Assembly: GCA_046289265.1 (NCBI GenBank)
Contig: JBKBWD010000021.1
Span: 2,626-66,625, forward strand
From: Bryobacteraceae bacterium
Lineage (GTDB): Bacteria > Acidobacteriota > Terriglobia > Bryobacterales > Bryobacteraceae
Reading direction: 5' to 3'
Length of the DNA: 64,000 bases
Shown: one piece after another, positions 1 to 64,000 of the stretch
Layout: each line of letters starts with the position of its first letter
Position numbering within the stretch: position 1 is the first letter of the stretch
Translations under genes and position numbers: made by a program
Notes under the pieces: generated by a model
The model's database searches: none
The model's input: the letters and a program-made list of their open reading frames with translations, nothing else
Told to the model about the DNA's origin: nothing

Positions 1-132
1 CAGCAACTGCAGAGCCACGCGATCGACTTCCGCAAAGTACAGCTCGCGGTGCCGCCGCGAGCAGAATCGCCGATCTTTGGTCAGCAGGGCCAGGAACGGA
101 AGAGGACGCCCGCATTGAAGGCAGACATTCAC
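1..132 (-). CDS. hypothetical protein, N-terminal fragment running off the window; CxxC zinc-ribbon-like start
   Basis: Minus-strand reading from GTG (132..130) gives VNVCLQCGRPLPFLALLTKDRRFCSRRHRELYFAEVDRVALQLL, open to the window edge. A GGGAG Shine-Dalgarno-like motif (revcomp of 145..149) lies about 12 nt upstream. Too short to appear in the ORF track. Confidence 0.3.
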   Translation of the reverse strand, partial: MNVCLQCGRPLPFLALLTKDRRFCSRRHRELYFAEVDRVALQLL

Positions 133-293
133 TCGACTGACAATCTCCCTCGTGTTAATTATGGGCACAGCGGACCGGTCACGCTATGGAACAAGTAATC
201 TCTGGCGCGCCACTAAGCGATTCTCCCCGGCCGCAGCTCAGGTGAAAACCCTCAAACTGAAATTCAGCCTACTCAAAAGATCGGGCCGGTCCG

Positions 294-2321
294 ATGGAAA
301 CGGGAGACCGAAAAAGCATGAGCGGATTCGAGAAGTTCAAACTGGCGGCACGGGCACTGCGAGGGGCGATCCCGGCCCTGCAAACAGGCCGAAGCGTCGA
401 TCCTGCCGCGGAGGAGGCCCGGCGGCTACTGCAGAACGGGAGCTTCTCGGAGGCGGAGGAGAGCTTGGCCGAGGTGATCCGCGAGCTGAAGTCCCGCTCG
501 GCGATTCGCTCCGGACATGCGCGGATTCTGTTGGCGCTGGCGACAGCGCAGTGGAAACAGAGGAAACTCGATGAGGCGCTTGAGACGGCAGAGACGGCGC
601 GGGACCTACTTGAGAACAAGGAAAGCACGGACATGGCCGAATGCCTTGACTTGCTGGCTGAGGTCCACCTGGCCCGCGAGGACGCGGAGCGGGCCGAGCA
701 GGCACTGGCCGAAGCGCTCGAGTTGACCAGAGATCTTAAGGGCAAGGACAGGAATCGGGACCGGCAGGGCGTTATCCAGCGGATGCGGCGTCTGGCCACG
801 GTACAGCGAGAGCGCGAGCGCCTGGAGGAGGCCAGCCGGACTCTGCGAGAAGCAGTCGAGCTTGCTGAGTCGGATGACAATCGGGAAGAACACGAGTCGC
901 TGGCGGAGTGCCTGATCGAATTGGGCCAATGCGAATCGGCGCGCGGCGAGCACGAAGCTGCCATCGAGGCGCTCGACCGCGCCCTCGATCTCCTTCGGAA
1001 TCGCTTCGGTCCCGATTCGGAGGACGTAGCCCGGGCCCTACAGGCGCTGGCGACCGCCCATCATGCGGCCGGAAACCTGGAGACAGCAATCCGGTTCTAC
1101 GAGGAGGCTCTGCGGCTGCGGGAACGGCAACTGGGAGTAAACGCGACCGATTTCGCCTCCGCCCTCATGAATCTCGCGGCGGCGCATTCGATGCTGGGCC
1201 ACTATGGTCCCGCGATGGAGCTGTTCCAGCAGGCGGTCGGAAAGCTGGAGCCTCAGAAAGACGAGCGGCTTGCGTCGGCGCTGGAAGGGCTTGGGACTGT
1301 TTATTATTACAGCGGTCGCTTTGACGATGCACTCACCTGCGTCCGCCGCGCACGAACGATTTGGGACAGGTCGCCGGAGCGCAACCGGTCGTCGATTCAG
1401 GCGAACGAGGTGCTGCTCGGAGAGATGTTGGAGTATCTGGAGGCGCCCACTGCCGCGGCGGGGCAGGGTTCGGGAGCGGACGCGGAGCGATCGCGCATTC
1501 TGGCCCTCGACCCGGGCGGCAGCGCGGGGCTTCAGCCGGTATTTCGGCCCATTCGCTATTCGAGGGCAGCGGGAGGCGGCTCCGCAGCGGCTTTCGGTCC
1601 GGGCGAGGTTTTATTTGTGCCGAGCCGGCTTCCCACCGTGCAGCCCACAGCCTCGGCAGGAGCTGTCGACGATCTCCAGGCGCAGGCCGAGGCTATGGCC
1701 GGCTTCACCGCGGAGGGCGGGCCGGTTCCGTTCTCCGAAGCGCCGGTGCCATATCCGGAGCCCGGCGCCTTCATCGCGGCGCCTTTCGGGATGCCGGCCG
1801 GGGCGGTCATTGTCGGCGCGCATGCGGCCGCTTATCCGGGGCAGGCGGGGCAGGCATCAGCGCCGATCCAGGGAGCACAGGGCATTTCGGGCGGGATGAT
1901 GCCGCAGGCCGGAGCAGTCGCTTTTGGCGCTCCTCCGGCTACTTACCCGGGGCAGGCGGGTCATGCGCCGATTCCCACTCGGCCTGCTCCCTATCTTGCG
2001 GAAGAGGCCAGGACCCCGGACGCTCCGAGGCTGTCTGCCGGTTCGCCTGCCGGTCCGGCGCCAGCGATCCAGGGGCCGGTGAACGATGTGCCCGCGCCTA
2101 AGCGCGAGGAGGCAGTCTCAATCTCGTTTATCCGTCCCGACGGCTCGCCCGTGGAGCCCTCGGCGTCCCCTGGGGGCAACCTGCACCTCACCGTCGTGCT
2201 CCCGCGCACCGGTGATGCCGTCTTCGTCGGAGATGAGCCGACGCCTCCGCTGGAAGCGGGTCAGCTCTGCGGCTGGGACGAACTGGAGTTCGAGTTCCTC
2301 CCCACGGCGCAGACGGGGTGA
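294..2321 (+). CDS. TPR-repeat protein with long Pro/Ala/Gly-rich C-terminal half
   Basis: ATG start. Several 34-42 aa TPR-like units are present (AECLIELGQCESARGEHEAAIEALDRAL, ALQALATAHHAAGNLETAIRFYEEALRL, ALMNLAAAHSMLGHYGPAMELFQQAV, LEGLGTVYYYSGRFDDALTCVRRA). The C-terminal ~300 aa are low complexity with a duplicated YPGQAG motif. Confidence 0.7.
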   Translation: METGDRKSMSGFEKFKLAARALRGAIPALQTGRSVDPAAEEARRLLQNGSFSEAEESLAEVIRELKSRSAIRSGHARILLALATAQWKQRKLDEALETAETARDLLENKESTDMAECLDLLAEVHLAREDAERAEQALAEALELTRDLKGKDRNRDRQGVIQRMRRLATVQRERERLEEASRTLREAVELAESDDNREEHESLAECLIELGQCESARGEHEAAIEALDRALDLLRNRFGPDSEDVARALQALATAHHAAGNLETAIRFYEEALRLRERQLGVNATDFASALMNLAAAHSMLGHYGPAMELFQQAVGKLEPQKDERLASALEGLGTVYYYSGRFDDALTCVRRARTIWDRSPERNRSSIQANEVLLGEMLEYLEAPTAAAGQGSGADAERSRILALDPGGSAGLQPVFRPIRYSRAAGGGSAAAFGPGEVLFVPSRLPTVQPTASAGAVDDLQAQAEAMAGFTAEGGPVPFSEAPVPYPEPGAFIAAPFGMPAGAVIVGAHAAAYPGQAGQASAPIQGAQGISGGMMPQAGAVAFGAPPATYPGQAGHAPIPTRPAPYLAEEARTPDAPRLSAGSPAGPAPAIQGPVNDVPAPKREEAVSISFIRPDGSPVEPSASPGGNLHLTVVLPRTGDAVFVGDEPTPPLEAGQLCGWDELEFEFLPTAQTG

Positions 2322-2324
2322 CGA

Positions 2325-2897
2325 TTAGGCGCCCGCCTCGGAGGACTCCGTTCGCAGGCACGCCATCACTTCGCGATAGAACTCCGGGTGCGACTGCCAG
2401 GTCTGCGCCGTCACGATGTTGCCGTCGCGGACCGCCTGCTGCGTGCTGTAGGTCCCGCCGCCCATCTCGACTTCCTGGCGCACGTGCTCGTAACAGGTGA
2501 CGCAGCGCCCGGCGATCAGCCCGGCGGAGACGAGCACCTGAATTCCATGGCAGATGGCGAAGACCCACTTGCCGCCGGAATGGAATGCGCGCACCAGGTC
2601 GATGAGTTTCGCATTGTTGCGCAGGTACTCGGGAGCGCGGCCGCCAATAACGAGGATCGCATCGAAGCCTTCGGCCGAGACCTCGTCGAGTGCCGCGCCC
2701 GCGTCCATGCCGTATCCGGTTCGCTCGATGTAGGTGTCCCATCCTGGCTCGAAGTCGTGCATTACCAGGTGGAGCCTGCGCCGGCTGGGCGCCGCAACGA
2801 CCGGTTCGTAGCCCTGTTCGAGAAAGCGGTGGAAGGCGTACAGCGTTTCATAGCTCTCGCCGCCGTCGCCCGTGACGATCAGGATTTTCCGCGACAT
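2325..2897 (-). CDS. DJ-1/PfpI family protein (class I glutamine amidotransferase-like)
   Basis: 190 aa. N-terminal KILIVTGDG, a nucleophile elbow FAICHG and GRAPEYL are typical of the PfpI/DJ-1 family. Confidence 0.85.
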   Translation of the reverse strand: MSRKILIVTGDGGESYETLYAFHRFLEQGYEPVVAAPSRRRLHLVMHDFEPGWDTYIERTGYGMDAGAALDEVSAEGFDAILVIGGRAPEYLRNNAKLIDLVRAFHSGGKWVFAICHGIQVLVSAGLIAGRCVTCYEHVRQEVEMGGGTYSTQQAVRDGNIVTAQTWQSHPEFYREVMACLRTESSEAGA

Positions 2898-2961
2898 AAA
2901 CCCCAGGATATAACGGCGCCCAAGCTGCCCCGCGCCCGCCCATAACTTCTACAATGGGAAC

Positions 2962-3834
2962 GTGGCCGGCAAGCCTGTCATTCACCGTTCGGTGGCCAGC
3001 AGCATCCTGAGCGAGACCTCCGGCTTTATCGCGCAGGCCGGATTCAGCCACTCCCTCACTCCCGCGCGCAACTGCACCTACGGCTGCACGTATTGCTACG
3101 TCCCGACCATGCGCATTTATGGCGGATTGAAGCCCGAGGACTGGCAGCAATGGGGACAATTCACGACGTTGAAGTCGAACGCCGCGGAACGGCTCGTGCG
3201 CGAAATCCGGCCGAACCAGGCGATCTACTGCTCGCCTCTGGTGGATCCGTATCAGCCGGCGGAATCCGAAGCGGCCCTGATGCCGGCGATCCTCGAGGCC
3301 CTCACCGCCGATCCACCCGTCGTCTTCGTGCTGCAGACCAGGGGGCCTTTGATCCTGCGCGACCTGGAGCTGCTGCGGCGGCTTGCAGATCGGACCGTGC
3401 TGCGAGTCAGCTTTTCGATCACGACCGACCGCGAGGATGTCTGCCGGTGGTACGAGCCGCACTGCGCGCCGTTTGAAGAACGGATCGCCGTAATCCGAAA
3501 GCTGCGCGAGGCCGGTATCGAAACCTACGCGACGCTGGCGCCGCTTCTGCCGTGCGATCCCGGGCGCCTGCTCGATGCGGTACTGGCCGCCACCGACCGC
3601 GACATTATCGCCGACCCGCTGCACGTGCGGGCGGTCAAGCGCCACGGCGCGACCACGCGCGAAGAGGCCCGGCGCATCAGTGAGGTGCGAGGGTTTTCGG
3701 ACTGGCTCGACCCGGAGTTCCAGGCCGCGCTCGTCGAACGCATGCGCTCGCTCGCCGCCGCGGCTGGCAGGCGCTTCGCGGCGGGACCGGAGGCCTTCGC
3801 CTGGCTGGCCGCGCGGCCCGTGCGATCGAAGTAA
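2962..3834 (+). CDS. radical SAM protein, SPL / DNA-repair-photolyase-like (COG1533-type)
   Basis: CxxxCxxC cluster in NCTYGCTYCYVP. Size (~290 aa) and layout resemble the SplB-like radical SAM family. GTG start. Confidence 0.7.
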   Translation: MAGKPVIHRSVASSILSETSGFIAQAGFSHSLTPARNCTYGCTYCYVPTMRIYGGLKPEDWQQWGQFTTLKSNAAERLVREIRPNQAIYCSPLVDPYQPAESEAALMPAILEALTADPPVVFVLQTRGPLILRDLELLRRLADRTVLRVSFSITTDREDVCRWYEPHCAPFEERIAVIRKLREAGIETYATLAPLLPCDPGRLLDAVLAATDRDIIADPLHVRAVKRHGATTREEARRISEVRGFSDWLDPEFQAALVERMRSLAAAAGRRFAAGPEAFAWLAARPVRSK

Positions 3835-3849
3835 GGAGGATTGAAGAAG

Positions 3850-5385
3850 ATGCAAGTCCAGGACCGTGTCCAGGAGGTTCTGACCAACCTCGAGCTGCAG
3901 CCGGTCAACTCGGGCGCCTGCTGGGGCGAGTGGATCGAGGACGCCTCGGGCGGCGAGATCGCCTCGCTCAATCCGCACGACGGCTCCGAGATCGCGCGCG
4001 TCCGCCTGGCCGCCGAAGAGGACTACGACGAGGTGGTCTACCAGGCCGCGCAGGTGTTCCGCGAGTGGCGCCTGGTTCCGGCGCCGGTCCGCGGCCAGAT
4101 CGTCCGCGAAATCGGCGACGAACTGCGGCGGCACAAGGACGAACTCGGCGCGCTGGTCTCGATCGAGATGGGCAAGATCCTGGTCGAAGGCAAAGGCGAG
4201 GTCCAGGAGATGATCGATATGGCCGACTTCGCCGTCGGGCTTTCGCGCCAGCTCTATGGACTCACGATGCACAGTGAGCGCCCCGGCCACCGCATGTATG
4301 AGCAATGGCATCCGCTCGGCGTGGTGGGCGTCGTCACGGCGTTCAACTTTCCCGTGGCGGTCTGGTCCTGGAACGCGCTGATCGCGCTGGTCTGCGGCGA
4401 CTGCGTGGTCTGGAAGCCCTCAACTGAGACGCCGCTCACCGCGATCGCGGTCCAGAAGATCTGTAATCGTGTCATGGCGCGGCACGGGTGGAAGGGCGTG
4501 ATCAACCTGGCGGTCGGCGAGGGATCGACGGTGGGGGAGCGGATGCTCAAGGACCGGCGTGTGCCGCTGGTCAGCTTTACCGGCTCGACGCAGGTCGGCT
4601 ATCACGTGGCTGAAACGGTCGGGCGGCGGCTCGGCCGGACGCTGCTCGAACTGGGCGGCAACAACGGCGTCATTGTGATGGACGACGCCAACCTCGATAT
4701 GGCGCTGCGCGCGGTTCTGTTCGGAGCGGTCGGGACGGCGGGGCAGCGCTGCACGTCGATCCGGCGGCTGTTCCTGCAGGAGGGCATCGCCGAAACGATG
4801 ATCGGGCGGCTGAAGTCGGCTTACGCGCAGGTGCGGATCGGGAATCCGCTTGACACTCAGACGCTCATGGGGCCGCTGGTGACCCGCAAGGCGGTGGAAG
4901 CGTATCTCGACGGCATCCGGCGGATCCGCGAACAGGGCGGCGAGATCCTGTACGGCGGCAAGGCGATCGAGGGCAACGAAGGATTCTACGTTGAGCCGAC
5001 GCTCGTGCGCTCGACACCTGATATGCCGATTGTGAAGGAGGAGATCTTCGCGCCGATTCTGCACATTTTGACCTTCCGCGAACTCGACCAGGCCATCGAG
5101 TGGCACAACAACGTGCCACAGGGACTCTCGTCCTCGATCTTCACGGCAAATCTCGCGTCCGCCGAGACCTTCCTTAGCGCGCGCGGTAGCGACTGCGGCA
5201 TCGCCAACGTCAACATCGGGACGAGCGGCGCCGAGATTGGCGGGGCCTTCGGCGGCGAGAAGGAGACCGGAGGCGGACGCGAGGCCGGCAGCGATTCCTG
5301 GAAAGCCTACATGCGCCGCCAGACTGTTACGATCAACTGGTCCGATGCCTTACCATTGGCACAAGGTATTCGTTTCGAAATTTAA
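3850..5385 (+). CDS. ALDH7-type aldehyde dehydrogenase (alpha-aminoadipic semialdehyde / piperideine-6-carboxylate dehydrogenase-like)
   Basis: Aldehyde dehydrogenase motifs are ELGGNN and GQRCTS (catalytic Cys). The N-terminal region (...SLNPHDGSEIARV..., FREWRLVPAPVRGQIVREIGDELR) is typical of antiquitin-like enzymes. AAGGAGG at 3833..3839 favours ATG 3850 over the TTG at 3841 used by the ORF track. Confidence 0.85.
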   Translation: MQVQDRVQEVLTNLELQPVNSGACWGEWIEDASGGEIASLNPHDGSEIARVRLAAEEDYDEVVYQAAQVFREWRLVPAPVRGQIVREIGDELRRHKDELGALVSIEMGKILVEGKGEVQEMIDMADFAVGLSRQLYGLTMHSERPGHRMYEQWHPLGVVGVVTAFNFPVAVWSWNALIALVCGDCVVWKPSTETPLTAIAVQKICNRVMARHGWKGVINLAVGEGSTVGERMLKDRRVPLVSFTGSTQVGYHVAETVGRRLGRTLLELGGNNGVIVMDDANLDMALRAVLFGAVGTAGQRCTSIRRLFLQEGIAETMIGRLKSAYAQVRIGNPLDTQTLMGPLVTRKAVEAYLDGIRRIREQGGEILYGGKAIEGNEGFYVEPTLVRSTPDMPIVKEEIFAPILHILTFRELDQAIEWHNNVPQGLSSSIFTANLASAETFLSARGSDCGIANVNIGTSGAEIGGAFGGEKETGGGREAGSDSWKAYMRRQTVTINWSDALPLAQGIRFEI

Positions 5386-5400
5386 AGTGTTGCGAGGAGA

Positions 5401-6207
5401 GTGGCGAGCTTGGCGATATACACCTGTTTCGACATGATCGCGGATTGCCGCGCGAACAAGCGGGAGGGATGGGTCTATTTCGTCACTCACTACCTTCCGC
5501 TATGCGGCACGCTGATCGAGCACTATTACCCGGACCGCAGCGCCGACGCCGAATTGCTGGGGCGCGTGCTGAGAGCGCTGCGCGATCCGAAGTCCAGCTT
5601 GTTCGGCACGCCCGAGTCGGAGCGCGAGTTCTGCAGCCGGCTGCGGCAGTTTGTGCTGGCGGCCGTGGAGGACGACAAGGCAAGCACCGCGCCTGAAATT
5701 TCGCTCGATTTCGAAACCCTCACGGAAGCGCTCGCACCCCTGACGGCGATGGAGCGGCAGGCCGTGTGGCTTGAAGCCATGGGCTATCATCCTGAGCACG
5801 CCGGTTCGCTGCTGAACATGGACGCCGCCACGGCCGGAGGGATCCGGGAGAAGGCGGCCGACCTGCTCCGCGGCAAGATGGACCAGTGGAACATCAACGT
5901 TATGCAGCAGAACGGATTCCTTTTGCGGCAGGCCGTCAAGGGGCTCGAAACGGAGCAATGCTTCCCCTCCCGCACGTTCCTCGATCTGCTCGACGGGCGC
6001 ATGACCTGGGCGGATCGCCAGGATGTCGATCGGCACATGGTTGGCTGCTGGTACTGCGTCGATCACCTGTGCAGGATGCGGGAGATCGACGCCATTCTTC
6101 GCGACAGCCGGCCGCTGCGCGCCGGCGAAGCCGAACCGTATCTGAAGCTGCTGGGCCTGCCGGCCGGCAAAGTACCCTTTTGGAAGCGCTTATTCGCAGG
6201 AGCCTGA
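5401..6207 (+). CDS. sigma-70 region-4-like HTH fused to a zinc-binding anti-sigma (ZAS, HxxxCxxC) domain; no transmembrane segment
   Basis: The central segment LTAMERQAVWLEAMGYHPEHAGSLLNMDAATAGGIREKAADLLR matches the sigma region 4 pattern. The following segment LLDGRMTWADRQDVDRHMVGCWYCVDHL carries the ZAS signature H-x3-C-x2-C. The exact start is uncertain (GTG 5401, TTG 5410 or ATG 5434). Confidence 0.5.
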   Translation: MASLAIYTCFDMIADCRANKREGWVYFVTHYLPLCGTLIEHYYPDRSADAELLGRVLRALRDPKSSLFGTPESEREFCSRLRQFVLAAVEDDKASTAPEISLDFETLTEALAPLTAMERQAVWLEAMGYHPEHAGSLLNMDAATAGGIREKAADLLRGKMDQWNINVMQQNGFLLRQAVKGLETEQCFPSRTFLDLLDGRMTWADRQDVDRHMVGCWYCVDHLCRMREIDAILRDSRPLRAGEAEPYLKLLGLPAGKVPFWKRLFAGA

Positions 6208-6210
6208 CCC

Positions 6211-7404
6211 GTGTTCGCATTACTACTGCTTGCCGTCAGCATCCAATCGGACTTCGAAGGAGGCAGTATCGGGAAGGTCGAGTATGTCTCGGAGGGCCTC
6301 GTCCGCTGCGCGGTCGCGGGCGAGGTGGACCAGGACAAGCGCAACCGGCAGGCGAGCTGGTACTACTTCCGCGTCGACGGGGCGGCCGGACAGCCGTTGA
6401 CCGTTGAACTCGTGGACCTTCCTGGTGAATACAACTATCGTTCAAACCGGGGCGCGATCACGAAAGACACGATCCCGGTCTATAGCGAGGACGATGTCCA
6501 CTGGCAGCACTTCGATGCGAGCGCGGTCGAATACGATGAATCGGAGCCGGTTCTGCGGCTGCGTTTCACTCCGAAGTCGAATCGATTCTGGATCGCGCAC
6601 GTTCCACCGTATACGAACATGCACCTGCGGTCCCTGCTTCGCTCGTTCGCCGGCCATCCACATGCCCGCGTGGAGAGCGTGGGCCGCACGGTTCGAGGCC
6701 GGGAGATTCCGCTCCTCACGATCACCGATCCTTCGGCTCCCGATGATCCCAAGCGCGTAGTCTGGCTGATGTTCCGACAGCATAGCTGGGAGAGCGGCTC
6801 GTCCTGGGTGGGCGAGGGAGCCATCCGCTACCTGCTCTCCGAGGATCCCGAAGCCTGGCAGATCCGCAAGAGCACGATTTTCAAGATTCTGCCGATGTGC
6901 GACCCCGACGGCGTCGCCCGCGGCGGCGTCCGGTTCAACGTCCATGGCTATGACCTGAACCGGAACTGGGATGTTCGCGACGAGAAACTCATGCCGGAGA
7001 TCGCGGCCGAGCGTAAGGCAGTTCTGGACTGGGCTCGCTCGGGCCGCAAGGTGGACCTTCTCCTAACGGTCCACAATACTGAGACATCGGAGTACATCGA
7101 CGGTCCACCGGACACCGATAACGGATTCGCCGAACTCACGGCGCGGCTGTATGAAAAGTTGATCGAGATGACCAGCTTCGCCCCGACCCGGCCGCCGCGC
7201 AAGATGGAGGAATCGACCGCGCGCGGGCGGCCTGGGCGCATGAGCGTCGTGCAGGGCTTGTATCGCGACAGGAAGATGCCCGCCTACCTGATGGAGCAGC
7301 GCATCGCTTACAATCCGAAGCTCGGGCGACTGCCGACGATCGAGGACCGCAAGCGCTTTGGCGCCGAACTGGTCCGCGCGATCGACGCAACGCTTTCGCG
7401 ATGA
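6211..7404 (+). CDS. M14-family zinc carboxypeptidase-like protein
   Basis: HxxE zinc motif (QHSWE), GYDLNRNW motif and GREIPLLTITD are typical of M14 peptidases. GTG start with AGGAG 8 nt upstream. Confidence 0.7.
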   Translation: MFALLLLAVSIQSDFEGGSIGKVEYVSEGLVRCAVAGEVDQDKRNRQASWYYFRVDGAAGQPLTVELVDLPGEYNYRSNRGAITKDTIPVYSEDDVHWQHFDASAVEYDESEPVLRLRFTPKSNRFWIAHVPPYTNMHLRSLLRSFAGHPHARVESVGRTVRGREIPLLTITDPSAPDDPKRVVWLMFRQHSWESGSSWVGEGAIRYLLSEDPEAWQIRKSTIFKILPMCDPDGVARGGVRFNVHGYDLNRNWDVRDEKLMPEIAAERKAVLDWARSGRKVDLLLTVHNTETSEYIDGPPDTDNGFAELTARLYEKLIEMTSFAPTRPPRKMEESTARGRPGRMSVVQGLYRDRKMPAYLMEQRIAYNPKLGRLPTIEDRKRFGAELVRAIDATLSR

Positions 7405-7407
7405 GCC

Positions 7408-9849
7408 TCAGCGAAGGTGCTGTTCCACTTCGCTCAGCCAGTCCGGACGCTTGAGAACCTCACGCGGCTTGCTGCCGTCCGGCGGCCCTATGACACCGTC
7501 GCGCTGCATCATATCGAGGATGCGGGCGGCGCGGCCGTAGCCCAGACGCAGGCGCCGCTGCAGCGTGGAGGTCGAGGCTTTCCCCATTTCCACCACGATG
7601 CGTACGGCATCCTCGTACATCGGATCCTGCTCGCCGCCGAGTTCCTCGCCGTCCGCTCCGTCCTCGTCGTCGGCAGCGGGCGCGAGCAGAAAGCTCTGGT
7701 CGTATTCGGGCTGCGCCTGGCACTTCCAGAAGTCCACAACCTTGTTAGTTTCGGTCTCGGTGACGAAGGCGCCGTGGACGCGCACCAGCCGCGATGAGCC
7801 GGGCGGCAGAAAGAGCATGTCACCGCGGCCGAGCAGGTGTTCGGCGCCCATGACATCGAGCACGGTCCGCGAATCAACGCGCGTCGCCACCCGGAAGCTG
7901 ATACGTGCCGGGAAGTTGGCCTTGATGAGGCCCGTGATCACGTCGACGCTCGGTCGCTGGGTTGCGAGGACCAGATGCATCCCGACCGCTCGCGCCATCT
8001 GGGCCAGGCGCGTGACGGACTCCTCGACGCCTGCCCGTTCGAGCATCATCAGGTCGGCCAACTCGTCGATGATGATCAGGATGTAGGGCAGCGGCCGCAG
8101 ATCCTCATCGATCGGATCGGCCGGATTCTCGTCGAACAGGCTGCGCGGCTCCTGCTGGAGTTGCCGCATCTTGCGATTGAACTGGTCGATGTTGCGGACA
8201 CCCTGCGAGGCGAGGAGCTTCAAGCGCCGCTCCATCTCGCTGACGGCGTTGCGCAGCGCGTTGGTCGCCTTCTTCGGGTCCGTGATCACTGGGGTCAGAA
8301 GGTGCGGGATACCCTCGTAGAGCCCCATTTCGAGCCGCTTGGGATCGACCATAATCATCCGGACCTCGTCCGGCGTCGATTTATAGAGGATCGACATGAT
8401 GAGGGTGTTGAGCATGACGCTCTTGCCCGAACCGGTCGAGCCGGCGATGAGGACGTGCGGCATGGTTTCGAGCGCCGCGACTTTAATGCGGCCATTGATA
8501 TCCTTGCCGAGCGAGATCGTCAGGCGTGATGCCGACGTTTGAAACTCTTCCGACTCCAGGATCTGCCGCAGGCTGATCACTTCGCTCTTCGAGTTCGGCA
8601 CCTCGATCCCTACGGTCGGCTTGCCCGGAATGCGCTCGATCAGGATTGATTCGGCCTGGAGGCCGAGACAGAGGTCCTCGCTGAGGTTGGTGATCCGGCT
8701 GTACTTGATGCCGGCTTCGGGTTTGAACTCGAACGTCGTGACGACCGGGCCGGGATTGATCTGCACCACCGAGCCGAGTACATTGAACTCTTCGAACTTC
8801 GACTTGATTTTGGCCGCGATCTCCTTGAGTTCGTCGCGATCATAGGGGCTGCGCGCGGCCGGCTCATTTAGCAGGTGCGTTCCGGGCAGTTCCCAGACGG
8901 TCCGCTGGCGGACGGGGGAGGGCTTGTCGCCGGGGCGGATCGCCGCGGGCGGCGCCGGCACCGGAGCAGGCGGCGGCGCGGGGGGCGGGGCCGGAAGGTC
9001 GTCGAGCGTCCGGATCGGGATCTCCTCCTCGGCCTTGGGAGCCTCGGGGGTTGAGTTCTCCTCCCAGGGCGCGTCGGAGTCGTCATCGATTGAGGGCTCC
9101 AAAACCGTCGCGGACTTACGGCGCCGGGGCGTAGGTTCGAGAACGACCTCGGTGTCGATTCCGGCCTTGGCTGCGGCCTTGGCGGCTTTCGCGGCGCGCT
9201 TTTCAGCCTTGCGGGCCTCGCGTTCGGCGCGGCGTTCTTCCTTGCGGCGGCGGCGTTCTTCGCGCCAGGCGGTCCAGCGCTCGCGCTGGCGGGTCCAGAA
9301 GGCGATGGGTCCGCGGAACCAGGCGGCCAGCTTGGCCATCGAGAAGGTCGAGACCAGGTAGAGCGAAATTACGAGGGCCGTGGCGACGGCAAGGAGCGCT
9401 CCGGTGTGGTTGAGGGAATGGCGCAACCAGTCCGCGAGCGCCATGCCCAGGAGGCCGCCCGCGGCAATCGCTCCGCCGAAGGCATGGAAGTCCGGTCCGA
9501 GCGCCAGCGCAGCGCAGGATCCGAGAAGCAGCACCGCCGCGCCGAAGACACGGACGACGGCTGCTTCGATCGGCTTCGAGCGGATCCACTTCCAGGCCAG
9601 GACGATTGTTAGAGCCGGGAGCGTAAAGGCGCCCAGGCCCATAAGCTGTAAGGCGAGGTCGGAGATATGGGCTCCGAAGATGCCGATGAGGTTGTTCGCC
9701 CTGACGCCGGGATCCCGCGCAGTGTTGAATGACGGATCTTCCGGATGGTAGGAGATCAGCGCCAGCAGCAGACAGATGCCGGCGGCCAGATACACAATCC
9801 CCAGGGCTTCGTTGAGCCGTGAATGTTTGGTCGGTCCTAAAAGTCTCAT
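7408..9849 (-). CDS. ftsK: DNA translocase FtsK/SpoIIIE
   Basis: N-terminal membrane helices and a Pro/Ala/Lys/Glu-rich linker precede the motor domain with Walker A (AGSTGSGKS). The C-terminal winged-helix gamma domain is LQRRLRLGYGRAARILD. Start placed at the MRLLGP ATG (9849..9847), which overlaps the uppP stop as ATGA. The upstream part of the 10005 ORF overlaps uppP and is rejected. Confidence 0.9.
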   Translation of the reverse strand: MRLLGPTKHSRLNEALGIVYLAAGICLLLALISYHPEDPSFNTARDPGVRANNLIGIFGAHISDLALQLMGLGAFTLPALTIVLAWKWIRSKPIEAAVVRVFGAAVLLLGSCAALALGPDFHAFGGAIAAGGLLGMALADWLRHSLNHTGALLAVATALVISLYLVSTFSMAKLAAWFRGPIAFWTRQRERWTAWREERRRRKEERRAEREARKAEKRAAKAAKAAAKAGIDTEVVLEPTPRRRKSATVLEPSIDDDSDAPWEENSTPEAPKAEEEIPIRTLDDLPAPPPAPPPAPVPAPPAAIRPGDKPSPVRQRTVWELPGTHLLNEPAARSPYDRDELKEIAAKIKSKFEEFNVLGSVVQINPGPVVTTFEFKPEAGIKYSRITNLSEDLCLGLQAESILIERIPGKPTVGIEVPNSKSEVISLRQILESEEFQTSASRLTISLGKDINGRIKVAALETMPHVLIAGSTGSGKSVMLNTLIMSILYKSTPDEVRMIMVDPKRLEMGLYEGIPHLLTPVITDPKKATNALRNAVSEMERRLKLLASQGVRNIDQFNRKMRQLQQEPRSLFDENPADPIDEDLRPLPYILIIIDELADLMMLERAGVEESVTRLAQMARAVGMHLVLATQRPSVDVITGLIKANFPARISFRVATRVDSRTVLDVMGAEHLLGRGDMLFLPPGSSRLVRVHGAFVTETETNKVVDFWKCQAQPEYDQSFLLAPAADDEDGADGEELGGEQDPMYEDAVRIVVEMGKASTSTLQRRLRLGYGRAARILDMMQRDGVIGPPDGSKPREVLKRPDWLSEVEQHLR

Positions 9850-10673
9850 CCCGCCTGTTGGCGGAAAAGAGCCAGAGCGAATATTATTATGCCAAAAACG
9901 ATGCGGTAGAAGACAAAGAATCGCAAATTGTTTCGGCGCAGGAACCGGAGAAACAGGGCGATGACGGCCCACCCGGTGATGGCGCTGAGGAGAATGCCGA
10001 GGCAAAACGGACCGACGAGGCTTTCGGGAACGCCGCCCTGCTTGTAAAGATCATAGCTCGCCTTGGCGGCGGCTCCGGCAATGGCCGGCGTTGAAAGCAG
10101 AAAGGAAAAGCGCGCGGCGGCCGCGCGGTCGATGTTACGGAACAGTGCGGCCGTGATGGTAATGCCGCTGCGCGAGGTGCCGGGGATGATCGCGATCGCC
10201 TGGGCGGCGCCAATCAAGAGCCCGTCCATCCAGGTGATGTCCCCGATCCCTTTCTTTCGGGTACCGATGTGGTCCCCGATGCCCATGATGACGCCGACGA
10301 GGATGAGCATCGTTCCGATGACAAAGGGCGAGCGGAGTGTCGTTTCGGCGTGGTCCTTGAAGAGCAGCCCGAAGACCGCGACAGGCACGGAAGCGGCCGC
10401 GAGGAGCCAGAGCAGCTTCGGATTGCGTTTCACCTCGCTTTCGCCCCCGAGCCGCAATCCGAAGCCCATCGCCGTGACGTGGAGCCAGTCCCGGTAGAAA
10501 TAAACAAGGACGGCCGCCAGCGTCCCCAGATGGAGGGCGATATCGAAGGTCAGGCCCTGATCCTCCCAACCGAGGAGCCACGGCGCCAGCGCCAGATGGG
10601 CGGAGCTGCTGATGGGCAGGAACTCCGTAAATCCCTGAACCACCGCAAGAATGATTACCTGGAGAAGTGACAT
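9846..10673 (-). CDS. uppP: undecaprenyl-diphosphate phosphatase
   Basis: 275 aa polytopic membrane protein with the BacA/UppP signatures GFTEFLPISSSAHL and PGTSRSG. Confidence 0.9.
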   Translation of the reverse strand: MSLLQVIILAVVQGFTEFLPISSSAHLALAPWLLGWEDQGLTFDIALHLGTLAAVLVYFYRDWLHVTAMGFGLRLGGESEVKRNPKLLWLLAAASVPVAVFGLLFKDHAETTLRSPFVIGTMLILVGVIMGIGDHIGTRKKGIGDITWMDGLLIGAAQAIAIIPGTSRSGITITAALFRNIDRAAAARFSFLLSTPAIAGAAAKASYDLYKQGGVPESLVGPFCLGILLSAITGWAVIALFLRFLRRNNLRFFVFYRIVFGIIIFALALFRQQAG

Positions 10674-10785
10674 CTCTCTCCACGGTAGCGTGTGCGCGGG
10701 CGGTTGCGCCAGAAGCTGAAGCTGCCAGCGCGTGCGGCGGACGCGCCGCGCCCGCTAGAATGGGATGTACGCGATTCCAGTCCTC

Positions 10786-12201
10786 ATGCCGAATACGAAA
10801 ATAGTCGCCACGCTAGGACCCTCCAGCGATACACCCGAGATCATCCGGAGCCTATTTGAGGCGGGTGTGGATGTTTTTCGTCTCAACGCTTCGCACGGCA
10901 CGGCCGAAGACCACGTCCGCCGGATCCGCATCGTGCGGGAGATTGCCGCCGAAATCGGGTCACATGCCGGAGTTCTTCTGGACCTGCAGGGCCCGAAGAT
11001 CCGGCTCGGTACGTTCGAGGGCGGCACCGCCTTCCTACAAACCGGCTCGACGTTTACGATCACGGTCGAGCCCACGGTCGGCAACGCCGAGGTCGCCTCG
11101 ACCAGCTATGCCGAGTTCGCCCGAGACCTGAAGGACGGCGATCGCGTCCTGCTCGCCGACGGCGCCGTGGAGCTTCAAGTGGTCGATAGCGACGGTGTCC
11201 GCGTGCGGTGCAAAGTAGTCTCGGGAGGCGTCGTGGGCGACCGCAAAGGCATCAATTTGCCCGGCGTCCAGGTCAGCACGCCCTCGCTGACGCGCAAGGA
11301 CATGGCAGATCTTCAGTTCGGCCTGGAAGCGGGCATCGACATGGTTGCGCTCTCTTTTGTGCGCAAACCGAGCGACGTGCTGCGGCTGCGTCTCTACCTG
11401 GAAGAGAAGGGCGCCACGCTCCCGATTGTCGCCAAGATTGAAAAGCCGGAGGCATGGGAGAGCCTCGACGACATCCTGAACGAGTCCGACGGCGTTATGG
11501 TAGCGCGCGGCGATCTCGGGGTCGAGATGGCGCTGGAGAAGGTGCCATTCATTCAGAAATCGATCATCGAACGGGCGCGCCTGCATGGCAAGTTCGTCAT
11601 TACGGCGACCCAGATGCTCGAGTCGATGGTGCAGAACCCGACGCCGACGCGCGCCGAAGTGAGCGACGTCGCGAACGCGATTTACGACGGCACAGACGCT
11701 GTGATGCTATCGGCGGAGACATCGGCCGGCATGTACCCGGTAGAGGCAGCGCGGATGATGAACCGGATCGCCGCCGAGGCGGAAGTCTCGATCCGCTCCC
11801 GCGGCTACAGTGACCCGCCGCACAAGCCGCATCCGACGCACGCCGAGATCGTCGCCGATGTCGCCTACCGCGCGGCACGCTCGGCGAACGTGCAGGGAAT
11901 TGTCGTCTTCACGGCCAGCGGCTTCAGCGCCCGTCTCATCGCGCGCTACCGTCCGCCGGTCCCGATCTTCGCTTTCACGCAGAACGCCGGCGTCGCACGC
12001 CAGATGAACCTGATCTACGGCATCACGCCGGTGATTTCGTCCAACACAGGTTCGACCGACGAAATGCTCGCCCTCATGGAGCGTATCCTGCTCGAAAAGA
12101 AGGCCGTGCGCCCGCGCGAGAGCGTGGTCTTCGTCGCGGGACAGCCGATCGGGCGGCCCGGGAGCACGAACCTGATCAAACTCCACCGCATCGGCGAGTA
12201 A
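10786..12201 (+). CDS. pyk: pyruvate kinase
   Basis: TKIVATLGPSS, FRLNASHG, MVARGDLGVE and the overall length match pyruvate kinase. The ORF track starts at 10765. ATG 10786 gives the usual N-terminus. Confidence 0.9.
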   Translation: MPNTKIVATLGPSSDTPEIIRSLFEAGVDVFRLNASHGTAEDHVRRIRIVREIAAEIGSHAGVLLDLQGPKIRLGTFEGGTAFLQTGSTFTITVEPTVGNAEVASTSYAEFARDLKDGDRVLLADGAVELQVVDSDGVRVRCKVVSGGVVGDRKGINLPGVQVSTPSLTRKDMADLQFGLEAGIDMVALSFVRKPSDVLRLRLYLEEKGATLPIVAKIEKPEAWESLDDILNESDGVMVARGDLGVEMALEKVPFIQKSIIERARLHGKFVITATQMLESMVQNPTPTRAEVSDVANAIYDGTDAVMLSAETSAGMYPVEAARMMNRIAAEAEVSIRSRGYSDPPHKPHPTHAEIVADVAYRAARSANVQGIVVFTASGFSARLIARYRPPVPIFAFTQNAGVARQMNLIYGITPVISSNTGSTDEMLALMERILLEKKAVRPRESVVFVAGQPIGRPGSTNLIKLHRIGE

Positions 12202-12286
12202 TTACGACGCAGAGGCGCGGCAGACTCTTTACAGCGCAGCGCGAAACTACATACCGCAGACCTTCATCCAACGAGTTGGAGGAAGC

Positions 12287-12559
12287 ATGCGATCAGCGTC
12301 GAAGCGCGCGATTCCCACCGGCATCCTCGCAGCGATTACTCTGACCGCCGGGGCAGGCGGCATCGAACTCCTCCAGAATCGCGTCCATCCGGAGCTGCCG
12401 TTCTACACAGGCATACTGCATACCTATCGGAATGAGTACAAGGCGGTGGAGACAAATATCGGTTTTTGCGGATGGCTCCTAAACGCTCTCGAAGCGCGAG
12501 AAGCATGCGCGATAGATTACTGTCCACGAAATCACCGGATAACTGTGCTTATGCGGTGA
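12287..12559 (+). CDS. small hypothetical protein (possible signal peptide), orphan in a lower-GC islet
   Basis: ATG preceded by GGAGGAAGC. The N-terminus is hydrophobic (IPTGILAAITLTAGAGG). No recognisable family. Confidence 0.3.
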   Translation: MRSASKRAIPTGILAAITLTAGAGGIELLQNRVHPELPFYTGILHTYRNEYKAVETNIGFCGWLLNALEAREACAIDYCPRNHRITVLMR

Positions 12560-12580
12560 TTGGTCGAGGAGGAAGCGCTT

Positions 12581-12798
12581 TTACTCCAGCTTAAGTCTCT
12601 GGAAATTGTTGAGCAGCGCCACCTGGAGGCCGGAGACCTTGAGGTAGTAGATGCATTGGGCGAGATGCCGGTTATCGAAGCGGTCCTGGCACTTCAATTC
12701 CAGGATGAGCCGACTCCGACTTTGGTCAGATCCGATTCGTGAGCATTCGCGTTCATCCGTGGCCGCTCCTGAACACGTCTCGGCCTGGGAATCAGCAT
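12581..12798 (-). pseudogene. remnant (C-terminal part) of a GxxExxY-family / PD-(D/E)XK-like protein, no start codon
   Basis: Manual minus-strand translation gives ...RIGSDQSRSRLILELKCQDRFDNRHLAQCIYYLKVSGLQVALLNNFQRLKLE* (stop = revcomp of 12581..12583). The ELK ... Q..YL...G...ALL.NF... C-terminal pattern is characteristic of the family. The frame is closed by a TGA just upstream (about 12799..12801) with no Met or GxxExxY motif. Confidence 0.55.
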
Positions 12799-12914
12799 TT
12801 CACGTCGATGCAGGACTCTTTTGGCCACAGATGGACGCGAAAACTCGCGGATTCGTTCGTCCAGTCGTTTCGTGGAAACCACGCTAGTCGCCCCGCTGCT
12901 CCCAGGACCGGCTC

Positions 12915-15900
12915 GTGACACTCACATCGAAGCTCAGCCTGGCGGCCCTTGTCCTGAGCGGTATCCTCCTGCTCATCCTCACTACCGTACTGTTGCTCCA
13001 CACCGAACCAGCCCGGCGCTTCACGCTCGATCGCGTGGAGGACGTACTTCGCCGCCGGGGCATCGACCTGGAAGCCGAACGGCTTGATTACAATCTCTGG
13101 CAGCTCTCCGCCACCCTTACCAATGTCACGATCCGCTCCGAAGCCACACCCGATCTGCCGCCGTTCGCCCGCATCCGCTCAGTCAGCGCCGAGATCAGTC
13201 TTCGCGCTCTGCTGGACGGCGTCATTCGGGTCCGCAATGTTCGCGTTCAGGAGCCTGACATTCATCTGGTGATCGACGAACGCGGGCGCAATAACATTCC
13301 GCGCCCGCCCGAGCGTGAGGAACCGCGCGACTTTCTCATCGAATCGCTCGTCGCCAGCCAGGGCTCGCTGCGCATAGTGGACCGCCGCCAGCCGCTGATC
13401 GTGAGCCTGCCGCAGTGGCAGACCGTGGTGGCAGGCGACCCTGCCACGCTGGCCCACGAAATCCGCTTTCAGACGCAGCAGCGAGGACAAGCGACGCTCG
13501 AGGGGCGGCCTCTGGCGATCGAGCGCGTCGCCGCCAACGTGCGGACGGCACGGAATGTGACCGAGATCCGAAGCGTCACGGTAAACGCAGACAATTTGCG
13601 AATCGGCGTTGCCGGTCAGATCCGCAACGGCGTAGTAAACCTCACCGCCGATGCCGACCTCCGCCTGGGCCCGCTACTGCGTTTCGCCGGTGTGACCCAG
13701 GACGTCCAGGGCGATTTCACCGTGCGCGCCGACATCCGTGGACCCACGGACCACCCACGAATCCTCGCGACGATGCACGGGAGAAACATCCGTGTCGAGG
13801 GACTGGCCGGCATCGATCTTCGTGCCGAAACCGCTTACATCGTCGGGGCGCAGCGCGTCGAGCTGACGCGGTTCCGGATGCAGTCGCCCGCGGGCGCCGC
13901 CGAAGGCCGGGCCGATATTGCTTTGACCGCCCAGGCCGGACGCTCCTTTGTCCAGGCGAATATCGATCGGCTCGACGTGGGCCAGGTCAGCCGGATTCTG
14001 GAGTCGCCGATTCAAATCGCCAGCCGGGCCACCGGGACGGTAAACGCCTGGTTCCAGGGACTCGCCTTCCGCCAGGCAGAAGCCGACATTACGCTGCGAC
14101 TAACCCCGACGATCGAGCGCCCAGCCGAGGACGTCCTTCCCGTCGGCGGGCAGCTCAGCGCGGTGTTTCGCCCGGGACGGCTCGCCATGGATCTGCGGCC
14201 GATCGAAGCTCTCGGGACGCGCGCGGAGGGGCAGGTGCGCTTCGCGCTGCCGGGCTGGGCGATGGACGGCGACGTCCGCGTGGCAATTCCCAGCATCGAC
14301 ACGACCCTCTCGAAAACTGCGGATTTTGTCGGGCGGGAGACGCTGCTCCCTTTTGACGTGGATGGCCCGGCGCGGGCCGAGGCCCGGCTGGAAGGTACAC
14401 TCACATCGCCCCTCATCACGGCGACGCTGTTCACTGAGGACGCGGAGATCGGCGATTTGAGGCCGGTTACAATCGACGCCGGGGTTGTCGTCGATCCGGC
14501 GCAGGTCGCCATCCGCGAATCGACGGTGCGGTGGGCCGACCAGGCGCTTGTGGCCGAAGGAACGATCGGCATTCGCGCTCCGCAGCCGCTGGCGATCAGC
14601 GCGCGCCTGGTGGAGGCTTCCGTGCCTGCGATTCTCGCGGCCGCCGGCCGGCCGGATATTCCAGCCGAGGGCCTCGTGACGGCGGAGGCCGAGGTCGGCG
14701 GCACGCTCGGAGCGCCGGAGGTGGAGTTTACGGCGGTCGGGTGGGACCTTGCCGCATATGGCGAGCCGCTCGGCGCATTTGAGGCCCAAGCGTCTCTGCG
14801 GAATCAGCTTTTCGAACTGTCGCGCTTCCGGCTGGATAAGCCTCCCCCGGGACTGGAGGGCGGCACCCTGGATGCCTACGGGACATACAATCTTGGGACA
14901 GGCGTCTATACGATCGCAGCGGAAGGGACCAACCTGAGAATCGAGCAGTTGGTTCTTCCGGGTGACGTTCCGGTGCGCGGCGTGCTGAACCTGGCGGCGC
15001 AGGGTGAGGGGACGGTCGATGACCCGGTCCTCCGGGGCGGGCTTTCGGTCGCGGACCTTCGTGTGCGGGGCGAAGAGGTCGGTCAGGCCGCGGCACAATT
15101 TTACGTCGCCGACCGCGAAGCGCTGCTTGGGGCCGAGGTTCCGCTCTACAATCTGACGTCGACGGCGCGCATCGGCATCGACGCGCCGTTTCCCGCCCGC
15201 TTCCATGTGCGCTTCGATCAGACCGACATCGAGCGGCTTCCGGTCGAGTTCCCGCGCCCGGTCACTGGCACGATTACGGCGCGCGTTGACGGCAACGCCG
15301 AACTCGCCCGCCCCGAGGACGCCCACATCGCCGCAGTGATTCCCGAACTGGCGATCGTCGTCGACCAGATGCCCGTCCGGGCCGAGGAGCCGATCCTGCT
15401 CCGCTACGCCACCCGCACCCTGTTTGTCGATCAAGCCGAAATCACGGCCGACGATTCGCGCCTGGAGGTCGCCGGCTCGCTTCCCCTGGACACCACGGCA
15501 CCGCCAGGACGGATCGCGATCCGCGGCGACATCAACATGCAGACGATTGTTATCTTTATCCCGGTGAGGCAGCCGCTGACGGGCCGCGGCCGCGTCGAAC
15601 TCGCGGCGGAACTGCGCGGCTATTTGACGGCCATCGAGCCGGAGGCCACGATCCGTCTGGCCGACGGATTCATCAACAGTCCAAACTTCAATCCGATCGT
15701 CGATCTCGAAGTGGCTGCGTTCCTCCGCGACGGACTCTTCGTTCTGGAGCGCGCCTCCTGGTTTTACGCGGCCGGAACCTTCGAGGCAGCCGGCCGGGTT
15801 CCGCTCGCCATGCTCCCGTGGAACCTGCCGCTCGTCGCCCCTCCGCGTCCGGAAACGGCGCAGCTTTCGCTCGTCATCGACCGGCTGGACCTTGGCGCCA

Positions 15901-18900
15901 CCGGCGAACTGCCGGACCCGATCGGAGGTGTTATCTCATTACGGCTCGATGCCCAGGCCCCCGAACATCGCCTGGAAGCCCTTAGAGCGCGGGCTGTCTT
16001 CGACCGCCTCGAGCTTGAGATCGACGACCTCCTGATTGAACAGCGTGAACCCGTGACGCTTGCGGCGGCCAACGGCATCGCCCGTATCGAGCAGTTGAAT
16101 CTCGTCGGCCCCCAGACCCTCATCCAGGCATCCGGAACCGTCGGCCTCGCCGATCCCTATCCTCTGGCGCTGCGCCTGGGCGGCGACCTCGACGCTTCGA
16201 TCCTGGCTCTGTTCGCCGACAATGTCCGCGCCCGCGGAGAGACGCGCGTGGAGGTAGTAGCCGGAGGGACCTGGCGCGGCCCGCAGGTGACCGGGTTCGC
16301 ACAGGTGGCCAACGCTGATATCACGATCACGCCTCCAGGCCTCGCTTTCGAACACATGAATGCGCGGTTCGACCTGGACCGCGACCGCGTCACGATCACG
16401 CAGCTCGAGTCCGACCTCAACGGCGGCCGCTTCCGGGCCGGCGGGACCTTCCGCCTCGGCCCACAGGGGCCGGAGAACATTTTCGTCGACGCCCAGGCCG
16501 AGGACGTTTTCCTGAATTATCCAGTTGGCTTCCGGACTCTCTCGGAAGCGGCCATCTCAGTGCGCTCAAAGGACGCCCTCATCCTGATCGGCGGAGACGT
16601 CCGTGTACTCGAAGGGTTGTATACGGAACCGATACTGGTGGAAACGCAACTGCTGCGGGCCCTGCGCGGCGGCGATGCCATCGACCTCACGATCGAGCGG
16701 CGGCCCTTCCTCGAGCGGATCCGCTACAACGTCAACGTCCAGACCGTCGATCCGGTCGTGATCGACAACAACATCGCCCGTTTAGCGATCGAGGCGGATC
16801 TCCGCGTAGTAGGAACGTATTACCGACCCTCCGTCGTCGGCAACCTGGCCCTGGAAGAAGGCGGCGACATCTTCCTGAACGAACGTCGCTACATCGTGGA
16901 GCGCGGCGTGGTCAACTTCGTCAGCGAGCAGCGCATCCAGCCGTCGCTCGACATCGTCGGTTCGGCGCGCGCCGGAGGCTACGATGTGACAATCCGGGTC
17001 ACAGGCGAGCCGGGCGATATCCGGACGATCCTCAGCTCGGACCCGCCGCTTCCGGAGCCCGATATCATCGCGGTGCTTCTCACCGGCCGAACGCTCGAAG
17101 AGGTGCGCGCGGCCGAAGTGACGGTGGCGCAGGAGCAGGCGTTGTCCCTCCTGGCGGGCAATCTCGGTCTGCTTCTCGCGCAGCAGACCCAGGCGGCCTT
17201 CGGATTCACACGCGTGCGGATCGATCCCTTACTCATCTCGCCCGAGGTCAGTCCGGCGGCTCGCCTTACGGTTTCGCAGGATCTGACGCGCGACCTCAAC
17301 CTGCTCTACTCGATGAACCTGGCCGACAGCGCCGACCAGATCTGGATCCTCGCCTACAACGTCACGCGCCGCTTTCTGACACGCGTGATGCGGCAGCAGG
17401 ACGGCACGACGCGCTTCGAGTTCCGCCACGATATGCGATTCGGCGGTACGCCCCGTCCGCTGCCGCGCCACCCGGTCCGCCCGCGCAACATTGGCGAAGT
17501 AAGAATCTTCGGTGACCCCTTCTTTCCGGAGTCCGAGATTGAACGCCGCCTGGGTTTGCGGCCTGGCGCCCGATACGAATTCTTTCGGGTCCGGCGCAGA
17601 ATGGACCGGCTCGAAGATTTCTACGCGGAACGGGACTATCTGGAGACACGCATCCGCCTCCGCCGTATTGAACAGAACGACACTGTCGATCTCGATTTCA
17701 CCGTCATGGCCGGTCCTCGAGTTCAGTTTGTCTACGAAGGCTGGATCGTTTCGCCCTCGCTTCGCGAGCGGATTCGCGAGATCTGGCGCACCGGTGTATT
17801 CGACATACAGCGGGCCGAAGACGCTGCGCTGGCGATTCGGGAGAACTTAGTAAGAGAAGGGCACGTGTTGGGCACGGTCGAATATGTCATTACGACGCCG
17901 GCGCCGAATTTGAAGCGCGTTCTCTTTGAGATCCGGCCGGGACCGTGGTTTCGCGAGTTCCCGATCGTTTTCGAGGGCGCGCGGGCAATTCCGCCCGAGG
18001 AACTCGAACGCGTCCTTCAGGATGCACAGCGGCGAGTCGAGGTCTTCACCAGGCCGCGCGAGGTCGTAAATTTTCTTCGCAGGTACTACCGGGAACACGG
18101 CTATCTGGACGCAGAGATCGAGCTGCCCCGTTATGCTCCCGATCCTGGAGCCCGCACAGGCCGCGCCGTGATCGTGATCGCCGAGGGGCGGCAGAGCCGG
18201 GTCGGACGCTTGGAGTTCCTTGGAAACGCCGCCTTTACAGACGCGCAACTGCTGGCTGCGATTCCATTGAAAGAGGGGGCGCCATTCCTGCCGGAGCAGC
18301 GTGAACTCTCCTTCACTCAGCTTCAGGACATGTATCTTGCGCAAGGCTACGACCAGGTAGAGATCACCTACCAGACAGAGCGACGGCGTCAGGAGATGTT
18401 GGTCGATCTGGTCTTCTTCATCACCGAGAACCGTCAGGCAGTCGTCCAGGAGGCCGAAATTGCCGGGAATGAAATCACCAGCGATCGCTTCGTGCGTGGA
18501 GAGCTTCCGATGACACAAGGGCAAGCTCTCACGCCGGACGTCCTCAGCCTGACGCGGCGGAACCTGTACCGGACCGGGGCGTTTACCACCGTCGATGTCG
18601 AAACCCGAACGGTTCCGGACCGCATCGGGTTGATGCCGTTCCAGCGTCCCGTCCGGACGATCGTTTCCGTCCGCGAGGTGCAGCCCTACCAGTTACGGTA
18701 CGGCGGCTTCTTCGACACTGAACGCGGTCCGGGCTTAATTTCCGACACCGTGACATACAACACTCTCGGGGGCGGCCGCGCGCTCGGACTGCGCCTCCGC
18801 TATGATTCTCAGTTCCAGGATGCCCGGCTCTACTTCCAGCAGCCGGTGACGCGCGCCCTGCCGGTTCTCACCAACGCGGTCGTCTCCGCCACGCGTCTCC

Positions 18901-19688
18901 GGATCGACGATGTCCTCACCGAGACACTCGGCCTGACCCTCGACCAGGAGACCCGCTTCCGCCGCCACTATCTGGTGACTTACGGCTACAGGCTTCAGAA
19001 CACCCGGACGCGCGACATCGTGACGCCCGATCCTCTCATTGACATGACGATCCGTACCGCCCCGCTGATCGGGACCTTTACGCGCGATACGCGCGACGGC
19101 CTGCTGGATGCCACGCACGGCTCTTTTTTCTCGAACGCGGTGGAACTGGCCGGCACGATGACCGGCTCGCAGCTCAACTTCGGGAGCTATTTCGGGCAGT
19201 ATTTCCGGTATCACCCGCTTGGCCTGGTGCGCCCCGTGCCGTTCGGCCGGGGCCTGGAGCGGCCGCGCCTGATTCTGGCCGGCACTGTGCGGGCGGGCGT
19301 CGGAGGCGGCTTCGCGGGGCAGATCCTGCCGTTCGCGCAGCGGTTCTTCGCCGGAGGCAGCACGTCGGTGCGCGGATTCCGCCAGAACACGCTCGGTCCG
19401 TTGGGGCCGGACGGACAACCGCTGGGAGGCGACGCGGTCTTCATCAGCAACCTGGAACTCCGGTTCCCGATCTGGAGCATCTTCGACGGCGTGACCTTTT
19501 TCGACGCGGGCAATGTCTTCCTGCGCGCGCAGGACTTCAATCCGCTGAACAGCCGGACGACGGTCGGAGCGGGCTTGCGCCTGCGTCTTCCCTTCTTCCT
19601 GATCCGGTTCGACTACGGCCACAAACTCGACCGGCGTCCGGGCGAAACCGCCGGCCGCTTCTATATAAGCATCGGTCAGGCCTTCTGA
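12915..19688 (+). CDS. giant envelope protein: TamB/AsmA-like N-terminal ~1,500 aa fused to a POTRA + Omp85 (TamA/BamA-like) beta-barrel
   Basis: GTG start with AGGA 7 nt upstream and an N-terminal signal-anchor (LSLAALVLSGILLLILTTVLLLH). A long beta-rich region ends in a TamB C-terminal (DUF490-type) signature (ILSSDPPLPEPDIIAVLLTGRT ... LLYSMNLADSADQIWILAYNVTRRFLTRVMRQQDGTTRFEFRHDMRFG). A Pro/Arg linker leads to POTRA-like repeats (IGEVRIFGDPFFPESEIERRL, VGRLEFLGNAAFTDAQLL, VVQEAEIAGNEITSDRFVRGEL). The barrel carries the Omp85 loop-6 motif FFAGGSTSVRGF and a C-terminal aromatic beta-signal (RFYISIGQAF). Confidence 0.8.
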   Translation: MTLTSKLSLAALVLSGILLLILTTVLLLHTEPARRFTLDRVEDVLRRRGIDLEAERLDYNLWQLSATLTNVTIRSEATPDLPPFARIRSVSAEISLRALLDGVIRVRNVRVQEPDIHLVIDERGRNNIPRPPEREEPRDFLIESLVASQGSLRIVDRRQPLIVSLPQWQTVVAGDPATLAHEIRFQTQQRGQATLEGRPLAIERVAANVRTARNVTEIRSVTVNADNLRIGVAGQIRNGVVNLTADADLRLGPLLRFAGVTQDVQGDFTVRADIRGPTDHPRILATMHGRNIRVEGLAGIDLRAETAYIVGAQRVELTRFRMQSPAGAAEGRADIALTAQAGRSFVQANIDRLDVGQVSRILESPIQIASRATGTVNAWFQGLAFRQAEADITLRLTPTIERPAEDVLPVGGQLSAVFRPGRLAMDLRPIEALGTRAEGQVRFALPGWAMDGDVRVAIPSIDTTLSKTADFVGRETLLPFDVDGPARAEARLEGTLTSPLITATLFTEDAEIGDLRPVTIDAGVVVDPAQVAIRESTVRWADQALVAEGTIGIRAPQPLAISARLVEASVPAILAAAGRPDIPAEGLVTAEAEVGGTLGAPEVEFTAVGWDLAAYGEPLGAFEAQASLRNQLFELSRFRLDKPPPGLEGGTLDAYGTYNLGTGVYTIAAEGTNLRIEQLVLPGDVPVRGVLNLAAQGEGTVDDPVLRGGLSVADLRVRGEEVGQAAAQFYVADREALLGAEVPLYNLTSTARIGIDAPFPARFHVRFDQTDIERLPVEFPRPVTGTITARVDGNAELARPEDAHIAAVIPELAIVVDQMPVRAEEPILLRYATRTLFVDQAEITADDSRLEVAGSLPLDTTAPPGRIAIRGDINMQTIVIFIPVRQPLTGRGRVELAAELRGYLTAIEPEATIRLADGFINSPNFNPIVDLEVAAFLRDGLFVLERASWFYAAGTFEAAGRVPLAMLPWNLPLVAPPRPETAQLSLVIDRLDLGATGELPDPIGGVISLRLDAQAPEHRLEALRARAVFDRLELEIDDLLIEQREPVTLAAANGIARIEQLNLVGPQTLIQASGTVGLADPYPLALRLGGDLDASILALFADNVRARGETRVEVVAGGTWRGPQVTGFAQVANADITITPPGLAFEHMNARFDLDRDRVTITQLESDLNGGRFRAGGTFRLGPQGPENIFVDAQAEDVFLNYPVGFRTLSEAAISVRSKDALILIGGDVRVLEGLYTEPILVETQLLRALRGGDAIDLTIERRPFLERIRYNVNVQTVDPVVIDNNIARLAIEADLRVVGTYYRPSVVGNLALEEGGDIFLNERRYIVERGVVNFVSEQRIQPSLDIVGSARAGGYDVTIRVTGEPGDIRTILSSDPPLPEPDIIAVLLTGRTLEEVRAAEVTVAQEQALSLLAGNLGLLLAQQTQAAFGFTRVRIDPLLISPEVSPAARLTVSQDLTRDLNLLYSMNLADSADQIWILAYNVTRRFLTRVMRQQDGTTRFEFRHDMRFGGTPRPLPRHPVRPRNIGEVRIFGDPFFPESEIERRLGLRPGARYEFFRVRRRMDRLEDFYAERDYLETRIRLRRIEQNDTVDLDFTVMAGPRVQFVYEGWIVSPSLRERIREIWRTGVFDIQRAEDAALAIRENLVREGHVLGTVEYVITTPAPNLKRVLFEIRPGPWFREFPIVFEGARAIPPEELERVLQDAQRRVEVFTRPREVVNFLRRYYREHGYLDAEIELPRYAPDPGARTGRAVIVIAEGRQSRVGRLEFLGNAAFTDAQLLAAIPLKEGAPFLPEQRELSFTQLQDMYLAQGYDQVEITYQTERRRQEMLVDLVFFITENRQAVVQEAEIAGNEITSDRFVRGELPMTQGQALTPDVLSLTRRNLYRTGAFTTVDVETRTVPDRIGLMPFQRPVRTIVSVREVQPYQLRYGGFFDTERGPGLISDTVTYNTLGGGRALGLRLRYDSQFQDARLYFQQPVTRALPVLTNAVVSATRLRIDDVLTETLGLTLDQETRFRRHYLVTYGYRLQNTRTRDIVTPDPLIDMTIRTAPLIGTFTRDTRDGLLDATHGSFFSNAVELAGTMTGSQLNFGSYFGQYFRYHPLGLVRPVPFGRGLERPRLILAGTVRAGVGGGFAGQILPFAQRFFAGGSTSVRGFRQNTLGPLGPDGQPLGGDAVFISNLELRFPIWSIFDGVTFFDAGNVFLRAQDFNPLNSRTTVGAGLRLRLPFFLIRFDYGHKLDRRPGETAGRFYISIGQAF

Positions 19689-21136
19689 GCCAGCCGCTTG
19701 CGCACGCGCCGCCAGCCGTTGCCCTTGTCGAGCAGCGCGGACAGGCGCCGCACGGTGGAAGCATGTTTCGCGTCGGCAGCCACGTTCCGGGCGGCAAGCG
19801 GCCCGGACGCATGGTCGTAAAGTTCGCGGGCTGCGATCTCGCCGGTTTCGCGATGGATCCATTCGGTGTATCGCCAACGATCATGACGCAGCGAGTAACC
19901 CATGTGATTGCCCTGACGCGGGTACTGCGAGAAGGCTGCCTCCTTCCACGAACGGCGCGGATTATCGAGCAGAGGAACCATCGACGTGCCCTCGCAGTGC
20001 TCCGGGATTTCCAGGCCGCACAATTCCGCCAGCGTCGGATAGACATCGACGAACTCGACCAACGCCCTGGTCGAGGCGCCGCGCAGCTTCCTCCCCGGCG
20101 CGCGCAGCAACAGAGGCACGTGCGTGTCGATCTCGAAGTTGGTGTGCTTACACCAGGCGCCGTAGTCGTTGAGCTTCCACCCGTGATCGCCCCATAGCAC
20201 CACGATCGTGTTGTCCGCCAGTCCGAGACGATCCAACTCGGCGAGCACACGGCCCACCTGGGCGTCCATGTAGGAGACGCACGCCGCGAAGCCGTGGATC
20301 AGCTCGCGCGCCAGCCGGTCGGAGACCTTGCCGGTGGCCGGGATGCCGGCGTAGTTGCGCAGTTCGCCCCAGTTGGAGCGCGCGATCTCGGGCGAATCGG
20401 CCGGCCAGTCCGGCTGCGTCGCGATCCGGAGTTTCGCAGGATCGTAGAGGTCCCAGTACTTCTTCGGCGCGTTGAACGGGAGGTGCGGCTTGAGAAATCC
20501 CGCGGCAAGGAAGAAGGGGCGGTCTTTCAGCCGACGGAGTTCCTCGATGGCCCTGTCGGCGCTCTGTCCGTCAGGATAGGCGTGGTCGGCGACGTCGGGA
20601 CGTTCGTAAGCGGGCCCGCGGCCCGGCGCCTGTCCGGGCGCAGCCGCTGCCTTGCGCTCCTCGATGATCCTGATCGACTCCGGATCATAGTACGTTGCCC
20701 AGGTGGTCTCGGGGCGCCAGGGTCTGACGGACCATCCGCGCGGATCATCGTCGATGTGGTGATAAATTTTGCCGAGCGAGACGGTCTCGTAGCCGCTGTT
20801 GCGGAAGTGCTGCGGCATCGTGAGCAGGTCAGGCAGAACGGTACGCAGCGGCGTAACCAGATCGTAGACGCGCGTGGTATCGGGCCGCGCGCCGCTCAGC
20901 AGCGAAATCCGCGAGGGCGCGCACACCGCCTGCTGACAATAGGCGGCGTCGAAGCGCATCCCGGTTGCCGCCAGCCGATCGAGATTCGGCGAATGGATCT
21001 CTTGGTGGCCGTATCAGCCGAGGGTGGGCCGCAAATCATCAATCGCGAGGAAGAGGACATTGGGCCGGCGTGCCTGGGCTGCCGCCGTGGAAACGGCGCC
21101 GCAGGCAGCCGCGAGAAAGCTGCGTCGTGTGGTCAT
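19676..21136 (-). CDS. iduronate-2-sulfatase-like Tat-exported sulfatase interrupted by one in-frame TGA (21016..21014): pseudogene, sequencing error or recoded codon
   Basis: The ORF track shows only 19676..20959 (MRFDAAYCQQAVCAPSR..., with the formylglycine motif CAPSR). Reading the same frame upstream gives [65 protein letters not shown]. This comprises a twin-arginine signal, the DD metal-binding motif and a stop exactly where the paralog at 39113 has Cys (LGCYGH). Confidence 0.7.
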
Positions 21137-21193
21137 GGTGTGCTCCGGACGAATCTGCCAGCGTACCCATGGCCGCAGACGGCGTCAATGCAG

Positions 21194-23449
21194 CTATTCC
21201 ACGACAACCTTCGCGAGGCCTGCGTTGCCGGCGCCGTCGAAGACACGGATGACGATGAGGTGCTCGCCGGGCGACAATCGTTCAGCGCGGATGCGGAAGC
21301 GCTCGGATTTCGAATCGGTGACGCCGTCCTCCGCTTCGACGGGTGTCCATGTGCCGGCGTCGACCGAGTACTCGCACCGGCGGAGCGCGCTGGTGGCGTC
21401 GGTGGCCGTGACGTCGAGTTCCAAGGTCGAACCGCTTCGGCGCGGTGAACCCGTCGTCACCACCGGCGGGGTGTTATCGATCAGGACCGGCGCGCTGACC
21501 AGTTCAGCCTCGCGGGCGCTGTCGGCAGGATTCGCCGCGCGGTCGGATGCCACAACGCGGAAGAAGTAGCGGCCGTCGGCGAGCACATCGCTGTCGAGCA
21601 GGTAGGTGTTCTCCGGGAAAGCCTCCTTCAACAGCTTCCATTTCCGCTCGCCCTCGCCGCGGAAGTAGAGCGAAAAGAGCAGCCGGTCGCCGTCGGGGTC
21701 GTCTGCCTGCCAGGAGATATTCATCTGCTCGGTCACCGAGCGGTTCAGCGTCTGGGTGGGCGTGCCGCCGGAGGTGGCTGCCCCGACTTCGCCCGTATCC
21801 GTGACCGTGATCGAATAGGGCGCGACCGAAGCCGAGGAGTTCGAGGCCGGCTTGTTCGCCAGGTTGCTGGCCGCCTGCGAAGAGACCGTGATCGCGCGCA
21901 CGACCGGAGCATTGTTCTGCGGCAGGTAAGCGACGCTCACCCCCTCGAGCACCGGGCTTTGGCCGCCGCCGCCGTCGAAGCTGGCGCGCCACTGGATGTA
22001 GCGGGCATTGGGGCTGGTGATCGAGCTGCCGTCAGGATCGGCGAGCGCCTCGGACCAAGCGCTCCAGGTGCGGTCCGGGCGGGCGGAGTTGCCGCTGCGC
22101 GTTTGAAAGGTCAGCTTGCCACGGCTTCCCGCAGCGGCCCGCCACTGCAGGCGTCCCCAACGGGCGACGCTGCCGGCGTCGTGAACGGGCGATTCATACG
22201 TGCCGGTCGACCCCGCCCCGTCGACGATCCGGATCACCTTCCCCATGTTCACCGTTGTAGCGAGCAGGCCTTTGCTCGTGGGAATGAGGCGTGTTGCCTC
22301 GCCCTCTTCGGTCTGAAGCAGCAGGGTCACCTTGCGGTCCGGTGACAGCCTGTAGATGCGGCCCTGGTCGTCTGTTGAGAATGTGACCTCTCCCTGCGAT
22401 TCCAGCAGATCATAGGCGTTTTCCTCTTTGGAGCTCCAGAGCGTCTCGACCGTATTGTCCGGATGGATTCGATAGACCGCGGACTTCTCTATGCCGGTCA
22501 GGTTCAGTACAGGCGAGAAGGCCGCCAGCGCCTGGGCCTGCACGGCGGCATCGGAGGTTTTGGCCTGCTGATCGCCGCGGGGCTTCAGGTCGAGCCCGGC
22601 CTGCATCTCGTCGGTGACGGTGATCGAGGTCACGGTAGAGGACACGCTCACATTGCCCTGCTGGCCGGAAGGCGCCGCGGCCGCGGCAGCCGTGCGCTTG
22701 GCGACCGACCCGCCGAGCGCCGCCGCATAGATGGAGCCATCGGCGGCCGGAACGATCGCGCGAATCTCCGGCAGGTTCGCGTCATAGAGCACGAACGCCT
22801 TGTCCTTCGCGGTAATTCGGTAGAGGATGCCGTTCGGGTCGGTGCCGGCCAGCACGCGCCCATGGGCATCGATAGCCAGGGCGGTAACGTGCATCTGCCC
22901 GGTCTCATAATAGACTTCGCCCTGACCCGCCGAGGTGATCCGGAAGACCTGGCCCTGATCGCCGGTGCCGGCGTAGAGTGCGCCATCCTGCCCGAACGCC
23001 AGAGCCCAGATGTAGCGTGCACCGGGCGAGAAGTACTCCGTCGCGGCGCCGTTCTGGATGCAGTAGATCTTGCCGCCGGGCGAGGTTGCCGCATAGACGA
23101 CGCCTTTCTTGTCCACGGCAACCGCGAAGATTTCGGGCTCATCGGCGGTCCAGACCAGCGTGCTCTTACCGGAGGAGTCCACCCGATAGAGCCGTCCCCG
23201 ATGGCCCGTGCCCAGGTAGACCGAGCCGTCGGGCGCCTGCGCGGCGGACCAGATCGCCGGCTGTCCGGAGGAGAAAACCGTCTCGGTATCGGGCGCCAGC
23301 ATCAGCCGGCCGTCGCGCGTCAGGGAAACTCCCTGAAAACGGCCGCGCAGAAAGTCCTGGTAGTTGTTCAGCTCCCAGGTGGCCGTGCTGGCCGCCTGCG
23401 CGATCCATGCCAAAAGCGGCAGGGCCGCCAGAAGCAGAAGACGTCTCAT
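21194..23449 (-). CDS. secreted beta-propeller repeat protein with C-terminal Ig-like domains
   Basis: Signal peptide MRRLLLLAALPLLAWIAQA. There are many ~40-aa repeats of the type G.(I/V)Y...(D/G)G.L(Y/F)AGT (GSVYLGTGHRGRLYRV, GVVYAATSPGGKIYCI, GALYAGTGDQGQVFRI, GRVLAGTDPNGILYRI). The C-terminal part is beta-sandwich-like (YFFRVVASDRAAN ... IVIRVFDGAGN). Confidence 0.6.
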   Translation of the reverse strand: MRRLLLLAALPLLAWIAQAASTATWELNNYQDFLRGRFQGVSLTRDGRLMLAPDTETVFSSGQPAIWSAAQAPDGSVYLGTGHRGRLYRVDSSGKSTLVWTADEPEIFAVAVDKKGVVYAATSPGGKIYCIQNGAATEYFSPGARYIWALAFGQDGALYAGTGDQGQVFRITSAGQGEVYYETGQMHVTALAIDAHGRVLAGTDPNGILYRITAKDKAFVLYDANLPEIRAIVPAADGSIYAAALGGSVAKRTAAAAAAPSGQQGNVSVSSTVTSITVTDEMQAGLDLKPRGDQQAKTSDAAVQAQALAAFSPVLNLTGIEKSAVYRIHPDNTVETLWSSKEENAYDLLESQGEVTFSTDDQGRIYRLSPDRKVTLLLQTEEGEATRLIPTSKGLLATTVNMGKVIRIVDGAGSTGTYESPVHDAGSVARWGRLQWRAAAGSRGKLTFQTRSGNSARPDRTWSAWSEALADPDGSSITSPNARYIQWRASFDGGGGQSPVLEGVSVAYLPQNNAPVVRAITVSSQAASNLANKPASNSSASVAPYSITVTDTGEVGAATSGGTPTQTLNRSVTEQMNISWQADDPDGDRLLFSLYFRGEGERKWKLLKEAFPENTYLLDSDVLADGRYFFRVVASDRAANPADSAREAELVSAPVLIDNTPPVVTTGSPRRSGSTLELDVTATDATSALRRCEYSVDAGTWTPVEAEDGVTDSKSERFRIRAERLSPGEHLIVIRVFDGAGNAGLAKVVVE

Positions 23450-25194
23450 TCCTTCACTTCCACCTGGATCGTCCTGGATCCGGTAATTGCCGCGTCGTCC
23501 ACCTGAAACTCCATCTCGCCGAGCTTGGAACTCTGGGACTGCGCGCCGGGCGGCGCCGACGGGCTTCGTGCCAGAATCATGGCCAGGGAAGGCGGCGGCG
23601 CGGCGAGGTCCGCTCCCTGGATGTGAAAGCCGGGCTGCGCTTTCCAGACGCGCACGTAACCGCGGTGGTTGCTCTTGAGGCTGTTGATCAGCGAGATGAG
23701 CTGGGCCGCCGACCTCGGCGCGGCGCTCGCCAACTGGCGATAGTCGGACATGTTGGCCGTCGCTCCATCGGAGACCGTAAAGAACAGCGTGCCGACCGGC
23801 GCGCCGATCGGCACCGTCCAGGAGACCCGGCGGATCGTCTCGTCGCCGTTGTCGGCGACCAGCGCCACCGCGACCTCGACGGTTTCGCCGGGCTTGGCTT
23901 CGCGCCGGGAGGCCCAGACGTCATCGATGCGCCACTGCCGCTTTTCCTCCCAGGCTTCGATCTCCAGATTTACGCCCTTAAGCTTCAGGTCCGGCAAACC
24001 GCTCTGCATCGCGTAAGCCAGCGGAATCGCGGCGGAGAGTGAGACCTGCAATGGCACGTTCGCATCGCCCGCGTAGAGGCTGTTCAATTCGATGGGCTTC
24101 ATGCCACCCTCGAACTCGATTGCGCCGCGTACCGCAAAGCTCGACGTCCCGACTGTCCGCTCAGTGGCGTCGATGGCCGAGTAGAGCGCCATCTGCAGGA
24201 GGATCGGCGAGAGAAAACGGTCATTCACCATCCGCATCGAGTAGCTCGATTGCGGTCCGCCCGACTTCGACGCGACCCGAATGGCAAGCGGAACCAGCGA
24301 GGCACGCCGGCCCAGTTCCCCGGCGACCGCGGCATTGCGGTCCTCGACGATTGTGCCCATCCACTCCTTCGCCGATGAGATCTTGAACGACGTGGATAGG
24401 TTTGGCAGCAGGGTCAGGACCTCGGCGCGCGCGAACGGCAGCTCCGTGCTGCCTATTGAGAGGAACCGGTGGCCGAAGGCGTAGATCCCGCGGCCGTCAA
24501 TATGGGTCACGGTGCCGTCTGCCCCGATCGCCATATCGCCGGACATCAGTTGCACACTGATCATCGAGCCCGGCTGCAGGGAGGCCGGGTTGCCCATGGC
24601 CGGCGGCGGAGTCCCGCCTCCGGAGGCTCCCTGGCGAGGCTCAAGCCCCAGGGCGCGCAGGCGCGGCGCGAAGTGATCCACGGTGCCGCTGGTGAAGCCG
24701 GCAAAGGATAGCGGGGTGGCGATTTCGACGAGATGCGTGTCGCCGAAGGAGGCCGCCCGCTTGGGTAGCGCCGCCGTCAGGTCGTCGCCGGGGACCAGTC
24801 TCGCGATCGCCGCCGCGGGGCGCGAACCGGCTTGCAGCATTTCCTCGATGGGACGAATGCCCGCTATGGGGTCCTTCGAAAAGGAAAAAGCCAAGGCGAC
24901 TGCCCCGGCCAGTTTGCCGTCCAGATAGACCGGACTGCCGCTCATCCCCTGCATTACCCCCGTCTTTTCCAGAGGTCCGCCCGAAAGCCGTGCCAGGATG
25001 ATCGACTGCTTCGGACCCACATTTTCGAGTACGCCGAGCACCTCGACGCCGAATTCCTCGACCCTGTCCCCGGTAAATACGGTCTTTCCAACGCCCTTCA
25101 TGCCGGGCCGGATGTCCTTCAACGGGAAGAACGAACTCTGGGCGCAGAGCACTCCCGCAAAGACCAGTCCGACCGAAATAGGCGCGAGACGCAC
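23446..25194 (-). CDS. secreted peptidase S55 (SpoIVB-like) domain protein
   Basis: Signal peptide (VGLVFAGVLCAQS). The N-terminal block ...GVGKTVFTGDRVEEFGVEVLGVL...GMSGSPVYLDGKLAGAV has a GxSGSP serine-protease motif as in S55 peptidases. The stop overlaps the downstream start as ATGA (23446..23449). Confidence 0.6.
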   Translation of the reverse strand: MRLAPISVGLVFAGVLCAQSSFFPLKDIRPGMKGVGKTVFTGDRVEEFGVEVLGVLENVGPKQSIILARLSGGPLEKTGVMQGMSGSPVYLDGKLAGAVALAFSFSKDPIAGIRPIEEMLQAGSRPAAAIARLVPGDDLTAALPKRAASFGDTHLVEIATPLSFAGFTSGTVDHFAPRLRALGLEPRQGASGGGTPPPAMGNPASLQPGSMISVQLMSGDMAIGADGTVTHIDGRGIYAFGHRFLSIGSTELPFARAEVLTLLPNLSTSFKISSAKEWMGTIVEDRNAAVAGELGRRASLVPLAIRVASKSGGPQSSYSMRMVNDRFLSPILLQMALYSAIDATERTVGTSSFAVRGAIEFEGGMKPIELNSLYAGDANVPLQVSLSAAIPLAYAMQSGLPDLKLKGVNLEIEAWEEKRQWRIDDVWASRREAKPGETVEVAVALVADNGDETIRRVSWTVPIGAPVGTLFFTVSDGATANMSDYRQLASAAPRSAAQLISLINSLKSNHRGYVRVWKAQPGFHIQGADLAAPPPSLAMILARSPSAPPGAQSQSSKLGEMEFQVDDAAITGSRTIQVEVKE

Positions 25195-25272
25195 GATTCT
25201 ATTCTATCCTTCCCAGGGCGGAGCCGCCGTTGTGTGCTCGATTTCCGGTGTGCTTAACTGGTAGAAACATCA

Positions 25273-26157
25273 ATGGCTTCGTCTGCCGAGAGTTACGTTA
25301 AGGACGCTCCTGCGGCTTCCGCGCCTCGCATTCCCTGGGTTGCCATCGCCTGGTTCCTGGGATTGCTGATCCTCTGTTACGCGCCCGTGCTCGATCGCCT
25401 GGTGCATCAATGGAACAACGATGAGGACATGGGACATGGCTTCTTCGTGCCCGCCGTGGCCGCCTACATCGCCTGGCAGCGCAAAGACGAGCTGTTCGCT
25501 CTGTCGCCGAAGCCGAACTCTCTGGGCCTCCTGCTGGTGTTCTGGGGCGCCGCTCAGGTCATCATCGCGACGCTGGGCGCCGAGCTCTTCCTGGCCCGCA
25601 CCGCGTTCATCATCTCGGCAACAGGCGCCATTCTTTGGTTGGGCGGCACAGCGGCGCTTCGCATCCTGACGTTCCCGCTCTTTCTGCTCTGCTTCATGGT
25701 GCCGATCCCGGCCATTCTCTACAACCAGATCACGTTTCCCTTGCAGTTGCTCGCCAGCCAGGTGGCCGAGACGATCCTGAGCGCGCTGGGCATTCCCGTC
25801 TTCCGCGAGGGCAACATGCTGCATCTGCCCAGCCAGACGTTGTCGGTGGTGGAGGCGTGCAGCGGCATCCGGTCGCTGCTTTCGCTTTCCTTTCTCGCCC
25901 TGGTCTACGCCTACTTCTTCGACAACAAGGCCTGGATGCGCTGGGTTCTGCTGGTCGCCACCATTCCGATCGCGATCGTCGCCAACGCGGCGCGTGTCAC
26001 GCTGACCGGCATCGCCAGCGAATATGACAAGGAACTGGCCGAAGGCGTCTTCCACATGGCCGAAGGCTGGATCATCTTCATGGCCGCCCTTACCATTTTG
26101 GTGGCCACCCATCAGGTGATCGACCGGCTTTATCGCCGCTTCCGCAAGCAAAACTGA
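25273..26157 (+). CDS. exosortase family protein (short, ~294 aa form)
   Basis: Polytopic membrane protein with exosortase signatures: GHGFFVP, VVEACSGIRSL (catalytic Cys), IAIVANAARV (Arg) and FHMAEGWIIF (His). Confidence 0.8.
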   Translation: MASSAESYVKDAPAASAPRIPWVAIAWFLGLLILCYAPVLDRLVHQWNNDEDMGHGFFVPAVAAYIAWQRKDELFALSPKPNSLGLLLVFWGAAQVIIATLGAELFLARTAFIISATGAILWLGGTAALRILTFPLFLLCFMVPIPAILYNQITFPLQLLASQVAETILSALGIPVFREGNMLHLPSQTLSVVEACSGIRSLLSLSFLALVYAYFFDNKAWMRWVLLVATIPIAIVANAARVTLTGIASEYDKELAEGVFHMAEGWIIFMAALTILVATHQVIDRLYRRFRKQN

Positions 26158-26160
26158 GGC

Positions 26161-28635
26161 TCACTCGATGGCATAGTCATGCCAGCAGCCGGCGGTTTCT
26201 TCCTCGGCTGCCGACGGCGTGGGGGCAGTGGTAAGCTGGCCTCCCTGCGCACCCGGCTCAATCGCGCGCCGGATCTCATCCCGTATATCCCAGAGGTGGT
26301 ACTGGGTCGACCGGTCAGCGACACGATCCAGTGCGCTTTCAATCTCACGGGCAATCGACCGCAGCTCGCCGCGATAGAGCGAGCGGGCCTCCTCGGACGC
26401 GGGCGAGCGCCGGCTAAGGGCACCCGCCATGATTCCGATCTGAGAACGCTGCAGGTTCCGGCGGTAAGCGTCGATCCGCACTCCCGGCATCTTCAGTTCG
26501 CTCCAGATGCCGCGGTGAAGATCCGAGAGGAATTCGGTCGCGCGGTAGACGTGCTCGCCGTCGAGCGCCTCCTGCTCGACCAGGCGCGCAATGCGGCTCT
26601 CCTGGAGCAGCGCGGCCAGAATTTTTGATTGGCTGGACCTTATCCGCCGGAGCGCGCCCGCCGGTTCGATACGGCGCAGAATTTCCGGCTTGATCAGAAA
26701 ATCCGGGACGACGAAGGCGTGGTCGTTCAGAAACTTCACGGCGGCAGCCTGCCGTTCCCAGGGGACCGGTTCGAAACGGACGCCCTCCTGGCCGCCGTGC
26801 TTCTGTTGTGAGTGCAGTCCTCCGACGATCGCGGCGACGTGCCCCATTTCAGTGGTCCACTGGCCGAGCAGCCGCGAGTAGACGCGCTCGAGTTCATCAT
26901 AGGATTCGCCGTGAGTGGTGGTGGCGTCCAGCACCAGGTCGCTCACGCGCGCCAGGTTCTTCAATCCGAGGCCGGTCGAATACACAGCATCGCTGTCGCC
27001 GACGGCCTCTGTAAGCTCGCCGGGATCGGAGCCGTCGGCCTTGGCGGTCGAAAAGCGCAGCCAGGGAGTGCGGTCCTGCTCGCGCGCCCAGGCATCCAGG
27101 AGTTCGCGCTCCTGCTCGGGGCTTTTCGCGCCGGCGACCGGAGCATAGCCCCATCGAATCGCCCAGCGATCATACGGGCCGATGCCGGGAATCAGGTCGG
27201 CGGGATCGATGCCGTCTTCGGGCTGGGCAACGTAGTTGAAGCGGGCGTAATCCATGATGGTCGGGGTATGGCCCATGGTCTTGATCCATTGCGGGTCGCG
27301 CAGTTTTTCCGCTGGATAGAGGCTGCTCGCCTTCATGTTGTGCTGGAGGCCGAGGGTATGGCCGACCTCGTGCGCGGTCACGTACTCGATCAGGGAGCCC
27401 ATCAGGTCGTCCGGCAGCGGCAGCTTCCGGGCGCGCGGGTCGAGCGGACCGACCTGGAGGAAGTACCAATCCCGCGTGAGATTCATGACGTTGTGGTGGA
27501 ACTGAATGTCCGCTTCGAGGATCTCGCCGGTGCGCGGGTCGGCGATGTGCGGACCCTGCGCGTTCTCGACGGTGGAGGGCAGCCAGCGGATCACGCTGTA
27601 GCGGACGTCATCAGGGCTCCAGTTCGTATCGTCGGGCGGGTTCTTGGCGAGGATGGCGTTTCGGAAGCCGGCGTCTTCGAAGGCGCTCTGCCACTTCTCT
27701 ACGCCCCGCTTGATGTAGGGGATCCATTTGCGCGGCGTCGCCGGATCGATGTAAAAGGTGATCGGCTTGACAGGTTCGGAGAGGGCGGCTTCGGGGTCCT
27801 GCTTCTCCAGGCGCCAGCGCTTGATATAGGTCCGGGTGGGAGCGCGGTGTTCGTCCTTGCCAAAGTCGATCTGCTTGAAGTGGAAGTAGCCGACGCGCTC
27901 ATCAAACAGGCGCGGCATCATGGGGCGCTCGGGGAGCTTGACCATGCTGTAGTGCATCAGGACCGTGGCGCTTCCGGCGCGCATCCCCGGGCTGCCGGCA
28001 GGCCCTTTGCCCTCCGCCGGCCCGGTGTAGGTCTGGGTTGCCTCGACTTCGATGTTCGACGGGAAGGCGGCAACGCGCTCCAGGAAGGAGCGGCTCCCGT
28101 CGAAGCTGCGGGCCCGGAGCCGGCCGCGCACGCTGAATTCCGGCACCTCCGTGGTAAACAGGCCGGTGACATCGATCACCACCGAGTTTTTCGGACCGGT
28201 CGCCTCGACCGGAAACGACTTGAGGATTGCGTCGTTATTTGCATCCTGCACCGCCCTGGCGATCGGCTCGCCGGCATCGGCGACCACTTCATAGGAGACG
28301 CTCCGGAGCAGCACCCGATTGTCGCGCCGCTCCCACCTGACGACGTGGCTGCCGGTAGTCTGGCCTCCGTAGCCGACTCCAAGGGTCGTTCTGGCGATGC
28401 GGCTCACCCATAGGAACTCCTTGCCGAATTCCGTTTCGGGGATCTCGTAGTAGAGCTTGTCCTTGCTGCGGTGCACCGTGAAGACACCGCGGTCGCTTTT
28501 GGCGCCCTTGATCACGCGCTCGTAGGGTTTGGCCTCTTCCACCAGCGGGTCCGGCAGAGGATCCTGAGCACCGTGCAGCGTCAGAAGGACAACGACGGCG
28601 GCGCCGGAGACACGGGCCAATTTTCGGGCGTGCAT
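26161..28635 (-). CDS. secreted zinc-dependent metalloprotease (large DUF4953/DUF5117-type)
   Basis: Signal peptide and zinc motif [12 protein letters not shown]. The 824-aa length is typical of this family. Confidence 0.8.
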
Positions 28636-28733
28636 CAGGATGGTTCTACCTCGGTAAGAACCTTTGGACGGCGCGGCGCCCGGAAAGGTTGCGGCGCGCC
28701 TGAGCTGCCCTGAGCGATACTGGTGGGGTTGCG

Positions 28734-29711
28734 ATGCGCCAGCTTCCCGTCCTTTCCGCCATCGTGCTGTCGCGCTCCGACTACGGCGCCATTCGCCGCC
28801 TCATGCGCCACCTGCGCGCGCAGACGGCGCGATCGTGCATGGAGTTGATCTTCGTGGTTCCCCAGGCAAAAGGTTTTCAACCGAATCCGGACGAGATGGC
28901 CGAGTTCTGGGGCTGGCAGATCCTGGAGTGCGGCAGGATCGATTTGACAAGCCGGCCGCGCACTTTGGGGGTCCATGCGGCCCGCGCGCCGCTGGTGGTC
29001 TTCACCGAAGAGCACTGCCTGCCGTTTCCCGACTGGGCCGAGGCGCTGATCGCCGCGCACGAGAACGAATGGGCCGTCGTCGGGCCGGTGGTCTACAACG
29101 CGAATCCGAGGACGGCGATGAGCTGGGCCCAGTTTTTCCTGGAATACGGGATTTGGCTCGCGCCGCATGAAGGCGGCGACGCGGAGATTCTTCCGGGCAA
29201 CAACAGTTGCTACCGCCGCGAGCTGCTGCTCGAGCTGGGCGACCGGCTCGAACAGATGCTCGACGCCGAGACTCTGCTCCATTGGGAGTTTCGGCGGCGC
29301 GGACTGCGCCTGCGCCTGGAGCCGAAGGCGCGCGCCTACCACATCAACATGACGCAGTGGCGTCCGTTCCTGCTGACCGCCTTCCACGCCGGGCGGCGCT
29401 TCGCCCATCACCGTGCGCTGGGCTGGGGCGCCGCGCGCCGGATGGTTTATTTCTGCGGCTCTCCCCTGATTCCGGCGATCCGGTTCCGGCGAATACTCGC
29501 AGAGATCCGTCGGACTGGGCGCACCGGGATGCTGGCGCGGATCCTGCCGCCGCTCGGACTTTCGCTGATCGCGAGCGCCTTCGGCGAGATGCAGGGCTAC
29601 CTCGGCGTGCTCGGGCAGTCGCGCGAGTACCTAGCGGAGATTGAGCTCGATCGCGAGCGGCTGCTCGGTCCCGGCGACGCCGTTGAAATTCCCGATCCCC
29701 CGGCCCGATGA
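28734..29711 (+). CDS. glycosyltransferase family 2-like protein (divergent; EEH in place of DxD)
   Basis: N-terminal [25 protein letters not shown], then [11 protein letters not shown]. Clear paralog of the next gene over its whole length. Confidence 0.55.
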
Positions 29712-30688
29712 CAAATGTACCGCTGCTCTCCGCGATCCTGATGACACCGGACGCCGGAATTCGTTTGGCAAAAACGCTCCGCAGCCTTGCGGCGCAGTCG
29801 ATCGCTTCCCGGATTGAGATCGTCCTTGCCGGGCCGGATCGGGAGCGGCTTGGCCTGCCCGGCGAGATGGCGGCGTGCTTCTGGGGTGTAGTCGCAGTCG
29901 AGACGGCGATGAAGAGCCTCGGACAGATGCGTGCTGCGGCGATCCGGGCCGCCGCCGGAAAGTATGTTGTGTTCTGCGAGGACCACAGCTTCCCACAGAA
30001 GGGCTGGGCAGAAGCGCTCGTCGCGCGGCTCGACGAGGGATTTGCCGGCGCCGGCCCGGGAATCGATAATGCGAATCCGGGTTCGGCTCTCAGTTGGGCC
30101 GACATCCTGCTGAGCTACGGCGAGTTCGTCTGGCGGAGGGAAGCCGCCGAGAGCACGGGGCTCCCGTGGCATAACAGCGCCTACGTACGTGAGGAGTTGC
30201 TGGCGTTCGGAGAGCGACTGGAGTTCCTGTGCGAGGCAGACTGTCTGCTTCAGGCCGAACTGCGGGCAGGCGGCCGGAAGCTTCTGTTCGAGCCGCGGGC
30301 GCGCATCGGGCATGTGAACAACTCTACCGCCCGCGGCCACCTCGGTTCGCTCTACTGGGGGAACCGGCTTTACGGGATGACGCGCCGGCAATTCGAGGAG
30401 TGGCCGGCGGCACGGCGGATCCTGTACGCCGTCTGCGCTCCGCTGGCCGCGGTGCTGCGGTTTCGCCGCGTCCTGGAGCATGTCGCGCGGCTGAGAGGCC
30501 AGCACGTACGGCTGCCGTTGGGGCGGCTGCTGCCTTGGCTTGCGTGCGGATCTGTGCTGGCGGCGCTGGCGGAGGCGACAGGATATCTGCTGGGTCCGGG
30601 GGCGACGTACCAGCGCCGGCTCCACTACGAACTGTATCGGGAGCGCTACGTCCGCCCCAAAGACCGGTCTGTGCTCAGCGACTCGTAG
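29708..30688 (+). CDS. glycosyltransferase family 2-like protein (paralog of 28734..29711; EDH motif)
   Basis: LSAILMTPDAGIRLAKTLRSLAAQS, YVVFCEDHSFP, and a shared C-terminal region (LRFRRVLEHV vs [10 protein letters not shown]). ATGA overlap with the upstream paralog. Confidence 0.55.
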   Translation: MTNVPLLSAILMTPDAGIRLAKTLRSLAAQSIASRIEIVLAGPDRERLGLPGEMAACFWGVVAVETAMKSLGQMRAAAIRAAAGKYVVFCEDHSFPQKGWAEALVARLDEGFAGAGPGIDNANPGSALSWADILLSYGEFVWRREAAESTGLPWHNSAYVREELLAFGERLEFLCEADCLLQAELRAGGRKLLFEPRARIGHVNNSTARGHLGSLYWGNRLYGMTRRQFEEWPAARRILYAVCAPLAAVLRFRRVLEHVARLRGQHVRLPLGRLLPWLACGSVLAALAEATGYLLGPGATYQRRLHYELYRERYVRPKDRSVLSDS

Positions 30689-31887
30689 AGGCGCAACCAG
30701 GCGCCGGCAACGTGGTCCGCACGGGCTCGTTCGAGAAGGTGTTCGCGGCCCTGGCGGCCCACCTCCGCCATGGCGGTCCGGTCGCTGAGCGCCCTTGCGA
30801 GTACGCCTGCCAGGGCGGCCGGGTCTTCGGGAGGCACAAGCCAGCCGGTCACGCCGTCCTCGATTAACTCGGGAAACGCTCCGACGCTAGTCGCCAAAAC
30901 GGGAACACCGTGGGAGACAGCGAGCCCCGAAACCCCGCTCGCGCTGATGTCGTGATAGGGGCAGGCCAGCAGGTCGGCGGCCGCAAAATACGTGCGCACT
31001 TCGCTTTTCGGGATGTAGCCAAGCCGCCACAGTACGCGGTCGCCGGCTGCCTGCCGGGCCTGCTCGCGAAGGTCTTCGATTGGCATCATCGGCTCGCCGG
31101 CGATGACGATGCGGGCATCGGGTACGTCACGCAGGAGGTCAGGCAAGGCGTCAATCAGGAGATCGAGCCCCTTGTAGGGTTTAATCAGCCCGAAGAACAG
31201 CGCGACGGGTTTGTCGTCCGGGAGGCCAAATTGTCGGCGCGCGGCCAGACGCTCCTCGGGGGTGATCAGGTCCAGGATCTCGGCCGGCTGCGGGATGACT
31301 TCGATAGGGGTGCCATCGAGGCCGCACTCCCCGGTCAACCGCTTCGCCAGACCGGGACTATGGACGTGGACGGCGTGCGCCATCCGGAGCGCGCCAGCGA
31401 GTCCCCAGGAGGGCGTGACGACGCCGCTGAACCGGGGCAGGTCGTGGATCGTGACCACGATTCGCCACCCGCGCCGCCGCAGCGCGCCGAGCAGCAGGCG
31501 GTCGGCCGCCGGCAGCAGCAACCATTGGGAGTGGAAGACGCCCGGGTTTTCGTCCCTGAGGAGCTTCCAGGTTCGGAGCAGTCCGGCGGGATAGGAGAGC
31601 CCCTTGTAGATCTGTCGTAACAGTGTCCGGGACTTAAGCCAGCGGCCGAGCGGATGATCGAGGAACCGGAAAAAGAGCCGCCTTTCGCCCTCGGGCACGG
31701 GAACCGTTGAGGGATCGAACAGCGGCGCCGAAGTGATGACGCGTACCGAAGCACCCTGCCTGTCTAGCGCTTCGCGGAGCACCCGCACGTAATTCGGCAC
31801 GAAGGCTCCGGGATCGAACAGCACGACGTTCGTGGCACAGTAGAAGATAGTATTCGCGATGCCGGCGCCCTTCGTTTCAGTCGTCAT
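30646..31887 (-). CDS. glycosyltransferase family 4 (GT-B, group 1)
   Basis: C-terminal GT1/GT4 pattern: LIKPYKGLDLLIDAL, IAGEP, DLLACPYHDISASGVSGLAVSHGVPVLATSVGAFPELIEDGVTGWLVPPEDP (E-x7-E-like motif). Confidence 0.8.
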   Translation of the reverse strand: MTTETKGAGIANTIFYCATNVVLFDPGAFVPNYVRVLREALDRQGASVRVITSAPLFDPSTVPVPEGERRLFFRFLDHPLGRWLKSRTLLRQIYKGLSYPAGLLRTWKLLRDENPGVFHSQWLLLPAADRLLLGALRRRGWRIVVTIHDLPRFSGVVTPSWGLAGALRMAHAVHVHSPGLAKRLTGECGLDGTPIEVIPQPAEILDLITPEERLAARRQFGLPDDKPVALFFGLIKPYKGLDLLIDALPDLLRDVPDARIVIAGEPMMPIEDLREQARQAAGDRVLWRLGYIPKSEVRTYFAAADLLACPYHDISASGVSGLAVSHGVPVLATSVGAFPELIEDGVTGWLVPPEDPAALAGVLARALSDRTAMAEVGRQGREHLLERARADHVAGAWLRLYESLSTDRSLGRT

Positions 31888-32746
31888 ACCCGCCTACCAG
31901 TATCCTGCAGGACTGCGCCGGTGCCTGGCCGCACTCGGCCGGCAGAGCCTTCCGCACGGCGCCTTCGAAGTGCTGGTAGTCGACGACGGCAGCCCCGAAC
32001 CGCTGGAACCGGCGCTGGCGCCTGGGATGGGACGCGAAAGCGGCGCCTTTTCGGTGCGGTTTCTGCGGGTTCCCAACGGCGGACCGGCGCGCGCGCGGAA
32101 CCTCGGGGTCCAGGCGGCGCGCGGAGAGTGGATCGCCTTTACCGACCATGACTGCGAGCCGGATGCCGGCTGGCTGCACCATCTCGCCGCGAGCGCCCGC
32201 GAGCATGGCGATGTGCTGCTCGGCGGCCCGAAGCGCAACGGGTTGCCGGAGAATCCGTACTCGGCCGCGCATGAGAGTTTGTCGGACTTCGTCGTACGCT
32301 GGTTCGCGCGGCCCGGACACCCTGTGCCGTTCTTCACGACGAATAACCTGGCGATGCGGAGGGAGTCGTTCCTGAGCCTCGGGGGGTTCGACGGCCGGTT
32401 CCCATTCGCGCACGAGGACCGCGACTTTGCCTTCCGCTGGAAAGCGACCGGCCGAGGAATGCACTTTGTCTCCAAGGCCGTGGTTACGCACTATCACGAC
32501 TATACGTTAGCCTCCTTCTGCCGGCAGCACTTCCGCTACGGACAGGGCGCCGCGGACTTTCACCGCGCCCGCTGTAAATCGAAAGAGCCACGACCGCGGT
32601 TCGAGGGGCTGCGCTTCTACTCGGCGATGCTCCGCGAGCCCTGGCGCGAAGCGAACGGTTGGCGGGCGGCCCGGTCGTCGGCCCTGATCGCGCTCTCTCA
32701 GGCGCTGTATGCGCTCGGCTACTACTCCCATCGCCGCGCGTCATAG
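31859..32746 (+). CDS. glycosyltransferase family 2
   Basis: VSVVIPAYQ, VVDDGSPEP and FTDHDCEPDAGWL are classical GT-A/GT2 motifs. Confidence 0.8.
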   Translation: MPAPFVSVVIPAYQYPAGLRRCLAALGRQSLPHGAFEVLVVDDGSPEPLEPALAPGMGRESGAFSVRFLRVPNGGPARARNLGVQAARGEWIAFTDHDCEPDAGWLHHLAASAREHGDVLLGGPKRNGLPENPYSAAHESLSDFVVRWFARPGHPVPFFTTNNLAMRRESFLSLGGFDGRFPFAHEDRDFAFRWKATGRGMHFVSKAVVTHYHDYTLASFCRQHFRYGQGAADFHRARCKSKEPRPRFEGLRFYSAMLREPWREANGWRAARSSALIALSQALYALGYYSHRRAS

Positions 32747-33895
32747 CGCACCACGCAGAACCTCGCCGAGCTCTTCGGTTTCGAGCGGAATCGGATTTCC
32801 TTTCATGCTGCTGGCCCTGGCCGCTTTCCCGGTGACGTCAGGGATTTTATCGGCCGTGAGGCCGTAAGCGCTTAGGGGCGGGATCGCAAGCTCCTGGCAC
32901 AGCCGGCGCAGCCAGGGGGCGGCGTCTTCGGCGGCGGCTTGGGGATTGCCCGTGAGAATTCGGGCGATGCGGGCGTAGCGCCACAGCGCCTCGGATTCGG
33001 GCGCGCGGACGCGCAGGGCCTTTACGTTGGCCTCGACGCCGTGCGGGAGCAGTGCGGCGCAGACGGCTCCGTGCGGCGCCGGGAACATGCCTCCAATGGG
33101 AGCTGCGAAGCCGTGGACGACGCCTAGCCCGGCATTGGCCAACGCGAGACCACCGAGCAGGCTCGCCAACGCCATGGCGGTCCGGGCCTCCAGGTCGCGG
33201 CCGTCGCGCCAGACCCGCGGAAGCGCCCGAGCGGCCCTCGCAATGCCTTCGAGGCAGAGCGCATCGGTCATGGGGTTGGCGCGGACCGAGACGTAGGGTT
33301 CGATGAGTTGCGTGAGGGCGTCGAGTCCGGTGCTTGCGGTCACAGCCGGAGGCAGCCCGAGCGTGAGTTCCGGATCGACCACGGCGAGGCGCGGGAGCAT
33401 GAGCGGGCTCCGCAGGCTCGCCTTGACGCGGTGCTCGGGGGAGCCGAGGACGGCGTTGCGCGTCACCTCCGAACCGGTCCCTGCGGTAGTCGGAATCGCG
33501 ATGCAGGGCGCGGCTGGATGCTCGATCGGCCGTCCGGCGCCGATGACTTCGAGGTAGTCGAGCGGATCGCCGGGATTGGTGAGGAGCGCGGCGATGGCCT
33601 TGCCCGCGTCCAGCGCGCTGCCTCCGCCGAAGGCGATGACCAGCTCGCAGCCATGCGAGCGGGCTTCGGCGACGTGCGTGCGAATCAGATCGACGGTCGG
33701 CTCGCCGGGCACGGAGAGCACGGTACACCGAATGCCGGCCGATTCGAGGTCGGCCATGAGCGGCGCCGCCCGCTCGCGGGAACGGCCTGTGACCAGGCAG
33801 GCGCGCGCTCCCATCCGGCGCGCCGCGGGCGCCGCTTCGCGCAGGCTGCCGGCGCCGAACAGGATCCGGCCCGCAGTGGCGAATTCGAATTGCAT
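32741..33895 (-). CDS. iron-containing (group III) alcohol dehydrogenase
   Basis: 384 aa. The GGGSALDAGKAIA motif, IAIPTTAGTGSEVT and His-rich metal site region (GVVHGFAAPIGGMFPAPHGAVCA) are typical of Fe-ADH. Confidence 0.85.
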   Translation of the reverse strand: MQFEFATAGRILFGAGSLREAAPAARRMGARACLVTGRSRERAAPLMADLESAGIRCTVLSVPGEPTVDLIRTHVAEARSHGCELVIAFGGGSALDAGKAIAALLTNPGDPLDYLEVIGAGRPIEHPAAPCIAIPTTAGTGSEVTRNAVLGSPEHRVKASLRSPLMLPRLAVVDPELTLGLPPAVTASTGLDALTQLIEPYVSVRANPMTDALCLEGIARAARALPRVWRDGRDLEARTAMALASLLGGLALANAGLGVVHGFAAPIGGMFPAPHGAVCAALLPHGVEANVKALRVRAPESEALWRYARIARILTGNPQAAAEDAAPWLRRLCQELAIPPLSAYGLTADKIPDVTGKAARASSMKGNPIPLETEELGEVLRGAL

Positions 33896-33899
33896 CGCC

Positions 33900-34205
33900 T
33901 TACCAGCTCTCGTCGGCCGGGAAGACGTTGGCGTACTTGACGCTGGTGCGCGGCTCGGCCATCATCGGGGCCACGGCGTCGCGCCATGCGGCGTAATGAG
34001 CGGTTTCTTTGTGGCGCGCCGGGGATTCGGCATCGCGGTAGACTTCCACCAGAACGAACCGCGTCGGGTCGTCAGCCTGCTGGAGGACGTCGAAGCGGGC
34101 GATGCCCGGCTCCCGGACGCTGTTGCGGGCGTTCTCGATCGTCGCCTCCCGGAAGGCTTCCACGAATTCCGGCTTCACATGCGCGTAAACTTGAACAATC
34201 AACAT
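33900..34205 (-). CDS. antibiotic biosynthesis monooxygenase (ABM) domain protein / putative quinol monooxygenase
   Basis: 101 aa. ...[41 protein letters not shown]... is the typical ABM ferredoxin-like fold signature. Confidence 0.8.
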
Positions 34206-34234
34206 GGCGATACTGCCGATAATATCCTGAGAAC

Positions 34235-35110
34235 ATGCAAGGCCCCAACCGCTTCAATCTGGTGCTGATGCTGGCCCCCGCGACGCTGGTCCTCGGCGGC
34301 CTGTTCGCTGGCGGCCTGGCGCTGGGATTGCTGGAGAGCATCGGTGTAGCGGGCCTTTCGAGCGACGGATTTACCACGGAGCATTACTTGGCGCTGCTTT
34401 CGGACCGGGAGTTTCGCGCCTCGCTGGGGTTTTCCTTCGCGATGGCGGCCATCGCGACACTGCTCTCCACTGTATTCGGGGTCGCGATGGCGCTGGCGAT
34501 CCACCACCACCGCAAGGAGAGCCGGCTGGCCCGGATGCTGATCCAGTTTCCAGTCGCGATGCCGCACCTGGCGATCGCGATGGTGGTGATTCATCTGCTC
34601 GCGCCGAGCGGCCTGCTCGCGCGCGGGGCTTACGCGGCCGGATGGATCGGGGAGCCGGCCGAGTTCCCGGCGGTCATCCAGGACGCCTACGGGATCGGCA
34701 TCCTCGTGGCCTATGTCTGGAAGGAAACGCCCTTTTTGGCGGTTGTCGCATTGGCCATGCTGGCGCGGACGGGTGAGGAGTACGATCTATGCGCCCGCAC
34801 GCTTGGGGCGACGACGTGGCAGCGGCTGCGCTACGTCACGCTGCCCTTGATCGCGCCGGGCGTCATCTCGGCCTCGCTGATCGCCCTGGCTTTCGTATTC
34901 AGTTCGTTCGAGACCCCGTTTCTTCTGGGACGCCCGTATCCGGCGATGCTGGGCGTGGTGGCGCAGCGGCGCTTTATGAGTGCCGACCTGGCGGACCGGC
35001 CGGCCGCGCTCGCGTTGGCGCTGGCAATGGCCGTAGTGACCGCGGCGGCCGTGTGGCTGTATCTGAAACTGGCCGAGCGCTTCGTCGGAGAAAGGCCGGC
35101 GGTGTTTTGA
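34235..35110 (+). CDS. ABC transporter permease (binding-protein-dependent type)
   Basis: Six predicted TM segments and an EAA-like loop region ([23 protein letters not shown]). Confidence 0.8.
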
Positions 35111-35877
35111 GGACGCGCGGACTTGCGGCTGTGGCGACCGCCGCCCTGCTGGCGCTGGTTCCGGTGGCGTTGCTGGCGGTCTGGTCGCTGGCGTGGGGAT
35201 GGCGATGGCCGCAATTGATTCCGGAGGAGTGGTCCTTGCGGGGCTGGCGGTATGTTGCCTCGCCGGGATCCGATGCGGCGGCGGCGTCGGGAACAAGCCT
35301 TTGGATTGCAACGGCTGTCGCCTTTCTTTCGGTGGCCATCGCGCTGCCGGCCGGGCGCGCGCTCGCCTGGCATGAGTTCCGGGGCAAACGCGCTTTCCTG
35401 TTTCTGTTGCTGCTGCCGGTCCTGGCGCCCCCGTTGGCGGCCGCGATGGGCGTCCACTCGGTCTTCTTGCGGTTCGGGCTGACGGGGCATCCGCTCGGTG
35501 TCATTCTGGTGCACCTGATTCCCGCAGTCCCATACGCGGCGCTGGTGTTGACAGGCAGTTTCTCACGCTTCGACCCCGATTGGGAGGCGCAGGCCCGGAC
35601 GCTGGGGGCGAGTCCGCTGCAAACATGGATAAGGGTTACGCTGCCGTCGATTGCGCCGGGTGCGGCCGTGGCGGCCGGCTTCGCCTTTCTCATCTCCTGG
35701 AGCCAATACCTGTTCACACTGCTGATCGGCGAGGGAAGCGTCCTGACGCTGCCGCTGCTGCTGGTGGCCTTCCAGCGGGGGGGCGATGAGGCGGTCGCTG
35801 CGGCGCTTTCGCTGGTCTTCCTGGCGCCGGCCTTCGCGGCCTTCACGCTGGTCGCGGGATTCCTGAGAAGTTCATGA
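35107..35877 (+). CDS. ABC transporter permease (second subunit)
   Basis: EAA-like loop ARTLGASPLQTWIRVTLPSIAPG. The ORF track frame opens at 34789 inside the previous gene. A TTG at 35107 overlapping the upstream TGA (TTGA) is the most plausible start. Confidence 0.7.
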   Translation: MRTRGLAAVATAALLALVPVALLAVWSLAWGWRWPQLIPEEWSLRGWRYVASPGSDAAAASGTSLWIATAVAFLSVAIALPAGRALAWHEFRGKRAFLFLLLLPVLAPPLAAAMGVHSVFLRFGLTGHPLGVILVHLIPAVPYAALVLTGSFSRFDPDWEAQARTLGASPLQTWIRVTLPSIAPGAAVAAGFAFLISWSQYLFTLLIGEGSVLTLPLLLVAFQRGGDEAVAAALSLVFLAPAFAAFTLVAGFLRSS

Positions 35878-37091
35878 GAGGCGTACTCTTTGTTTTGTTG
35901 CTGCTGCTGGCGGGCTGCTCGGCTGAACGCGAGGGGACGCGGCTCGATCCGTCGGATCTGGAGCGGCTGTCCTGGGAGGAGGTCGCCGCGCAGGCACGGA
36001 ACAGCACCGTCCGGTTCGGCATGTGGGGCGGCGATGAGGAGCGGAACCGTTACTTTCGATCGAGTGTCCGCGAATCCTTATTGGACTGTTGCGGAATCGA
36101 CCTGCGGATCATCACGGCCGGCGACACGGCGGAACTCATCAACATGCTGCTGAATGAGAAGCGCGCGGGGAAGCTTCGCAACGGTTTGCTCGATATGATC
36201 TGGATCAACGGCGAGAACTTCCGGACGGCCAAACAGGGCGGCGTACTGTGGGGGCCGTTCGCGCAGCGGCTGCCGAATTTCGGGCTTTACAGTCCGGAGG
36301 CGTCGGCCCGCGACTTCGGCACGCCCACCGAAGGCTTCGAGGCGCCCTGGCAGCGGGCGCAGTTTGTGATGGCCTATGACTCGGCGCGCGTGCCCGAGCC
36401 TCCGCGCACCATCGAGGCGCTGGCCGAGTGGGTCCGGCGGCACCCTGGGCGCTTCACGTATCTCGCGCCGCCGGATTTCACCGGCTCGGCGTTTATACGC
36501 CATCTGCTGCTGCATTTCGGCAACTACGATCGGCGGTTCCAGGAGGCCTTCGACGAAGAGCTTTATAAGGCGGCCTCGGAGCGGACTATCGCGTTCCTGA
36601 ACGATTTGCGGCCCTTCCTCTGGCGCAAGGGCGAAACCTATCCATCGACTCCGCGCGAGCAGGACCGGCTCTTCGCCAATCACGAAATCGACTTTGCGAT
36701 GAGCTACGGACCGTCGTTCGTGTCGGTGCGGATCGCGCGCGGCGAGTTCCCGGTGACGGCTCGCACCTTCGTTTTCGATACCGGCACCATCGCCAACTAC
36801 AATTATCTGGCGATTCCATTCAATGCGCCGAACGCCGCGGGTGCGCTGGTCGCGATCACTCATCTGATGTCGTTCGAACAGGCGTTGGACCTCTCGATCG
36901 CGCTGCGGTCGGCGTTTCCACTCGACCTGACTCGTCTGACGGAAGAGCAGCGCGCCAAGGCGGAAGCGCTTCCGGTCGGACTCGGGATGCTGCCCGCGAG
37001 GGTTCTGGCGGCGCGCGCGCTGACCGAGCCCGATGCCGAGTACCTGGTCCGAATCGAGCGGGACTGGCTGGAGAGGGTGTTGCGCCGGTGA
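35874..37091 (+). CDS. ABC transporter substrate-binding lipoprotein (YnjB-like)
   Basis: Lipobox LLLLLAGCS. The ~400 aa periplasmic-binding-protein-size protein has ATGA overlaps with both neighbours. Confidence 0.7.
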   Translation: MRGVLFVLLLLLAGCSAEREGTRLDPSDLERLSWEEVAAQARNSTVRFGMWGGDEERNRYFRSSVRESLLDCCGIDLRIITAGDTAELINMLLNEKRAGKLRNGLLDMIWINGENFRTAKQGGVLWGPFAQRLPNFGLYSPEASARDFGTPTEGFEAPWQRAQFVMAYDSARVPEPPRTIEALAEWVRRHPGRFTYLAPPDFTGSAFIRHLLLHFGNYDRRFQEAFDEELYKAASERTIAFLNDLRPFLWRKGETYPSTPREQDRLFANHEIDFAMSYGPSFVSVRIARGEFPVTARTFVFDTGTIANYNYLAIPFNAPNAAGALVAITHLMSFEQALDLSIALRSAFPLDLTRLTEEQRAKAEALPVGLGMLPARVLAARALTEPDAEYLVRIERDWLERVLRR

Positions 37092-38083
37092 AGCAGTCCG
37101 GCACATGGGTCGAGATGCGGGACGTGACGGCCGGCTATGGTGCGGAGCCCGTGCTCTCGGGGTTCTCGCTTGATGTACCGGCGGGGGAGCTGGTGGCGCT
37201 GCTTGGGCCGTCGGGATGCGGCAAGACCACGGTGCTGCGGGTACTCGCCGGGCTGCTTTCGTGTGAGGCGGGAGAGATCCGGCTCGACGGCGAGCGGGTG
37301 AATGAATTACCGGCCGAGCGGCGGCAGATTGCCCTTGTCTTCCAGAAGCCGCTGCTGTTTCCTCACCTGAATGTGTCGGAAAATGTCGGATTCAGCCGGA
37401 AGATGCGGGGCGAGGCGAAAGCCGCGACGGCCCGGCGTGTGGCCGAGGCGCTCGAATTGGTGCAGCTTGCGGGCTTCGGCGATCGGAGACCAAAGGAGCT
37501 TTCCGGCGGCCAGGAGCAGCGGGTCGCGCTGGCGCGCGCGCTGGTGAGCGAGCCGCGCGTGCTGCTGCTCGACGAGCCCTTCTCCGCCCTGGATGAGAAC
37601 CTGCGGGCGGAGATGCGGGCTCTGGTCCGATCGGTACAGCGCGAGTTGGGCCTCACGACGATCTTTGTCACGCACGACCAGGACGAGGCGTGTGTGCTGG
37701 CATCGCGGATCGCCCTGCTGCTCGACGGCCGGATCGAGCAGTTCGGCGCTCCGCGCGAGTTCTATACGGCTCCGCGGAGCATCCGGGCGGCGCGCTTCTT
37801 CGGATGGTTTTTCGCGCGCGAGCCGGGCGGCCGGACGGTCGCGTTCCGGCCGGAAGCGGCGCGCCTTTGCGGTCCCGAGGCGCAAGCCGGTTCCGGATGG
37901 CTGGCCGTGGAGGCCGTGGTCGAGGATTCGCTCGATCTCGGGCACCGGCTGCGGACGCGACTGCGCGCGGCGTCGGGCGAGACGGTTGAGATCGAACATG
38001 CCCCACCGGGCCGGGCGGCGGGGGAGCGGGCTGCGATACTGATTCCAGAGGAGAGCGTGTGGAGTCCATCTATTTCGTCCTGA
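37088..38083 (+). CDS. ABC transporter ATP-binding protein
   Basis: Walker A GPSGCGKTT, signature LSGGQEQRVALARAL, Walker B LLLDEP and a C-terminal TOBE-like tail. Confidence 0.9.
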   Translation: MKQSGTWVEMRDVTAGYGAEPVLSGFSLDVPAGELVALLGPSGCGKTTVLRVLAGLLSCEAGEIRLDGERVNELPAERRQIALVFQKPLLFPHLNVSENVGFSRKMRGEAKAATARRVAEALELVQLAGFGDRRPKELSGGQEQRVALARALVSEPRVLLLDEPFSALDENLRAEMRALVRSVQRELGLTTIFVTHDQDEACVLASRIALLLDGRIEQFGAPREFYTAPRSIRAARFFGWFFAREPGGRTVAFRPEAARLCGPEAQAGSGWLAVEAVVEDSLDLGHRLRTRLRAASGETVEIEHAPPGRAAGERAAILIPEESVWSPSISS

Positions 38084-39102
38084 CGTGGCTATGCCACCGC
38101 ACCTGCGAGCACTGCTACGAGGAGCGCTTCCGGCCGTACTACGGCGAAGATTTGCGGCGCGTGGTCGAGGAGTCCAGGACGAACATGCCGCGAATCATTG
38201 AGAATCTGCCGGAGCGCATGCAGTACCTCAACCTGAACGATCCCGACGGCCTGGGGGGCTTTCGCGAGAAGCGGGGACGCATCATCGTGGCGGGAGGCGA
38301 AATCCTGCTCGATCCGGTGCGGGAGCCGGTGCTCTATCCGGCGATCGAGCAGCTTCAGGCGAAGTACCGGGACGATGGCGGGGTCGAGCTGGTGGTCCAG
38401 ACGACGGGCGATATCCTTACCGAACGGATCGTTCGGGAGTTGCTGGAGCGCGGCGTCTCCGTGATCTCAGTTTCGGGTTTGGATGCGTATCACGAGGGTA
38501 TCGGCGAGCCGGCGGCGCAGGAACGGCTGCGCGCGAAGCTGACCGCGATATTCCGGGCGCACGGCATGGAGGAGTGGCAACCGGCGCCGCGTCCAGCCGG
38601 CGCGAGGTACTTCCACTTCTTTGGAGCGACGCCGGAATCCTGGATCGGCAAGCTCTGGCCGCGCGGCCGCGCACACAGGAATGAGCTGTCCCAAGCCACG
38701 CTCGCCGATAACTTTTGCAACCGGTGGTCCGGCGGGTTGAATTTTCTGGCGTATCGCTACAGCGGCTCCGAGGTGTCGATCGAGCCGAACGGCAACGTCT
38801 ATCCCTGCTGTCTGAAGACGAAGGCGCCGGTGGGCAACCTTCTCGAAGAGAAGCTGGAGGCGATTCTTGACCGGCTGGCGGGCGATCCGGTCTACGAGGC
38901 GATCTCGATGGGGCACCCGGAACGTATGGGCATCGCGCACGGATGGAGCGTAGAGAAGTTTCTGGAGCGGTCGACAGTCCGACTGCCCTCGGGGCGTGTT
39001 TACCAGAACCTGTGCATCGGCTGCGACGCCTTCCACGAGGAGGTACTCGGAAGGGCCGCAGGCGCGCTGGTTTCCATTCGTGCGGGCACGGATCTGGGAT
39101 AA
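38059..39102 (+). CDS. radical SAM enzyme with C-terminal Cys-rich (SPASM/twitch-like) region, function unknown
   Basis: CxxxCxxC at the extreme N-terminus (LCHRTCEHCYE). C-terminal Cys residues lie in NFCNRW, NGNVYPCCLK and NLCIGCDAF. GTG start with GAGGAG 4-5 nt upstream, located inside the last 25 nt of the ATPase gene. Confidence 0.75.
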   Translation: MESIYFVLTWLCHRTCEHCYEERFRPYYGEDLRRVVEESRTNMPRIIENLPERMQYLNLNDPDGLGGFREKRGRIIVAGGEILLDPVREPVLYPAIEQLQAKYRDDGGVELVVQTTGDILTERIVRELLERGVSVISVSGLDAYHEGIGEPAAQERLRAKLTAIFRAHGMEEWQPAPRPAGARYFHFFGATPESWIGKLWPRGRAHRNELSQATLADNFCNRWSGGLNFLAYRYSGSEVSIEPNGNVYPCCLKTKAPVGNLLEEKLEAILDRLAGDPVYEAISMGHPERMGIAHGWSVEKFLERSTVRLPSGRVYQNLCIGCDAFHEEVLGRAAGALVSIRAGTDLG

Positions 39103-39112
39103 ACTGTAGCCC

Positions 39113-40546
39113 ATGTCCGGACTGAATCGTCGTGCTTTCCTGTCAGCGGTAGCCGCAGGCGCTCCCTATCTCCTGTTGGGGCAGAAGACGGCGTCGGAGC
39201 GGGTGAACGTTCTGTTCATCGCCTCCGACGATCTGAACAATTGCCTCGGATGCTATGGGCATCCGCTGGTGCAGTCGCCGAATATCGACGACCTGGCGCG
39301 GCGCGGGGTCCGTTTCGATCGCGCCTATTGCCAGTATCCGATGTGCGGTCCGAGCCGCACGTCGATTCTGAGCGGGATGCGGCCGGATACGACGCGCATC
39401 TGGCAAAACGAGATCGCGGTGCGGGACAAGCTGCCGGATGTTGTGACGCTGCCGCAACTGTTCCGCCAGAACGGCTACCTGTCCGCACGCTATGGAAAGA
39501 TGTACCACATGGGCGTGCCTACGACAGTGGGCAAGAACCTGTATGATGACCCTCCGTCGTGGGACATCGCGGTGAGTCCTCCGGGCGCCGAGAACAAAAC
39601 CAAAGGCGAGGGGCGCAATATCACGCCGCATATCGGGGCAGGCGGCGCGATGCACTGGATCAGTTTCCAGGGCGACGGCAAAGACCAGGCCGACCAGGCC
39701 GCGGCGGAGTTGACGATCGAGACGATCGATAAGAACCGCGACCGCCCGTGGTTTTTGGGGCTGGGGTTCGTGCGGCCGCATGTGCCTCTGGTGGCGCCTT
39801 CGAGATTTTTTGACCTGTATCCGCTCGACAGAATCAAGCCGGTTGTGAATCCGGAAAACGACCGCGACGACATTCCCCTAGCCAGTGAGATCGCGATCAA
39901 CACCCGGGCTAACGACATGGGGATGAAGACCGATGCTGAGAAGAAAGAGGCGCTGCGCGGCTACTATGCGTCGATCTCGTACATGGATTCGCTGGTAGGA
40001 CGGGTAGTGGATCACCTCGAACGGCTGAAGCTGCGCGAGCGGACGGCGATCGTGTTCTGGAGCGATCACGGCTGGCACCTGGGCGAACACTTCCGCTGGC
40101 AGAAACGGAGCCTGTTCGAGGAGTCTGCGCGCGTGCCCCTGATCGTCTCGGCTCCGGGGCGTAAGGGCAACGGGAAGGCCTCGCGCGCTCTGGTCGAACT
40201 GGTGGACCTCTACCCGACGGTGGCGGACCTGTGCGGCGTGAAGGCGCCGGCCGATCTCGAAGGCCGAAGCTTCGCGCCCGTTCTCGATCAGCCGAACCGG
40301 CGATGGAAGAGCGCAGCGTTCACGCAGGTCTCGGCGCAGAACGGGATCGTCGGACGCGCTGTCTGCACGGATCGCTATCGCTATATCCGGTGGGAGGGGC
40401 CGCACCCGGACGAGGAGCTCTTCGACCACCAGGTGGACCCGCGGGAGTACACCAACTTGGCGCGCGACGCGTCGAAGGCGAACCTGCTGAAGGAGATGCG
40501 CGGCGTGCTCGACCGGGGCTGGCGGGCGGCACGCGCGAGAGTTTAG
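39113..40546 (+). CDS. Tat-exported sulfatase (iduronate-2-sulfatase-like, Cys-type)
   Basis: Twin-arginine signal (NRRAFLSAVAAG), VLFIASDDL, LGCYGH, formylglycine motif CGPSR, HVPL and SDHGWHLGEH. Confidence 0.85.
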   Translation: MSGLNRRAFLSAVAAGAPYLLLGQKTASERVNVLFIASDDLNNCLGCYGHPLVQSPNIDDLARRGVRFDRAYCQYPMCGPSRTSILSGMRPDTTRIWQNEIAVRDKLPDVVTLPQLFRQNGYLSARYGKMYHMGVPTTVGKNLYDDPPSWDIAVSPPGAENKTKGEGRNITPHIGAGGAMHWISFQGDGKDQADQAAAELTIETIDKNRDRPWFLGLGFVRPHVPLVAPSRFFDLYPLDRIKPVVNPENDRDDIPLASEIAINTRANDMGMKTDAEKKEALRGYYASISYMDSLVGRVVDHLERLKLRERTAIVFWSDHGWHLGEHFRWQKRSLFEESARVPLIVSAPGRKGNGKASRALVELVDLYPTVADLCGVKAPADLEGRSFAPVLDQPNRRWKSAAFTQVSAQNGIVGRAVCTDRYRYIRWEGPHPDEELFDHQVDPREYTNLARDASKANLLKEMRGVLDRGWRAARARV

Positions 40547-41112
40547 CGGCCGGCGCGCAGCGACTCGATCGCCTTTTCGGCCTGCCAGAGATGGCGCCTC
40601 TCGTGGACTGCGATGAGGACGAAGGCCGAGTAGAGGTTATAGCGCACTCGCTCCGCGAAAGGCGAGCGGATTTTCACGCGGTCGAGCGCCAGTCCGGCGG
40701 CATCATGCAGTTTCGTAAGCAGGGTCTTCTGGAGCGCGAGAAAGCGCGGCAGGGCCTGCTCGGGCGTGATCCCGGAGGGAACGAACGGGGCCGAGGTGCG
40801 GGTGCGAAGGCGTGCGGGCGGCTCCAGCATGAAGCGCAGGAGCCGGGCGGTCCATTCCATCCGGAAGGGTCCCGAGCCGGTCAGTCCCTGATTTCGCACG
40901 TCCGCGAGAGCTTCGTCCAGGCGAGGGAGATAGGCCTCGGTTGTCAGGCTGAGGTGGTCGAGGCACTCGGCTACGGACCAACTCCCCGGCTGCGGGCGAA
41001 TCGAGAGTTTGTCGGGGCTTAACGGCCCGGCAAGGCGCCCGGCGCGGACCGAGCATTCTTCCAATTCGGCGGCGACCTGCACGAGTTGGGGCGAAGGTTG
41101 AAGTCCGGTCAA
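40543..41112 (-). CDS. DinB-family (DinB_2-like) four-helix-bundle protein
   Basis: WSVAECLDHL ... HERRHLWQAEK His-triad pattern; 189 aa. Confidence 0.7.
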   Translation of the reverse strand: MTGLQPSPQLVQVAAELEECSVRAGRLAGPLSPDKLSIRPQPGSWSVAECLDHLSLTTEAYLPRLDEALADVRNQGLTGSGPFRMEWTARLLRFMLEPPARLRTRTSAPFVPSGITPEQALPRFLALQKTLLTKLHDAAGLALDRVKIRSPFAERVRYNLYSAFVLIAVHERRHLWQAEKAIESLRAGR

Positions 41113-42029
41113 ACCTTTACCTTCAAGGTTTTTTCGATGTACTCACGGCTCATTCTCGCCGATTCCTTGGGCGGCCGGAAGGGCGAGGAGTCGAACTCGA
41201 CGGTGAGCCAGCCGCGCCAATTGATTTTGTCAAGATGCGCCTTGATGGCGGGAAAGTCGACGCCGCCTTTGCCGAGGGGGAAGAAGGGCGGGTCCTTCAT
41301 CATGTCGGGGCGCTCGATCCTGGTTCGGGCGCCGCCGCGGTGCTCGGGGGCGGTGTCCTTCATGTGGAACTCGACGATACGGTGTCCGAGTGTGCGAGTG
41401 AGTTCGACCGGATCGATGCCGGCCATGGTGATGTGGCCGGTGTCGAGGACGAACCAGACGTGCTTGGGATCGGTGTTGCCGAGGACGTAATCGACCTCGC
41501 GGCGGTTCTCGAACTGGCTCCACATGTGCGCGTGGATGGCCAGCTTGACGCCGAGGTCGGAGATGCGGCGGCCGAGTTCGTTGACCGAAGCCGCGATGTG
41601 GCGGAGGTCCTCATCGGTTGTGCCCTGCAGGCGGCGCGGCCCGAGGTTGATCTTCAGGTGCGTACAGCCGAAGTGCTTGATAAAGCGGACCAGGCGCAAG
41701 TGGTCCTGGTAGAGCTTTTCGTGTTTGGAGGGGTCCTCGAAGTGCATCTCCATGGGGCCTCCATTGGAGATGGTGACAAACTGCACGCCGATCTCATCGA
41801 GGCGTTTCTGGAGCGCGGGAGGATTGTCGTAGTAGTCCAGAAAGTAATGGATGAAGGTTTCGACATAGCGATAGCCGACCTCCCGAGCCTCGCGGAAGGC
41901 AAGGAACGTGTCCTTTTCCCAGCCGCCGCGGGTGTTGGTGGTGATGCCGACTTTGTAGCGTGAAGAATCCGCGAAAGCCTCACATGCGAAGGCCGCCGAT
42001 GCGATCAGTTCTCGTCGCGTGAATTTCAT
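41109..42029 (-). CDS. sugar phosphate isomerase/epimerase (xylose isomerase-like TIM barrel), exported
   Basis: N-terminal Tat-like signal (MKFTRRELIASAAFA). LAIHAHMW, VLDTGH and EFHMKD are typical of the AP endonuclease 2 / xylose-isomerase-like TIM barrel family. Confidence 0.75.
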   Translation of the reverse strand: MKFTRRELIASAAFACEAFADSSRYKVGITTNTRGGWEKDTFLAFREAREVGYRYVETFIHYFLDYYDNPPALQKRLDEIGVQFVTISNGGPMEMHFEDPSKHEKLYQDHLRLVRFIKHFGCTHLKINLGPRRLQGTTDEDLRHIAASVNELGRRISDLGVKLAIHAHMWSQFENRREVDYVLGNTDPKHVWFVLDTGHITMAGIDPVELTRTLGHRIVEFHMKDTAPEHRGGARTRIERPDMMKDPPFFPLGKGGVDFPAIKAHLDKINWRGWLTVEFDSSPFRPPKESARMSREYIEKTLKVKV

Positions 42030-42090
42030 GGCCGCAAACCGCCTTACCTTTGCGATGTCTTGCTGGCCGTATTGTATCCGAATGCAAGCG

Positions 42091-42124
42091 GCGGGGCCGC
42101 TCCCGGGGTTCCGGGAGTCCCCGC
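42091..42124 (-). terminator. GC-rich nested stem-loop downstream of the receptor pseudogene (no U-tract)
   Basis: The inverted repeats GCGGGG...CCCCGC enclose CTCCCGG-GGTT-CCGGGAG, lying 14 nt beyond the stop at 42138..42140 on the minus strand. Confidence 0.35.
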
Positions 42125-42137
42125 CTCTTCGGTGGGG

Positions 42138-43319
42138 TTAGAAGAAGAGGCGGAGCCGCAGTTCGACCTGGCGGGGGTCGAAGGTGCTCATCCCGAAGGT
42201 CCCGAAGTTATCGTTCTGGACCATGCCGGGACGAATGCCGCGCGACGCCTGGGCCGCCGTCACGTTGGTAAACGTGGCGGCGCGTTCGGGTTGGCGCCGA
42301 TGAGGGGAATTAACGTGGCGGACTGATTGTAGGGCACAAGCAGCCTTCCCTGTGGGTTCTGCCCGTACTGGAGCGCAACGGGGTTCGAGGTGCGCGGGAA
42401 GAAGTTCTGGGCACCGAAGTAGTACAGCCGCCGAAGTACCCGGTGTTGGACGGAAGATAAGTAACGCCGAAGCCGGAGCGGACCACCCACTCGTCAGTGA
42501 CGCGGTAAGCTGGACCGACGCGCGGTCCGAAGTCCCCTCTCGGGGTGCGGTAGAGTTTACCGCCGGGGCCGGGGAACATCAAACGGCCGCGGCCGCCGAA
42601 GGGGTTCTCCTCACGGAAGCTGAAGGAGGAGACCCGCCCGTAGCGCTCCTGCGGACCGGGCTGTACGCGTAGCGCAATCCCAGATTGGCGGTGAGGCGGT
42701 TGGTGGCGCGCCAGTCACTCTGCATGTACAGGGCGTGATACTTGGCCGAGAGCGCCAGTAGCACGGCGTTCTCGCCTGCCTGCAGGTTGGCGGCGCCGAG
42801 CAGGTAGGAAGCCAGACCGCTGCCGGACTGATCGTTGGTGACCTGATTGATGACCTGGCCGAGCGGGCCGATCAGGTTGCCGGTGGTGTAGCTCTGGTTG
42901 CCGCGAATCCAGAAGGCCCCACGCGCGTCGCTGTAGTTTGAAAGGTAATTGCGGAACTCGCCGCCCCACTTGTGGTTCCAGCGGCCGGTAATCTTGGTGA
43001 CGGATCCGACAATGTTCCATTTCGTCTGACGCTCAATCTTGGCAAGGTAGGAGGTCTGGTTGAGCGGGCTCACCCGGCGCCAGCCGCCGCCGAAGTTAGT
43101 GATTTCGGAGTCGGCTCCTGGGAGGCCGGCGGCCACCAGAAAGTCGTTCGGGATGCCGAAGGCGCTGTAATTCATGTCGCCGAAGGTGGCCGAGCGGTTC
43201 TGGGCCGCCACGCGCGTCAGGCCGACGCGGATGTCGGCGACCGTGCTCGGAGTGCCGCGAGCTGGCGCCAGGAGGATGCCTGGAATCGTTTCGACGACGA
43301 ATCGCAACCCGTCCGGCAC
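42138..43319 (-). pseudogene. TonB-dependent receptor-like outer-membrane barrel, 5'-truncated and carrying at least three frameshifts
   Basis: Barrel-type sequence is spread over three frames. The pieces are ...NLGLRYAYSP | GPQERYGRVSSFSFREENPF...GDFGPRVGPAYRVTDEWVVRSGFGVTYLPSNTGYFGG | LYYFGAQNFFPRTSNPVALQYGQN...IPLIGANP | ERAATFTNVTAAQ...STFDPRQVELRLRLFF*. Frame changes are near 42655, 42430 and 42290. The plug and N-terminal ~600+ aa are absent. Confidence 0.6.
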
Positions 43320-43329
43320 CTGGGCCGAC

Positions 43330-44112
43330 AGGTTGCACGCGGCCGAATTCGCCGTCGAGCGCGAGCACCGAGACCGCGGCTTTCAGGAAGCTGAGGCCGC
43401 CCTCCGGCTAAATCCTTCGACCGTCGAAGCCTACGCCGCGCGCGTCCAGGCCGCCCACTTCTCGATGGAGACTGGGCTGCGGGGGCCGAGGCCTGCGGGG
43501 CCGGCGCGCGCTATGGCGGTAACCCCGCTGCCTTCCGCCGCCACTGCGGACTGCTGTGGCCGCTATTCGGCGATAGCGCACGCGCTGTCGAAGAGCTGTG
43601 CCAAGCCGTGCTACTGGAGCCGCTGTCGGCTCTTTTCTCTGGGCCTACTCGTTCGTTCTCTTCCGCGCCGGGCGATTCGAAGAGGCCGCGCGCCAGGCGG
43701 CCGCCTCGCTGGAGTTAAGCCCCGGAGAACTGCGAGCCTACCTCGTGCAGGCTCTCGCGCTGGCCTTCCACGGCTCGGATGCCGAAGCTGTCGCGGCGCT
43801 CAAGGGAGCCGAACGCTTCGCGGAACAGGATCCGGCCGAATTTCATACGGTATCGGCCATCGTTCATGCCCGGGCCGGCCGCGCCGTGGAAGTGCGGCGC
43901 ATAATGAAGGAGCGCGATTTGCCACCCTATCTCCAGGCGCGCGTCTACCTTGCAATGGGTGAGCCGGATCAGGGTTTCGCGACTGCTGGAGCAGGCCACC
44001 GAACGCGGGCTGCCTGGGGACCGTGTATTTCATGGCCGATCCCGGTGTGGCGCCCTATGTTGCGACGCCGCGCTGTCGGGAACTGCAACGTCGTCACCGG
44101 CTGCCGGGCTAA
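43330..44112 (+). pseudogene. C-terminal TPR-domain fragment of a larger regulatory protein, multiply frameshifted
   Basis: TPR-like pieces sit in different frames (FQEAEAALRLNPSTVEAYAAR...; WAYSFVLFRAGRFEEAARQAAASLELSP...; YLQARVYLAMGEPDQGF; LLEQATERGLPGDRV; YFMADPGVAPYVATPRCRELQRRHRLPG*). There is no N-terminal domain or start codon. Confidence 0.45.
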
Positions 44113-45488
44113 GTGGCGACTGCGCGCGCAATGCGCTCGGCCGCTTCTTTGCCGGAGCGGATGCAGTCCGGGATGCCGATGCCGTCGTAGGCGTTGCCGG
44201 CCAGGTGGAGTCCGGGCAGCCGGCCCAGGCGCTCCCGCACGCGTTCCATGCGGGCCTGATGGCCGACGGTGTATTGGGCCATCGAACGGGGCCAGCGCGC
44301 AATGCGCGTAAACAGCGGCTCGGCTTGCACGCCCATGATCTGGGCGAGCTCGGCGCGCACCGTCCGGATCACCGACTCATCCGGCCAGTTGAGCACCTCT
44401 TCATCGCTGCTGCCCCCCAGGAAGCACCGTAGCAGCGCCCGGTTATCCGGAACACGGTGCGAAAACTTCGTCCCGACCCAGGTGCAGGCCACGATGCACC
44501 CGCGCTCCTTCCGGGGAACCAGGAACCCGAAGCCGTTCTGCGGGTGATTCAGCGCGGCTTTGTCATAGACCAGCGCCACCGTCATCGAAGAGCTGTACTC
44601 GATGCCGGCGAGCAGGTGTGATAGTTCCGGGTCGGTCCCGACCGTGAGATGGGAGGTTCGCCAGGCGGGACAGGCGAGGACGACGTGCGCGGCCTCGATC
44701 CACCGGCCGCCGGCACGAGCCCGGAATCCGGATGAAGACGGCTCGACGGTCTCGACGCTTCCGTGGACTACGGTCGTCGCGGGCCGGATGGCAAGTTCGA
44801 GGGCCGCGATTATGTCGCCGAGCCCGTTCTTCAGCGTTCGGAAGAGACTTCCCGAGCCAGAGGAGGTCATTGCCCGGCGGGCGGCGAGGGCGCCACGGGT
44901 GAGGCTGCCGTAGCGGCTTTCGAATTCGGAGAAGCGGGGAAGTACGCTGCTTACGCTGAGGCGCTCGGGGTCACCTCCGTAAACGCCGGCAAGGAGGGGC
45001 TCGGTGAGATAGTCGACCGCCTCCTGCCCGTAGTGGTCCCGGATGAAATCGGCGACCGAGCGATCGGTGGGCGAGGCGGCGCTGGGTTTGCGGAAGTACT
45101 CGGCCGCCATCCGGAGCTTGGTCGTCCAGCTCAGCAGCGGAGTGAACGCCATTGGGGCCAGGCGCGTGGGCGCCATGAACATGAGACCGTCGGGAAGCGG
45201 GATGAGCCGGCCGCGCTTGCGGATGTAGGTCCGGCGCAGGTGATCGTTCGAGCCGATCACCTCGTCTTCCAAGCCCAGTTCGCGGATCAGGTGGAGGGCG
45301 GCGGGTTTTGCCGAAAGGAAACTGTCCGGACCGGCTTCGATGACGCAGCCGTCGGCGATCTCGGTTCGGATGACGCCGCCGAGCCGGGGTTGGCTCTCCA
45401 CCAGTGTGGCTGGAACGCCCGCTCGATTCAGGTAGTAGGCGGCGGAGAGTCCGGAGATCCCGCCGCCCACGATCAGTACGGACTGCAT
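44109..45488 (-). CDS. hemY: protoporphyrinogen / coproporphyrinogen III oxidase (HemY/CgoX family, FAD-dependent)
   Basis: N-terminal dinucleotide fold VLIVGGGISGLSAAYYL. Length 459 aa, with a C-terminal GNAYDGIGIPDCI motif. Confidence 0.85.
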   Translation of the reverse strand: MQSVLIVGGGISGLSAAYYLNRAGVPATLVESQPRLGGVIRTEIADGCVIEAGPDSFLSAKPAALHLIRELGLEDEVIGSNDHLRRTYIRKRGRLIPLPDGLMFMAPTRLAPMAFTPLLSWTTKLRMAAEYFRKPSAASPTDRSVADFIRDHYGQEAVDYLTEPLLAGVYGGDPERLSVSSVLPRFSEFESRYGSLTRGALAARRAMTSSGSGSLFRTLKNGLGDIIAALELAIRPATTVVHGSVETVEPSSSGFRARAGGRWIEAAHVVLACPAWRTSHLTVGTDPELSHLLAGIEYSSSMTVALVYDKAALNHPQNGFGFLVPRKERGCIVACTWVGTKFSHRVPDNRALLRCFLGGSSDEEVLNWPDESVIRTVRAELAQIMGVQAEPLFTRIARWPRSMAQYTVGHQARMERVRERLGRLPGLHLAGNAYDGIGIPDCIRSGKEAAERIARAVAT

Positions 45489-45513
45489 CGGGGCGATACC
45501 GCCAAGCGCCCTC

Positions 45514-46536
45514 CTACGGCTTGAATTCCCGGACCATCTGGACGACGGCCTTCACGTGGTCGACCGGCGTCTCCGGCAGGATGCCGTGGCCAAGGTTGAA
45601 GATGTGGCCGGGCCGCGTGCCGGTGCGCTTCAGCAATTCGTGTACGCGCTGTTTGAGCTCGGGCAGGGGCGCAAAGAGCACGGCCGGGTCGAGATTGCCC
45701 TGGACGGCGGAACGGTAGCTGATGTCCATCCAGGCCTGGTCGATATTGATCCGCCAATCGACGCCCATCACGTCGCCGCCGGCAGCATGGAGTTCGCGGA
45801 AGAAGCCCGCCGCGCCGGTCCCGAAGTGGATGACCGGGACGCCTGTGGAGCGGATGCGCTCGATCAGGGCGCGCGAGTACGGCGCAACGTAGCGAACGTA
45901 GTCGTCCGGCCCGAGCGCGCCCACCCAGCTATCAAAGACCTGGATGGCGCGGGCGCCGGAGGCCACCTGCAAAATGGCGAACGGCCCCAGCACGTCGACG
46001 AGCTTGCCCATCAGGCGGCGCCACAGGGTCTCGTCGCGGTACATCATCTGCTTGGTCCGCAGGAAGGTGCGCGAGGAGCCGCCTTCGATCATGTAGCTGG
46101 CGAGCGTAAATGGCGCGCCGACAAAGCCGATCACCGGCACCTTGCCGGCCAGCGCCCGCACGGTGTGCTGGATCGACTCGCCCACGTAGCCGAGTTCGTC
46201 GGTGTTGGAAATCGACAGCGTATCGACGTCGTTGGTAGTCCGGACGGGATTGTCGATGTGCGGACCCTCGCCGGCGACGAACTTCAGCCGCAGTCCCATC
46301 GGCTCGACCGGCAGGAGCAGGTCGGCAAAAATGATCGCGGCATCCACGTCAAGAATTTCGACGGGTTGGAGCGTCACTGCGGTGGCGAGGTCGGGACGTT
46401 TGCAGATCTCAAGAATCGAGTGCCGGGCTCGAATTTCGCGATAGGGCTTGAGGTAGCGGCCGGCCTGGCGCATGAACCAGACGGGACGAACGTCCGTCGG
46501 CCTGCGCCGGCAGGCATCGAGAAAGCGACTGTTCAT
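45514..46536 (-). CDS. hemE: uroporphyrinogen decarboxylase
   Basis: PVWFMRQAGRYL signature near the N-terminus. Start placed at the MNSRFLDAC ATG (46536..46534), overlapping the apbE stop as ATGA. Confidence 0.9.
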   Translation of the reverse strand: MNSRFLDACRRRPTDVRPVWFMRQAGRYLKPYREIRARHSILEICKRPDLATAVTLQPVEILDVDAAIIFADLLLPVEPMGLRLKFVAGEGPHIDNPVRTTNDVDTLSISNTDELGYVGESIQHTVRALAGKVPVIGFVGAPFTLASYMIEGGSSRTFLRTKQMMYRDETLWRRLMGKLVDVLGPFAILQVASGARAIQVFDSWVGALGPDDYVRYVAPYSRALIERIRSTGVPVIHFGTGAAGFFRELHAAGGDVMGVDWRINIDQAWMDISYRSAVQGNLDPAVLFAPLPELKQRVHELLKRTGTRPGHIFNLGHGILPETPVDHVKAVVQMVREFKP

Positions 46537-47498
46537 TGGAGCAACGCGCATGCCGGTTCCGATCTGTCTTCGCACAGAAACACGCGAAAGCCTTTGGGTT
46601 TATTCTGGGCCGTCCATTCCCGGCCCAGGATGAAGAACGGCTTGGTCCAGGCCTCACTGTCGATGGTCTTCGGCGCGACGACCGAAACCGAAACGACGCC
46701 ATCGGCCGGGTAGCCGGTCCGCGGATCCATGATGTGGCTGTACATCTTCCCCCGGGCGAAGAAAAACTTTTCGTAGTTGCCCGACGTGGAGATCGACTCG
46801 TTCTTCAAGTAAAAATCCTGAACTGTTTTCCGTTCATCCTTCGGATGCCGGATGCTGATCCGCCAGCCCTTTTCCTCCGGCGGCGAACCCAGGGCATAGA
46901 TACTGCTGCTTCCGGCCGAAATCAGGGCCGACTCAACCCCGTTCGAGCGGAGAACCTCCACCATGCGGTCCACGGCGTAGCCTTTTCCAATCCCGCCGGG
47001 ATCCATTTCGACTCCCGCTTTCCGGAACGCGACCGTCCTGGCAACCGGATCGAGCACGATATTCCGATACCCGACTCTGGCCAGCGCGCCGCGAATCTCG
47101 GCCCGATGCGGGAACCTCCCGCTGCCTTTATAAAAGCCCCAAACCTTCATCAGCGGCCCGACCGTGATATCGAACGTGCCGCCGCTCGCCCGGCTGTACT
47201 CGATACAGTCCGACAACAGCCGGTACAACTCCTCGCTCACCTGAACCGGCCGCTCGGCGGCGTACCGGTTGACCTGGCTCCACTCACTCCCGGGCCGGTA
47301 ATTCGAGAGAAGATGGTCGAGCCGGCGGACCTCTTCGAAGGCCTCGTCGACCGCGGCCAACAGGCGGAATTTGTTCTCTCCGTAGGCCACGACTGTATAG
47401 GTAGAGCCCATTGAGTCCAGGCTTCGTTCCACCCGGACCGGCTCGGCCGCCAGAAGCATCGCGGGAGCTACCAACAAAAGTAGCACAAAATGTTTCAT
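46533..47498 (-). CDS. apbE: FAD:protein FMN transferase (ApbE family), exported
   Basis: Signal peptide. SEWSQVN, GGTFDITVGPL and GGIGKGYAVD are ApbE motifs. Confidence 0.85.
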   Translation of the reverse strand: MKHFVLLLLVAPAMLLAAEPVRVERSLDSMGSTYTVVAYGENKFRLLAAVDEAFEEVRRLDHLLSNYRPGSEWSQVNRYAAERPVQVSEELYRLLSDCIEYSRASGGTFDITVGPLMKVWGFYKGSGRFPHRAEIRGALARVGYRNIVLDPVARTVAFRKAGVEMDPGGIGKGYAVDRMVEVLRSNGVESALISAGSSSIYALGSPPEEKGWRISIRHPKDERKTVQDFYLKNESISTSGNYEKFFFARGKMYSHIMDPRTGYPADGVVSVSVVAPKTIDSEAWTKPFFILGREWTAQNKPKGFRVFLCEDRSEPACALLQ

Positions 47499-47894
47499 TT
47501 AGGGCGAATTTTCCGTCGGATCTTCGTTGGAAGTTTCATCCGGCCTGGGGCGGCCCCGCCGGATGCGCCGGAACAGGCTCTCAATCTTGGGGGCGGCTCC
47601 GAGGATTGCGGCCGGCTCGAAGTGCAGTTCCGGGGTTCGGAAGAGCTGGAGACGGCCGGCAAGCTGGCGTCGAAGGAAGTGCCGGGCGCCGGAGAGGGCT
47701 GCCAGAACCTCTCCCTGATCTTGTGGCGTTCCGCTTACAGTAATGAGGACGCGGGCGCTCCGAAGGTCGGGAGAAAGGTGCACTTTGGTGATCTCGGCTG
47801 CCTTGACCCTGGGGTCGGCCATCTCGTAGCCGATGATCTCGGTCAGCTCCTCGCGCATTGTTTCGGAGACTCGCTGAATTCTGCGTGCGTCCAT
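47499..47894 (-). CDS. rbfA: ribosome-binding factor A
   Basis: RRIQRVSETMREELTEII...DPRV...ITKVHLSPDLRSARV is the RbfA KH-like signature. Position downstream of infB. Confidence 0.9.
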   Translation of the reverse strand: MDARRIQRVSETMREELTEIIGYEMADPRVKAAEITKVHLSPDLRSARVLITVSGTPQDQGEVLAALSGARHFLRRQLAGRLQLFRTPELHFEPAAILGAAPKIESLFRRIRRGRPRPDETSNEDPTENSP

Positions 47895-47916
47895 GGGTGA
47901 TCCGAGTGCCGGCGGC

Positions 47917-48204
47917 TCACTCCAGCCATTCGAGCGTGGCGTTGACCAAGTCGGGCCCGAGGATGGATGCAGCGTCCCGTTCGACCGACTGTAGCACCTT
48001 CTCGGCGTGGGTGTGTGCGTTGGAGACCGTGACGGCGGCGATCAGAGCCCGCTGCCAGAGGTCCTGGTAGTCGATTTCAGCGACCGCGACGTTGTGCCTC
48101 TGGCGGAGGCGCTCCTTGAGGCTCTTGACAACGTGCCGCTTGTCTTTCAGGGAGTGCGAATAGGGAAGACGCATCTCCAGGGTCAATACGCCGATGCTCG
48201 CCAT
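47917..48204 (-). CDS. DUF503 (YlxP-like) protein
   Basis: 95 aa. L.LRLP.SHSLKDKR.VVKSLKERLR..HNVAVAE pattern. Conserved position between infB and rbfA. Confidence 0.8.
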   Translation of the reverse strand: MASIGVLTLEMRLPYSHSLKDKRHVVKSLKERLRQRHNVAVAEIDYQDLWQRALIAAVTVSNAHTHAEKVLQSVERDAASILGPDLVNATLEWLE

Positions 48205-48212
48205 AGAGTCAG

Positions 48213-48234
48213 GGGCGGGCTCGAAGGCCCGCCC
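48213..48234 (-). other. intercistronic 8-bp GC stem-loop between infB and the DUF503 gene
   Basis: GGGCGGGC-(6 nt)-GCCCGCCC perfect inverted repeat in the 41-nt infB/DUF503 spacer, with no U-tract. Confidence 0.4.
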
Positions 48235-48245
48235 GAATCAGGGTG

Positions 48246-51200
48246 TTAGACCAGCGCCTCCGAGGCTACTCGCTCGGTGACGAAGGCCTCGATGATGTCG
48301 CCGGGTTTGAGGTCATTGTAATTGGCGATGCCGACGCCGCACTCGAACCCGCTCTTGACCTCGGTGGCGTCGTTCTTAAAGCGCTTGAGCGATTGAATCT
48401 TTCCGGTGTGGATCACGACGTTGTCGCGGAGCAGGCGCACCTGGCTGTCGCGCGTGAGCACGCCATCGAGAACCATGCAGCCGGCCACAGTCCCGACCTT
48501 GGTGACGCGGAAGACCTCGCGAACCTCCGCCCGGCCGCGGTAGACCTCCTTGAAGACGGGCTCGAGCATTCCGGTCATGGCGCGCTTGATCTCGTCGGTC
48601 AGCTCATAAATGATCGTGTGGAGCCGGATATCCACCTTTTCCTGCTCAGCCAGAGCCGCGGCGTTGCGCTCGGGCCGGACGTTGAATCCGACCACGATGG
48701 CGTTGGAGGCCGAAGCCAGCAGGACGTCGGTCTCGGTGATGGCGCCGACGCCAGAGTGCAGAACCTTGATCTTGACCTTGTCGGTCGAGAGCTTCTGGAG
48801 CGTGTCGGAAAGCACCTCGGAGGTGCCGCCGACGTCGGCCTTGAGGATGACGTTGAGCTCCTTGACCTCGCCCTCCCTGAGCTGTCCGTGCAACTGGTCG
48901 AGTGTGACGCGGTTGGTGCGGGCCATCGCCTGCTCGCGGGCCTTCGATTCACGGTAAATGACGATCTGCTTCGCCTTCGCTGTGTCGGTCACCACCTGGA
49001 AGGTGTCGCCGACTTCCGGGAGTGAGTCGAGACCGAGGACCTCGACCGGAGTCGAGGGTTCGGCGTCGCGCACCGGCTGGCCGAGGTCGCTGAACATCGC
49101 CCGAACCTTGCCGAAGACCGAACCGCAGATGAAGTGGTCTCCTACCCGCAGCGTGCCGTTGCGGACCAGAACGGTGGCGACCGGGCCGCGGCCGCGGTCC
49201 AACTGGGCTTCGAGTACCGAGCCGATGCCAGGCCGGTTCGGGTTCGCCTTGAGGTCCTGCATGTCGGCGACCAGCAGAATCATCTCGAGCAGAAGATCGA
49301 GGTTCTGGCTGGCCTTGGCCGAAACCGGGACCATGACGACATCGCCGCCCCAGTCTTCGGCGAGCAGGCCGCGGTCGGCGAGCTGCTGCTTGATCCGTTC
49401 GGGCTGGGCATCGGGCTTGTCGATCTTGTTGATTGCAACGATAATCGGAACCTTCGCCGCTTTGGCGTGGTCGATGGCCTCAAGCGTCTGGGGCATTACG
49501 CCGTCATCGGCGGCGACCACCAGAATGACGATATCGGTCACCTTGGCGCCGCGGGCGCGCATGCGGGTGAATGCCTCGTGGCCGGGCGTGTCGATGAAGA
49601 CGACCTTGCGGCCGTTCTTCTCCACCTGGTAGGCGCCGATGTGCTGTGTGATGCCGCCGGCCTCGCGGGCCGCGACGTTGGTCAGGCGGATCGCGTCGAG
49701 CAGCGAGGTTTTGCCGTGGTCGACGTGCCCCATGATGGTGACCACCGGGGCGCGCCGCACCAGATCCTTCTCGCCTTCCTGGAGTTCGATTTCCTGTATC
49801 GATTCTTCCTCGTAACTGACCTTGTTGGTGGAGGCTCCGAAGGCGCGAGCCAGTTCCTCGGCGAGTTTGACATCGAGGGTCTGGTTAATGGTTGCGAAGA
49901 TTTTGCGCTCGACCAGCTTCTTGATCACCAGGTTCGCGCGCACGCCGAGCTTCTCGGAGAGCTCCTTGACGGTGACGCCTTCGGCGACGGTGATTTCACG
50001 GTCGATGGGCGGCGGCGCCAGCTCCTGCTTGCGCGAGGAGGGCAGCCGAAGTTTTCCTTCCTTCTCCAACTCCCGGTCGCGCACTTGGATGCGTCCACCC
50101 GGCTTGGCCTGATGGCGGCGCTGTTCGGTGGGCGGCAGGGTGGCCGGCTCCATCCGGAGCGGCGTACTGGTCGGATGCATCTGCCGTCCACGCTGCGGAC
50201 GGCCCGGGCCGCCAGGTCCCGGAGCGCCGGGGCCGCGCATGAGCGGCTGGCCGGGGCGGATGGGGCCTCGATAAATCGGTTGCCCTGGAACCGGAGTGCC
50301 CGAAGGTCGCTGCGGCATACCAGGCCGGGGCGGCTGGGGGGCTCCGGGCATTTTGGGAGACTGCTGTTGCTGGAGCCTTGCCACCAGGTCCGGGCGCGGC
50401 GGAACCACGGGCCGCGCAGCCGGCTGACCGGCCAGGGTCGCGGGCCGGGGCTGCGGCGAATGAGCCGGCGCTCCTGGCTGGCCGGTGGGACGGGGTCCCG
50501 GCGCCTGTGGGCGCGGCTGGCGCTGCTGGGCTATCGGCTGCTGCGGACGAACCGGGGTTTGCGGCGGGCGCGGAGGTCCGGGAGCGGCAGGCGATAGCGG
50601 CAGGGGCGCACGGGGACCGCTCAGGATCTGGCCGGGCCGTGCCGATGGCTGTCCGGCGGCCGGTCGGGGCGCGCCGGGTGCAATCTGCGCTGCGGGCGGA
50701 CGCACTGGATCCTGCTGCTGTGGAGGCTGTTGTGCCTGAGGAGGTTGCGACGCCTTCGGCGGCGCCTGCCCAGGCGTCGTGAGCGGCGGGTGAATGGGAC
50801 CCGGCGGCACGGATACGGGCTGTGTACCCTGTGCTCCGAGTGGCGGCCGCAATGGTTGCGGTGCCGTGCGGGGCGTCACGCGATCGTGCGCGGCCAGTGC
50901 CGAATCGGCATGCGGAACTTCAGACAACTGTGTCTCCTCGGTTTCAGCGGCGCGAGCGTCGGTAGGCTGCTCGGCGGATTCCTGGGCGGCCGGAGCGGCA
51001 ACTTCTGCCTTACGCTCCTCGCGCGCCGCCGGGCGCACTTCGGGCTTCTCGGTCTCACTGTCGTGCTCGTGGCCGTCGTGCTCGTCCGGACCCGATCCGT
51101 CTTCGCCAACCCCATGGACGCCAAAGTGGTTCCGCACCTGGATCGCGACGTCTTCGTCAATCGAGCTGGAATGGGTCTTCTTCTCGGAAACGCCAAGCCC

Positions 51201-51275
51201 GGGCAACAACTCCAGAATCCGGTTGGGCTTGACCTCCAACTCTCTTGCCAGCTCATTGATTCGAATTTTCTTCAT
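48246..51275 (-). CDS. infB: translation initiation factor IF-2
   Basis: [17 protein letters not shown]-terminus. The GTPase domain has [17 protein letters not shown] and NKID. There is a long Pro/Gln/Ala-rich N-terminal spacer. Confidence 0.95.
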
Positions 51276-51427
51276 AAGTTAGGAACTACAATGCCGATCG
51301 ATGCAAGCCTTTGATCTTACATGTGCGGCTCGACTCCGCGGAACTGCTCCGCGAGTAATGGTTTGTAAATATTAGACTTCCGGTTCTTCAATCCGAGTCC
51401 TTATCGTAACAGATTCAATTCCATACA

Positions 51428-52984
51428 TCACCCGCGCGCCTCATCGGGCGACGCGGGCTCTTCGGTCTGGGTGCTTTCGCCGCCGGAGACCTCCGCCGGC
51501 TGTGGCGGCTCCTCCCGGAGAACTTCCTCTCCCGCGGGCGCGGCTTCCGCGGCTGGGAACTCTTCGGCCGGCAACTCTTCGGCCGGCTCGCCGGCCGCAA
51601 CATCCACCGCCTCGGGGTACTCGCCGCTCAGGCCCGTGTACTCGTCCTGCGTCAAAGAGGGCTGCTCCTCGGGGGCGGGCTGGGCGGCGGCCATGTGCTC
51701 GGCGTATTCGACCGTGGTCTCGAACTGGCCATAGTAGCTGTTGACGGCCTGGAAAATCCGCTCGATCATTTCCGGCTCGATGCCCGAAACGTCGGTGAGC
51801 TGCTCGGGAGTCATCTCACCCAGCCGCTCGACCGTCGGGATTCCCGCTTCGATGAACTTCTCCACAATCCGCTCGGGCAGGCCGTGGTCGATCAGAACCG
51901 ACACCGGAGCGCCGGGAACCACCAGGGCCGCCATGGCGGACTCAACCTCCTGGCGCTTCTCCTCCTCGCTCTTGATGTCGATCTTCCAACCGAGCAATTT
52001 CGCAGCCAGCCGGACGTTCTGCCCCTTCTTGCCGATCGCCAGCGAGAGCTGGGTATCGTCCACAATTACTTCCATGTGCCGCTCGGCGGCACTGACAATG
52101 GCGACGCGGGAAATTTTTGCCGGACTCAGCGCGTGTGTGGCAAAAACGACGGGGTCCTCTGAGTGCTCGATGATATCGATCTTTTCCCCGCGCAACTCAC
52201 GAATAATCGATTGCACGCGCATGCCCTTCATGCCGACGCAGGCGCCGACGCTGTCGACGTCGCGATCCCGGCTGATGACGGCGATCTTGGTCCGCTCGCC
52301 GGCCTCCCGCGCGCAACCCCGAATCACGACGGTGTTGTCGTAGATTTCCGGAACCTCCTGCTCGAACAGCCGGATCACCAGTTCCGGCGCGGCGCGAGAG
52401 ACGATCACGCCGGAGTTCTTTCCGGTCTTCTCCACGCTCTTGATCACGCAGCGCACGCGCTCGCCGACGCTGAAACTCTCCAGGCGCGATTGCTCCTTCT
52501 TGGGCAGGCGCGCTTCGGTCTTGCCGAGATCCACGACCAGGTCCTGGCCCTCGATCCGTTTCACCGTGCAGTTGACCAGTTCGCCGACGCGGCCCGAGAA
52601 CTCCGAGTAGATCGTTTCCCGCTCGGCCTCCCGGACCTTCTGCAGGATGACCTGCTTGGCGGTCTGGGCGGAGATGCGCCCCAGGGCGTCCATCGCCTTG
52701 GGGAAGCGGATCTGCGAGCCGATTTCGGCGGCCGGGTCGATTTGGCGCGCCTCCTCCAGCCCGATCTGGGTCACCTCGTCCTCAACTGTTTCGACGACCG
52801 TCCTGACGGCATAGATCTGGAGGCCGCCGGTCGCCGCGTCCAAATCGGCCACCAGCTCTTCGTTGCTCCGGAAATGCTTCCGGGCGGCGACGAGCATCGC
52901 GTCCTTCACCGCGTCGACGACGATCTGCGGATCGATTCCCTTTTCCTTGCTCAGAATCTCGATGGACTGATAGATAGTACCCAA
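51428..52984 (-). CDS. nusA: transcription termination/antitermination factor NusA (with acidic C-terminal extension)
   Basis: N-terminal domain, S1 domain (GELVNCTVKRIEGQDLVVDLG) and KH domains. TTG start with AGAGGA 7-8 nt upstream. Confidence 0.95.
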   Translation of the reverse strand: MGTIYQSIEILSKEKGIDPQIVVDAVKDAMLVAARKHFRSNEELVADLDAATGGLQIYAVRTVVETVEDEVTQIGLEEARQIDPAAEIGSQIRFPKAMDALGRISAQTAKQVILQKVREAERETIYSEFSGRVGELVNCTVKRIEGQDLVVDLGKTEARLPKKEQSRLESFSVGERVRCVIKSVEKTGKNSGVIVSRAAPELVIRLFEQEVPEIYDNTVVIRGCAREAGERTKIAVISRDRDVDSVGACVGMKGMRVQSIIRELRGEKIDIIEHSEDPVVFATHALSPAKISRVAIVSAAERHMEVIVDDTQLSLAIGKKGQNVRLAAKLLGWKIDIKSEEEKRQEVESAMAALVVPGAPVSVLIDHGLPERIVEKFIEAGIPTVERLGEMTPEQLTDVSGIEPEMIERIFQAVNSYYGQFETTVEYAEHMAAAQPAPEEQPSLTQDEYTGLSGEYPEAVDVAAGEPAEELPAEEFPAAEAAPAGEEVLREEPPQPAEVSGGESTQTEEPASPDEARG

Positions 52985-53015
52985 ACTCGTTCCTCTTTCC
53001 AGTCTGTCCGGAGAT

Positions 53016-53492
53016 TTACCAATCGAACTTCAGGTTGGCCTTTTCGACCTGGTCGAGACCGAAACGAACCGACTTGCCGGGGGCAGGCTCGATCGTGATG
53101 ATGCCGTCCGAGATGCCTGTCAGCGTGCCTTCCCAGTGACGCTGGTTTTCGACCGGCGCCCGGAGCACCACCTTGGCCTTGTGTCCCACAAACCGCTCGA
53201 AATCCCGCGGCCTGCTCAGCTTCCGTTCCACGCCCGGGGAGCTGACCTCCAACGTGTAGCTTCCTCCCGGAACCACATCCTCGACATCCAGAATCGTGCC
53301 CACCTGTTGGGAAATCAGCTCGCAATCGCCGTGAGTCACTCCGCCGGGCTTGTCGATCAAGATCCGGAGGAGCCGGCTCCGGCCTCCCCCGAGCAACTGG
53401 ACATCGACGATCTCGATCCCCTCGGAATCGCCCACACGTTCGGCGATCTCGGTGATCTTCTCGACGACTCCGGCGTTCTGGTTGATGGGCAT
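53016..53492 (-). CDS. rimP: ribosome maturation factor RimP
   Basis: LRILIDKPGGVTHGDCELISQQV, LEVSSPGVERKL. ATG at 53492..53490 is preferred over the TTG at 53504 used by the ORF track. Confidence 0.9.
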   Translation of the reverse strand: MPINQNAGVVEKITEIAERVGDSEGIEIVDVQLLGGGRSRLLRILIDKPGGVTHGDCELISQQVGTILDVEDVVPGGSYTLEVSSPGVERKLSRPRDFERFVGHKAKVVLRAPVENQRHWEGTLTGISDGIITIEPAPGKSVRFGLDQVEKANLKFDW

Positions 53493-53502
53493 CGTGTGCA
53501 CC

Positions 53503-53528
53503 AATAAAAAAGTGGGCTTGCGCCCACT
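53503..53528 (-). terminator. intrinsic-terminator-like hairpin + U-tract in the rimP leader (candidate attenuator)
   Basis: Minus-strand RNA reads AGUGGGC-GCAA-GCCCACU followed by UUUUUAUU, ending ~10 nt before the rimP ATG and downstream of the predicted promoter. Confidence 0.55.
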
Positions 53529-53550
53529 CTACGCGTTCGACACCTTTTTC

Positions 53551-53579
53551 ATTATACCCAATGCCGCGCGAGAGACCAA
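53551..53579 (-). promoter_or_regulatory. sigma-70-type promoter for the rimP-nusA-infB operon
   Basis: Minus strand reads TTGGTC (53579..53574), a 17-nt spacer, then TATAAT (53556..53551). This is a perfect -10 hexamer in a GC-rich genome, about 60 nt upstream of rimP. Confidence 0.5.
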
Positions 53580-53745
53580 CCCGGAGCGGGCGAACCCCGA
53601 GGCAACAGCGCCTGAATATAAGATGACCGGCCGGCGTGTTCCGTTTCATCTCTGCCTGTTTTCTTCCTGTATACGCTTCCGCAAAAACCGGATCAGGTTG
53701 TTATTCTATGGAGGAACACGCATTCGCAGAAGGAGACCCGAAGTC

Positions 53746-55032
53746 ATGAGCGACGAACAATCCCGGCGCAGTTTTCTGAAGAGCTCGGCCCTGGCCGCCG
53801 CGATCAGCACCGGCCCGGCTATCCTGCCGGCGCTCGGCCAGAACAATAAAATCACGGTCGGCTGGATCGGGACCGGCACGCGCGGCAATTACCTGATGGA
53901 GCGCGCCTACAACGGCGTTCCGGAGATGATCCAGGTGACTGCGGTCTGCGACACCTTCGACGGCCATCTTAACCGGGCCAAGGACCGCGTCCAGACCTCG
54001 GGGAAGAACACCCCGAAAACCTTCGTGGACTATCGCGAGCTTCTCCAGGACCCCTCGATCGATGCGGTCGTGATCGCCACGCCCGAGCACCTCCACTACG
54101 AAATGACCATCGACGCGCTGCTCGCCGGCAAGCACGTCTACATCGAAAAACCGCTGGCCCACACGATCGAAGAGGGCGCCGAGATCGTTCGAGTCGCCGA
54201 GAAGGCCAGGAAGGTTGTCCAAGTCGGCACGCAGAACCGCAGCAATGAGCTATACATCAAGGCCAAAGAGCTGGTCCAGCAGGGCCTCATCGGGGAGTGC
54301 CACTATGTCCGGGCCTTCTGGTACCGCAACTCGCTTCCGAACAACCCGGCCTGGCGCTATGCCATCCCGCCGACCGCCAACGAACAGAATACCGACTGGA
54401 ACCGCTTTCTCGGCAGCGCGCAGAAACGGCCGTTCAGCAAAAACCGCTACTACCAGTGGCGGCTCTACTGGGACTACTCGGGCGGCATCTCGACCGACCT
54501 GCTCGTACACCAGACCGACATCACCAATTTCGTGCTCGGCAAGACGACGCCGTCCTCCTGCATGGCTTCGGGCGGCATCTATCGCTGGATCGACGCCGAG
54601 GATGACCGCGAGGTGCCGGATACGCTGAGTGCGATCTATGACTACCCCGGCCTGTTCCACCTGAACTATAGCTGCTACTTCGGCAACGTCCACTTTGGAT
54701 ACGGCGAGCAGTTTATGGGCAACGAAGGCACCATCGAGGTGCTGAACCGCTCGGTGCTGAACTTCTATCCCGAGAAGTTTCAGGGAACCACGCCGCCGCA
54801 CATCGCCGCCCGCAAGCCGATTACGATCGAGCCGCCCGCCGGCAACGACAACCGCGCCGTGGAGGCCCACATCCGCAACTGGCTGGAGGCGATCCGCGGC
54901 AAGGGCCAGGTAATCGCGCCTCCCAAAGTCGGCCAGCAGGCCGCCGTTTCGGGCCACATGGCGACGCTCTCTTACCGCAACAACAAAAAGATTTACTGGG
55001 ACGAGGAGAACCAGCGCTACCACTTCGCCTGA
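53746..55032 (+). CDS. Gfo/Idh/MocA family oxidoreductase with Tat signal
   Basis: MSDEQSRRSFLKSSALAAA twin-arginine signal. Rossmann start ITVGWIGTGTRG and EKP motif (YIEKPLA). The ORF-track start (53350) is an upstream extension across the rimP promoter and is rejected. Confidence 0.85.
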   Translation: MSDEQSRRSFLKSSALAAAISTGPAILPALGQNNKITVGWIGTGTRGNYLMERAYNGVPEMIQVTAVCDTFDGHLNRAKDRVQTSGKNTPKTFVDYRELLQDPSIDAVVIATPEHLHYEMTIDALLAGKHVYIEKPLAHTIEEGAEIVRVAEKARKVVQVGTQNRSNELYIKAKELVQQGLIGECHYVRAFWYRNSLPNNPAWRYAIPPTANEQNTDWNRFLGSAQKRPFSKNRYYQWRLYWDYSGGISTDLLVHQTDITNFVLGKTTPSSCMASGGIYRWIDAEDDREVPDTLSAIYDYPGLFHLNYSCYFGNVHFGYGEQFMGNEGTIEVLNRSVLNFYPEKFQGTTPPHIAARKPITIEPPAGNDNRAVEAHIRNWLEAIRGKGQVIAPPKVGQQAAVSGHMATLSYRNNKKIYWDEENQRYHFA

Positions 55033-55040
55033 TCCTGTTC

Positions 55041-55081
55041 GCCGGACTCCGCCGCCCCACCGGAACGCGGCGGAGTCCGGC
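55041..55081 (+). terminator. perfect 15-bp GC-rich hairpin 8 nt after the oxidoreductase stop
   Basis: GCCGGACTCCGCCGC (55041..55055), an 11-nt loop, then GCGGCGGAGTCCGGC (55067..55081). No U-tract follows. Confidence 0.5.
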
Positions 55082-55144
55082 CACTCCCAGCCGCACTTCC
55101 CCCAACGCTCTCCATCGGCTACACTGACGCAATTAGGTACATTT

Positions 55145-56314
55145 ATGGCCAACGTAAAGACGGGACAGTTGATTATCGCCGCCATCCTGGCGATCTTCGT
55201 ATACGGCGTTATCGCCGCCATGCTCGGCACGCTGATGCCGACCTTCGATCTGACGATGGAGCAGAAGGGCAACATCGCCCTCGCCCAGGCGCTGGGACTT
55301 GTGATCGCCTCCCTTTCAGCAGGCCCGATTATCGACAACAAAGGCAAGAAGACCGCTTTGGTCGCGGGTCTGGCGCTGATCGCGATTGCGCTGTTCTCGC
55401 TCCCGAACACGGGCGGCGAGTACAGCCTGATCCTCGGCTGCCTTTTTCTGCTCGGCCTGGGCGGCGGCATTATCGTAACGGCGGCCAACGCTCTGGTGAG
55501 CGATATCAGCCCGGACCGGCGCGCCTCCGTCCTCAACTTCCTGAATCTCTTCTTCGGCCTGGGCGGACTGGCGACCCCCTTCCTGGCGGCCAACCTGCTC
55601 GGGGGCGATCCCGTTCGGCTCTGCTACCTTGCCGCGGTCCTGGCGGCCGTGACCTTCCTGGTCCACGCGGGAACGCCGATGCCGCCGCCGAGCGGCGAGC
55701 GCGGCTTTAAACTCTCCGAGGCCGGACAACTGCTCGGGCAGCCCTCGCTGTACCTGCTTTCGATCTTCCTGTTCCTCTACGTGGCGGCTGAAGTCGGCGT
55801 CTGGAACTGGCTGGCTTCCTACCTGGTGAGCCAGGGAATCGACCAGAGCAAAGCGCTGAACATCCTGTCGCTCGGCTTCGCTCTCGGCCTGCTGATCGGC
55901 CGCGTGGTGGTGGCCCGCATCCTGGTGAAGGTGGCGGCCGTGACCGTGACGCTCGGCTCTTCGGTGCTGATGGCCGCGACGACGTATCTGATGCTCCAGA
56001 CTGCCGATCCGACCATGGCCTGGATTGCGGTCTTCTGCGCGGGCCTGGCGATGGCGCCGGTCTTCCCGACGACGCTCGCAATGGTCGGGGATGCGTTCCC
56101 GAAGGGTACCGCCACCGCGATGGGCATCGTAATCACGTTCGGATGGATCGGCCTGGCCGTGAGTTCGCCGATTATCGGGGCGATTGCGGGTGAGGGCTCG
56201 GCGGACCTGAACACCGCGCTGCTGGTGCTGCCCGCGGCTTCGGTCCTGATGATCATCGTGAACCTGGCGCTTCGCCCGGCGCTGGCGGCGAGAGCGGCGC
56301 GAAAGGCTGCCTGA
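55145..56314 (+). CDS. MFS transporter
   Basis: 389 aa, ~12 hydrophobic segments in a 6+6 arrangement with a central loop (PPPSGERGFKLSE). Confidence 0.8.
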   Translation: MANVKTGQLIIAAILAIFVYGVIAAMLGTLMPTFDLTMEQKGNIALAQALGLVIASLSAGPIIDNKGKKTALVAGLALIAIALFSLPNTGGEYSLILGCLFLLGLGGGIIVTAANALVSDISPDRRASVLNFLNLFFGLGGLATPFLAANLLGGDPVRLCYLAAVLAAVTFLVHAGTPMPPPSGERGFKLSEAGQLLGQPSLYLLSIFLFLYVAAEVGVWNWLASYLVSQGIDQSKALNILSLGFALGLLIGRVVVARILVKVAAVTVTLGSSVLMAATTYLMLQTADPTMAWIAVFCAGLAMAPVFPTTLAMVGDAFPKGTATAMGIVITFGWIGLAVSSPIIGAIAGEGSADLNTALLVLPAASVLMIIVNLALRPALAARAARKAA

Positions 56315-56333
56315 TTCGTTAGACTGATAGCGA

Positions 56334-57287
56334 GTGACAGGCTCCCGATCGTCCGAATCCAGCGGGCTGGCGACCTCGCTTTGCGGCATTCCGCTGCGGA
56401 ACCCGGTCCTGGCGGCCTCCGGCACCTTCGCCTATGGCGTCGAGTTCGGGAGCATCGTCGACCTGAATCAGCTCGGCGGCTTCATCGTCAAGGGCCTCTC
56501 GCGCGAGCCGATGGAGGGTAACCCCCCGCCGCGAATCTGGGAGGCCGGGGCGGGCATGATCAATTCGATCGGCCTGCAGAACATCGGCGTGCGCGCCTTC
56601 GTGGCCGAAAAGCTCCCGGCGCTGCGGAATCTGCGGACGGCGGTCTTCGCCAATGTCTTCGGGTACGCGGAGGAGGATTACCTCGAGGTCGTGCGAGTCC
56701 TGGAAGATTACGAAGGGCTGGCCGGCTATGAGCTGAACGTCTCCTGCCCGAACACGAAGCATGGCGGGATCTTCTTTTCGAGCGACCCGGTGCTGCTCGG
56801 GCAACTTGTCGCGGCGGTCCGGCGCGTCGCCAGACGCCCGCTGATCGTGAAACTCTCGCCGAACGTCGCCCGTATTGAGCCGGTGGCGAAGGCGGCCGAG
56901 GAGGCCGGGGCGGATGCGATCTCGCTGGTGAATACCTTCGTTTCGCTGGCGGTGGACGCGAGGACGCGGCGGCCCCGGATCGGGGCGGGCTTTGGCGGGC
57001 TGTCCGGCCCGGCAATCAAGCCGATCGCGCTGCGGCTGGTTTACGAGGCGGCCCGGAGCGTGAGGATTCCGGTGATCGGACTGGGCGGCATCTCGACGGG
57101 CGAGGACGCAGCCGAGTTTCTGGTGGCTGGCGCCACCGCCGTCCAGGTGGGAACCGCGAACTTCTGGGACCCGGCCTCCGCGCTGCGCATCCCCCGCGAA
57201 TTGGACCGCTTCCTCCAGGAGGAAGGGATCGCCAGCGTCCGGGACCTGGTCGGAACACTACGGATGGGAGAGTCAGGAAAGTCATGA
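56334..57287 (+). CDS. pyrD: dihydroorotate dehydrogenase (class 1, PyrD catalytic subunit)
   Basis: LRNPVLAASGTFAYG, ELNVSCPN, VKLSPN, GGLSGPAIKPIALR and GLGGISTGEDAAEF are class 1 DHODH motifs. Confidence 0.9.
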   Translation: MTGSRSSESSGLATSLCGIPLRNPVLAASGTFAYGVEFGSIVDLNQLGGFIVKGLSREPMEGNPPPRIWEAGAGMINSIGLQNIGVRAFVAEKLPALRNLRTAVFANVFGYAEEDYLEVVRVLEDYEGLAGYELNVSCPNTKHGGIFFSSDPVLLGQLVAAVRRVARRPLIVKLSPNVARIEPVAKAAEEAGADAISLVNTFVSLAVDARTRRPRIGAGFGGLSGPAIKPIALRLVYEAARSVRIPVIGLGGISTGEDAAEFLVAGATAVQVGTANFWDPASALRIPRELDRFLQEEGIASVRDLVGTLRMGESGKS

Positions 57288-57667
57288 AGCAGATCGTTTC
57301 CACACCGAACGCCCCGAAGGCGATCGGACCGTACTCGCAGGCGGTGATTCACAACGGCCTGATCTATGCCAGCGGTCAGATTCCGCTCGATCCGGCAACG
57401 GGGCAGCTTGTGGACGGGGACATCGCGATTCAGACCGAGCGCGTGCTGGAGAACCTGAAGGCTGTGCTTGAGGCGGCCGGCTCCGGCCTGGACGCCGTTC
57501 TCAAAACGACGGTCTTTCTGAAGAGCATGGACAACTTTCCCCGGATGAACGAGGTCTACGCTCGCTACTTTACGCGGAATCCACCGGCGCGCGCGACCGT
57601 CGAGGCGGCGCGCCTTCCCAAGGACGTCGAAGTGGAGATCGAGGCGATCGCGGCTGTACGGGACTGA
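57284..57667 (+). CDS. ridA: RidA/YjgF family reactive-intermediate deaminase
   Basis: APKAIGPYSQAV, ...ARATVEAARLPKDVEVEIEAIA. ATGA overlap with pyrD. Confidence 0.9.
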   Translation: MKQIVSTPNAPKAIGPYSQAVIHNGLIYASGQIPLDPATGQLVDGDIAIQTERVLENLKAVLEAAGSGLDAVLKTTVFLKSMDNFPRMNEVYARYFTRNPPARATVEAARLPKDVEVEIEAIAAVRD

Positions 57668-57680
57668 CCGTACGCCCGCG

Positions 57681-58061
57681 CTATTGGTGCGCTGAGAACT
57701 GCGGCTGCGGCGGATTCAGTGTCACTTCGATCGTCTTCTCTTCCTCATCGATCTCGAAGGTCTGCCCGAAGGTCTGGTAGTTCTTGGCGATCACCTGCAC
57801 CAGGAGTTTCCCCTGCGGCAGGGCCGGGATCTTGGCGACCCCTTCCTGGTTGGTCTTCATCTGCCACTGGGTGATGGTCTTCTTGCCAAGCTTGACGACG
57901 GATCTGCCCTCGACGAAGCGCACAATGACGCTGGCGCGGTCGACCGGCTTGTCGTTCCGGTCCCTGACCTCCACCTGGATCTTGGTCATCGGCGTCTGCG
58001 CCCGCGCGACCGGAATCGCAAACAGGGCAATTACCAGGACGAATGCCGTTCGGCGCTGCAT
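57681..58061 (-). CDS. small secreted carboxypeptidase-regulatory-like (beta-sandwich) domain protein
   Basis: Signal peptide (FVLVIALFAIPVARAQ). The pattern of a single ~85-aa CarboxypepD_reg-like domain is IQVEVRDRNDKPVDRASVIV...TNQEGVAKIPALPQGKLLVQV. Confidence 0.5.
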   Translation of the reverse strand: MQRRTAFVLVIALFAIPVARAQTPMTKIQVEVRDRNDKPVDRASVIVRFVEGRSVVKLGKKTITQWQMKTNQEGVAKIPALPQGKLLVQVIAKNYQTFGQTFEIDEEEKTIEVTLNPPQPQFSAHQ

Positions 58062-58105
58062 ACACTGATTATCTCAGAACTGCGCACGATGTGAAGCCGG
58101 TCCGG

Positions 58106-59488
58106 CTAACGGACGGCTTCGAGCACCAGCACCCAGTCATTGCCGGGCTTCTCGCCGCCGGGCGGCTCGAAGGCGCGCTGGCCGGTGTTTTCGAACTCTC
58201 CAATGGCCGTTGAGGCGCCGGTGCGCGGATCGAACCAGGCTGCGCGCACGCGCTCGGCCTTGATTTTGCCCAGCCGGATTTCGAGCTTGCGGCCGGTCGG
58301 GGTGTAGACCAGACCGAAACCGTCGCCGCGCAGCGCCACGCACATCTCCCAGGGAAGCGCCTGCTCGAAGGCGAGCATCCCGAGGTCGGGCGTCTGCGTC
58401 GGAAACGGGCGCGATTCGATGAGGCGGCGCAGGTGGCCCATCTGGACGGCGCTCGGGACATCCAGCGCTTCGTACCAATATTCCTTTGGATTGGCGATTC
58501 CGGGGTACTTCGGCGAGTGCATCTGCCAGATGCTGTGATGGCCGTAGGTGTGGCCGGCCGCACCGCTGAAAACCGCCCAGTAGCCGGCACGCCGCGCATC
58601 GTCGTGCGTGGCCATCGTCGCGGGGCGCCCGTGGCGGAAGCCGGGGTAGCTCGATTCAAGATCGATGACCGGAATCGTCGGCTTCATCGTATAGGCATGC
58701 TCCACCAGCATCCAGTTCAGCGCCCAGCGGCCGTGGCCGGACTGGAGCGCGTGGAAGTCCATCCACGGCTCATTGTTCAGAAACCACGCGCTGCTGCCGG
58801 GGCCGCTGGTGTGGTAGGTCATCAGCGACGTGCTGTAGTCCTCCTTGCCGGTCAGCCCGATCGCGATGCCCCTGGCCATGGCCCGCCAGATGGCGCGGGA
58901 TTCGTCGGTCGGGGCGGCGCGGTCGCCTCCGAAGATCCAGGCAATGTTGGTGTGCGAGCGGAAGCGCTCTCCGAGAAAGCGGCCGTAGGCTTCGGCATTC
59001 GCGGGCGTGAAGAAGCCGTCGACCAGGCCGTTCTGCCAGTTCGATGTGACGTAGCGGCCCCAGGCCGGCAGCAGCCCGACGTAGAGATTGTGCTGCTCGG
59101 CGATCCGCAGCACGCGTTCGACGTCGTCCCAGTAGTCATTATCCGGACCCTCCTTTACGATCGGCTTGTCCGGCCGATTGGGCTCGATGGGGAGGCGCCC
59201 AAAGGCGTTCGGTTGCTCGAAACGATGCTCGGCCAGGATGACGGTCTGGATCACGTTGAACCCCAGATCCCGGCGATTGGCCATGTAGCGCCGGATTTCG
59301 GCCTCATCGAGGTCATGAATGAGCTGCCAGGCAGTGTCCGCGAGCCAGAAGAAGGGTTCGCCCTTGGCGTTGACCAGAAAGCGGCCGTTGTTGCTCACGC
59401 GCAGAGGACTGAGCTGTGCGCCGGCGGTCGATGCCACCAGAAGCAAGGCGAGTTGGACCAGGTAAAATCGCAATAGAATTCCGCTCAT
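58106..59488 (-). CDS. secreted DUF4038 / glycoside hydrolase family 140-like protein
   Basis: Signal peptide. The PFFWLADTAWQLIHDL motif and TIM-barrel-like layout are characteristic of the DUF4038 family. Confidence 0.65.
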   Translation of the reverse strand: MSGILLRFYLVQLALLLVASTAGAQLSPLRVSNNGRFLVNAKGEPFFWLADTAWQLIHDLDEAEIRRYMANRRDLGFNVIQTVILAEHRFEQPNAFGRLPIEPNRPDKPIVKEGPDNDYWDDVERVLRIAEQHNLYVGLLPAWGRYVTSNWQNGLVDGFFTPANAEAYGRFLGERFRSHTNIAWIFGGDRAAPTDESRAIWRAMARGIAIGLTGKEDYSTSLMTYHTSGPGSSAWFLNNEPWMDFHALQSGHGRWALNWMLVEHAYTMKPTIPVIDLESSYPGFRHGRPATMATHDDARRAGYWAVFSGAAGHTYGHHSIWQMHSPKYPGIANPKEYWYEALDVPSAVQMGHLRRLIESRPFPTQTPDLGMLAFEQALPWEMCVALRGDGFGLVYTPTGRKLEIRLGKIKAERVRAAWFDPRTGASTAIGEFENTGQRAFEPPGGEKPGNDWVLVLEAVR

Positions 59489-59566
59489 TCGGTATGGTCA
59501 GTATACCAAAATGGCCGGGTGGAACCTGTTCTGATCTAAACGCGTCTCGAAGCCGGAGAGGCCATC

Positions 59567-60322
59567 GTGAAACTCTACTTTGCGGTTCTGATCGCTGCGC
59601 CGTTGCTTGCGCAACCAATGGCTCCTGATCCTATAAGCAAAGAACGCGCGCTGGGGAAGGCATTGGCGGCCGAGCACCGGAGGATGGCGCCCCCGGTCGA
59701 CCTGCCCGCCGTTCAGGGTTACGTTTCGAGAATCGGCGGCCGGCTGACGTCGTTCTTGCCGGAACTGCCGCATCCCTACCGGTTCGAGGTGGTCCGGTCG
59801 GATTCCGCCGAGCCGGCGGCCCTGCCCGGCGGCTATGTGCTTGTCCCGGATTCGCTGCTTGTTGCCGTGCAGAGCGAGGATGAGCTGGCTGGAGCGCTGG
59901 CGCATGCCGTGAGCCACATCGCCGGGCGGTTCGGAGTCGGGTCGGGGCCGGCCGGCAACCTGGTATTCATGGGTGGGCACGGCGGGTTGCACGCGGACGT
60001 TCGGAACCCGAGCCTGACTTCGGTGGGCTTTCGATCGAGGCGGCATGAGGCTGAAGTCGAGGCGGACCGGATGGGGGTCCGGCTGGCGGCCGAGGCCGGC
60101 TTCGACCCCGCGGCGCTCCGCCGGTATCTCGACCGCGTTCGCCCGGTGGCCGCGGGAATCGAGATCCGGGAGGCGCGTCTGGCCGCTCTGGACGAGGCTG
60201 TGCGCGGACTGCCTTCGGTAGCCCCGTCGGCTCCAGAGGAATTCCTTTGGGCGCAGGAGGCCTTGCACTCGACTCGCGATAAAGCGCAGGCCCGCCCGGC
60301 CCCGACGTTGCGCCGTCGATGA
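59567..60322 (+). CDS. M48-like peptidase homolog lacking the catalytic Glu (HAVSH instead of HExxH)
   Basis: Signal peptide. ELAGALAHAVSHIAGRF aligns with the M48 motif ELAGVLAHE(I/L)GH. The downstream RRHEAEVEADRMGVRLAAEAGFDP segment matches the third-ligand region. Confidence 0.6.
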   Translation: MKLYFAVLIAAPLLAQPMAPDPISKERALGKALAAEHRRMAPPVDLPAVQGYVSRIGGRLTSFLPELPHPYRFEVVRSDSAEPAALPGGYVLVPDSLLVAVQSEDELAGALAHAVSHIAGRFGVGSGPAGNLVFMGGHGGLHADVRNPSLTSVGFRSRRHEAEVEADRMGVRLAAEAGFDPAALRRYLDRVRPVAAGIEIREARLAALDEAVRGLPSVAPSAPEEFLWAQEALHSTRDKAQARPAPTLRRR

Positions 60323-60348
60323 CTACCGAATCGTTTTGAAGCCGGCCT

Positions 60349-61344
60349 TCACCGGATCGAGATTTTGACCGGCTTGCTCGAGACTGCCCCGATGGTGAAG
60401 ACCAGGTCGTGGTCTCCCGGCGGCAGATTGGGGATTACGACATTGGCCTGCGCCAGCCCGATAAATCCTGGGGACAAGCCCAGGTAATGCATCGGCGCGT
60501 TCTGTCCTCCGATAGTGGCCGAGACGTCCGTCTTGGGCCGAGAGAGCGGGTCACCGGGCGCGATCACTCCGGTTGGCACCGGATTGTCCAACTCCCCGAT
60601 CCCGCTCATGTAGACCACCACCACATCGCCTACGGCGGCGGGCGCCTGCGGACCGTTGATGCTTCCATCGAGATTCTGCGCCATCGCTCGTCCGCCGTCG
60701 TATTCGAAGACGCCGGGCGAGGTGGCCAACAGGTTGACGGGGATCGGCGGGGTCACGCCACCCGCCGTGAAGACGCGCAGGTAGCCGGTCTCCCCTGTGC
60801 GGACCGCGAACGGCGCCTGCGCGTTAATCTGGCTCGGGTTCATGTAGAAGACGGGCGCGGGGTGGCCGTCGAGACAAACCGCGGTGTTCCCGAGCCAGAC
60901 CGGCCATGGCGCTCCCGACGCGGCGGTTTCGGCTGCCGCGAGCCGCTCGCCGAAGATGGAGAAGAGCACGCCGGGACCGATCTTCTGCTCGAAGCTGCCG
61001 GCGTGGACGATGCCATTACCGGGTGCTGCCGGCGGGTTCGGCGGGCCCTGGAAAACCAGCACTTGGCGCAGCCGGAGGCTGCCGACCCACAGCAGCCGGT
61101 TGCCGCGCACCAGGAGTTCGGCCGGACTGGGGATCGGGGCCCATTCGGCCACCGAACACTGGCCCGGCGTGCCGGCCATCGTGTTGCCGATCACCGTTTC
61201 GACAATCCCGTCGGTCCTGACTCTGCGGATCCGAAGGCCGCCGTCATCAGTGAAGTAGATCACCCCGTTCTCGTCGATGGCGAGCTGTTCCGGCGACCGC
61301 AGCCTCGCGAGCGGGGCCGGGCCGTTGTCATCCAGAGCTCCCAT
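60349..61344 (-). CDS. NHL-repeat + Solibacter-type uncharacterized C-terminal domain protein (probably the 3' part of a frameshifted gene)
   Basis: NHL-like unit LDDNGPAPLARLRSPEQLAIDENGVIYFTDDGGLRIRRV. The C-terminal ~200 aa have the pattern VHAGSF...GPGVLFSIFGERLA...PVFYMNPSQINAQAP...PGVF...VVVYMSGIG...TIGGQNAPMHYLGLSPGFIGLAQANVVIP, typical of the TIGR03437-type domain (recalled from memory). This ORF has no signal peptide. Confidence 0.6.
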   Translation of the reverse strand: MGALDDNGPAPLARLRSPEQLAIDENGVIYFTDDGGLRIRRVRTDGIVETVIGNTMAGTPGQCSVAEWAPIPSPAELLVRGNRLLWVGSLRLRQVLVFQGPPNPPAAPGNGIVHAGSFEQKIGPGVLFSIFGERLAAAETAASGAPWPVWLGNTAVCLDGHPAPVFYMNPSQINAQAPFAVRTGETGYLRVFTAGGVTPPIPVNLLATSPGVFEYDGGRAMAQNLDGSINGPQAPAAVGDVVVVYMSGIGELDNPVPTGVIAPGDPLSRPKTDVSATIGGQNAPMHYLGLSPGFIGLAQANVVIPNLPPGDHDLVFTIGAVSSKPVKISIR

Positions 61345-61772
61345 TGCGAACTGCTCACCTGGATGTGCGCGTAGACGCTCGTTCCGATGGCGTCGATGTG
61401 GGTGACACGATAGCCCTCGTCCATCGGCAGGTCCTGCGAGATGTTCTGCCAGGTCGCTCCGCTATCCATGCTCTTCCAGAGAATGCCGCCCGCGGCCGGC
61501 TCGCCGCCGGCATACATCGTGCTGGCGCTCTGCGGCGCGAAGGTAAAAGCACGCAGCGCCGGCGGCTGCGTGTTCTTCGGGAGAACAGCGAGCTGCGTCC
61601 AGGTGGCGCCGCCGTCAGTTGAGCGGAGCAGACCCAGCGAGGGCAGGACGTAGATCGTGGTTGACGCGTTCGGCGCAATCTGAATGTCGCGAATCGGAGC
61701 TTCCAGCGGGACTTGCGACAACATCAGCGAGCAATGGGCGAGAATGAGGACGAGTACTCGAAGCGTAGACAT
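61260..61772 (-). CDS. signal peptide + BNR/Asp-box repeat fragment (probably the 5' part of the same frameshifted gene)
   Basis: Signal peptide MSTLRVLVLILAHCSLMLSQ and two Asp-box motifs (STDGGATW, SMDSGATW). The last ~25 aa are non-homologous read-through overlapping the next ORF by 85 nt. Confidence 0.5.
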   Translation of the reverse strand: MSTLRVLVLILAHCSLMLSQVPLEAPIRDIQIAPNASTTIYVLPSLGLLRSTDGGATWTQLAVLPKNTQPPALRAFTFAPQSASTMYAGGEPAAGGILWKSMDSGATWQNISQDLPMDEGYRVTHIDAIGTSVYAHIQVSSSQWELWMTTARPRSRGCGRRNSSPSTRTG

Positions 61773-61882
61773 TCATACATAGTATCGAGTACGGCAAACC
61801 GGCCAACTTAACAGCCCGCGACAGAGGTCCCGCAGGCCACGCGACTTCTGCCACGGGGATGTCAAAGTCTTCAACGCGTCAA

Positions 61883-62281
61883 TCAGGCCTTCGGCCAGCA
61901 GGCACGGCCCGGGAAGCTCCAGCGGTGTCGTGAAATCCAGTCGTAGGCACGTTCGCCCGGAGCATTCGCCAGCGGCGACAGGAATGCCAGGAGCAGCGGC
62001 AGCGCAATCTGCGGCCTTCGGCTTACCGCGCAGGCGGCGGCTGCCCATGCTGCGGGCAGGCGAAGCAGGATCTGGCGCACCACTTCGAACCCGGACCACC
62101 GGCGGTCGCCGGCAACCATGTAGATTCGCTGGCGGAGTTCATCGCGGGGGATGCCGAAACGCTCTGCCGACGGCTCTTGCAGCGCCATCCATTCCATCGC
62201 GCCGAAAGCGTCGAGCGCAGCGAAAAGATCCCGGACGCGGCAGCAGAATGCGCATTCGGCATCGTAGAGGACGGTGGCCAT
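61883..62281 (-). CDS. DCC-family thiol-disulfide oxidoreductase (DUF393)
   Basis: VLYDAECAFCCR N-terminal D-x-x-C-x-x-C motif; 132 aa. Confidence 0.8.
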   Translation of the reverse strand: MATVLYDAECAFCCRVRDLFAALDAFGAMEWMALQEPSAERFGIPRDELRQRIYMVAGDRRWSGFEVVRQILLRLPAAWAAAACAVSRRPQIALPLLLAFLSPLANAPGERAYDWISRHRWSFPGRACWPKA

Positions 62282-62319
62282 AGGGGGCCTCCTATCCCAA
62301 TGCTAACCCGTGCGCCTGC

Positions 62320-63648
62320 TTACGCGATATCGGGCAGCAGGAAGCGTTGCGGCGTGCCGGCTGCCGCGCACACGGCTTCCGCCGCGAGATAGCCGCTGCG
62401 CACCGCCCCCTCCATGGTCGCGGGCCAGCCCGAGCGCGTCCAGTCGCCCGCCAGGAAGAGGTTTGGTATGGCGGTTTTGGTTCCGGGACGGAGCCCTTCC
62501 AGCCCGGTTGTGGCCGAGAAAGTCGCCCGGACCTCCTTGATGACATGCGCCTTCTCCAGCCTGGCATCACGGACGCGCGGGAGAAACTCAGGCAACTCCC
62601 GCAGCGCCAGAGCGATCACTTCGGCGCGGGGCATCTCAACCAGTCCGCGCGAGGCGCTGACGACCAGTTGCAGATACCGGCCCTCGCCCTTGTTGAAGAA
62701 CCACTGGATCGTCCGGTCTAGAAGGGTGCCGTGGGGCAGGCCGGTCACCGGCCGGTCGAACCAGAGATGGATGCCGGTGATCGGGGAGTGCTCGAAACGG
62801 CTGTAGTCGACACCGAGGCCGGGAGCCAGCGGAGCGAGCCGCTCGAAAGGCAGGGAGGAGATGTAACAATCCGCCGTGATCGTCTCGCCGTTCACTATCA
62901 CGCCCGCAACGCAGCCGTTCTCGATGACCATGCGCTCGACCGGCGATCGCAGCGAGAGCGTGACATTCGGTAGGCGTTTCCAGGCGTCGGCGCTGTAAAG
63001 CTCTCCGAGCGGCGTCGCCGGGATCCCCATCTCGTAGGAATCCGGCCGCGCCAAAAAGCCCAGCCAGAAGACCTGAAACCCGTGCAGCGCCGACATGCGG
63101 TCCAGCTCTTCGTTGATCGCGCTCACCAGTATCTGACGCCAGAAGCGCTCGACCACGCGCGCGGGCTGGCGCTTTTCTTCGAGCCATTGGGCCATCGTGA
63201 TCGAGTCAAGGTCGGTTCGGCTGCCGCGTTCCCGGCGCATCGCGTTGAGCGCCCGTGTGAGGGCGAGTTTTTCCGAAAGGCCGAGGAACGAAAGACCCAG
63301 AAACGATCCGGTGAAGTGGGCGGGCGCCGGCAGGAACCCTGCCTCCAGCACGGATGTCCGGCCGCCCGGCTCGATGAAGTAGAACTTGCGGTGAAACTCG
63401 ATGCGCTCGGTCACGCCCATTCGAGTGTAGAAATCGAGCAGGTTGACACAGCAGCGCAGCAGGATGTGCTGGCAGTTGTCGATCACCTCGGGGCGTTCGT
63501 CGCCGGAAGGGGGCAGAGGGAAGGAGGTCGCGCGGCCTCCGAGGAAGGGCTTGGCCTCGAGGATGCGCACGCGGTAGCCCGTTCCGCCGAGCGCCGCCGC
63601 GGCTGCCATCCCTGCCAGGCCGCCGCCCAGCACGCAGATATCACGCAT
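62320..63648 (-). CDS. hpnE: hydroxysqualene dehydroxylase / squalene-associated FAD-dependent desaturase
   Basis: FAD fold ICVLGGGLAGMAAA, LGGRATSF, DNCQHILLRCCVNLLDFY and C-terminal FLAGDWT are typical of the HpnE/phytoene-desaturase-like family. Confidence 0.7.
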   Translation of the reverse strand: MRDICVLGGGLAGMAAAAALGGTGYRVRILEAKPFLGGRATSFPLPPSGDERPEVIDNCQHILLRCCVNLLDFYTRMGVTERIEFHRKFYFIEPGGRTSVLEAGFLPAPAHFTGSFLGLSFLGLSEKLALTRALNAMRRERGSRTDLDSITMAQWLEEKRQPARVVERFWRQILVSAINEELDRMSALHGFQVFWLGFLARPDSYEMGIPATPLGELYSADAWKRLPNVTLSLRSPVERMVIENGCVAGVIVNGETITADCYISSLPFERLAPLAPGLGVDYSRFEHSPITGIHLWFDRPVTGLPHGTLLDRTIQWFFNKGEGRYLQLVVSASRGLVEMPRAEVIALALRELPEFLPRVRDARLEKAHVIKEVRATFSATTGLEGLRPGTKTAIPNLFLAGDWTRSGWPATMEGAVRSGYLAAEAVCAAAGTPQRFLLPDIA

Positions 63649-63814
63649 TTACTGAACGGGAACGCGAGCCCGACGGCCGCCGCCGCCGTTGCTATCGCCC
63701 CAATGGATCGCAAGCCAGCAGGCAATGCCCAGGAAGGCGACGTAGATGAGGTCGGAAAAATCCATGAAGGTTGATTTCAGTATGACTCTTCCTCCTGATG
63801 GCGGCAATAGGTAA

Positions 63815-64000
63815 TCATTCCCAGTACTTGTAAAAGAATCCGGTAGCAAACCCTAGAATCGTCCCAATCACAGGAAAAACCGCCGTCGCCAGCAGGAAGC
63901 GCGTGAGCCAAAACCAGCCGGCCGGCCGGAAGGCGACGGCGGCCTGAGCCGCCAGAATCGTCCCGACGATGGCGGCGCCGCCGGCAGTCCCGATCTCGCA
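63815..64000 (-). CDS. membrane protein, C-terminal fragment (gene runs off window)
   Basis: Minus-strand reading gives ...GTAGGAAIVGTILAAQAAVAFRPAGWFWLTRFLLATAVFPVIGTILGFATGFFYKYWE*, open to the window edge. Confidence 0.3.
   Translation of the reverse strand, partial: CEIGTAGGAAIVGTILAAQAAVAFRPAGWFWLTRFLLATAVFPVIGTILGFATGFFYKYWE

What the first reader, a model, noticed from the sequence alone, without database searches (positions are those of the whole stretch)
12915..19688. One 2,257-aa polypeptide joins a TamB-like inner-membrane-anchored bridge to a POTRA/Omp85 outer-membrane barrel
In the textbook translocation-and-assembly module, TamB (inner-membrane signal-anchor, long beta-rich periplasmic span, DUF490 C-terminus) and TamA (POTRA domains plus Omp85 barrel) are two separate proteins that dock non-covalently. 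Here a single uninterrupted ORF carries all of these parts in order:
- an N-terminal signal-anchor;
- ~1,500 aa of TamB/AsmA-like sequence ending in a DUF490-like signature (around nt 16900-17450);
- a short Pro/Arg linker (TPRPLPRHPVRPRN, about nt 17450-17490);
- POTRA-like repeats;
- a barrel with the Omp85 loop-6 motif (FFAGGSTSVRGF) and a terminal aromatic beta-signal.

The fusion point is topologically sensible, because the TamB C-terminus normally contacts TamA POTRA1 in the periplasm. The product would therefore be a covalent trans-envelope bridge. That raises an assembly problem: one chain must keep its N-terminus in the inner membrane while its C-terminus is inserted into the outer membrane. 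I do not recall such a fusion being characterised.
Basis: partly seen in the sequence, partly recalled or inferred. Interest (0 to 1): 0.8.

Follow-up and report, generated by a model that had tools for sequence, protein, structure and literature searches.

The report
Single-chain TamB–BamA-like envelope bridge
One 2,257-residue gene really does join an inner-membrane-anchored TamB-type bridge to a BamA-like outer-membrane barrel, and this fusion is a large, conserved and apparently undescribed protein family of Acidobacteriota, not a sequencing accident.

Summary
Window 12915-19688 (+) is one uninterrupted ORF. It has:
- an N-terminal membrane helix;
- about 1,400 residues of beta-rich AsmA/TamB-type sequence ending in a full DUF490 domain;
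- a 16-residue Pro/Arg/Gly linker;
- five POTRA domains;
- an Omp85 barrel with the VRGF loop-6 motif and a C-terminal Phe.

The fusion is not an artefact.
- A 99%-identical independent assembly has the same length.
- 142 clusters at 50% identity match across the junction.
- 80 of 84 GTDB species genomes found with a junction motif read through it in frame. Nearly all are Acidobacteriota (Bryobacterales, Solibacteraceae, Vicinamibacteria).
- Two apparent "split" relatives are frameshifted fusions.
- Genuine split operons exist in the same order (tamB then omp85). In one, a single in-frame stop codon separates the genes.

The Omp85 half is BamA-like, with five POTRAs, but it scores below NCBI's BamA cut-off and is not TamA.

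The most likely function is a single-chain TAM-like machine for phospholipid transport and/or outer-membrane protein assembly.

Three things were not tested: whether a separate canonical BamA coexists in the same genome, whether the chain is cleaved, and whether the DUF490 strands dock in cis.

Ten literature searches found no description of this fusion. I class it as a new variant of a known kind.

The parts
12915..19688 (+). Whole coding sequence: 2257 aa, GTG start, TGA-type stop included. AGGA lies 7 nt upstream of the start.
   Evidence: same length in P0001
12921..12998 (+). N-terminal hydrophobic helix (residues 3-28), the presumed uncleaved inner-membrane signal anchor
   Evidence: AF2 helix 3-28; the hydrophobic run LSLAALVLSGILLLILTTVLLL is read directly; no dedicated TM predictor was run
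12936..13424 (+). AsmA/DUF748-type N-terminal region (residues 8-170)
   Evidence: Pfam AsmA 8.6e-12 (above cut-off); DUF748 3.3e-11 (below its cut-off)
13062..17054 (+). Long beta-rich periplasmic span (residues ~50-1380), the presumed beta-taco lipid groove
   Evidence: AF2: about 80 consecutive strands, pLDDT 90. hhalign to E. coli TamB 652-1249, probability 98.8%. The PDB fold search was uninformative.
16419..17426 (+). TamB/DUF490 domain (residues 1169-1504)
   Evidence: Pfam PF04357, 87.3 bits, profile positions 9-378 of 381; hhalign
17055..17201 (+). Three helices inside DUF490 (residues ~1381-1429), at the position of the amphipathic helices of E. coli TamB
   Evidence: AF2 helices 281-290, 302-314 and 318-329 of model 1, partly low pLDDT; compared with PMC13119328, by inference
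17211..17441 (+). Six terminal beta-strands of DUF490 (residues 1433-1509), ending in the beta-signal-like strand FEFRHDMRF (1501-1509, nt 17415-17441)
   Evidence: AF2 strands 333-409 of model 1; motif conserved in 82 homologues; the E. coli equivalent is membrane-embedded
17442..17489 (+). Linker GGTPRPLPRHPVRPRN (residues 1510-1525): variable in sequence, constrained in length
   Evidence: pLDDT below 50 at model residues 416-420. Across 83 fused proteins the linker has median 18 aa, 10th-90th percentile 15-21, and is rich in R, G, A and P.
17487..18629 (+). Five POTRA domains, approximately residues 1525-1600, 1601-1677, 1680-1759, 1760-1839 and 1840-1905
   Evidence: AF2 beta-alpha-alpha-beta-beta units; Pfam POTRA in 4 stretches; Foldseek aligns about 817 columns to full-length E. 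coli BamA, E 7e-41
18642..19685 (+). Omp85 beta-barrel (residues ~1910-2257), with the loop-6 motif FFAGGSTSVRGF (nt 19344-19379) and the C-terminal beta-signal RFYISIGQAF (nt 19656-19685)
   Evidence: Pfam Omp85, 156 bits; AF2; Foldseek; hhalign to E. coli TamA, probability 99.3%; positions

Best explanation
The gene encodes a single-chain equivalent of a TamB-Omp85 (TAM-like) trans-envelope machine.

**Shown.**
- One reading frame carries, in this order: an inner-membrane anchor helix, a long beta-rich AsmA/TamB-type span, a complete DUF490 domain with six terminal strands and a beta-signal-like last strand, a short flexible linker, five POTRA domains, and a 16-strand-type Omp85 barrel with its own C-terminal beta-signal.
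- This architecture is conserved across a large acidobacterial family.

**Inferred mechanism.**
- The chain is exported through Sec and its N-terminal helix stays in the inner membrane.
- An Omp85 insertase, presumably a separate canonical BamA, folds the C-terminal barrel into the outer membrane.
- The six DUF490 strands then dock in cis at the lateral seam (beta1) of the chain's own barrel, as TamB does with TamA in E. coli. The five POTRA domains would then form a closed loop that begins and ends at that seam.
- The beta-groove carries phospholipids from the inner to the outer membrane and may assist assembly of some outer-membrane proteins.
- The fusion fixes 1:1 stoichiometry and makes the bridge permanent.

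**Inferred origin.** The fusion most likely arose from a tightly coupled tamB-then-omp85 operon by loss of the stop codon and of the Omp85 signal peptide. It arose before a duplication that produced two fused subfamilies.
For: - **Architecture:**
- **Fusion conserved and in frame in independent assemblies:**
- **Alignment with E. coli TamB:** the profile alignment covers TamB residues 652-1249 of 1259 and ends at about our residue 1497. By extrapolation over the unaligned last 10-12 residues, the linker starts about where E. coli TamB ends.
- **Linker:** length is narrowly distributed (15-21 aa in 80% of 83 proteins) while the sequence varies, and there is no conserved cleavage-like motif.
- **No internal signal peptide:** the Omp85 part has no hydrophobic segment in the linker. 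The Omp85 proteins of the natural split operons begin with a short hydrophobic N-terminus.
- **Split operons in the same gene order:** L087 has TAG directly followed by GTG in the same frame. L090 has a 4-nt overlap.
- **Apparent split relatives are frameshifted fusions:**
- **The Omp85 halves form their own group:** they cluster with the operon-encoded 873-aa Omp85s, apart from proteobacterial BamA and TamA, in a crude NJ tree.
- **Published support:** hybrid-barrel docking and lipid-like densities in E. coli TamAB (PMC13119328). A second BamA-like gene next to tamB in Acidobacteria (PMC4494059). A one-chain protein spanning inner and outer membranes (PMC10665443).
Against: - No functional data exist for any family member.
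- The PDB fold search of the N-terminal half returned only low-TM hits (ApoB100, LptD), so the groove fold is supported by sequence and secondary structure only.
- The protein fails the NCBIfam equivalog cut-offs for TamB, TamA and BamA.
- Whether a canonical BamA exists in the same genomes was not established. The attempt landed on a Rhodobacterales BamA.
- An 18-residue linker must reach from the periplasmic end of the last DUF490 strand to the N-terminus of POTRA1, the POTRA furthest from the barrel. That is only possible if the POTRA arm curls back.
Confidence: 0.7

Rival explanations
1. The chain is a precursor. After export, a periplasmic protease cuts the Pro/Arg/Gly linker and releases a conventional TamB-like protein and a conventional Omp85 protein, which then associate non-covalently.
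For: - The linker is predicted to be disordered (pLDDT below 50).
- It is rich in Arg, Pro, Gly and Ala.
- It starts about where E. coli TamB ends (by extrapolation over the last 10-12 residues). Cleavage would therefore regenerate a free beta-signal-like C-terminus...RHDMRF.
Against: - No conserved cleavage motif exists across 83 homologues. Only a Gly-Gly after the last strand is common.
- Linker length is constrained, which fits a tether.
- Fusion only for co-translation would give little advantage over the tightly coupled operons that also exist.
- No experiment bears on this.
Confidence: 0.15
2. The fused protein is itself the organism's main or only BamA. General outer-membrane protein assembly in these bacteria would then be carried out by a BamA covalently tethered to the inner membrane through a TamB bridge.
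For: - The protein has five POTRA domains, as canonical BamA does, and its best NCBIfam hit is the BamA equivalog (252 bits).
- Foldseek aligns the whole of E. coli BamA.
- No other Omp85 gene lies in the 64-kb window.
- Two divergent fused paralogues occur in two MAGs, which leaves room for division of labour.
- TamB-BamA partnerships are proposed in Borrelia (PMC13382580).
Against: - All five fused representatives tested score below the BamA cut-off (175-252 bits against 297).
- There is no rseP-bamA-skp-lpxD synteny at this or two other loci.
- Heinz et al. 2015 report that Acidobacteria have a canonical BamA plus a second BamA-like copy linked to tamB.
- The Omp85 halves group with operon-linked Omp85s, not with canonical BamAs, in a crude NJ tree.
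- A 64-kb window cannot show absence.
Confidence: 0.1
3. The fusion is an assembly, frameshift or missed-stop artefact in this window.
For: Long-read MAGs do contain frameshifted copies of this gene, so errors occur in this gene family. In those cases the errors break the frame rather than create it.
Against: - An independent 99%-identical assembly has the same 2257 aa and no indels.
- 80 GTDB species genomes read through the junction in frame.
- Homology is continuous in a single frame on both sides of the junction.
Confidence: 0.01

Closest known systems
E. coli translocation and assembly module TamA-TamB (PDB 9XDC; PMC13119328; PMC11014939)
   Same: - An inner-membrane-anchored AsmA-like beta-groove protein ending in DUF490, partnered with an Omp85 protein.
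- hhalign probability 98.8% to TamB and 99.3% to TamA.
- Six terminal DUF490 strands with a beta-signal-like last strand.
   Different: - Here the two partners are one polypeptide joined by a 16-aa linker.
- The order is TamB then Omp85; in E. coli the gene order is tamA then tamB.
- There are five POTRA domains rather than three.
- The TamB part is about 250 residues longer.
- Both halves fail the NCBIfam TamA and TamB equivalog cut-offs.
BamA-TamB hybrid system of Borrelia burgdorferi (PMC5582053, PMC11361582, PMC13382580)
   Same: TamB partners with a five-POTRA BamA-type Omp85 rather than with TamA. The gene order is tamB then bamA. Modelling suggests that the TamB terminal strands complete the BamA barrel.
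   Different: In Borrelia these are two separate proteins, and the BamA is the organism's canonical and only BamA. Here the Omp85 half is sub-threshold for BamA and is covalently joined.
Second BamA-like gene linked to tamB in Acidobacteria and Aquificae (Heinz et al. 2015, PMC4494059)
   Same: Same phylum. A BamA-like paralogue is dedicated to TamB and was proposed as the evolutionary source of TamA.
   Different: That paper describes separate genes in the order BamA-TamB and does not mention a fusion. Here the order is TamB-Omp85 and the genes are fused.
TPR / DUF490 / 7-POTRA Omp85 operon bd2492-bd2495 of Bdellovibrio, with Myxococcus and Bacteriovorax counterparts (PMC3983030)
   Same: The gene order is TPR protein, TamB-like, Omp85. 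Many acidobacterial fusion loci also have a small TPR gene directly adjacent. The natural split operons L087 and L090 have the same tamB-then-omp85 order.
   Different: - The genes there are unfused.
- The Omp85 has seven POTRA domains.
- Those TPR proteins lack signal sequences, whereas the acidobacterial ones start with a hydrophobic signal-like N-terminus.
- No such TPR gene lies in this window.
Veillonella parvula long MlaD with C-terminal beta-barrel (PMC10665443)
   Same: One polypeptide with an N-terminal inner-membrane helix and a C-terminal outer-membrane beta-barrel, proposed as a trans-envelope phospholipid bridge. The full-length protein fractionates with both membranes.
   Different: It is an unrelated fold (MCE domain plus an alpha-helical tunnel), it is hexameric, its barrel has ten strands and is not Omp85, and it is proposed to act in retrograde transport.
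Chloroplast TIC236-TOC75 (bioRxiv 10.1101/2021.04.25.441383, listed)
   Same: A TamB homologue anchored in the inner envelope membrane is linked to an Omp85 protein in the outer envelope membrane.
   Different: These are two proteins in a eukaryotic organelle. This comparison rests on the abstract only.

Membership tests
TamB / AsmA-like bridge proteins | N-terminal signal-anchor helix in the inner membrane | tested here: met
   AF2 helix at residues 3-28; a 22-residue hydrophobic run; Pfam AsmA N-terminal match 8-129. Localisation itself is not testable here.
TamB / AsmA-like bridge proteins | Long continuous beta-rich span forming a lipophilic beta-taco groove | tested here: inconclusive
   About 80 consecutive strands at pLDDT 90, and hhalign to E. 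coli TamB 652-1249. However, the PDB fold search gave only low-TM hits (ApoB100, LptD), and groove hydrophobicity could not be examined without coordinates.
TamB / AsmA-like bridge proteins | DUF490 domain (PF04357) above Pfam's gathering score | tested here: met
   87.3 bits against 22.4; profile positions 9-378 of 381
TamB / AsmA-like bridge proteins | DUF490 forms the free C-terminus of the protein, ending in an aromatic beta-signal | tested here: not met
   The last strand FEFRHDMRF (1501-1509) is followed by a linker and 732 more residues
TamB / AsmA-like bridge proteins | NCBIfam TamB equivalog NF047952 at or above 825 bits | tested here: not met
   34.5 bits
BamA (TIGR03303 equivalog) | Five POTRA domains plus an Omp85 barrel with the loop-6 VRGF motif | tested here: met
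   AF2; Foldseek aligns about 817 columns to E. coli BamA, E 7e-41; VRGF at residues 2152-2155
BamA (TIGR03303 equivalog) | Score at or above the curated cut-off of 297.15 bits | tested here: not met
   252.1 bits here; 175-239 bits in four other fused proteins
BamA (TIGR03303 equivalog) | Stand-alone gene in the rseP-bamA-skp-lpxD type neighbourhood | tested here: not met
   The neighbours are pyruvate kinase and a sulfatase. Other loci also lack skp and lpx genes. For contrast, see the canonical locus L089.
TamA (NF047950 equivalog) | Three POTRA domains and a score at or above 625 bits | tested here: not met
   Five POTRA domains; 66.4 bits, over the C-terminal part of the barrel only
TAM-type complex (works like) | TamB terminal strands pair with Omp85 strand beta1 to form a hybrid barrel | not testable with these tools
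   The prediction tool returns no coordinates or contacts. The six terminal strands and the beta-signal-like motif are present. The E. coli reference is.
TAM-type complex (works like) | Phospholipid transport and/or assistance of outer-membrane protein assembly | not testable with these tools
   This requires genetics, lipidomics or biochemistry.

The most novel reading that the evidence does not exclude
The fusion is a permanently closed, self-docked machine. The chain's own DUF490 beta-signal strand occupies the lateral seam of its own Omp85 barrel, and the five POTRA domains form a covalently closed loop. The barrel would then serve as a dedicated lipid exit port and not as a protein insertase.

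The architecture predates an ancient duplication: two fused paralogues occur in some genomes. It may therefore be the main anterograde phospholipid route, or in one paralogue the BamA function itself, across much of Acidobacteriota.

It would also be a natural single-chain construct that fixes the geometry of TamB-Omp85 docking.
Probability: 0.25. Interest if true: 0.75.

Novelty: new variant of a known kind. Interest (0 to 1): 0.58.

Why it matters
TamB-type bridges are currently the leading candidates for moving phospholipids to the bacterial outer membrane. How they dock to Omp85 proteins is being worked out now (PMC13119328).

- **Natural evidence for a stable partnership.** A conserved covalent fusion in hundreds of lineages is natural "Rosetta-stone" evidence that TamB and a BamA-like Omp85 act as a fixed 1:1 unit.
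- **A distance constraint.** The TamB C-terminus and the N-terminus of POTRA1 must lie within reach of about 15-21 residues.
- **A single-chain target.** The fusion offers a ready-made construct for structural work.
- **A biogenesis question.** How is a chain of about 250 kDa anchored in one membrane and folded into the other?
- **Annotation.** These genes are now labelled inconsistently, as "TamB domain-containing" or "YaeT". Frameshifted copies in long-read MAGs are miscalled as separate TamB and Omp85 genes.

Tried and rejected
- **The search for related loci on GTDB genomes.** The single full-length protein found no relative. I then used a hand-made degenerate DNA motif, which worked.
- **Canonical BamA in fusion-bearing genomes.** P0320 has perfect rseP-bamA-skp-lpx synteny, but it proved to be a Rhodobacterales BamA.
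- **PDB searches for solved TamB chains.**
  - Sequence searches with the DUF490 region, alone and as a profile, did not retrieve solved TamB chains.
  - The fold search of the N-terminal half was uninformative.
- **Rfam.** The window gave no hits.
- **Supplements.** None are held for Heinz et al. 2015.
- **Apparent split relatives P0017 and P0287.** I considered these as natural fissions and rejected that. Homology continues colinearly in shifted frames, and P0287 starts inside POTRA1 without a signal peptide.
- **The adjacent TPR protein as BamD.** Only generic TPR hits were found.
Full report
**1. The observation**

Window 12915-19688 (+) is a single ORF of 2257 codons with a GTG start and no internal stop. 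AGGA lies seven bases upstream of the start. The G+C content of the gene (64.9%) equals that of the window (64.8%).

Pfam places the domains as follows:
- AsmA at residues 8-129;
- DUF748 at 8-170, below its own cut-off;
- TamB/DUF490 at 1169-1504 (87.3 bits, nearly the whole profile);
- POTRA in four stretches;
- Omp85 at 1949-2257 (156 bits).

The best NCBIfam match is the BamA equivalog TIGR03303, at 252 bits over residues 1615-2257. That is below its cut-off of 297. The TamA, TamL and TamB equivalogs score far below theirs.

- the linker GGTPRPLPRHPVRPRN at residues 1510-1525 (nt 17442-17489);
- FFAGGSTSVRGF at 2144-2155;
- the C-terminus ...GQAF.

The only positional correction is that DUF490 starts near nt 16419, not 16900.

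**2. Structure prediction**

I ran two AlphaFold2 predictions, each with an alignment of 49 fused homologues.

Residues 1-1150 (pLDDT 90.1) give a helix at 3-28, a second helix, and then about 80 consecutive beta-strands.

Residues 1101-2257 (pLDDT 83.9, pTM 0.64) give, in order:
- more beta-sheet;
- three helices;
- six terminal strands (protein residues 1433-1509);
- a low-confidence linker;
- five beta-alpha-alpha-beta-beta POTRA units;
- a barrel.

Foldseek aligns about 817 columns of the second model to full-length E. coli BamA (E 7e-41) and about 589 columns to TamA.

Profile-profile comparison links the family to E. coli TamB residues 652-1249 of 1259 (probability 98.8%) and to TamA 59-575 of 577 (probability 99.3%). 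The TamB alignment ends at about our residue 1497. By extrapolation over the unaligned last 10-12 residues, the linker begins about where E. coli TamB ends.

The PDB fold search of the N-terminal half returned only low-TM hits (ApoB100 and LptD). It neither supports nor contradicts a beta-taco fold.

**3. Is the fusion real?**

Yes. Five lines of evidence agree.
- P0001, from an independent Logan assembly, differs at 31 residues, has no indels and has the same length.
- About 80 clusters at 90% identity have the same full-length architecture, are 2000-2470 aa long, and share 25-41% identity with the query.
- In an alignment of 82 of them the junction has a constant form: a last DUF490 strand (commonly [YF]EFRH[DE]xxFGG), then a variable linker, then the first POTRA strand.
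- Linker length has a median of 18 residues and a 10th-90th percentile range of 15-21. Its composition is rich in R, G, A and P.
- An exhaustive phmmer search of 1.84 billion representatives with the 226-residue junction found 142 proteins at E<=1e-30. Nearly all of them matched across the whole query. Of the 150 best hits, 96 are at least 1900 aa and the rest are fragments.

A degenerate DNA motif for the last DUF490 strand found 84 loci in GTDB species genomes. In 80 of them a single in-frame tblastn alignment crosses residues 1495-1535. The exceptions are contig ends or long-read MAGs with frame shifts.

**4. Who has it?**

The named sources are Bryobacteraceae/Bryobacterales, Candidatus Solibacter/Solibacteraceae, Vicinamibacterales/Vicinamibacteria, Luteitalea, 'Terriglobia', Candidatus Acidiferrales, Thermoanaerobaculia and many unclassified Acidobacteriota.

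Three loci come from MAGs labelled Bifidobacteriaceae, Acidimicrobiia and Verrucomicrobiia. They carry clear homologues and are probably mis-binned contigs; this is my inference.

The closest named relatives of the window protein are Bryobacteraceae, at about 47% identity over residues 1200-1899. The window is therefore from a fairly divergent acidobacterium. It is ordinary chromosome, with infB, nusA, ftsK and pyk.

**5. Split and fused forms**

Two apparent split relatives are artefacts or pseudogenes.
- At the P0017 locus, homology to the query runs colinearly through three frames.
- At the P0287 locus, a single frameshift falls inside the linker, and the 'Omp85 gene' starts in POTRA1 without a signal peptide.
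- Both come from long contigs of the same ENA project. The multi-frame cases likewise come mostly from MFD long-read MAGs.

Genuine split operons also exist. In L087 and L090 a 1281-1287-aa TamB is followed by an 873-aa Omp85 that begins with a short hydrophobic N-terminus. In L090 the genes overlap by 4 nt. In L087 the TamB stop codon TAG is directly followed by GTG in the same reading frame. One point mutation there would create a fusion. This makes stop-codon loss in a tamB-then-omp85 operon the likely origin.

A crude neighbour-joining tree of the POTRA5-barrel region, without support values, places the fused Omp85 halves and these operon-linked Omp85s together. Proteobacterial BamA and TamA fall outside that group. 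Most fused proteins fall into two sister subclades.

Two MAGs each carry one member of both subclades, at 26-28% identity to each other. This suggests that the fusion predates a duplication, with the caveat that MAG bins can be chimeric.

**6. How it most likely works**

*Established knowledge.* In E. coli, TamB is anchored in the inner membrane. Its beta-taco spans the periplasm and holds lipid-like densities. The last six DUF490 strands are membrane-embedded and form a hybrid barrel with TamA, and the TamB C-terminal beta-signal strand pairs with TamA beta1. A coupling loop binds POTRA1/2 (PMC13119328). In Borrelia a similar TamB-BamA arrangement is modelled (PMC13382580).

*The protein here.* It has every one of these elements in one chain.

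*My inference.* Four steps follow.
- The N-terminal helix stays in the inner membrane.
- The C-terminal barrel is inserted by an Omp85 insertase.
- The six DUF490 strands dock at the seam of the chain's own barrel.
- The groove conducts phospholipids, and possibly assists some outer-membrane proteins.

*A consequence of the fusion.* The last DUF490 strand should end at the periplasmic face next to beta1. A linker of 15-21 residues must then reach the N-terminus of POTRA1, so the five-POTRA arm would have to loop back into a closed ring.

The constrained linker length, together with free sequence variation and the absence of a conserved cleavage motif, favours an intact tether over a processing site. 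This is indirect evidence.

V. parvula MlaD has an inner-membrane helix and a C-terminal outer-membrane barrel in one chain, and the full-length protein fractionates with both membranes (PMC10665443).

**7. What is not settled**

- I could not show whether fusion-bearing genomes also encode a canonical BamA. The window has no other Omp85 or TamB paralogue, but 64 kb cannot show absence. The one search spent on this point landed on an alphaproteobacterial BamA.
- Indirect evidence favours a separate BamA:
  - the sub-threshold TIGR03303 scores in five fused proteins;
  - the lack of skp/lpx synteny;
  - the report of a canonical plus a second BamA in Acidobacteria (PMC4494059).
- Post-translational cleavage and cis docking remain untested.

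**8. Comparison with what is known, and novelty**

The closest systems are:
- E. coli TamAB;
- the Borrelia BamA-TamB hybrid;
- the second BamA-like gene next to tamB in Acidobacteria (Heinz et al. 2015, who describe separate genes in the opposite order and no fusion);
- the unfused TPR-DUF490-Omp85 operon of Bdellovibrio and Myxococcus, which has the same gene order (PMC3983030).

Ten full-text searches found no paper describing a natural TamB-Omp85 fusion. The library lacks most subscription journals, so a mention elsewhere cannot be excluded.

Databases already hold hundreds of these proteins under generic names. I therefore rate it a new variant of a known kind: real, widespread and uncharacterised, made of two partners already known to work together.

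Interest is moderate to high for envelope-biogenesis specialists, mainly for three reasons:
- it is a natural single-chain constraint on TAM geometry;
- it poses a biogenesis puzzle;
- it may be a dominant lipid route in a major soil phylum.

Noticed in passing
L023 vs L054 (JBKPNV01) and L005 vs L027 (JBOGIN01): Two MAGs each carry two divergent fused TamB-Omp85 paralogues, 26-28% identical to each other and both in frame across the junction. Identities to the window protein are bimodal (about 38-47% and about 25-33%), and the NJ tree shows two sister fused subclades. The fusion therefore seems older than a duplication. Bins could be chimeric.
   Followed up: partly
L094 9238-9933, L001 9400-9987, and 20 of the 84 GTDB loci (e.g. 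L055 135-794, L036 1160-1834, L034 6632-6045): A small TPR protein (195-231 aa) lies directly beside the fused gene, either upstream on the same strand or downstream and convergent. It has a signal-like N-terminus and a conserved C-terminal motif, YAHYYAGLA..RPD..HFE.FLKL.P.APE. It gives generic TPR hits only and none to BamD. No copy is in this window. The arrangement recalls the TPR-DUF490-Omp85 operon of Bdellovibrio (PMC3983030).
   Followed up: partly
L087 6137-12622 and L090 4159-10622: These are natural unfused tamB-then-omp85 operons with conserved synteny (acetyl-CoA carboxylase-type genes upstream). In L087 the two genes are in the same frame and are separated only by a TAG directly followed by GTG. 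That is a one-mutation route to a fusion.
   Followed up: yes
L001 10001-16719 and L086 5884-12223: In long-read MAG contigs the fused gene is broken by one or two frameshifts. Gene callers then report a 'TamB' with an out-of-frame tail plus a signal-less 'Omp85' (P0017, P0287). The cause is either sequencing indels or pseudogenes. This is a trap for fused-versus-split surveys.
   Followed up: yes
window 12202-12914: The 713-nt gap between pyruvate kinase and the fused gene has lower G+C (56.5% against 64.8%). It holds a 90-aa ORF (12287-12559) with a GGAGGA ribosome-binding site and a hydrophobic N-terminus. The ORF has no family match. A promoter or regulatory role for this region was not examined.
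   Followed up: partly
window 19676-20959 (-): A sulfatase-family gene converges on the fused gene, and its 3' end overlaps the fused gene's last 13 nt. A second sulfatase lies at 39113-40546, next to a SPASM-domain (radical-SAM maturase-like) gene at 38059-39102.
   Followed up: no
window 23446-28635: An exosortase EpsH gene (25273-26157) is flanked by an S55-like peptidase gene and a DUF5117/DUF4953 Met-zincin gene. This suggests a PEP-CTERM/exosortase sorting system near the locus.
   Followed up: no
L007, L051, L061: Contigs in MAGs labelled Bifidobacteriaceae, Acidimicrobiia and Verrucomicrobiia carry clear in-frame homologues of the acidobacterial fusion, at 31-41% identity. These are probably mis-binned contigs rather than true occurrences outside Acidobacteriota.
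   Followed up: no

Follow-up and report, generated by a model that had tools for sequence, protein, structure and literature searches.

Six co-directional genes, separated by small gaps or overlapping, occupy positions 34235-40546 of the 64,000-nucleotide stretch of Bryobacteraceae DNA that was analyzed (the window). Profile matches and open reading frame positions bore out the gene identities and coordinates proposed in the initial annotation, and the features are as follows.

34235-35110, + strand: ABC permease 1, 291 aa (PF00528, 67.7 bits)
35107-35877, + strand: ABC permease 2, 256 aa (PF00528, BPD_transp_1, 45.7 bits)
35874-37091, + strand: YnjB-type substrate-binding lipoprotein, 405 aa (NF008633/PRK11622, 419 bits against a cutoff of 203; lipobox LLLAGC)
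37088-38083, + strand: ABC ATPase with a C-terminal TOBE_2 domain, 331 aa (PF00005, 135.6 bits; PF08402, 24.3 bits)
38048-38053, + strand: GAGGAG, a Shine-Dalgarno-like site read from the sequence, 5 nt upstream of the radical SAM GTG
38059-39102, + strand: radical SAM enzyme with a Twitch-type C-terminal domain, 347 aa
39113-40546, + strand: Tat-signal Cys-type sulfatase, 477 aa (PF00884, 164.6 bits; SGSH_C; Tat motif NRRAFL; Cys-type motif CGPSR)

Direct reading of the junctions confirmed a TTGA overlap between the permease genes (35107-35110) and an ATGA overlap between permease 2 and the binding protein (35874-35877), but the binding protein-ATPase overlap, also given as ATGA, reads GTGA at 37088-37091. 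The radical SAM start codon and its ribosome-binding site had both been placed within the last 25 nt of the ATPase gene. The GTG at 38059 is indeed there, 25 nt before the ATPase stop (TGA, 38081-38083), but the GAGGAG site, while inside the ATPase gene, lies outside those 25 nt. This start is backed by an N-terminal MESIY that is common to most of 32 aligned homologs. Between the radical SAM TAA and the sulfatase ATG there are 10 nt, as described, and a search for promoter-like or terminator-like sites between the ATPase, radical SAM, and sulfatase genes found none. The start of permease 1 is uncertain, with the start of a divergent gene only 29 nt away.

Permease 1 shares 50 to 56% identity with the first permease of this cassette as found in loci L019-L021, L047, and L078, and permease 2 is 64 to 72% identical to its counterpart in relatives. 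The AF2 model of the binding protein (pLDDT 93.6) has a fold nearest to iron-, polyamine-, and phosphonate-binding proteins (TM 0.48 to 0.65). Among 14 control genomes, NF008633 was matched in Escherichia coli alone, where the YnjBCD system is still termed "uncharacterized" (PMC9207381).

Motifs and structure of the radical SAM protein

The radical SAM protein carries CX3CX2C at residues 12 to 19 and GGE at residues 79 to 81. The initial annotation had read the position of the former as a contrast with anaerobic sulfatase-maturating enzymes (anSME). That contrast is probably not real; in anSME and BtrN, too, CX3CX2C lies within about 25 residues of the N-terminus, and the place of the motif therefore does not distinguish this protein from them. 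The count of five further cysteines was correct (C220, C250, C251, C319, and C322), and all of them, together with those of CX3CX2C, are invariant in 33 family members. In the C-terminal part, single cysteines flank a beta-hairpin on either side (the second in G-x4-C), and a CxxC lies further on, a pattern that fits the Twitch layout described for BtrN (PMC6231123). The estimate of about one auxiliary cluster is in line with the pattern seen, one Twitch-type motif (C220, C250, C319, and C322) and no seven-Cys SPASM motif; CX2CX5CX3C, the SPASM motif used for comparison (PMC6231123), is absent from the protein.

The only Pfam match above threshold was the generic SPASM domain, no NCBIfam family was matched at its cutoff, and no PDB sequence was matched. 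The family is described by no Pfam, NCBIfam, PDB, or literature entry, and is compact and isolated, its profile finding only 381 proteins in 1.84 billion representatives. Relative to BtrN, the AF2 model (pLDDT 85.4) has extra C-terminal helices, and about 25 residues, missing from a sister family, are inserted behind the cluster loop. Foldseek returned EpeE, BtrN, and anSME as best matches (TM 0.4 to 0.58), and the peptide-modifying enzymes SuiB, CteB, and SkfB were also among the top matches. With EpeE, these peptide modifiers speak against a small-molecule substrate and make a protein or peptide conceivable as one.

Gene neighborhoods and co-occurrence

A total of 160 homologous loci were compared. 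Eighty came from metagenomes, with radical SAM proteins 53 to 67% identical to that of the window, and 59 of these had enough flanking sequence to be informative. A YnjB-type binding protein was present in 57 of the 59 and lay directly downstream of the radical SAM gene in 56 of the 57; where the flank was long enough, a fused permease (about 560 aa) and then an ATPase (about 215 aa) came next. The link recurs in Acidobacteriota in at least three gene orders: with the importer upstream, in the same order and overlapping (the window and L019-L021); divergent (L047, L064, and, by permease match, L063); and downstream (L078). Across the phylum the linkage is loose: at 47 of 56 informative loci, YnjB is absent to a distance of about 10 kb. 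The sister family, 29 to 35% identical, is found in G176 in an array of TonB receptor, YnjB, permease, ATPase, and radical SAM genes.

Across 401 Acidobacteriota genomes, YnjB was found in four of the five that carry the radical SAM gene and in 6 of the 396 that do not (Fisher P = 1e-6, computed without correction for phylogeny). The two genes are on different contigs in G016, G101, and G251. The six latter genomes and E. coli have YnjB but lack the radical SAM gene, which means that the importer can do without the enzyme. We regard the radical SAM gene as a member of an unnamed, tightly conserved family that is linked to YnjBCD-type importers. Family and nutrient importer travel together in many bacteria, and the sulfatase neighbor is peculiar to this genome.

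Role of the radical SAM enzyme

The initial annotation had offered two readings, a divergent sulfatase maturase and an unrelated radical SAM enzyme acting on an imported substrate. The importer linkage in several gene orders and the co-occurrence favor the second, and we think that the radical SAM enzyme is probably the partner of the upstream ABC importer rather than of the downstream sulfatase, its substrate and reaction being proposed by analogy. Family membership and fold suggest that the YnjB-type lipoprotein would capture a small hydrophilic, possibly cationic, solute in the periplasm, and that the two permeases and the TOBE-domain ATPase would import it. In the cytoplasm, the enzyme would cleave SAM at its N-terminal [4Fe-4S] cluster (C12, C16, and C19), and the resulting 5'-deoxyadenosyl radical would attack the imported molecule. 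By analogy with related enzymes, the single Twitch-type auxiliary [4Fe-4S] cluster may take an electron from the substrate radical or bind the substrate, in a BtrN-like two-electron oxidation or a bond cleavage on a small molecule. The Tat-exported sulfatase would have joined the operon at its 3' end solely in this lineage, and would not be a substrate of the enzyme.

It is unlikely that the enzyme instead has an endogenous metabolite as its substrate (in cofactor synthesis, for instance), with the importer only co-regulated by the same nutrient limitation and bringing in a precursor or a metal. Such a role would suit a Stellaceae contig on which the cassette lies among CobT, CobS, CobC-like, CobU, CobW, and CobN genes, with a Ferric_reduct membrane protein inserted, but this cobalamin context was seen once only. 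Locus L184 has an ECF sigma factor and a TonB receptor ahead of the cassette, as in metal-uptake loci; the other flanking genes nevertheless vary widely (amidohydrolase, MR_MLE enolase, methyltransferase, and carboxyl transferase). By fold, the binding protein stands equally near to Fe(III)-binding proteins and to organic-ligand binders. However, Fe(III) ligands in FbpA and FutA are Tyr and His, and the binding protein family has no invariant Tyr or His of this kind.

Quite improbable, too, is a protein or peptide substrate, as many SPASM/Twitch enzymes have, which here could be the YnjB protein before export or an unrecognized small peptide. Beyond the structural matches to peptide modifiers, the binding protein is the enzyme's most constant neighbor, and in its family Trp, Asp, and Asn are invariant at many positions, where they are modifiable in principle, but Cys and Ser are invariant at none. 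The occurrence of YnjB without the enzyme, and the three genomes in which the two are unlinked, count against such a pairing. Furthermore, the 347-aa protein has no extra N-terminal peptide-recognition domain, its cluster motif starting at residue 12, and clustering of flanking open reading frames of at least 90 aa gave no recurring partner of this kind.

The least probable role is that of a shortened, divergent maturase that would act before export and turn the Cys of the downstream Tat sulfatase into formylglycine. In its favor, anSME is among the structural matches, the same-strand, Cys-type sulfatase begins only 10 nt downstream, a search of the genome for a canonical anSME found none, and homologs are automatically named "sulfatase maturation enzyme AslB" in some sources. 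This reading nevertheless failed every test run, and comparative genomics has largely refuted it. TIGR03942 gave no match at an E value of ≤0.01 (cutoff, 349 bits). No sulfatase adjoins the radical SAM gene at any of the 160 homologous loci, the nearest being 6.6 kb away in L024, and the closest relatives with the same gene order, L019 and L021, instead carry a gene 3 nt after the radical SAM gene whose translation reads as a Ddl-like ATP-grasp ligase. Sulfatase matches number about 45 in the genome, and the search for an FGE/SUMF1-type maturase found six FGE-domain genes, three of them at 210 to 294 bits. A second, unrelated radical SAM gene of this genome also abuts a Tat sulfatase, a pairing kept in none of 24 relatives. 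An anSME assignment of the radical SAM protein is thus very unlikely. The initial annotation had found coupling of a maturase to an importer odd for a Tat-exported substrate; both known sulfatase maturation systems act in the cytoplasm before export, so this point has little force either way.

Only in this lineage does the sulfatase stand beside the radical SAM gene. The sulfatase is 40% identical to another at window positions 19661-21136, which we take to resemble iduronate-2-sulfatase, and its maturation most likely falls to one of the FGE enzymes encoded in this genome. Co-regulation with the importer cassette is possible, and the 10-nt gap with no predicted terminator may reflect a local functional tie to the radical SAM gene.

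Comparison with known systems

The anSME proteins (AslB, AtsB, and anSMEcpe) share with the radical SAM protein an N-terminal CX3CX2C, a C-terminal Fe-S domain of SPASM/Twitch lineage, a similar fold (TM about 0.4), and, in this window, a neighboring Cys-type sulfatase. They differ in their seven-Cys, two-cluster SPASM motif, in their profile (TIGR03942), which the window's protein does not match, and in the sulfatase linkage that homologs of the window's protein lack. A likeness to the arsenosugar enzyme ArsS (TIGR04167, with partners DUF2064/TIGR04282 and GT2/TIGR04283) is seen in L024, where the radical SAM gene is followed by a gene for a DUF2064 protein (TIGR04282, 76 bits, short of the cutoff of 134). 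However, TIGR04167 does not match the radical SAM protein, the scanned window open reading frames include neither a DUF2064 protein nor ArsM, and the upstream GT2 gene (31859-32746) scores only 44.9 bits with TIGR04283 (cutoff, 182).

The peptide epimerase EpeE/YydG (PDB 8AI2-8AI6) was the best Foldseek match (E value, 4e-8; TM 0.50 to 0.55) and also has a conserved extra Cys near its auxiliary-cluster motif; it is a speculation that C251 has a role like that of the Cys mutated in the EpeE C223A entry. The two proteins are only 12 to 14% identical, TIGR04078 does not match, and no precursor peptide gene of at least 90 aa recurs nearby. BtrN, the Twitch-domain 2-deoxy-scyllo-inosamine dehydrogenase (PDB 4M7T), matched with a TM of 0.58 on BtrN length and has the same single auxiliary cluster and cysteine layout (PMC6231123). 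Its substrate is a small molecule rather than a protein, which may be a further likeness. However, it shares only 15% identity, is about 100 residues shorter, and is encoded in a cluster for antibiotic biosynthesis rather than in an uptake operon.

The importer meets the NF008633 cutoff through its binding protein and thereby resembles E. coli YnjBCD (COG4134-4136), and relatives of the cassette have a YnjC-like fused permease and a YnjD-size ATPase. In the window, the permease is instead split in two genes, and the 331-aa ATPase has a TOBE_2 tail. E. coli has no radical SAM partner; its ynjBCD operon presumably starts with ynjA, an AhpD/CMD-like gene. ChuW, which is HemN-like, and PhnJ, which is not a classical radical SAM protein, have no sequence relationship to the window's enzyme, and heme binders are of a different structural class from its binding protein. 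Nevertheless, anaerobic heme degradation by ChuW/HutW, whose outer membrane receptor has a parallel in some radical SAM loci (L184 and L185), and C-P lyase (PhnJ with PhnCDE) may offer the same general plan, an ABC importer with a cytoplasmic radical enzyme that processes its cargo.

Layout of the putative operon

The initial annotation described six co-directional open reading frames (ORFs), running from a pair of permease genes to a sulfatase gene. All six are found at the coordinates listed here, and profile searches confirmed their identities. Two further features of the window are listed with them.

34235-35110, forward strand: permease 1, a BPD_transp_1 protein of 291 amino acids
35107-35877, forward strand: permease 2, a BPD_transp_1 protein of 256 amino acids
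35874-37091, forward strand: YnjB-type binding protein with the lipobox LLLAGC
37088-38083, forward strand: ABC ATPase of 331 amino acids with a TOBE_2 tail
38059-39102, forward strand: radical SAM protein of 347 amino acids
39113-40546, forward strand: sulfatase (PF00884 and SGSH_C) with the Tat motif NRRAFL and the Cys-type motif CGPSR
33900-34205, reverse strand: LsrG-like gene, divergent from permease 1
19661-21136, reverse strand: sulfatase paralogue with an in-frame TGA

Most of the junctions that had been described were upheld when read directly. The two permease genes overlap in TTGA at 35107-35110, and permease 2 overlaps the binding protein gene in ATGA at 35874-35877. The junction between the binding protein and ATPase genes had also been given as ATGA, but the sequence at 37088-37091 is GTGA. 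An overlap of 25 nt (38059-38083) joins the ATPase gene to the radical SAM gene, with GAGGAG at 38048-38053 and the GTG of the radical SAM gene 5 nt downstream. This start is supported by the N-terminal sequence MESIY, which is common to most of 32 aligned homologues. The sulfatase ATG follows the radical SAM stop after the 10-nt spacer that had been noted. No promoter-like or terminator-like site was found between the ATPase, radical SAM, and sulfatase genes, and the GC content of the stretch is unremarkable. Only 29 nt lie between the start of the LsrG-like gene and the ATG annotated for permease 1, and the permease may in fact start further downstream. In two of the closest relatives (L019:11018-11349 and L021:11030-12030), which share the gene order of the window, the position of the sulfatase is taken by a gene that lies 3 nt past the radical SAM stop and that, judged by eye from its translation, appears to encode a Ddl-like ATP-grasp ligase. 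L020 seems to carry a degraded copy of the same gene.

Association of the radical SAM gene with a YnjB-type importer

Metagenome contigs were scanned with an alignment that included more divergent family members, giving 80 loci whose radical SAM proteins are 53 to 67% identical to that of the window and form a single clade in the tree. A YnjB-type binding protein is encoded directly downstream in 56 of these loci, upstream in 1, and not at all in 2, while in 20 the flank is too short for a call. In the flanks of the loci compared, ORFs were called by a heuristic based on GC3. The genes usually run in the order radical SAM protein, binding protein (about 405 amino acids), fused permease (about 560 amino acids), and ATPase (about 215 amino acids), the same gene architecture as that of Escherichia coli YnjB/C/D. 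The association is looser in the Acidobacteriota clade, which holds the window, with a YnjB system present in 9 of 56 informative loci. It is placed there in at least three ways: upstream with an overlap (the window and L019 to L021), divergent (L047, L064, and L063, the last placed by a permease match), and downstream (L078). Five other Acidobacteriota loci (L024, L038, L043, L045, and L065) have a different ABC importer next to the radical SAM gene, consisting of an SBP_bac_11-like binding protein of about 350 amino acids, a 236-amino-acid ATPase, and two permeases. We considered whether this binding protein is a distant YnjB relative and rejected the idea at an hhalign probability of 0.8%.

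The two genes also co-occur when they are not adjacent. Of 401 Acidobacteriota genomes, 5 carry the radical SAM orthologue, 10 carry YnjB, and 4 carry both (4/5 versus 6/396; Fisher p = 1e-6, with no correction for phylogeny), and the genes lie on different contigs in three genomes (G016, G101, and G251). A sister family, 29 to 35% identical to the window family, has a member in genome G176 that lies in an array of TonB receptor, YnjB, permease, ATPase, and radical SAM genes. Linkage across shuffled gene orders, unlinked co-occurrence, and conservation in the sister family together point to a functional partnership, and we think it likely that the radical SAM enzyme is the partner of a YnjB-type importer. 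The initial annotation had offered two readings, a divergent sulfatase maturase or an unrelated enzyme acting on the imported substrate. The neighborhoods agree with the second, as the homologues tie to the YnjB-type importer and not to sulfatases.

We regard as unlikely the alternative of an enzyme that is simply co-regulated with the importer and acts on an endogenous metabolite. Clustering of the nontransport neighbors yielded only lineage-restricted partners, none fixing the substrate. These partners comprise a LuxR-type response regulator, a Pyr_redox_2 flavoprotein, VTT/DedA, DUF547, an MFS transporter, an MR_MLE enolase, a methyltransferase, Amidohydro_3, and DUF2064. In the Acidobacteriota loci, the gene immediately upstream of the radical SAM gene repeatedly encodes a TonB-dependent-receptor-like outer membrane protein (14 loci in the main cluster), and L184 has one such protein upstream too.

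Several individual contigs deserve description. On a Stellaceae contig (L182:9001-14569) the cassette lies in a cobalamin cluster (CobT, CobS, His_Phos_1, CobU, CobW, CMD, and CobN); there, a gene for a Ferric_reduct membrane protein separates the radical SAM gene from that of the binding protein. In one sub-lineage of 11 metagenome loci (L103-L147; e.g., L127:3304-4659), an Amidohydro_3 gene is directly upstream and co-directional, and, a few genes before it, some of these loci encode a URC1-like GTP cyclohydrolase (GTP_CH_N plus GTP_cyclohydro2). Six contigs (L041, L047, L060, L063, L064, and L069) are labelled "uncultured Heliobacteriaceae/Heliomicrobium" (Bacillota). The radical SAM genes of five are nested in well-supported Blastocatellia clades, and L069 falls in a collapsed branch whose only label is "none." The assignment of these contigs to that taxon is probably mistaken.

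The radical SAM family and the adjoining sulfatase

The cluster motif CX3CX2C (C12, C16, and C19), followed by the aromatic Y20, and the GGE motif (G79, G80, and E81) are invariant in the family, and together with a partial TIM-barrel fold they place the protein in the radical SAM superfamily. Its Pfam scores are low, with Radical_SAM (PF04055) at 24.5 bits, below the gathering cutoff of 29.5, and a weak SPASM match at 28.6 bits. An AF2 model (pLDDT 85.4) matched radical SAM structures at a probability of 1.0, with TM scores of 0.50 to 0.55 to EpeE, 0.58 (target length) to BtrN, and about 0.4 to the anaerobic sulfatase-maturating enzyme (anSME), at 12 to 15% identity. Five further cysteines (C220, C250, C251, C319, and C322) are invariant in 33 family members and follow the pattern C220-x24-G-x4-C250(C251), then C319-x2-C322. 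In the model, a hairpin is predicted at E238-241/E246-248, before C250, and C319 and C322 stand at the start of helix 318-334. A Twitch domain of the BtrN/MoaA/SkfB type is a truncated SPASM domain, comprising a beta-hairpin and a helix with 3 or 4 Cys and a single auxiliary cluster. The layout described for BtrN has one Cys before the hairpin, one after it, and a distal pair (PMC6231123), and the cysteine pattern and predicted secondary structure of the window protein appear to fit it. The sister family shares CX3CX2C, GGE, QTxGD, W-x-RGRA, NFC, PCC, and CxxCD; C220, C250, C319, and C322 are conserved in both families, and C251 is Asn in one member. We class the protein as a probable Twitch-type enzyme of an unnamed family, with a proposed uptake-coupled role not described before. 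That its substrate is a protein or peptide seems improbable to us.

The family is compact and isolated in sequence space. More than 1,900 metagenome homologues were found, the best 120 being 64 to 77% identical and the named ones mostly from Acidobacteriota, and of 1.84 billion representatives the family profile recovers no more than 381 proteins at E <= 0.001, sister family included. In NCBIfam, the window protein, 4 close relatives, and 5 sister-family members match only generic radical SAM models, far below cutoffs, and the window protein has no match at E <= 0.01 to ArsS (TIGR04167), which carries a Cys-rich DUF3641 C terminus. PDB sequence searches gave only chance matches with the radical SAM protein and with the family profile, and no match with the YnjB-type binding protein. 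The radical SAM family added here lacks a curated model, a structure, and any published account.

A sulfatase maturase role, in which the Cys or Ser of CxPxR becomes formylglycine, fared poorly. The 347-amino-acid protein gives no match at E <= 0.01 to the anSME model TIGR03942 (cutoff, 349.45 bits), and in a genome-wide scan no ORF exceeded that cutoff, the best reaching 33.6 bits elsewhere in the genome. The anSME motif is a seven-Cys SPASM, CX9-15GX4C-gap-CX2CX5CX3C-gap-C, that binds two auxiliary [4Fe-4S] clusters (PMC6231123), whereas the window protein has a single Twitch-like Cys set and no CX2CX5CX3C. A conserved linkage of homologues to sulfatases was not borne out: tblastn with the window sulfatase found an adjacent sulfatase in 0 of 160 loci (80 genome and 80 metagenome), the closest lying 6.6 kb from the radical SAM gene, in one locus, L024. 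The suggested search for the other maturase type, FGE, found six FGE-domain ORFs in the genome, three of them at 210 to 294 bits and the best lying at C142:19658-20506.

The 6.04-Mb genome contains 45 sulfatase-domain matches, a density that gives any one gene a chance of about 1.6% of lying next to a sulfatase, both sides counted. It also holds a second, unrelated radical SAM gene (C295:101754-102836, L101:1411-2493) that abuts a Tat-signal Cys-type sulfatase, its stop meeting the sulfatase start. This Twitch-like protein of 360 amino acids best matches TIGR04317 (104 bits, below cutoff). It has orthologues in 33 of 60 relatives, and a sulfatase is beside the gene in 0 of 24 loci examined, for which reason a local maturase theme was rejected. 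Given this control and the sulfatase density, sulfatase adjacency is uninformative in this organism, and the appended sulfatase appears, on the evidence of gene order, to be lineage specific. We consider it very improbable that the radical SAM protein matures the adjoining sulfatase.

A separate observation concerns the sulfatase paralogue at 19661-21136, which we take from the motifs of the human enzyme to be like iduronate-2-sulfatase. Its in-frame TGA stands where the LGCYG motif has its conserved Cys, a codon that reads TGT or TGC in six orthologues from relatives. The genome encodes SelB (400 bits), but folding of the 67 nt that begin at the TGA showed no advantage over shuffled sequence (z = +1.4). 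A selenocysteine reading was judged unlikely, and the TGA probably stems from a nonsense mutation or an error in sequencing.

Proposed uptake and radical chemistry, and comparison with YnjBCD

An AF2 model of the binding protein (pLDDT 93.6) was compared with known structures using Foldseek, and binders of Fe(III), polyamines, 2-aminoethylphosphonate, sugar phosphates, and metal-citrate matched about equally (TM 0.48 to 0.65), so that the ligand class is not assignable from fold. Trp, Asp, Asn, and Glu are frequent among the invariant residues of the protein, which include no Tyr, His, or Cys; we infer, as a weak suggestion, that the ligand is a cationic organic compound and not Fe(III). In the mechanism we propose, a small hydrophilic solute would be imported by the YnjB-type system, and the cytoplasmic enzyme would generate a 5'-deoxyadenosyl radical at the C12/C16/C19 cluster that abstracts a hydrogen from the solute or adds to it. 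By analogy with BtrN chemistry, the Twitch auxiliary cluster (C220, C250, C319, and C322) might serve as electron acceptor or substrate anchor, and oxidation-type chemistry specifically is a tentative possibility. A still broader proposal is that the radical SAM protein and YnjBCD form a widespread, undescribed pathway of small-molecule uptake and radical transformation, and that the co-operonic Tat sulfatase of this genome acts in the periplasm, releasing the transported solute from its sulfate ester. In that full form we hold it to be a long shot. If the sulfatase does desulfate the solute, it would give the first hint at the chemistry of the YnjBCD substrate.

A dedicated and strongly conserved radical SAM partner would imply that the cargo of this ABC importer family, known from E. 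coli K-12, needs radical chemistry inside the cell. The orphan transporter would thereby gain an enzymatic handle, by way of the binding protein ligand and then an enzyme assay. Some sources already auto-name this radical SAM family "AslB-like sulfatase maturase," a label that is misleading when drawn from adjacency or weak SPASM matches, and the risk is higher in sulfatase-rich genomes because chance adjacency is common there.

YnjBCD was labelled an "uncharacterized" transport system in a 2022 paper (PMC9207381), and the YnjB/C/D literature found gives no function for it. No paper was found that names both "radical SAM" and "YnjB" or links such an enzyme to YnjB, and the partnership is thus undescribed in the literature found so far; the organometallic ABC system of the Haft preprint is a different one. 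The window binding protein matches the YnjB model NF008633 with 419.1 bits over residues 5-401 (cutoff, 203). YnjBCD-type systems have a fused permease (about 510 to 560 amino acids) and an ATPase of about 215 amino acids, whereas the window has the TOBE_2 ATPase and two permeases that are 25 to 34% identical to the fused permease of the metagenome clade. What is new in the window is the Acidobacteriota form of the cassette, in which the permease is split, the ATPase has a TOBE domain, and the enzyme gene comes last with a 25-nt overlap, together with the appended sulfatase.
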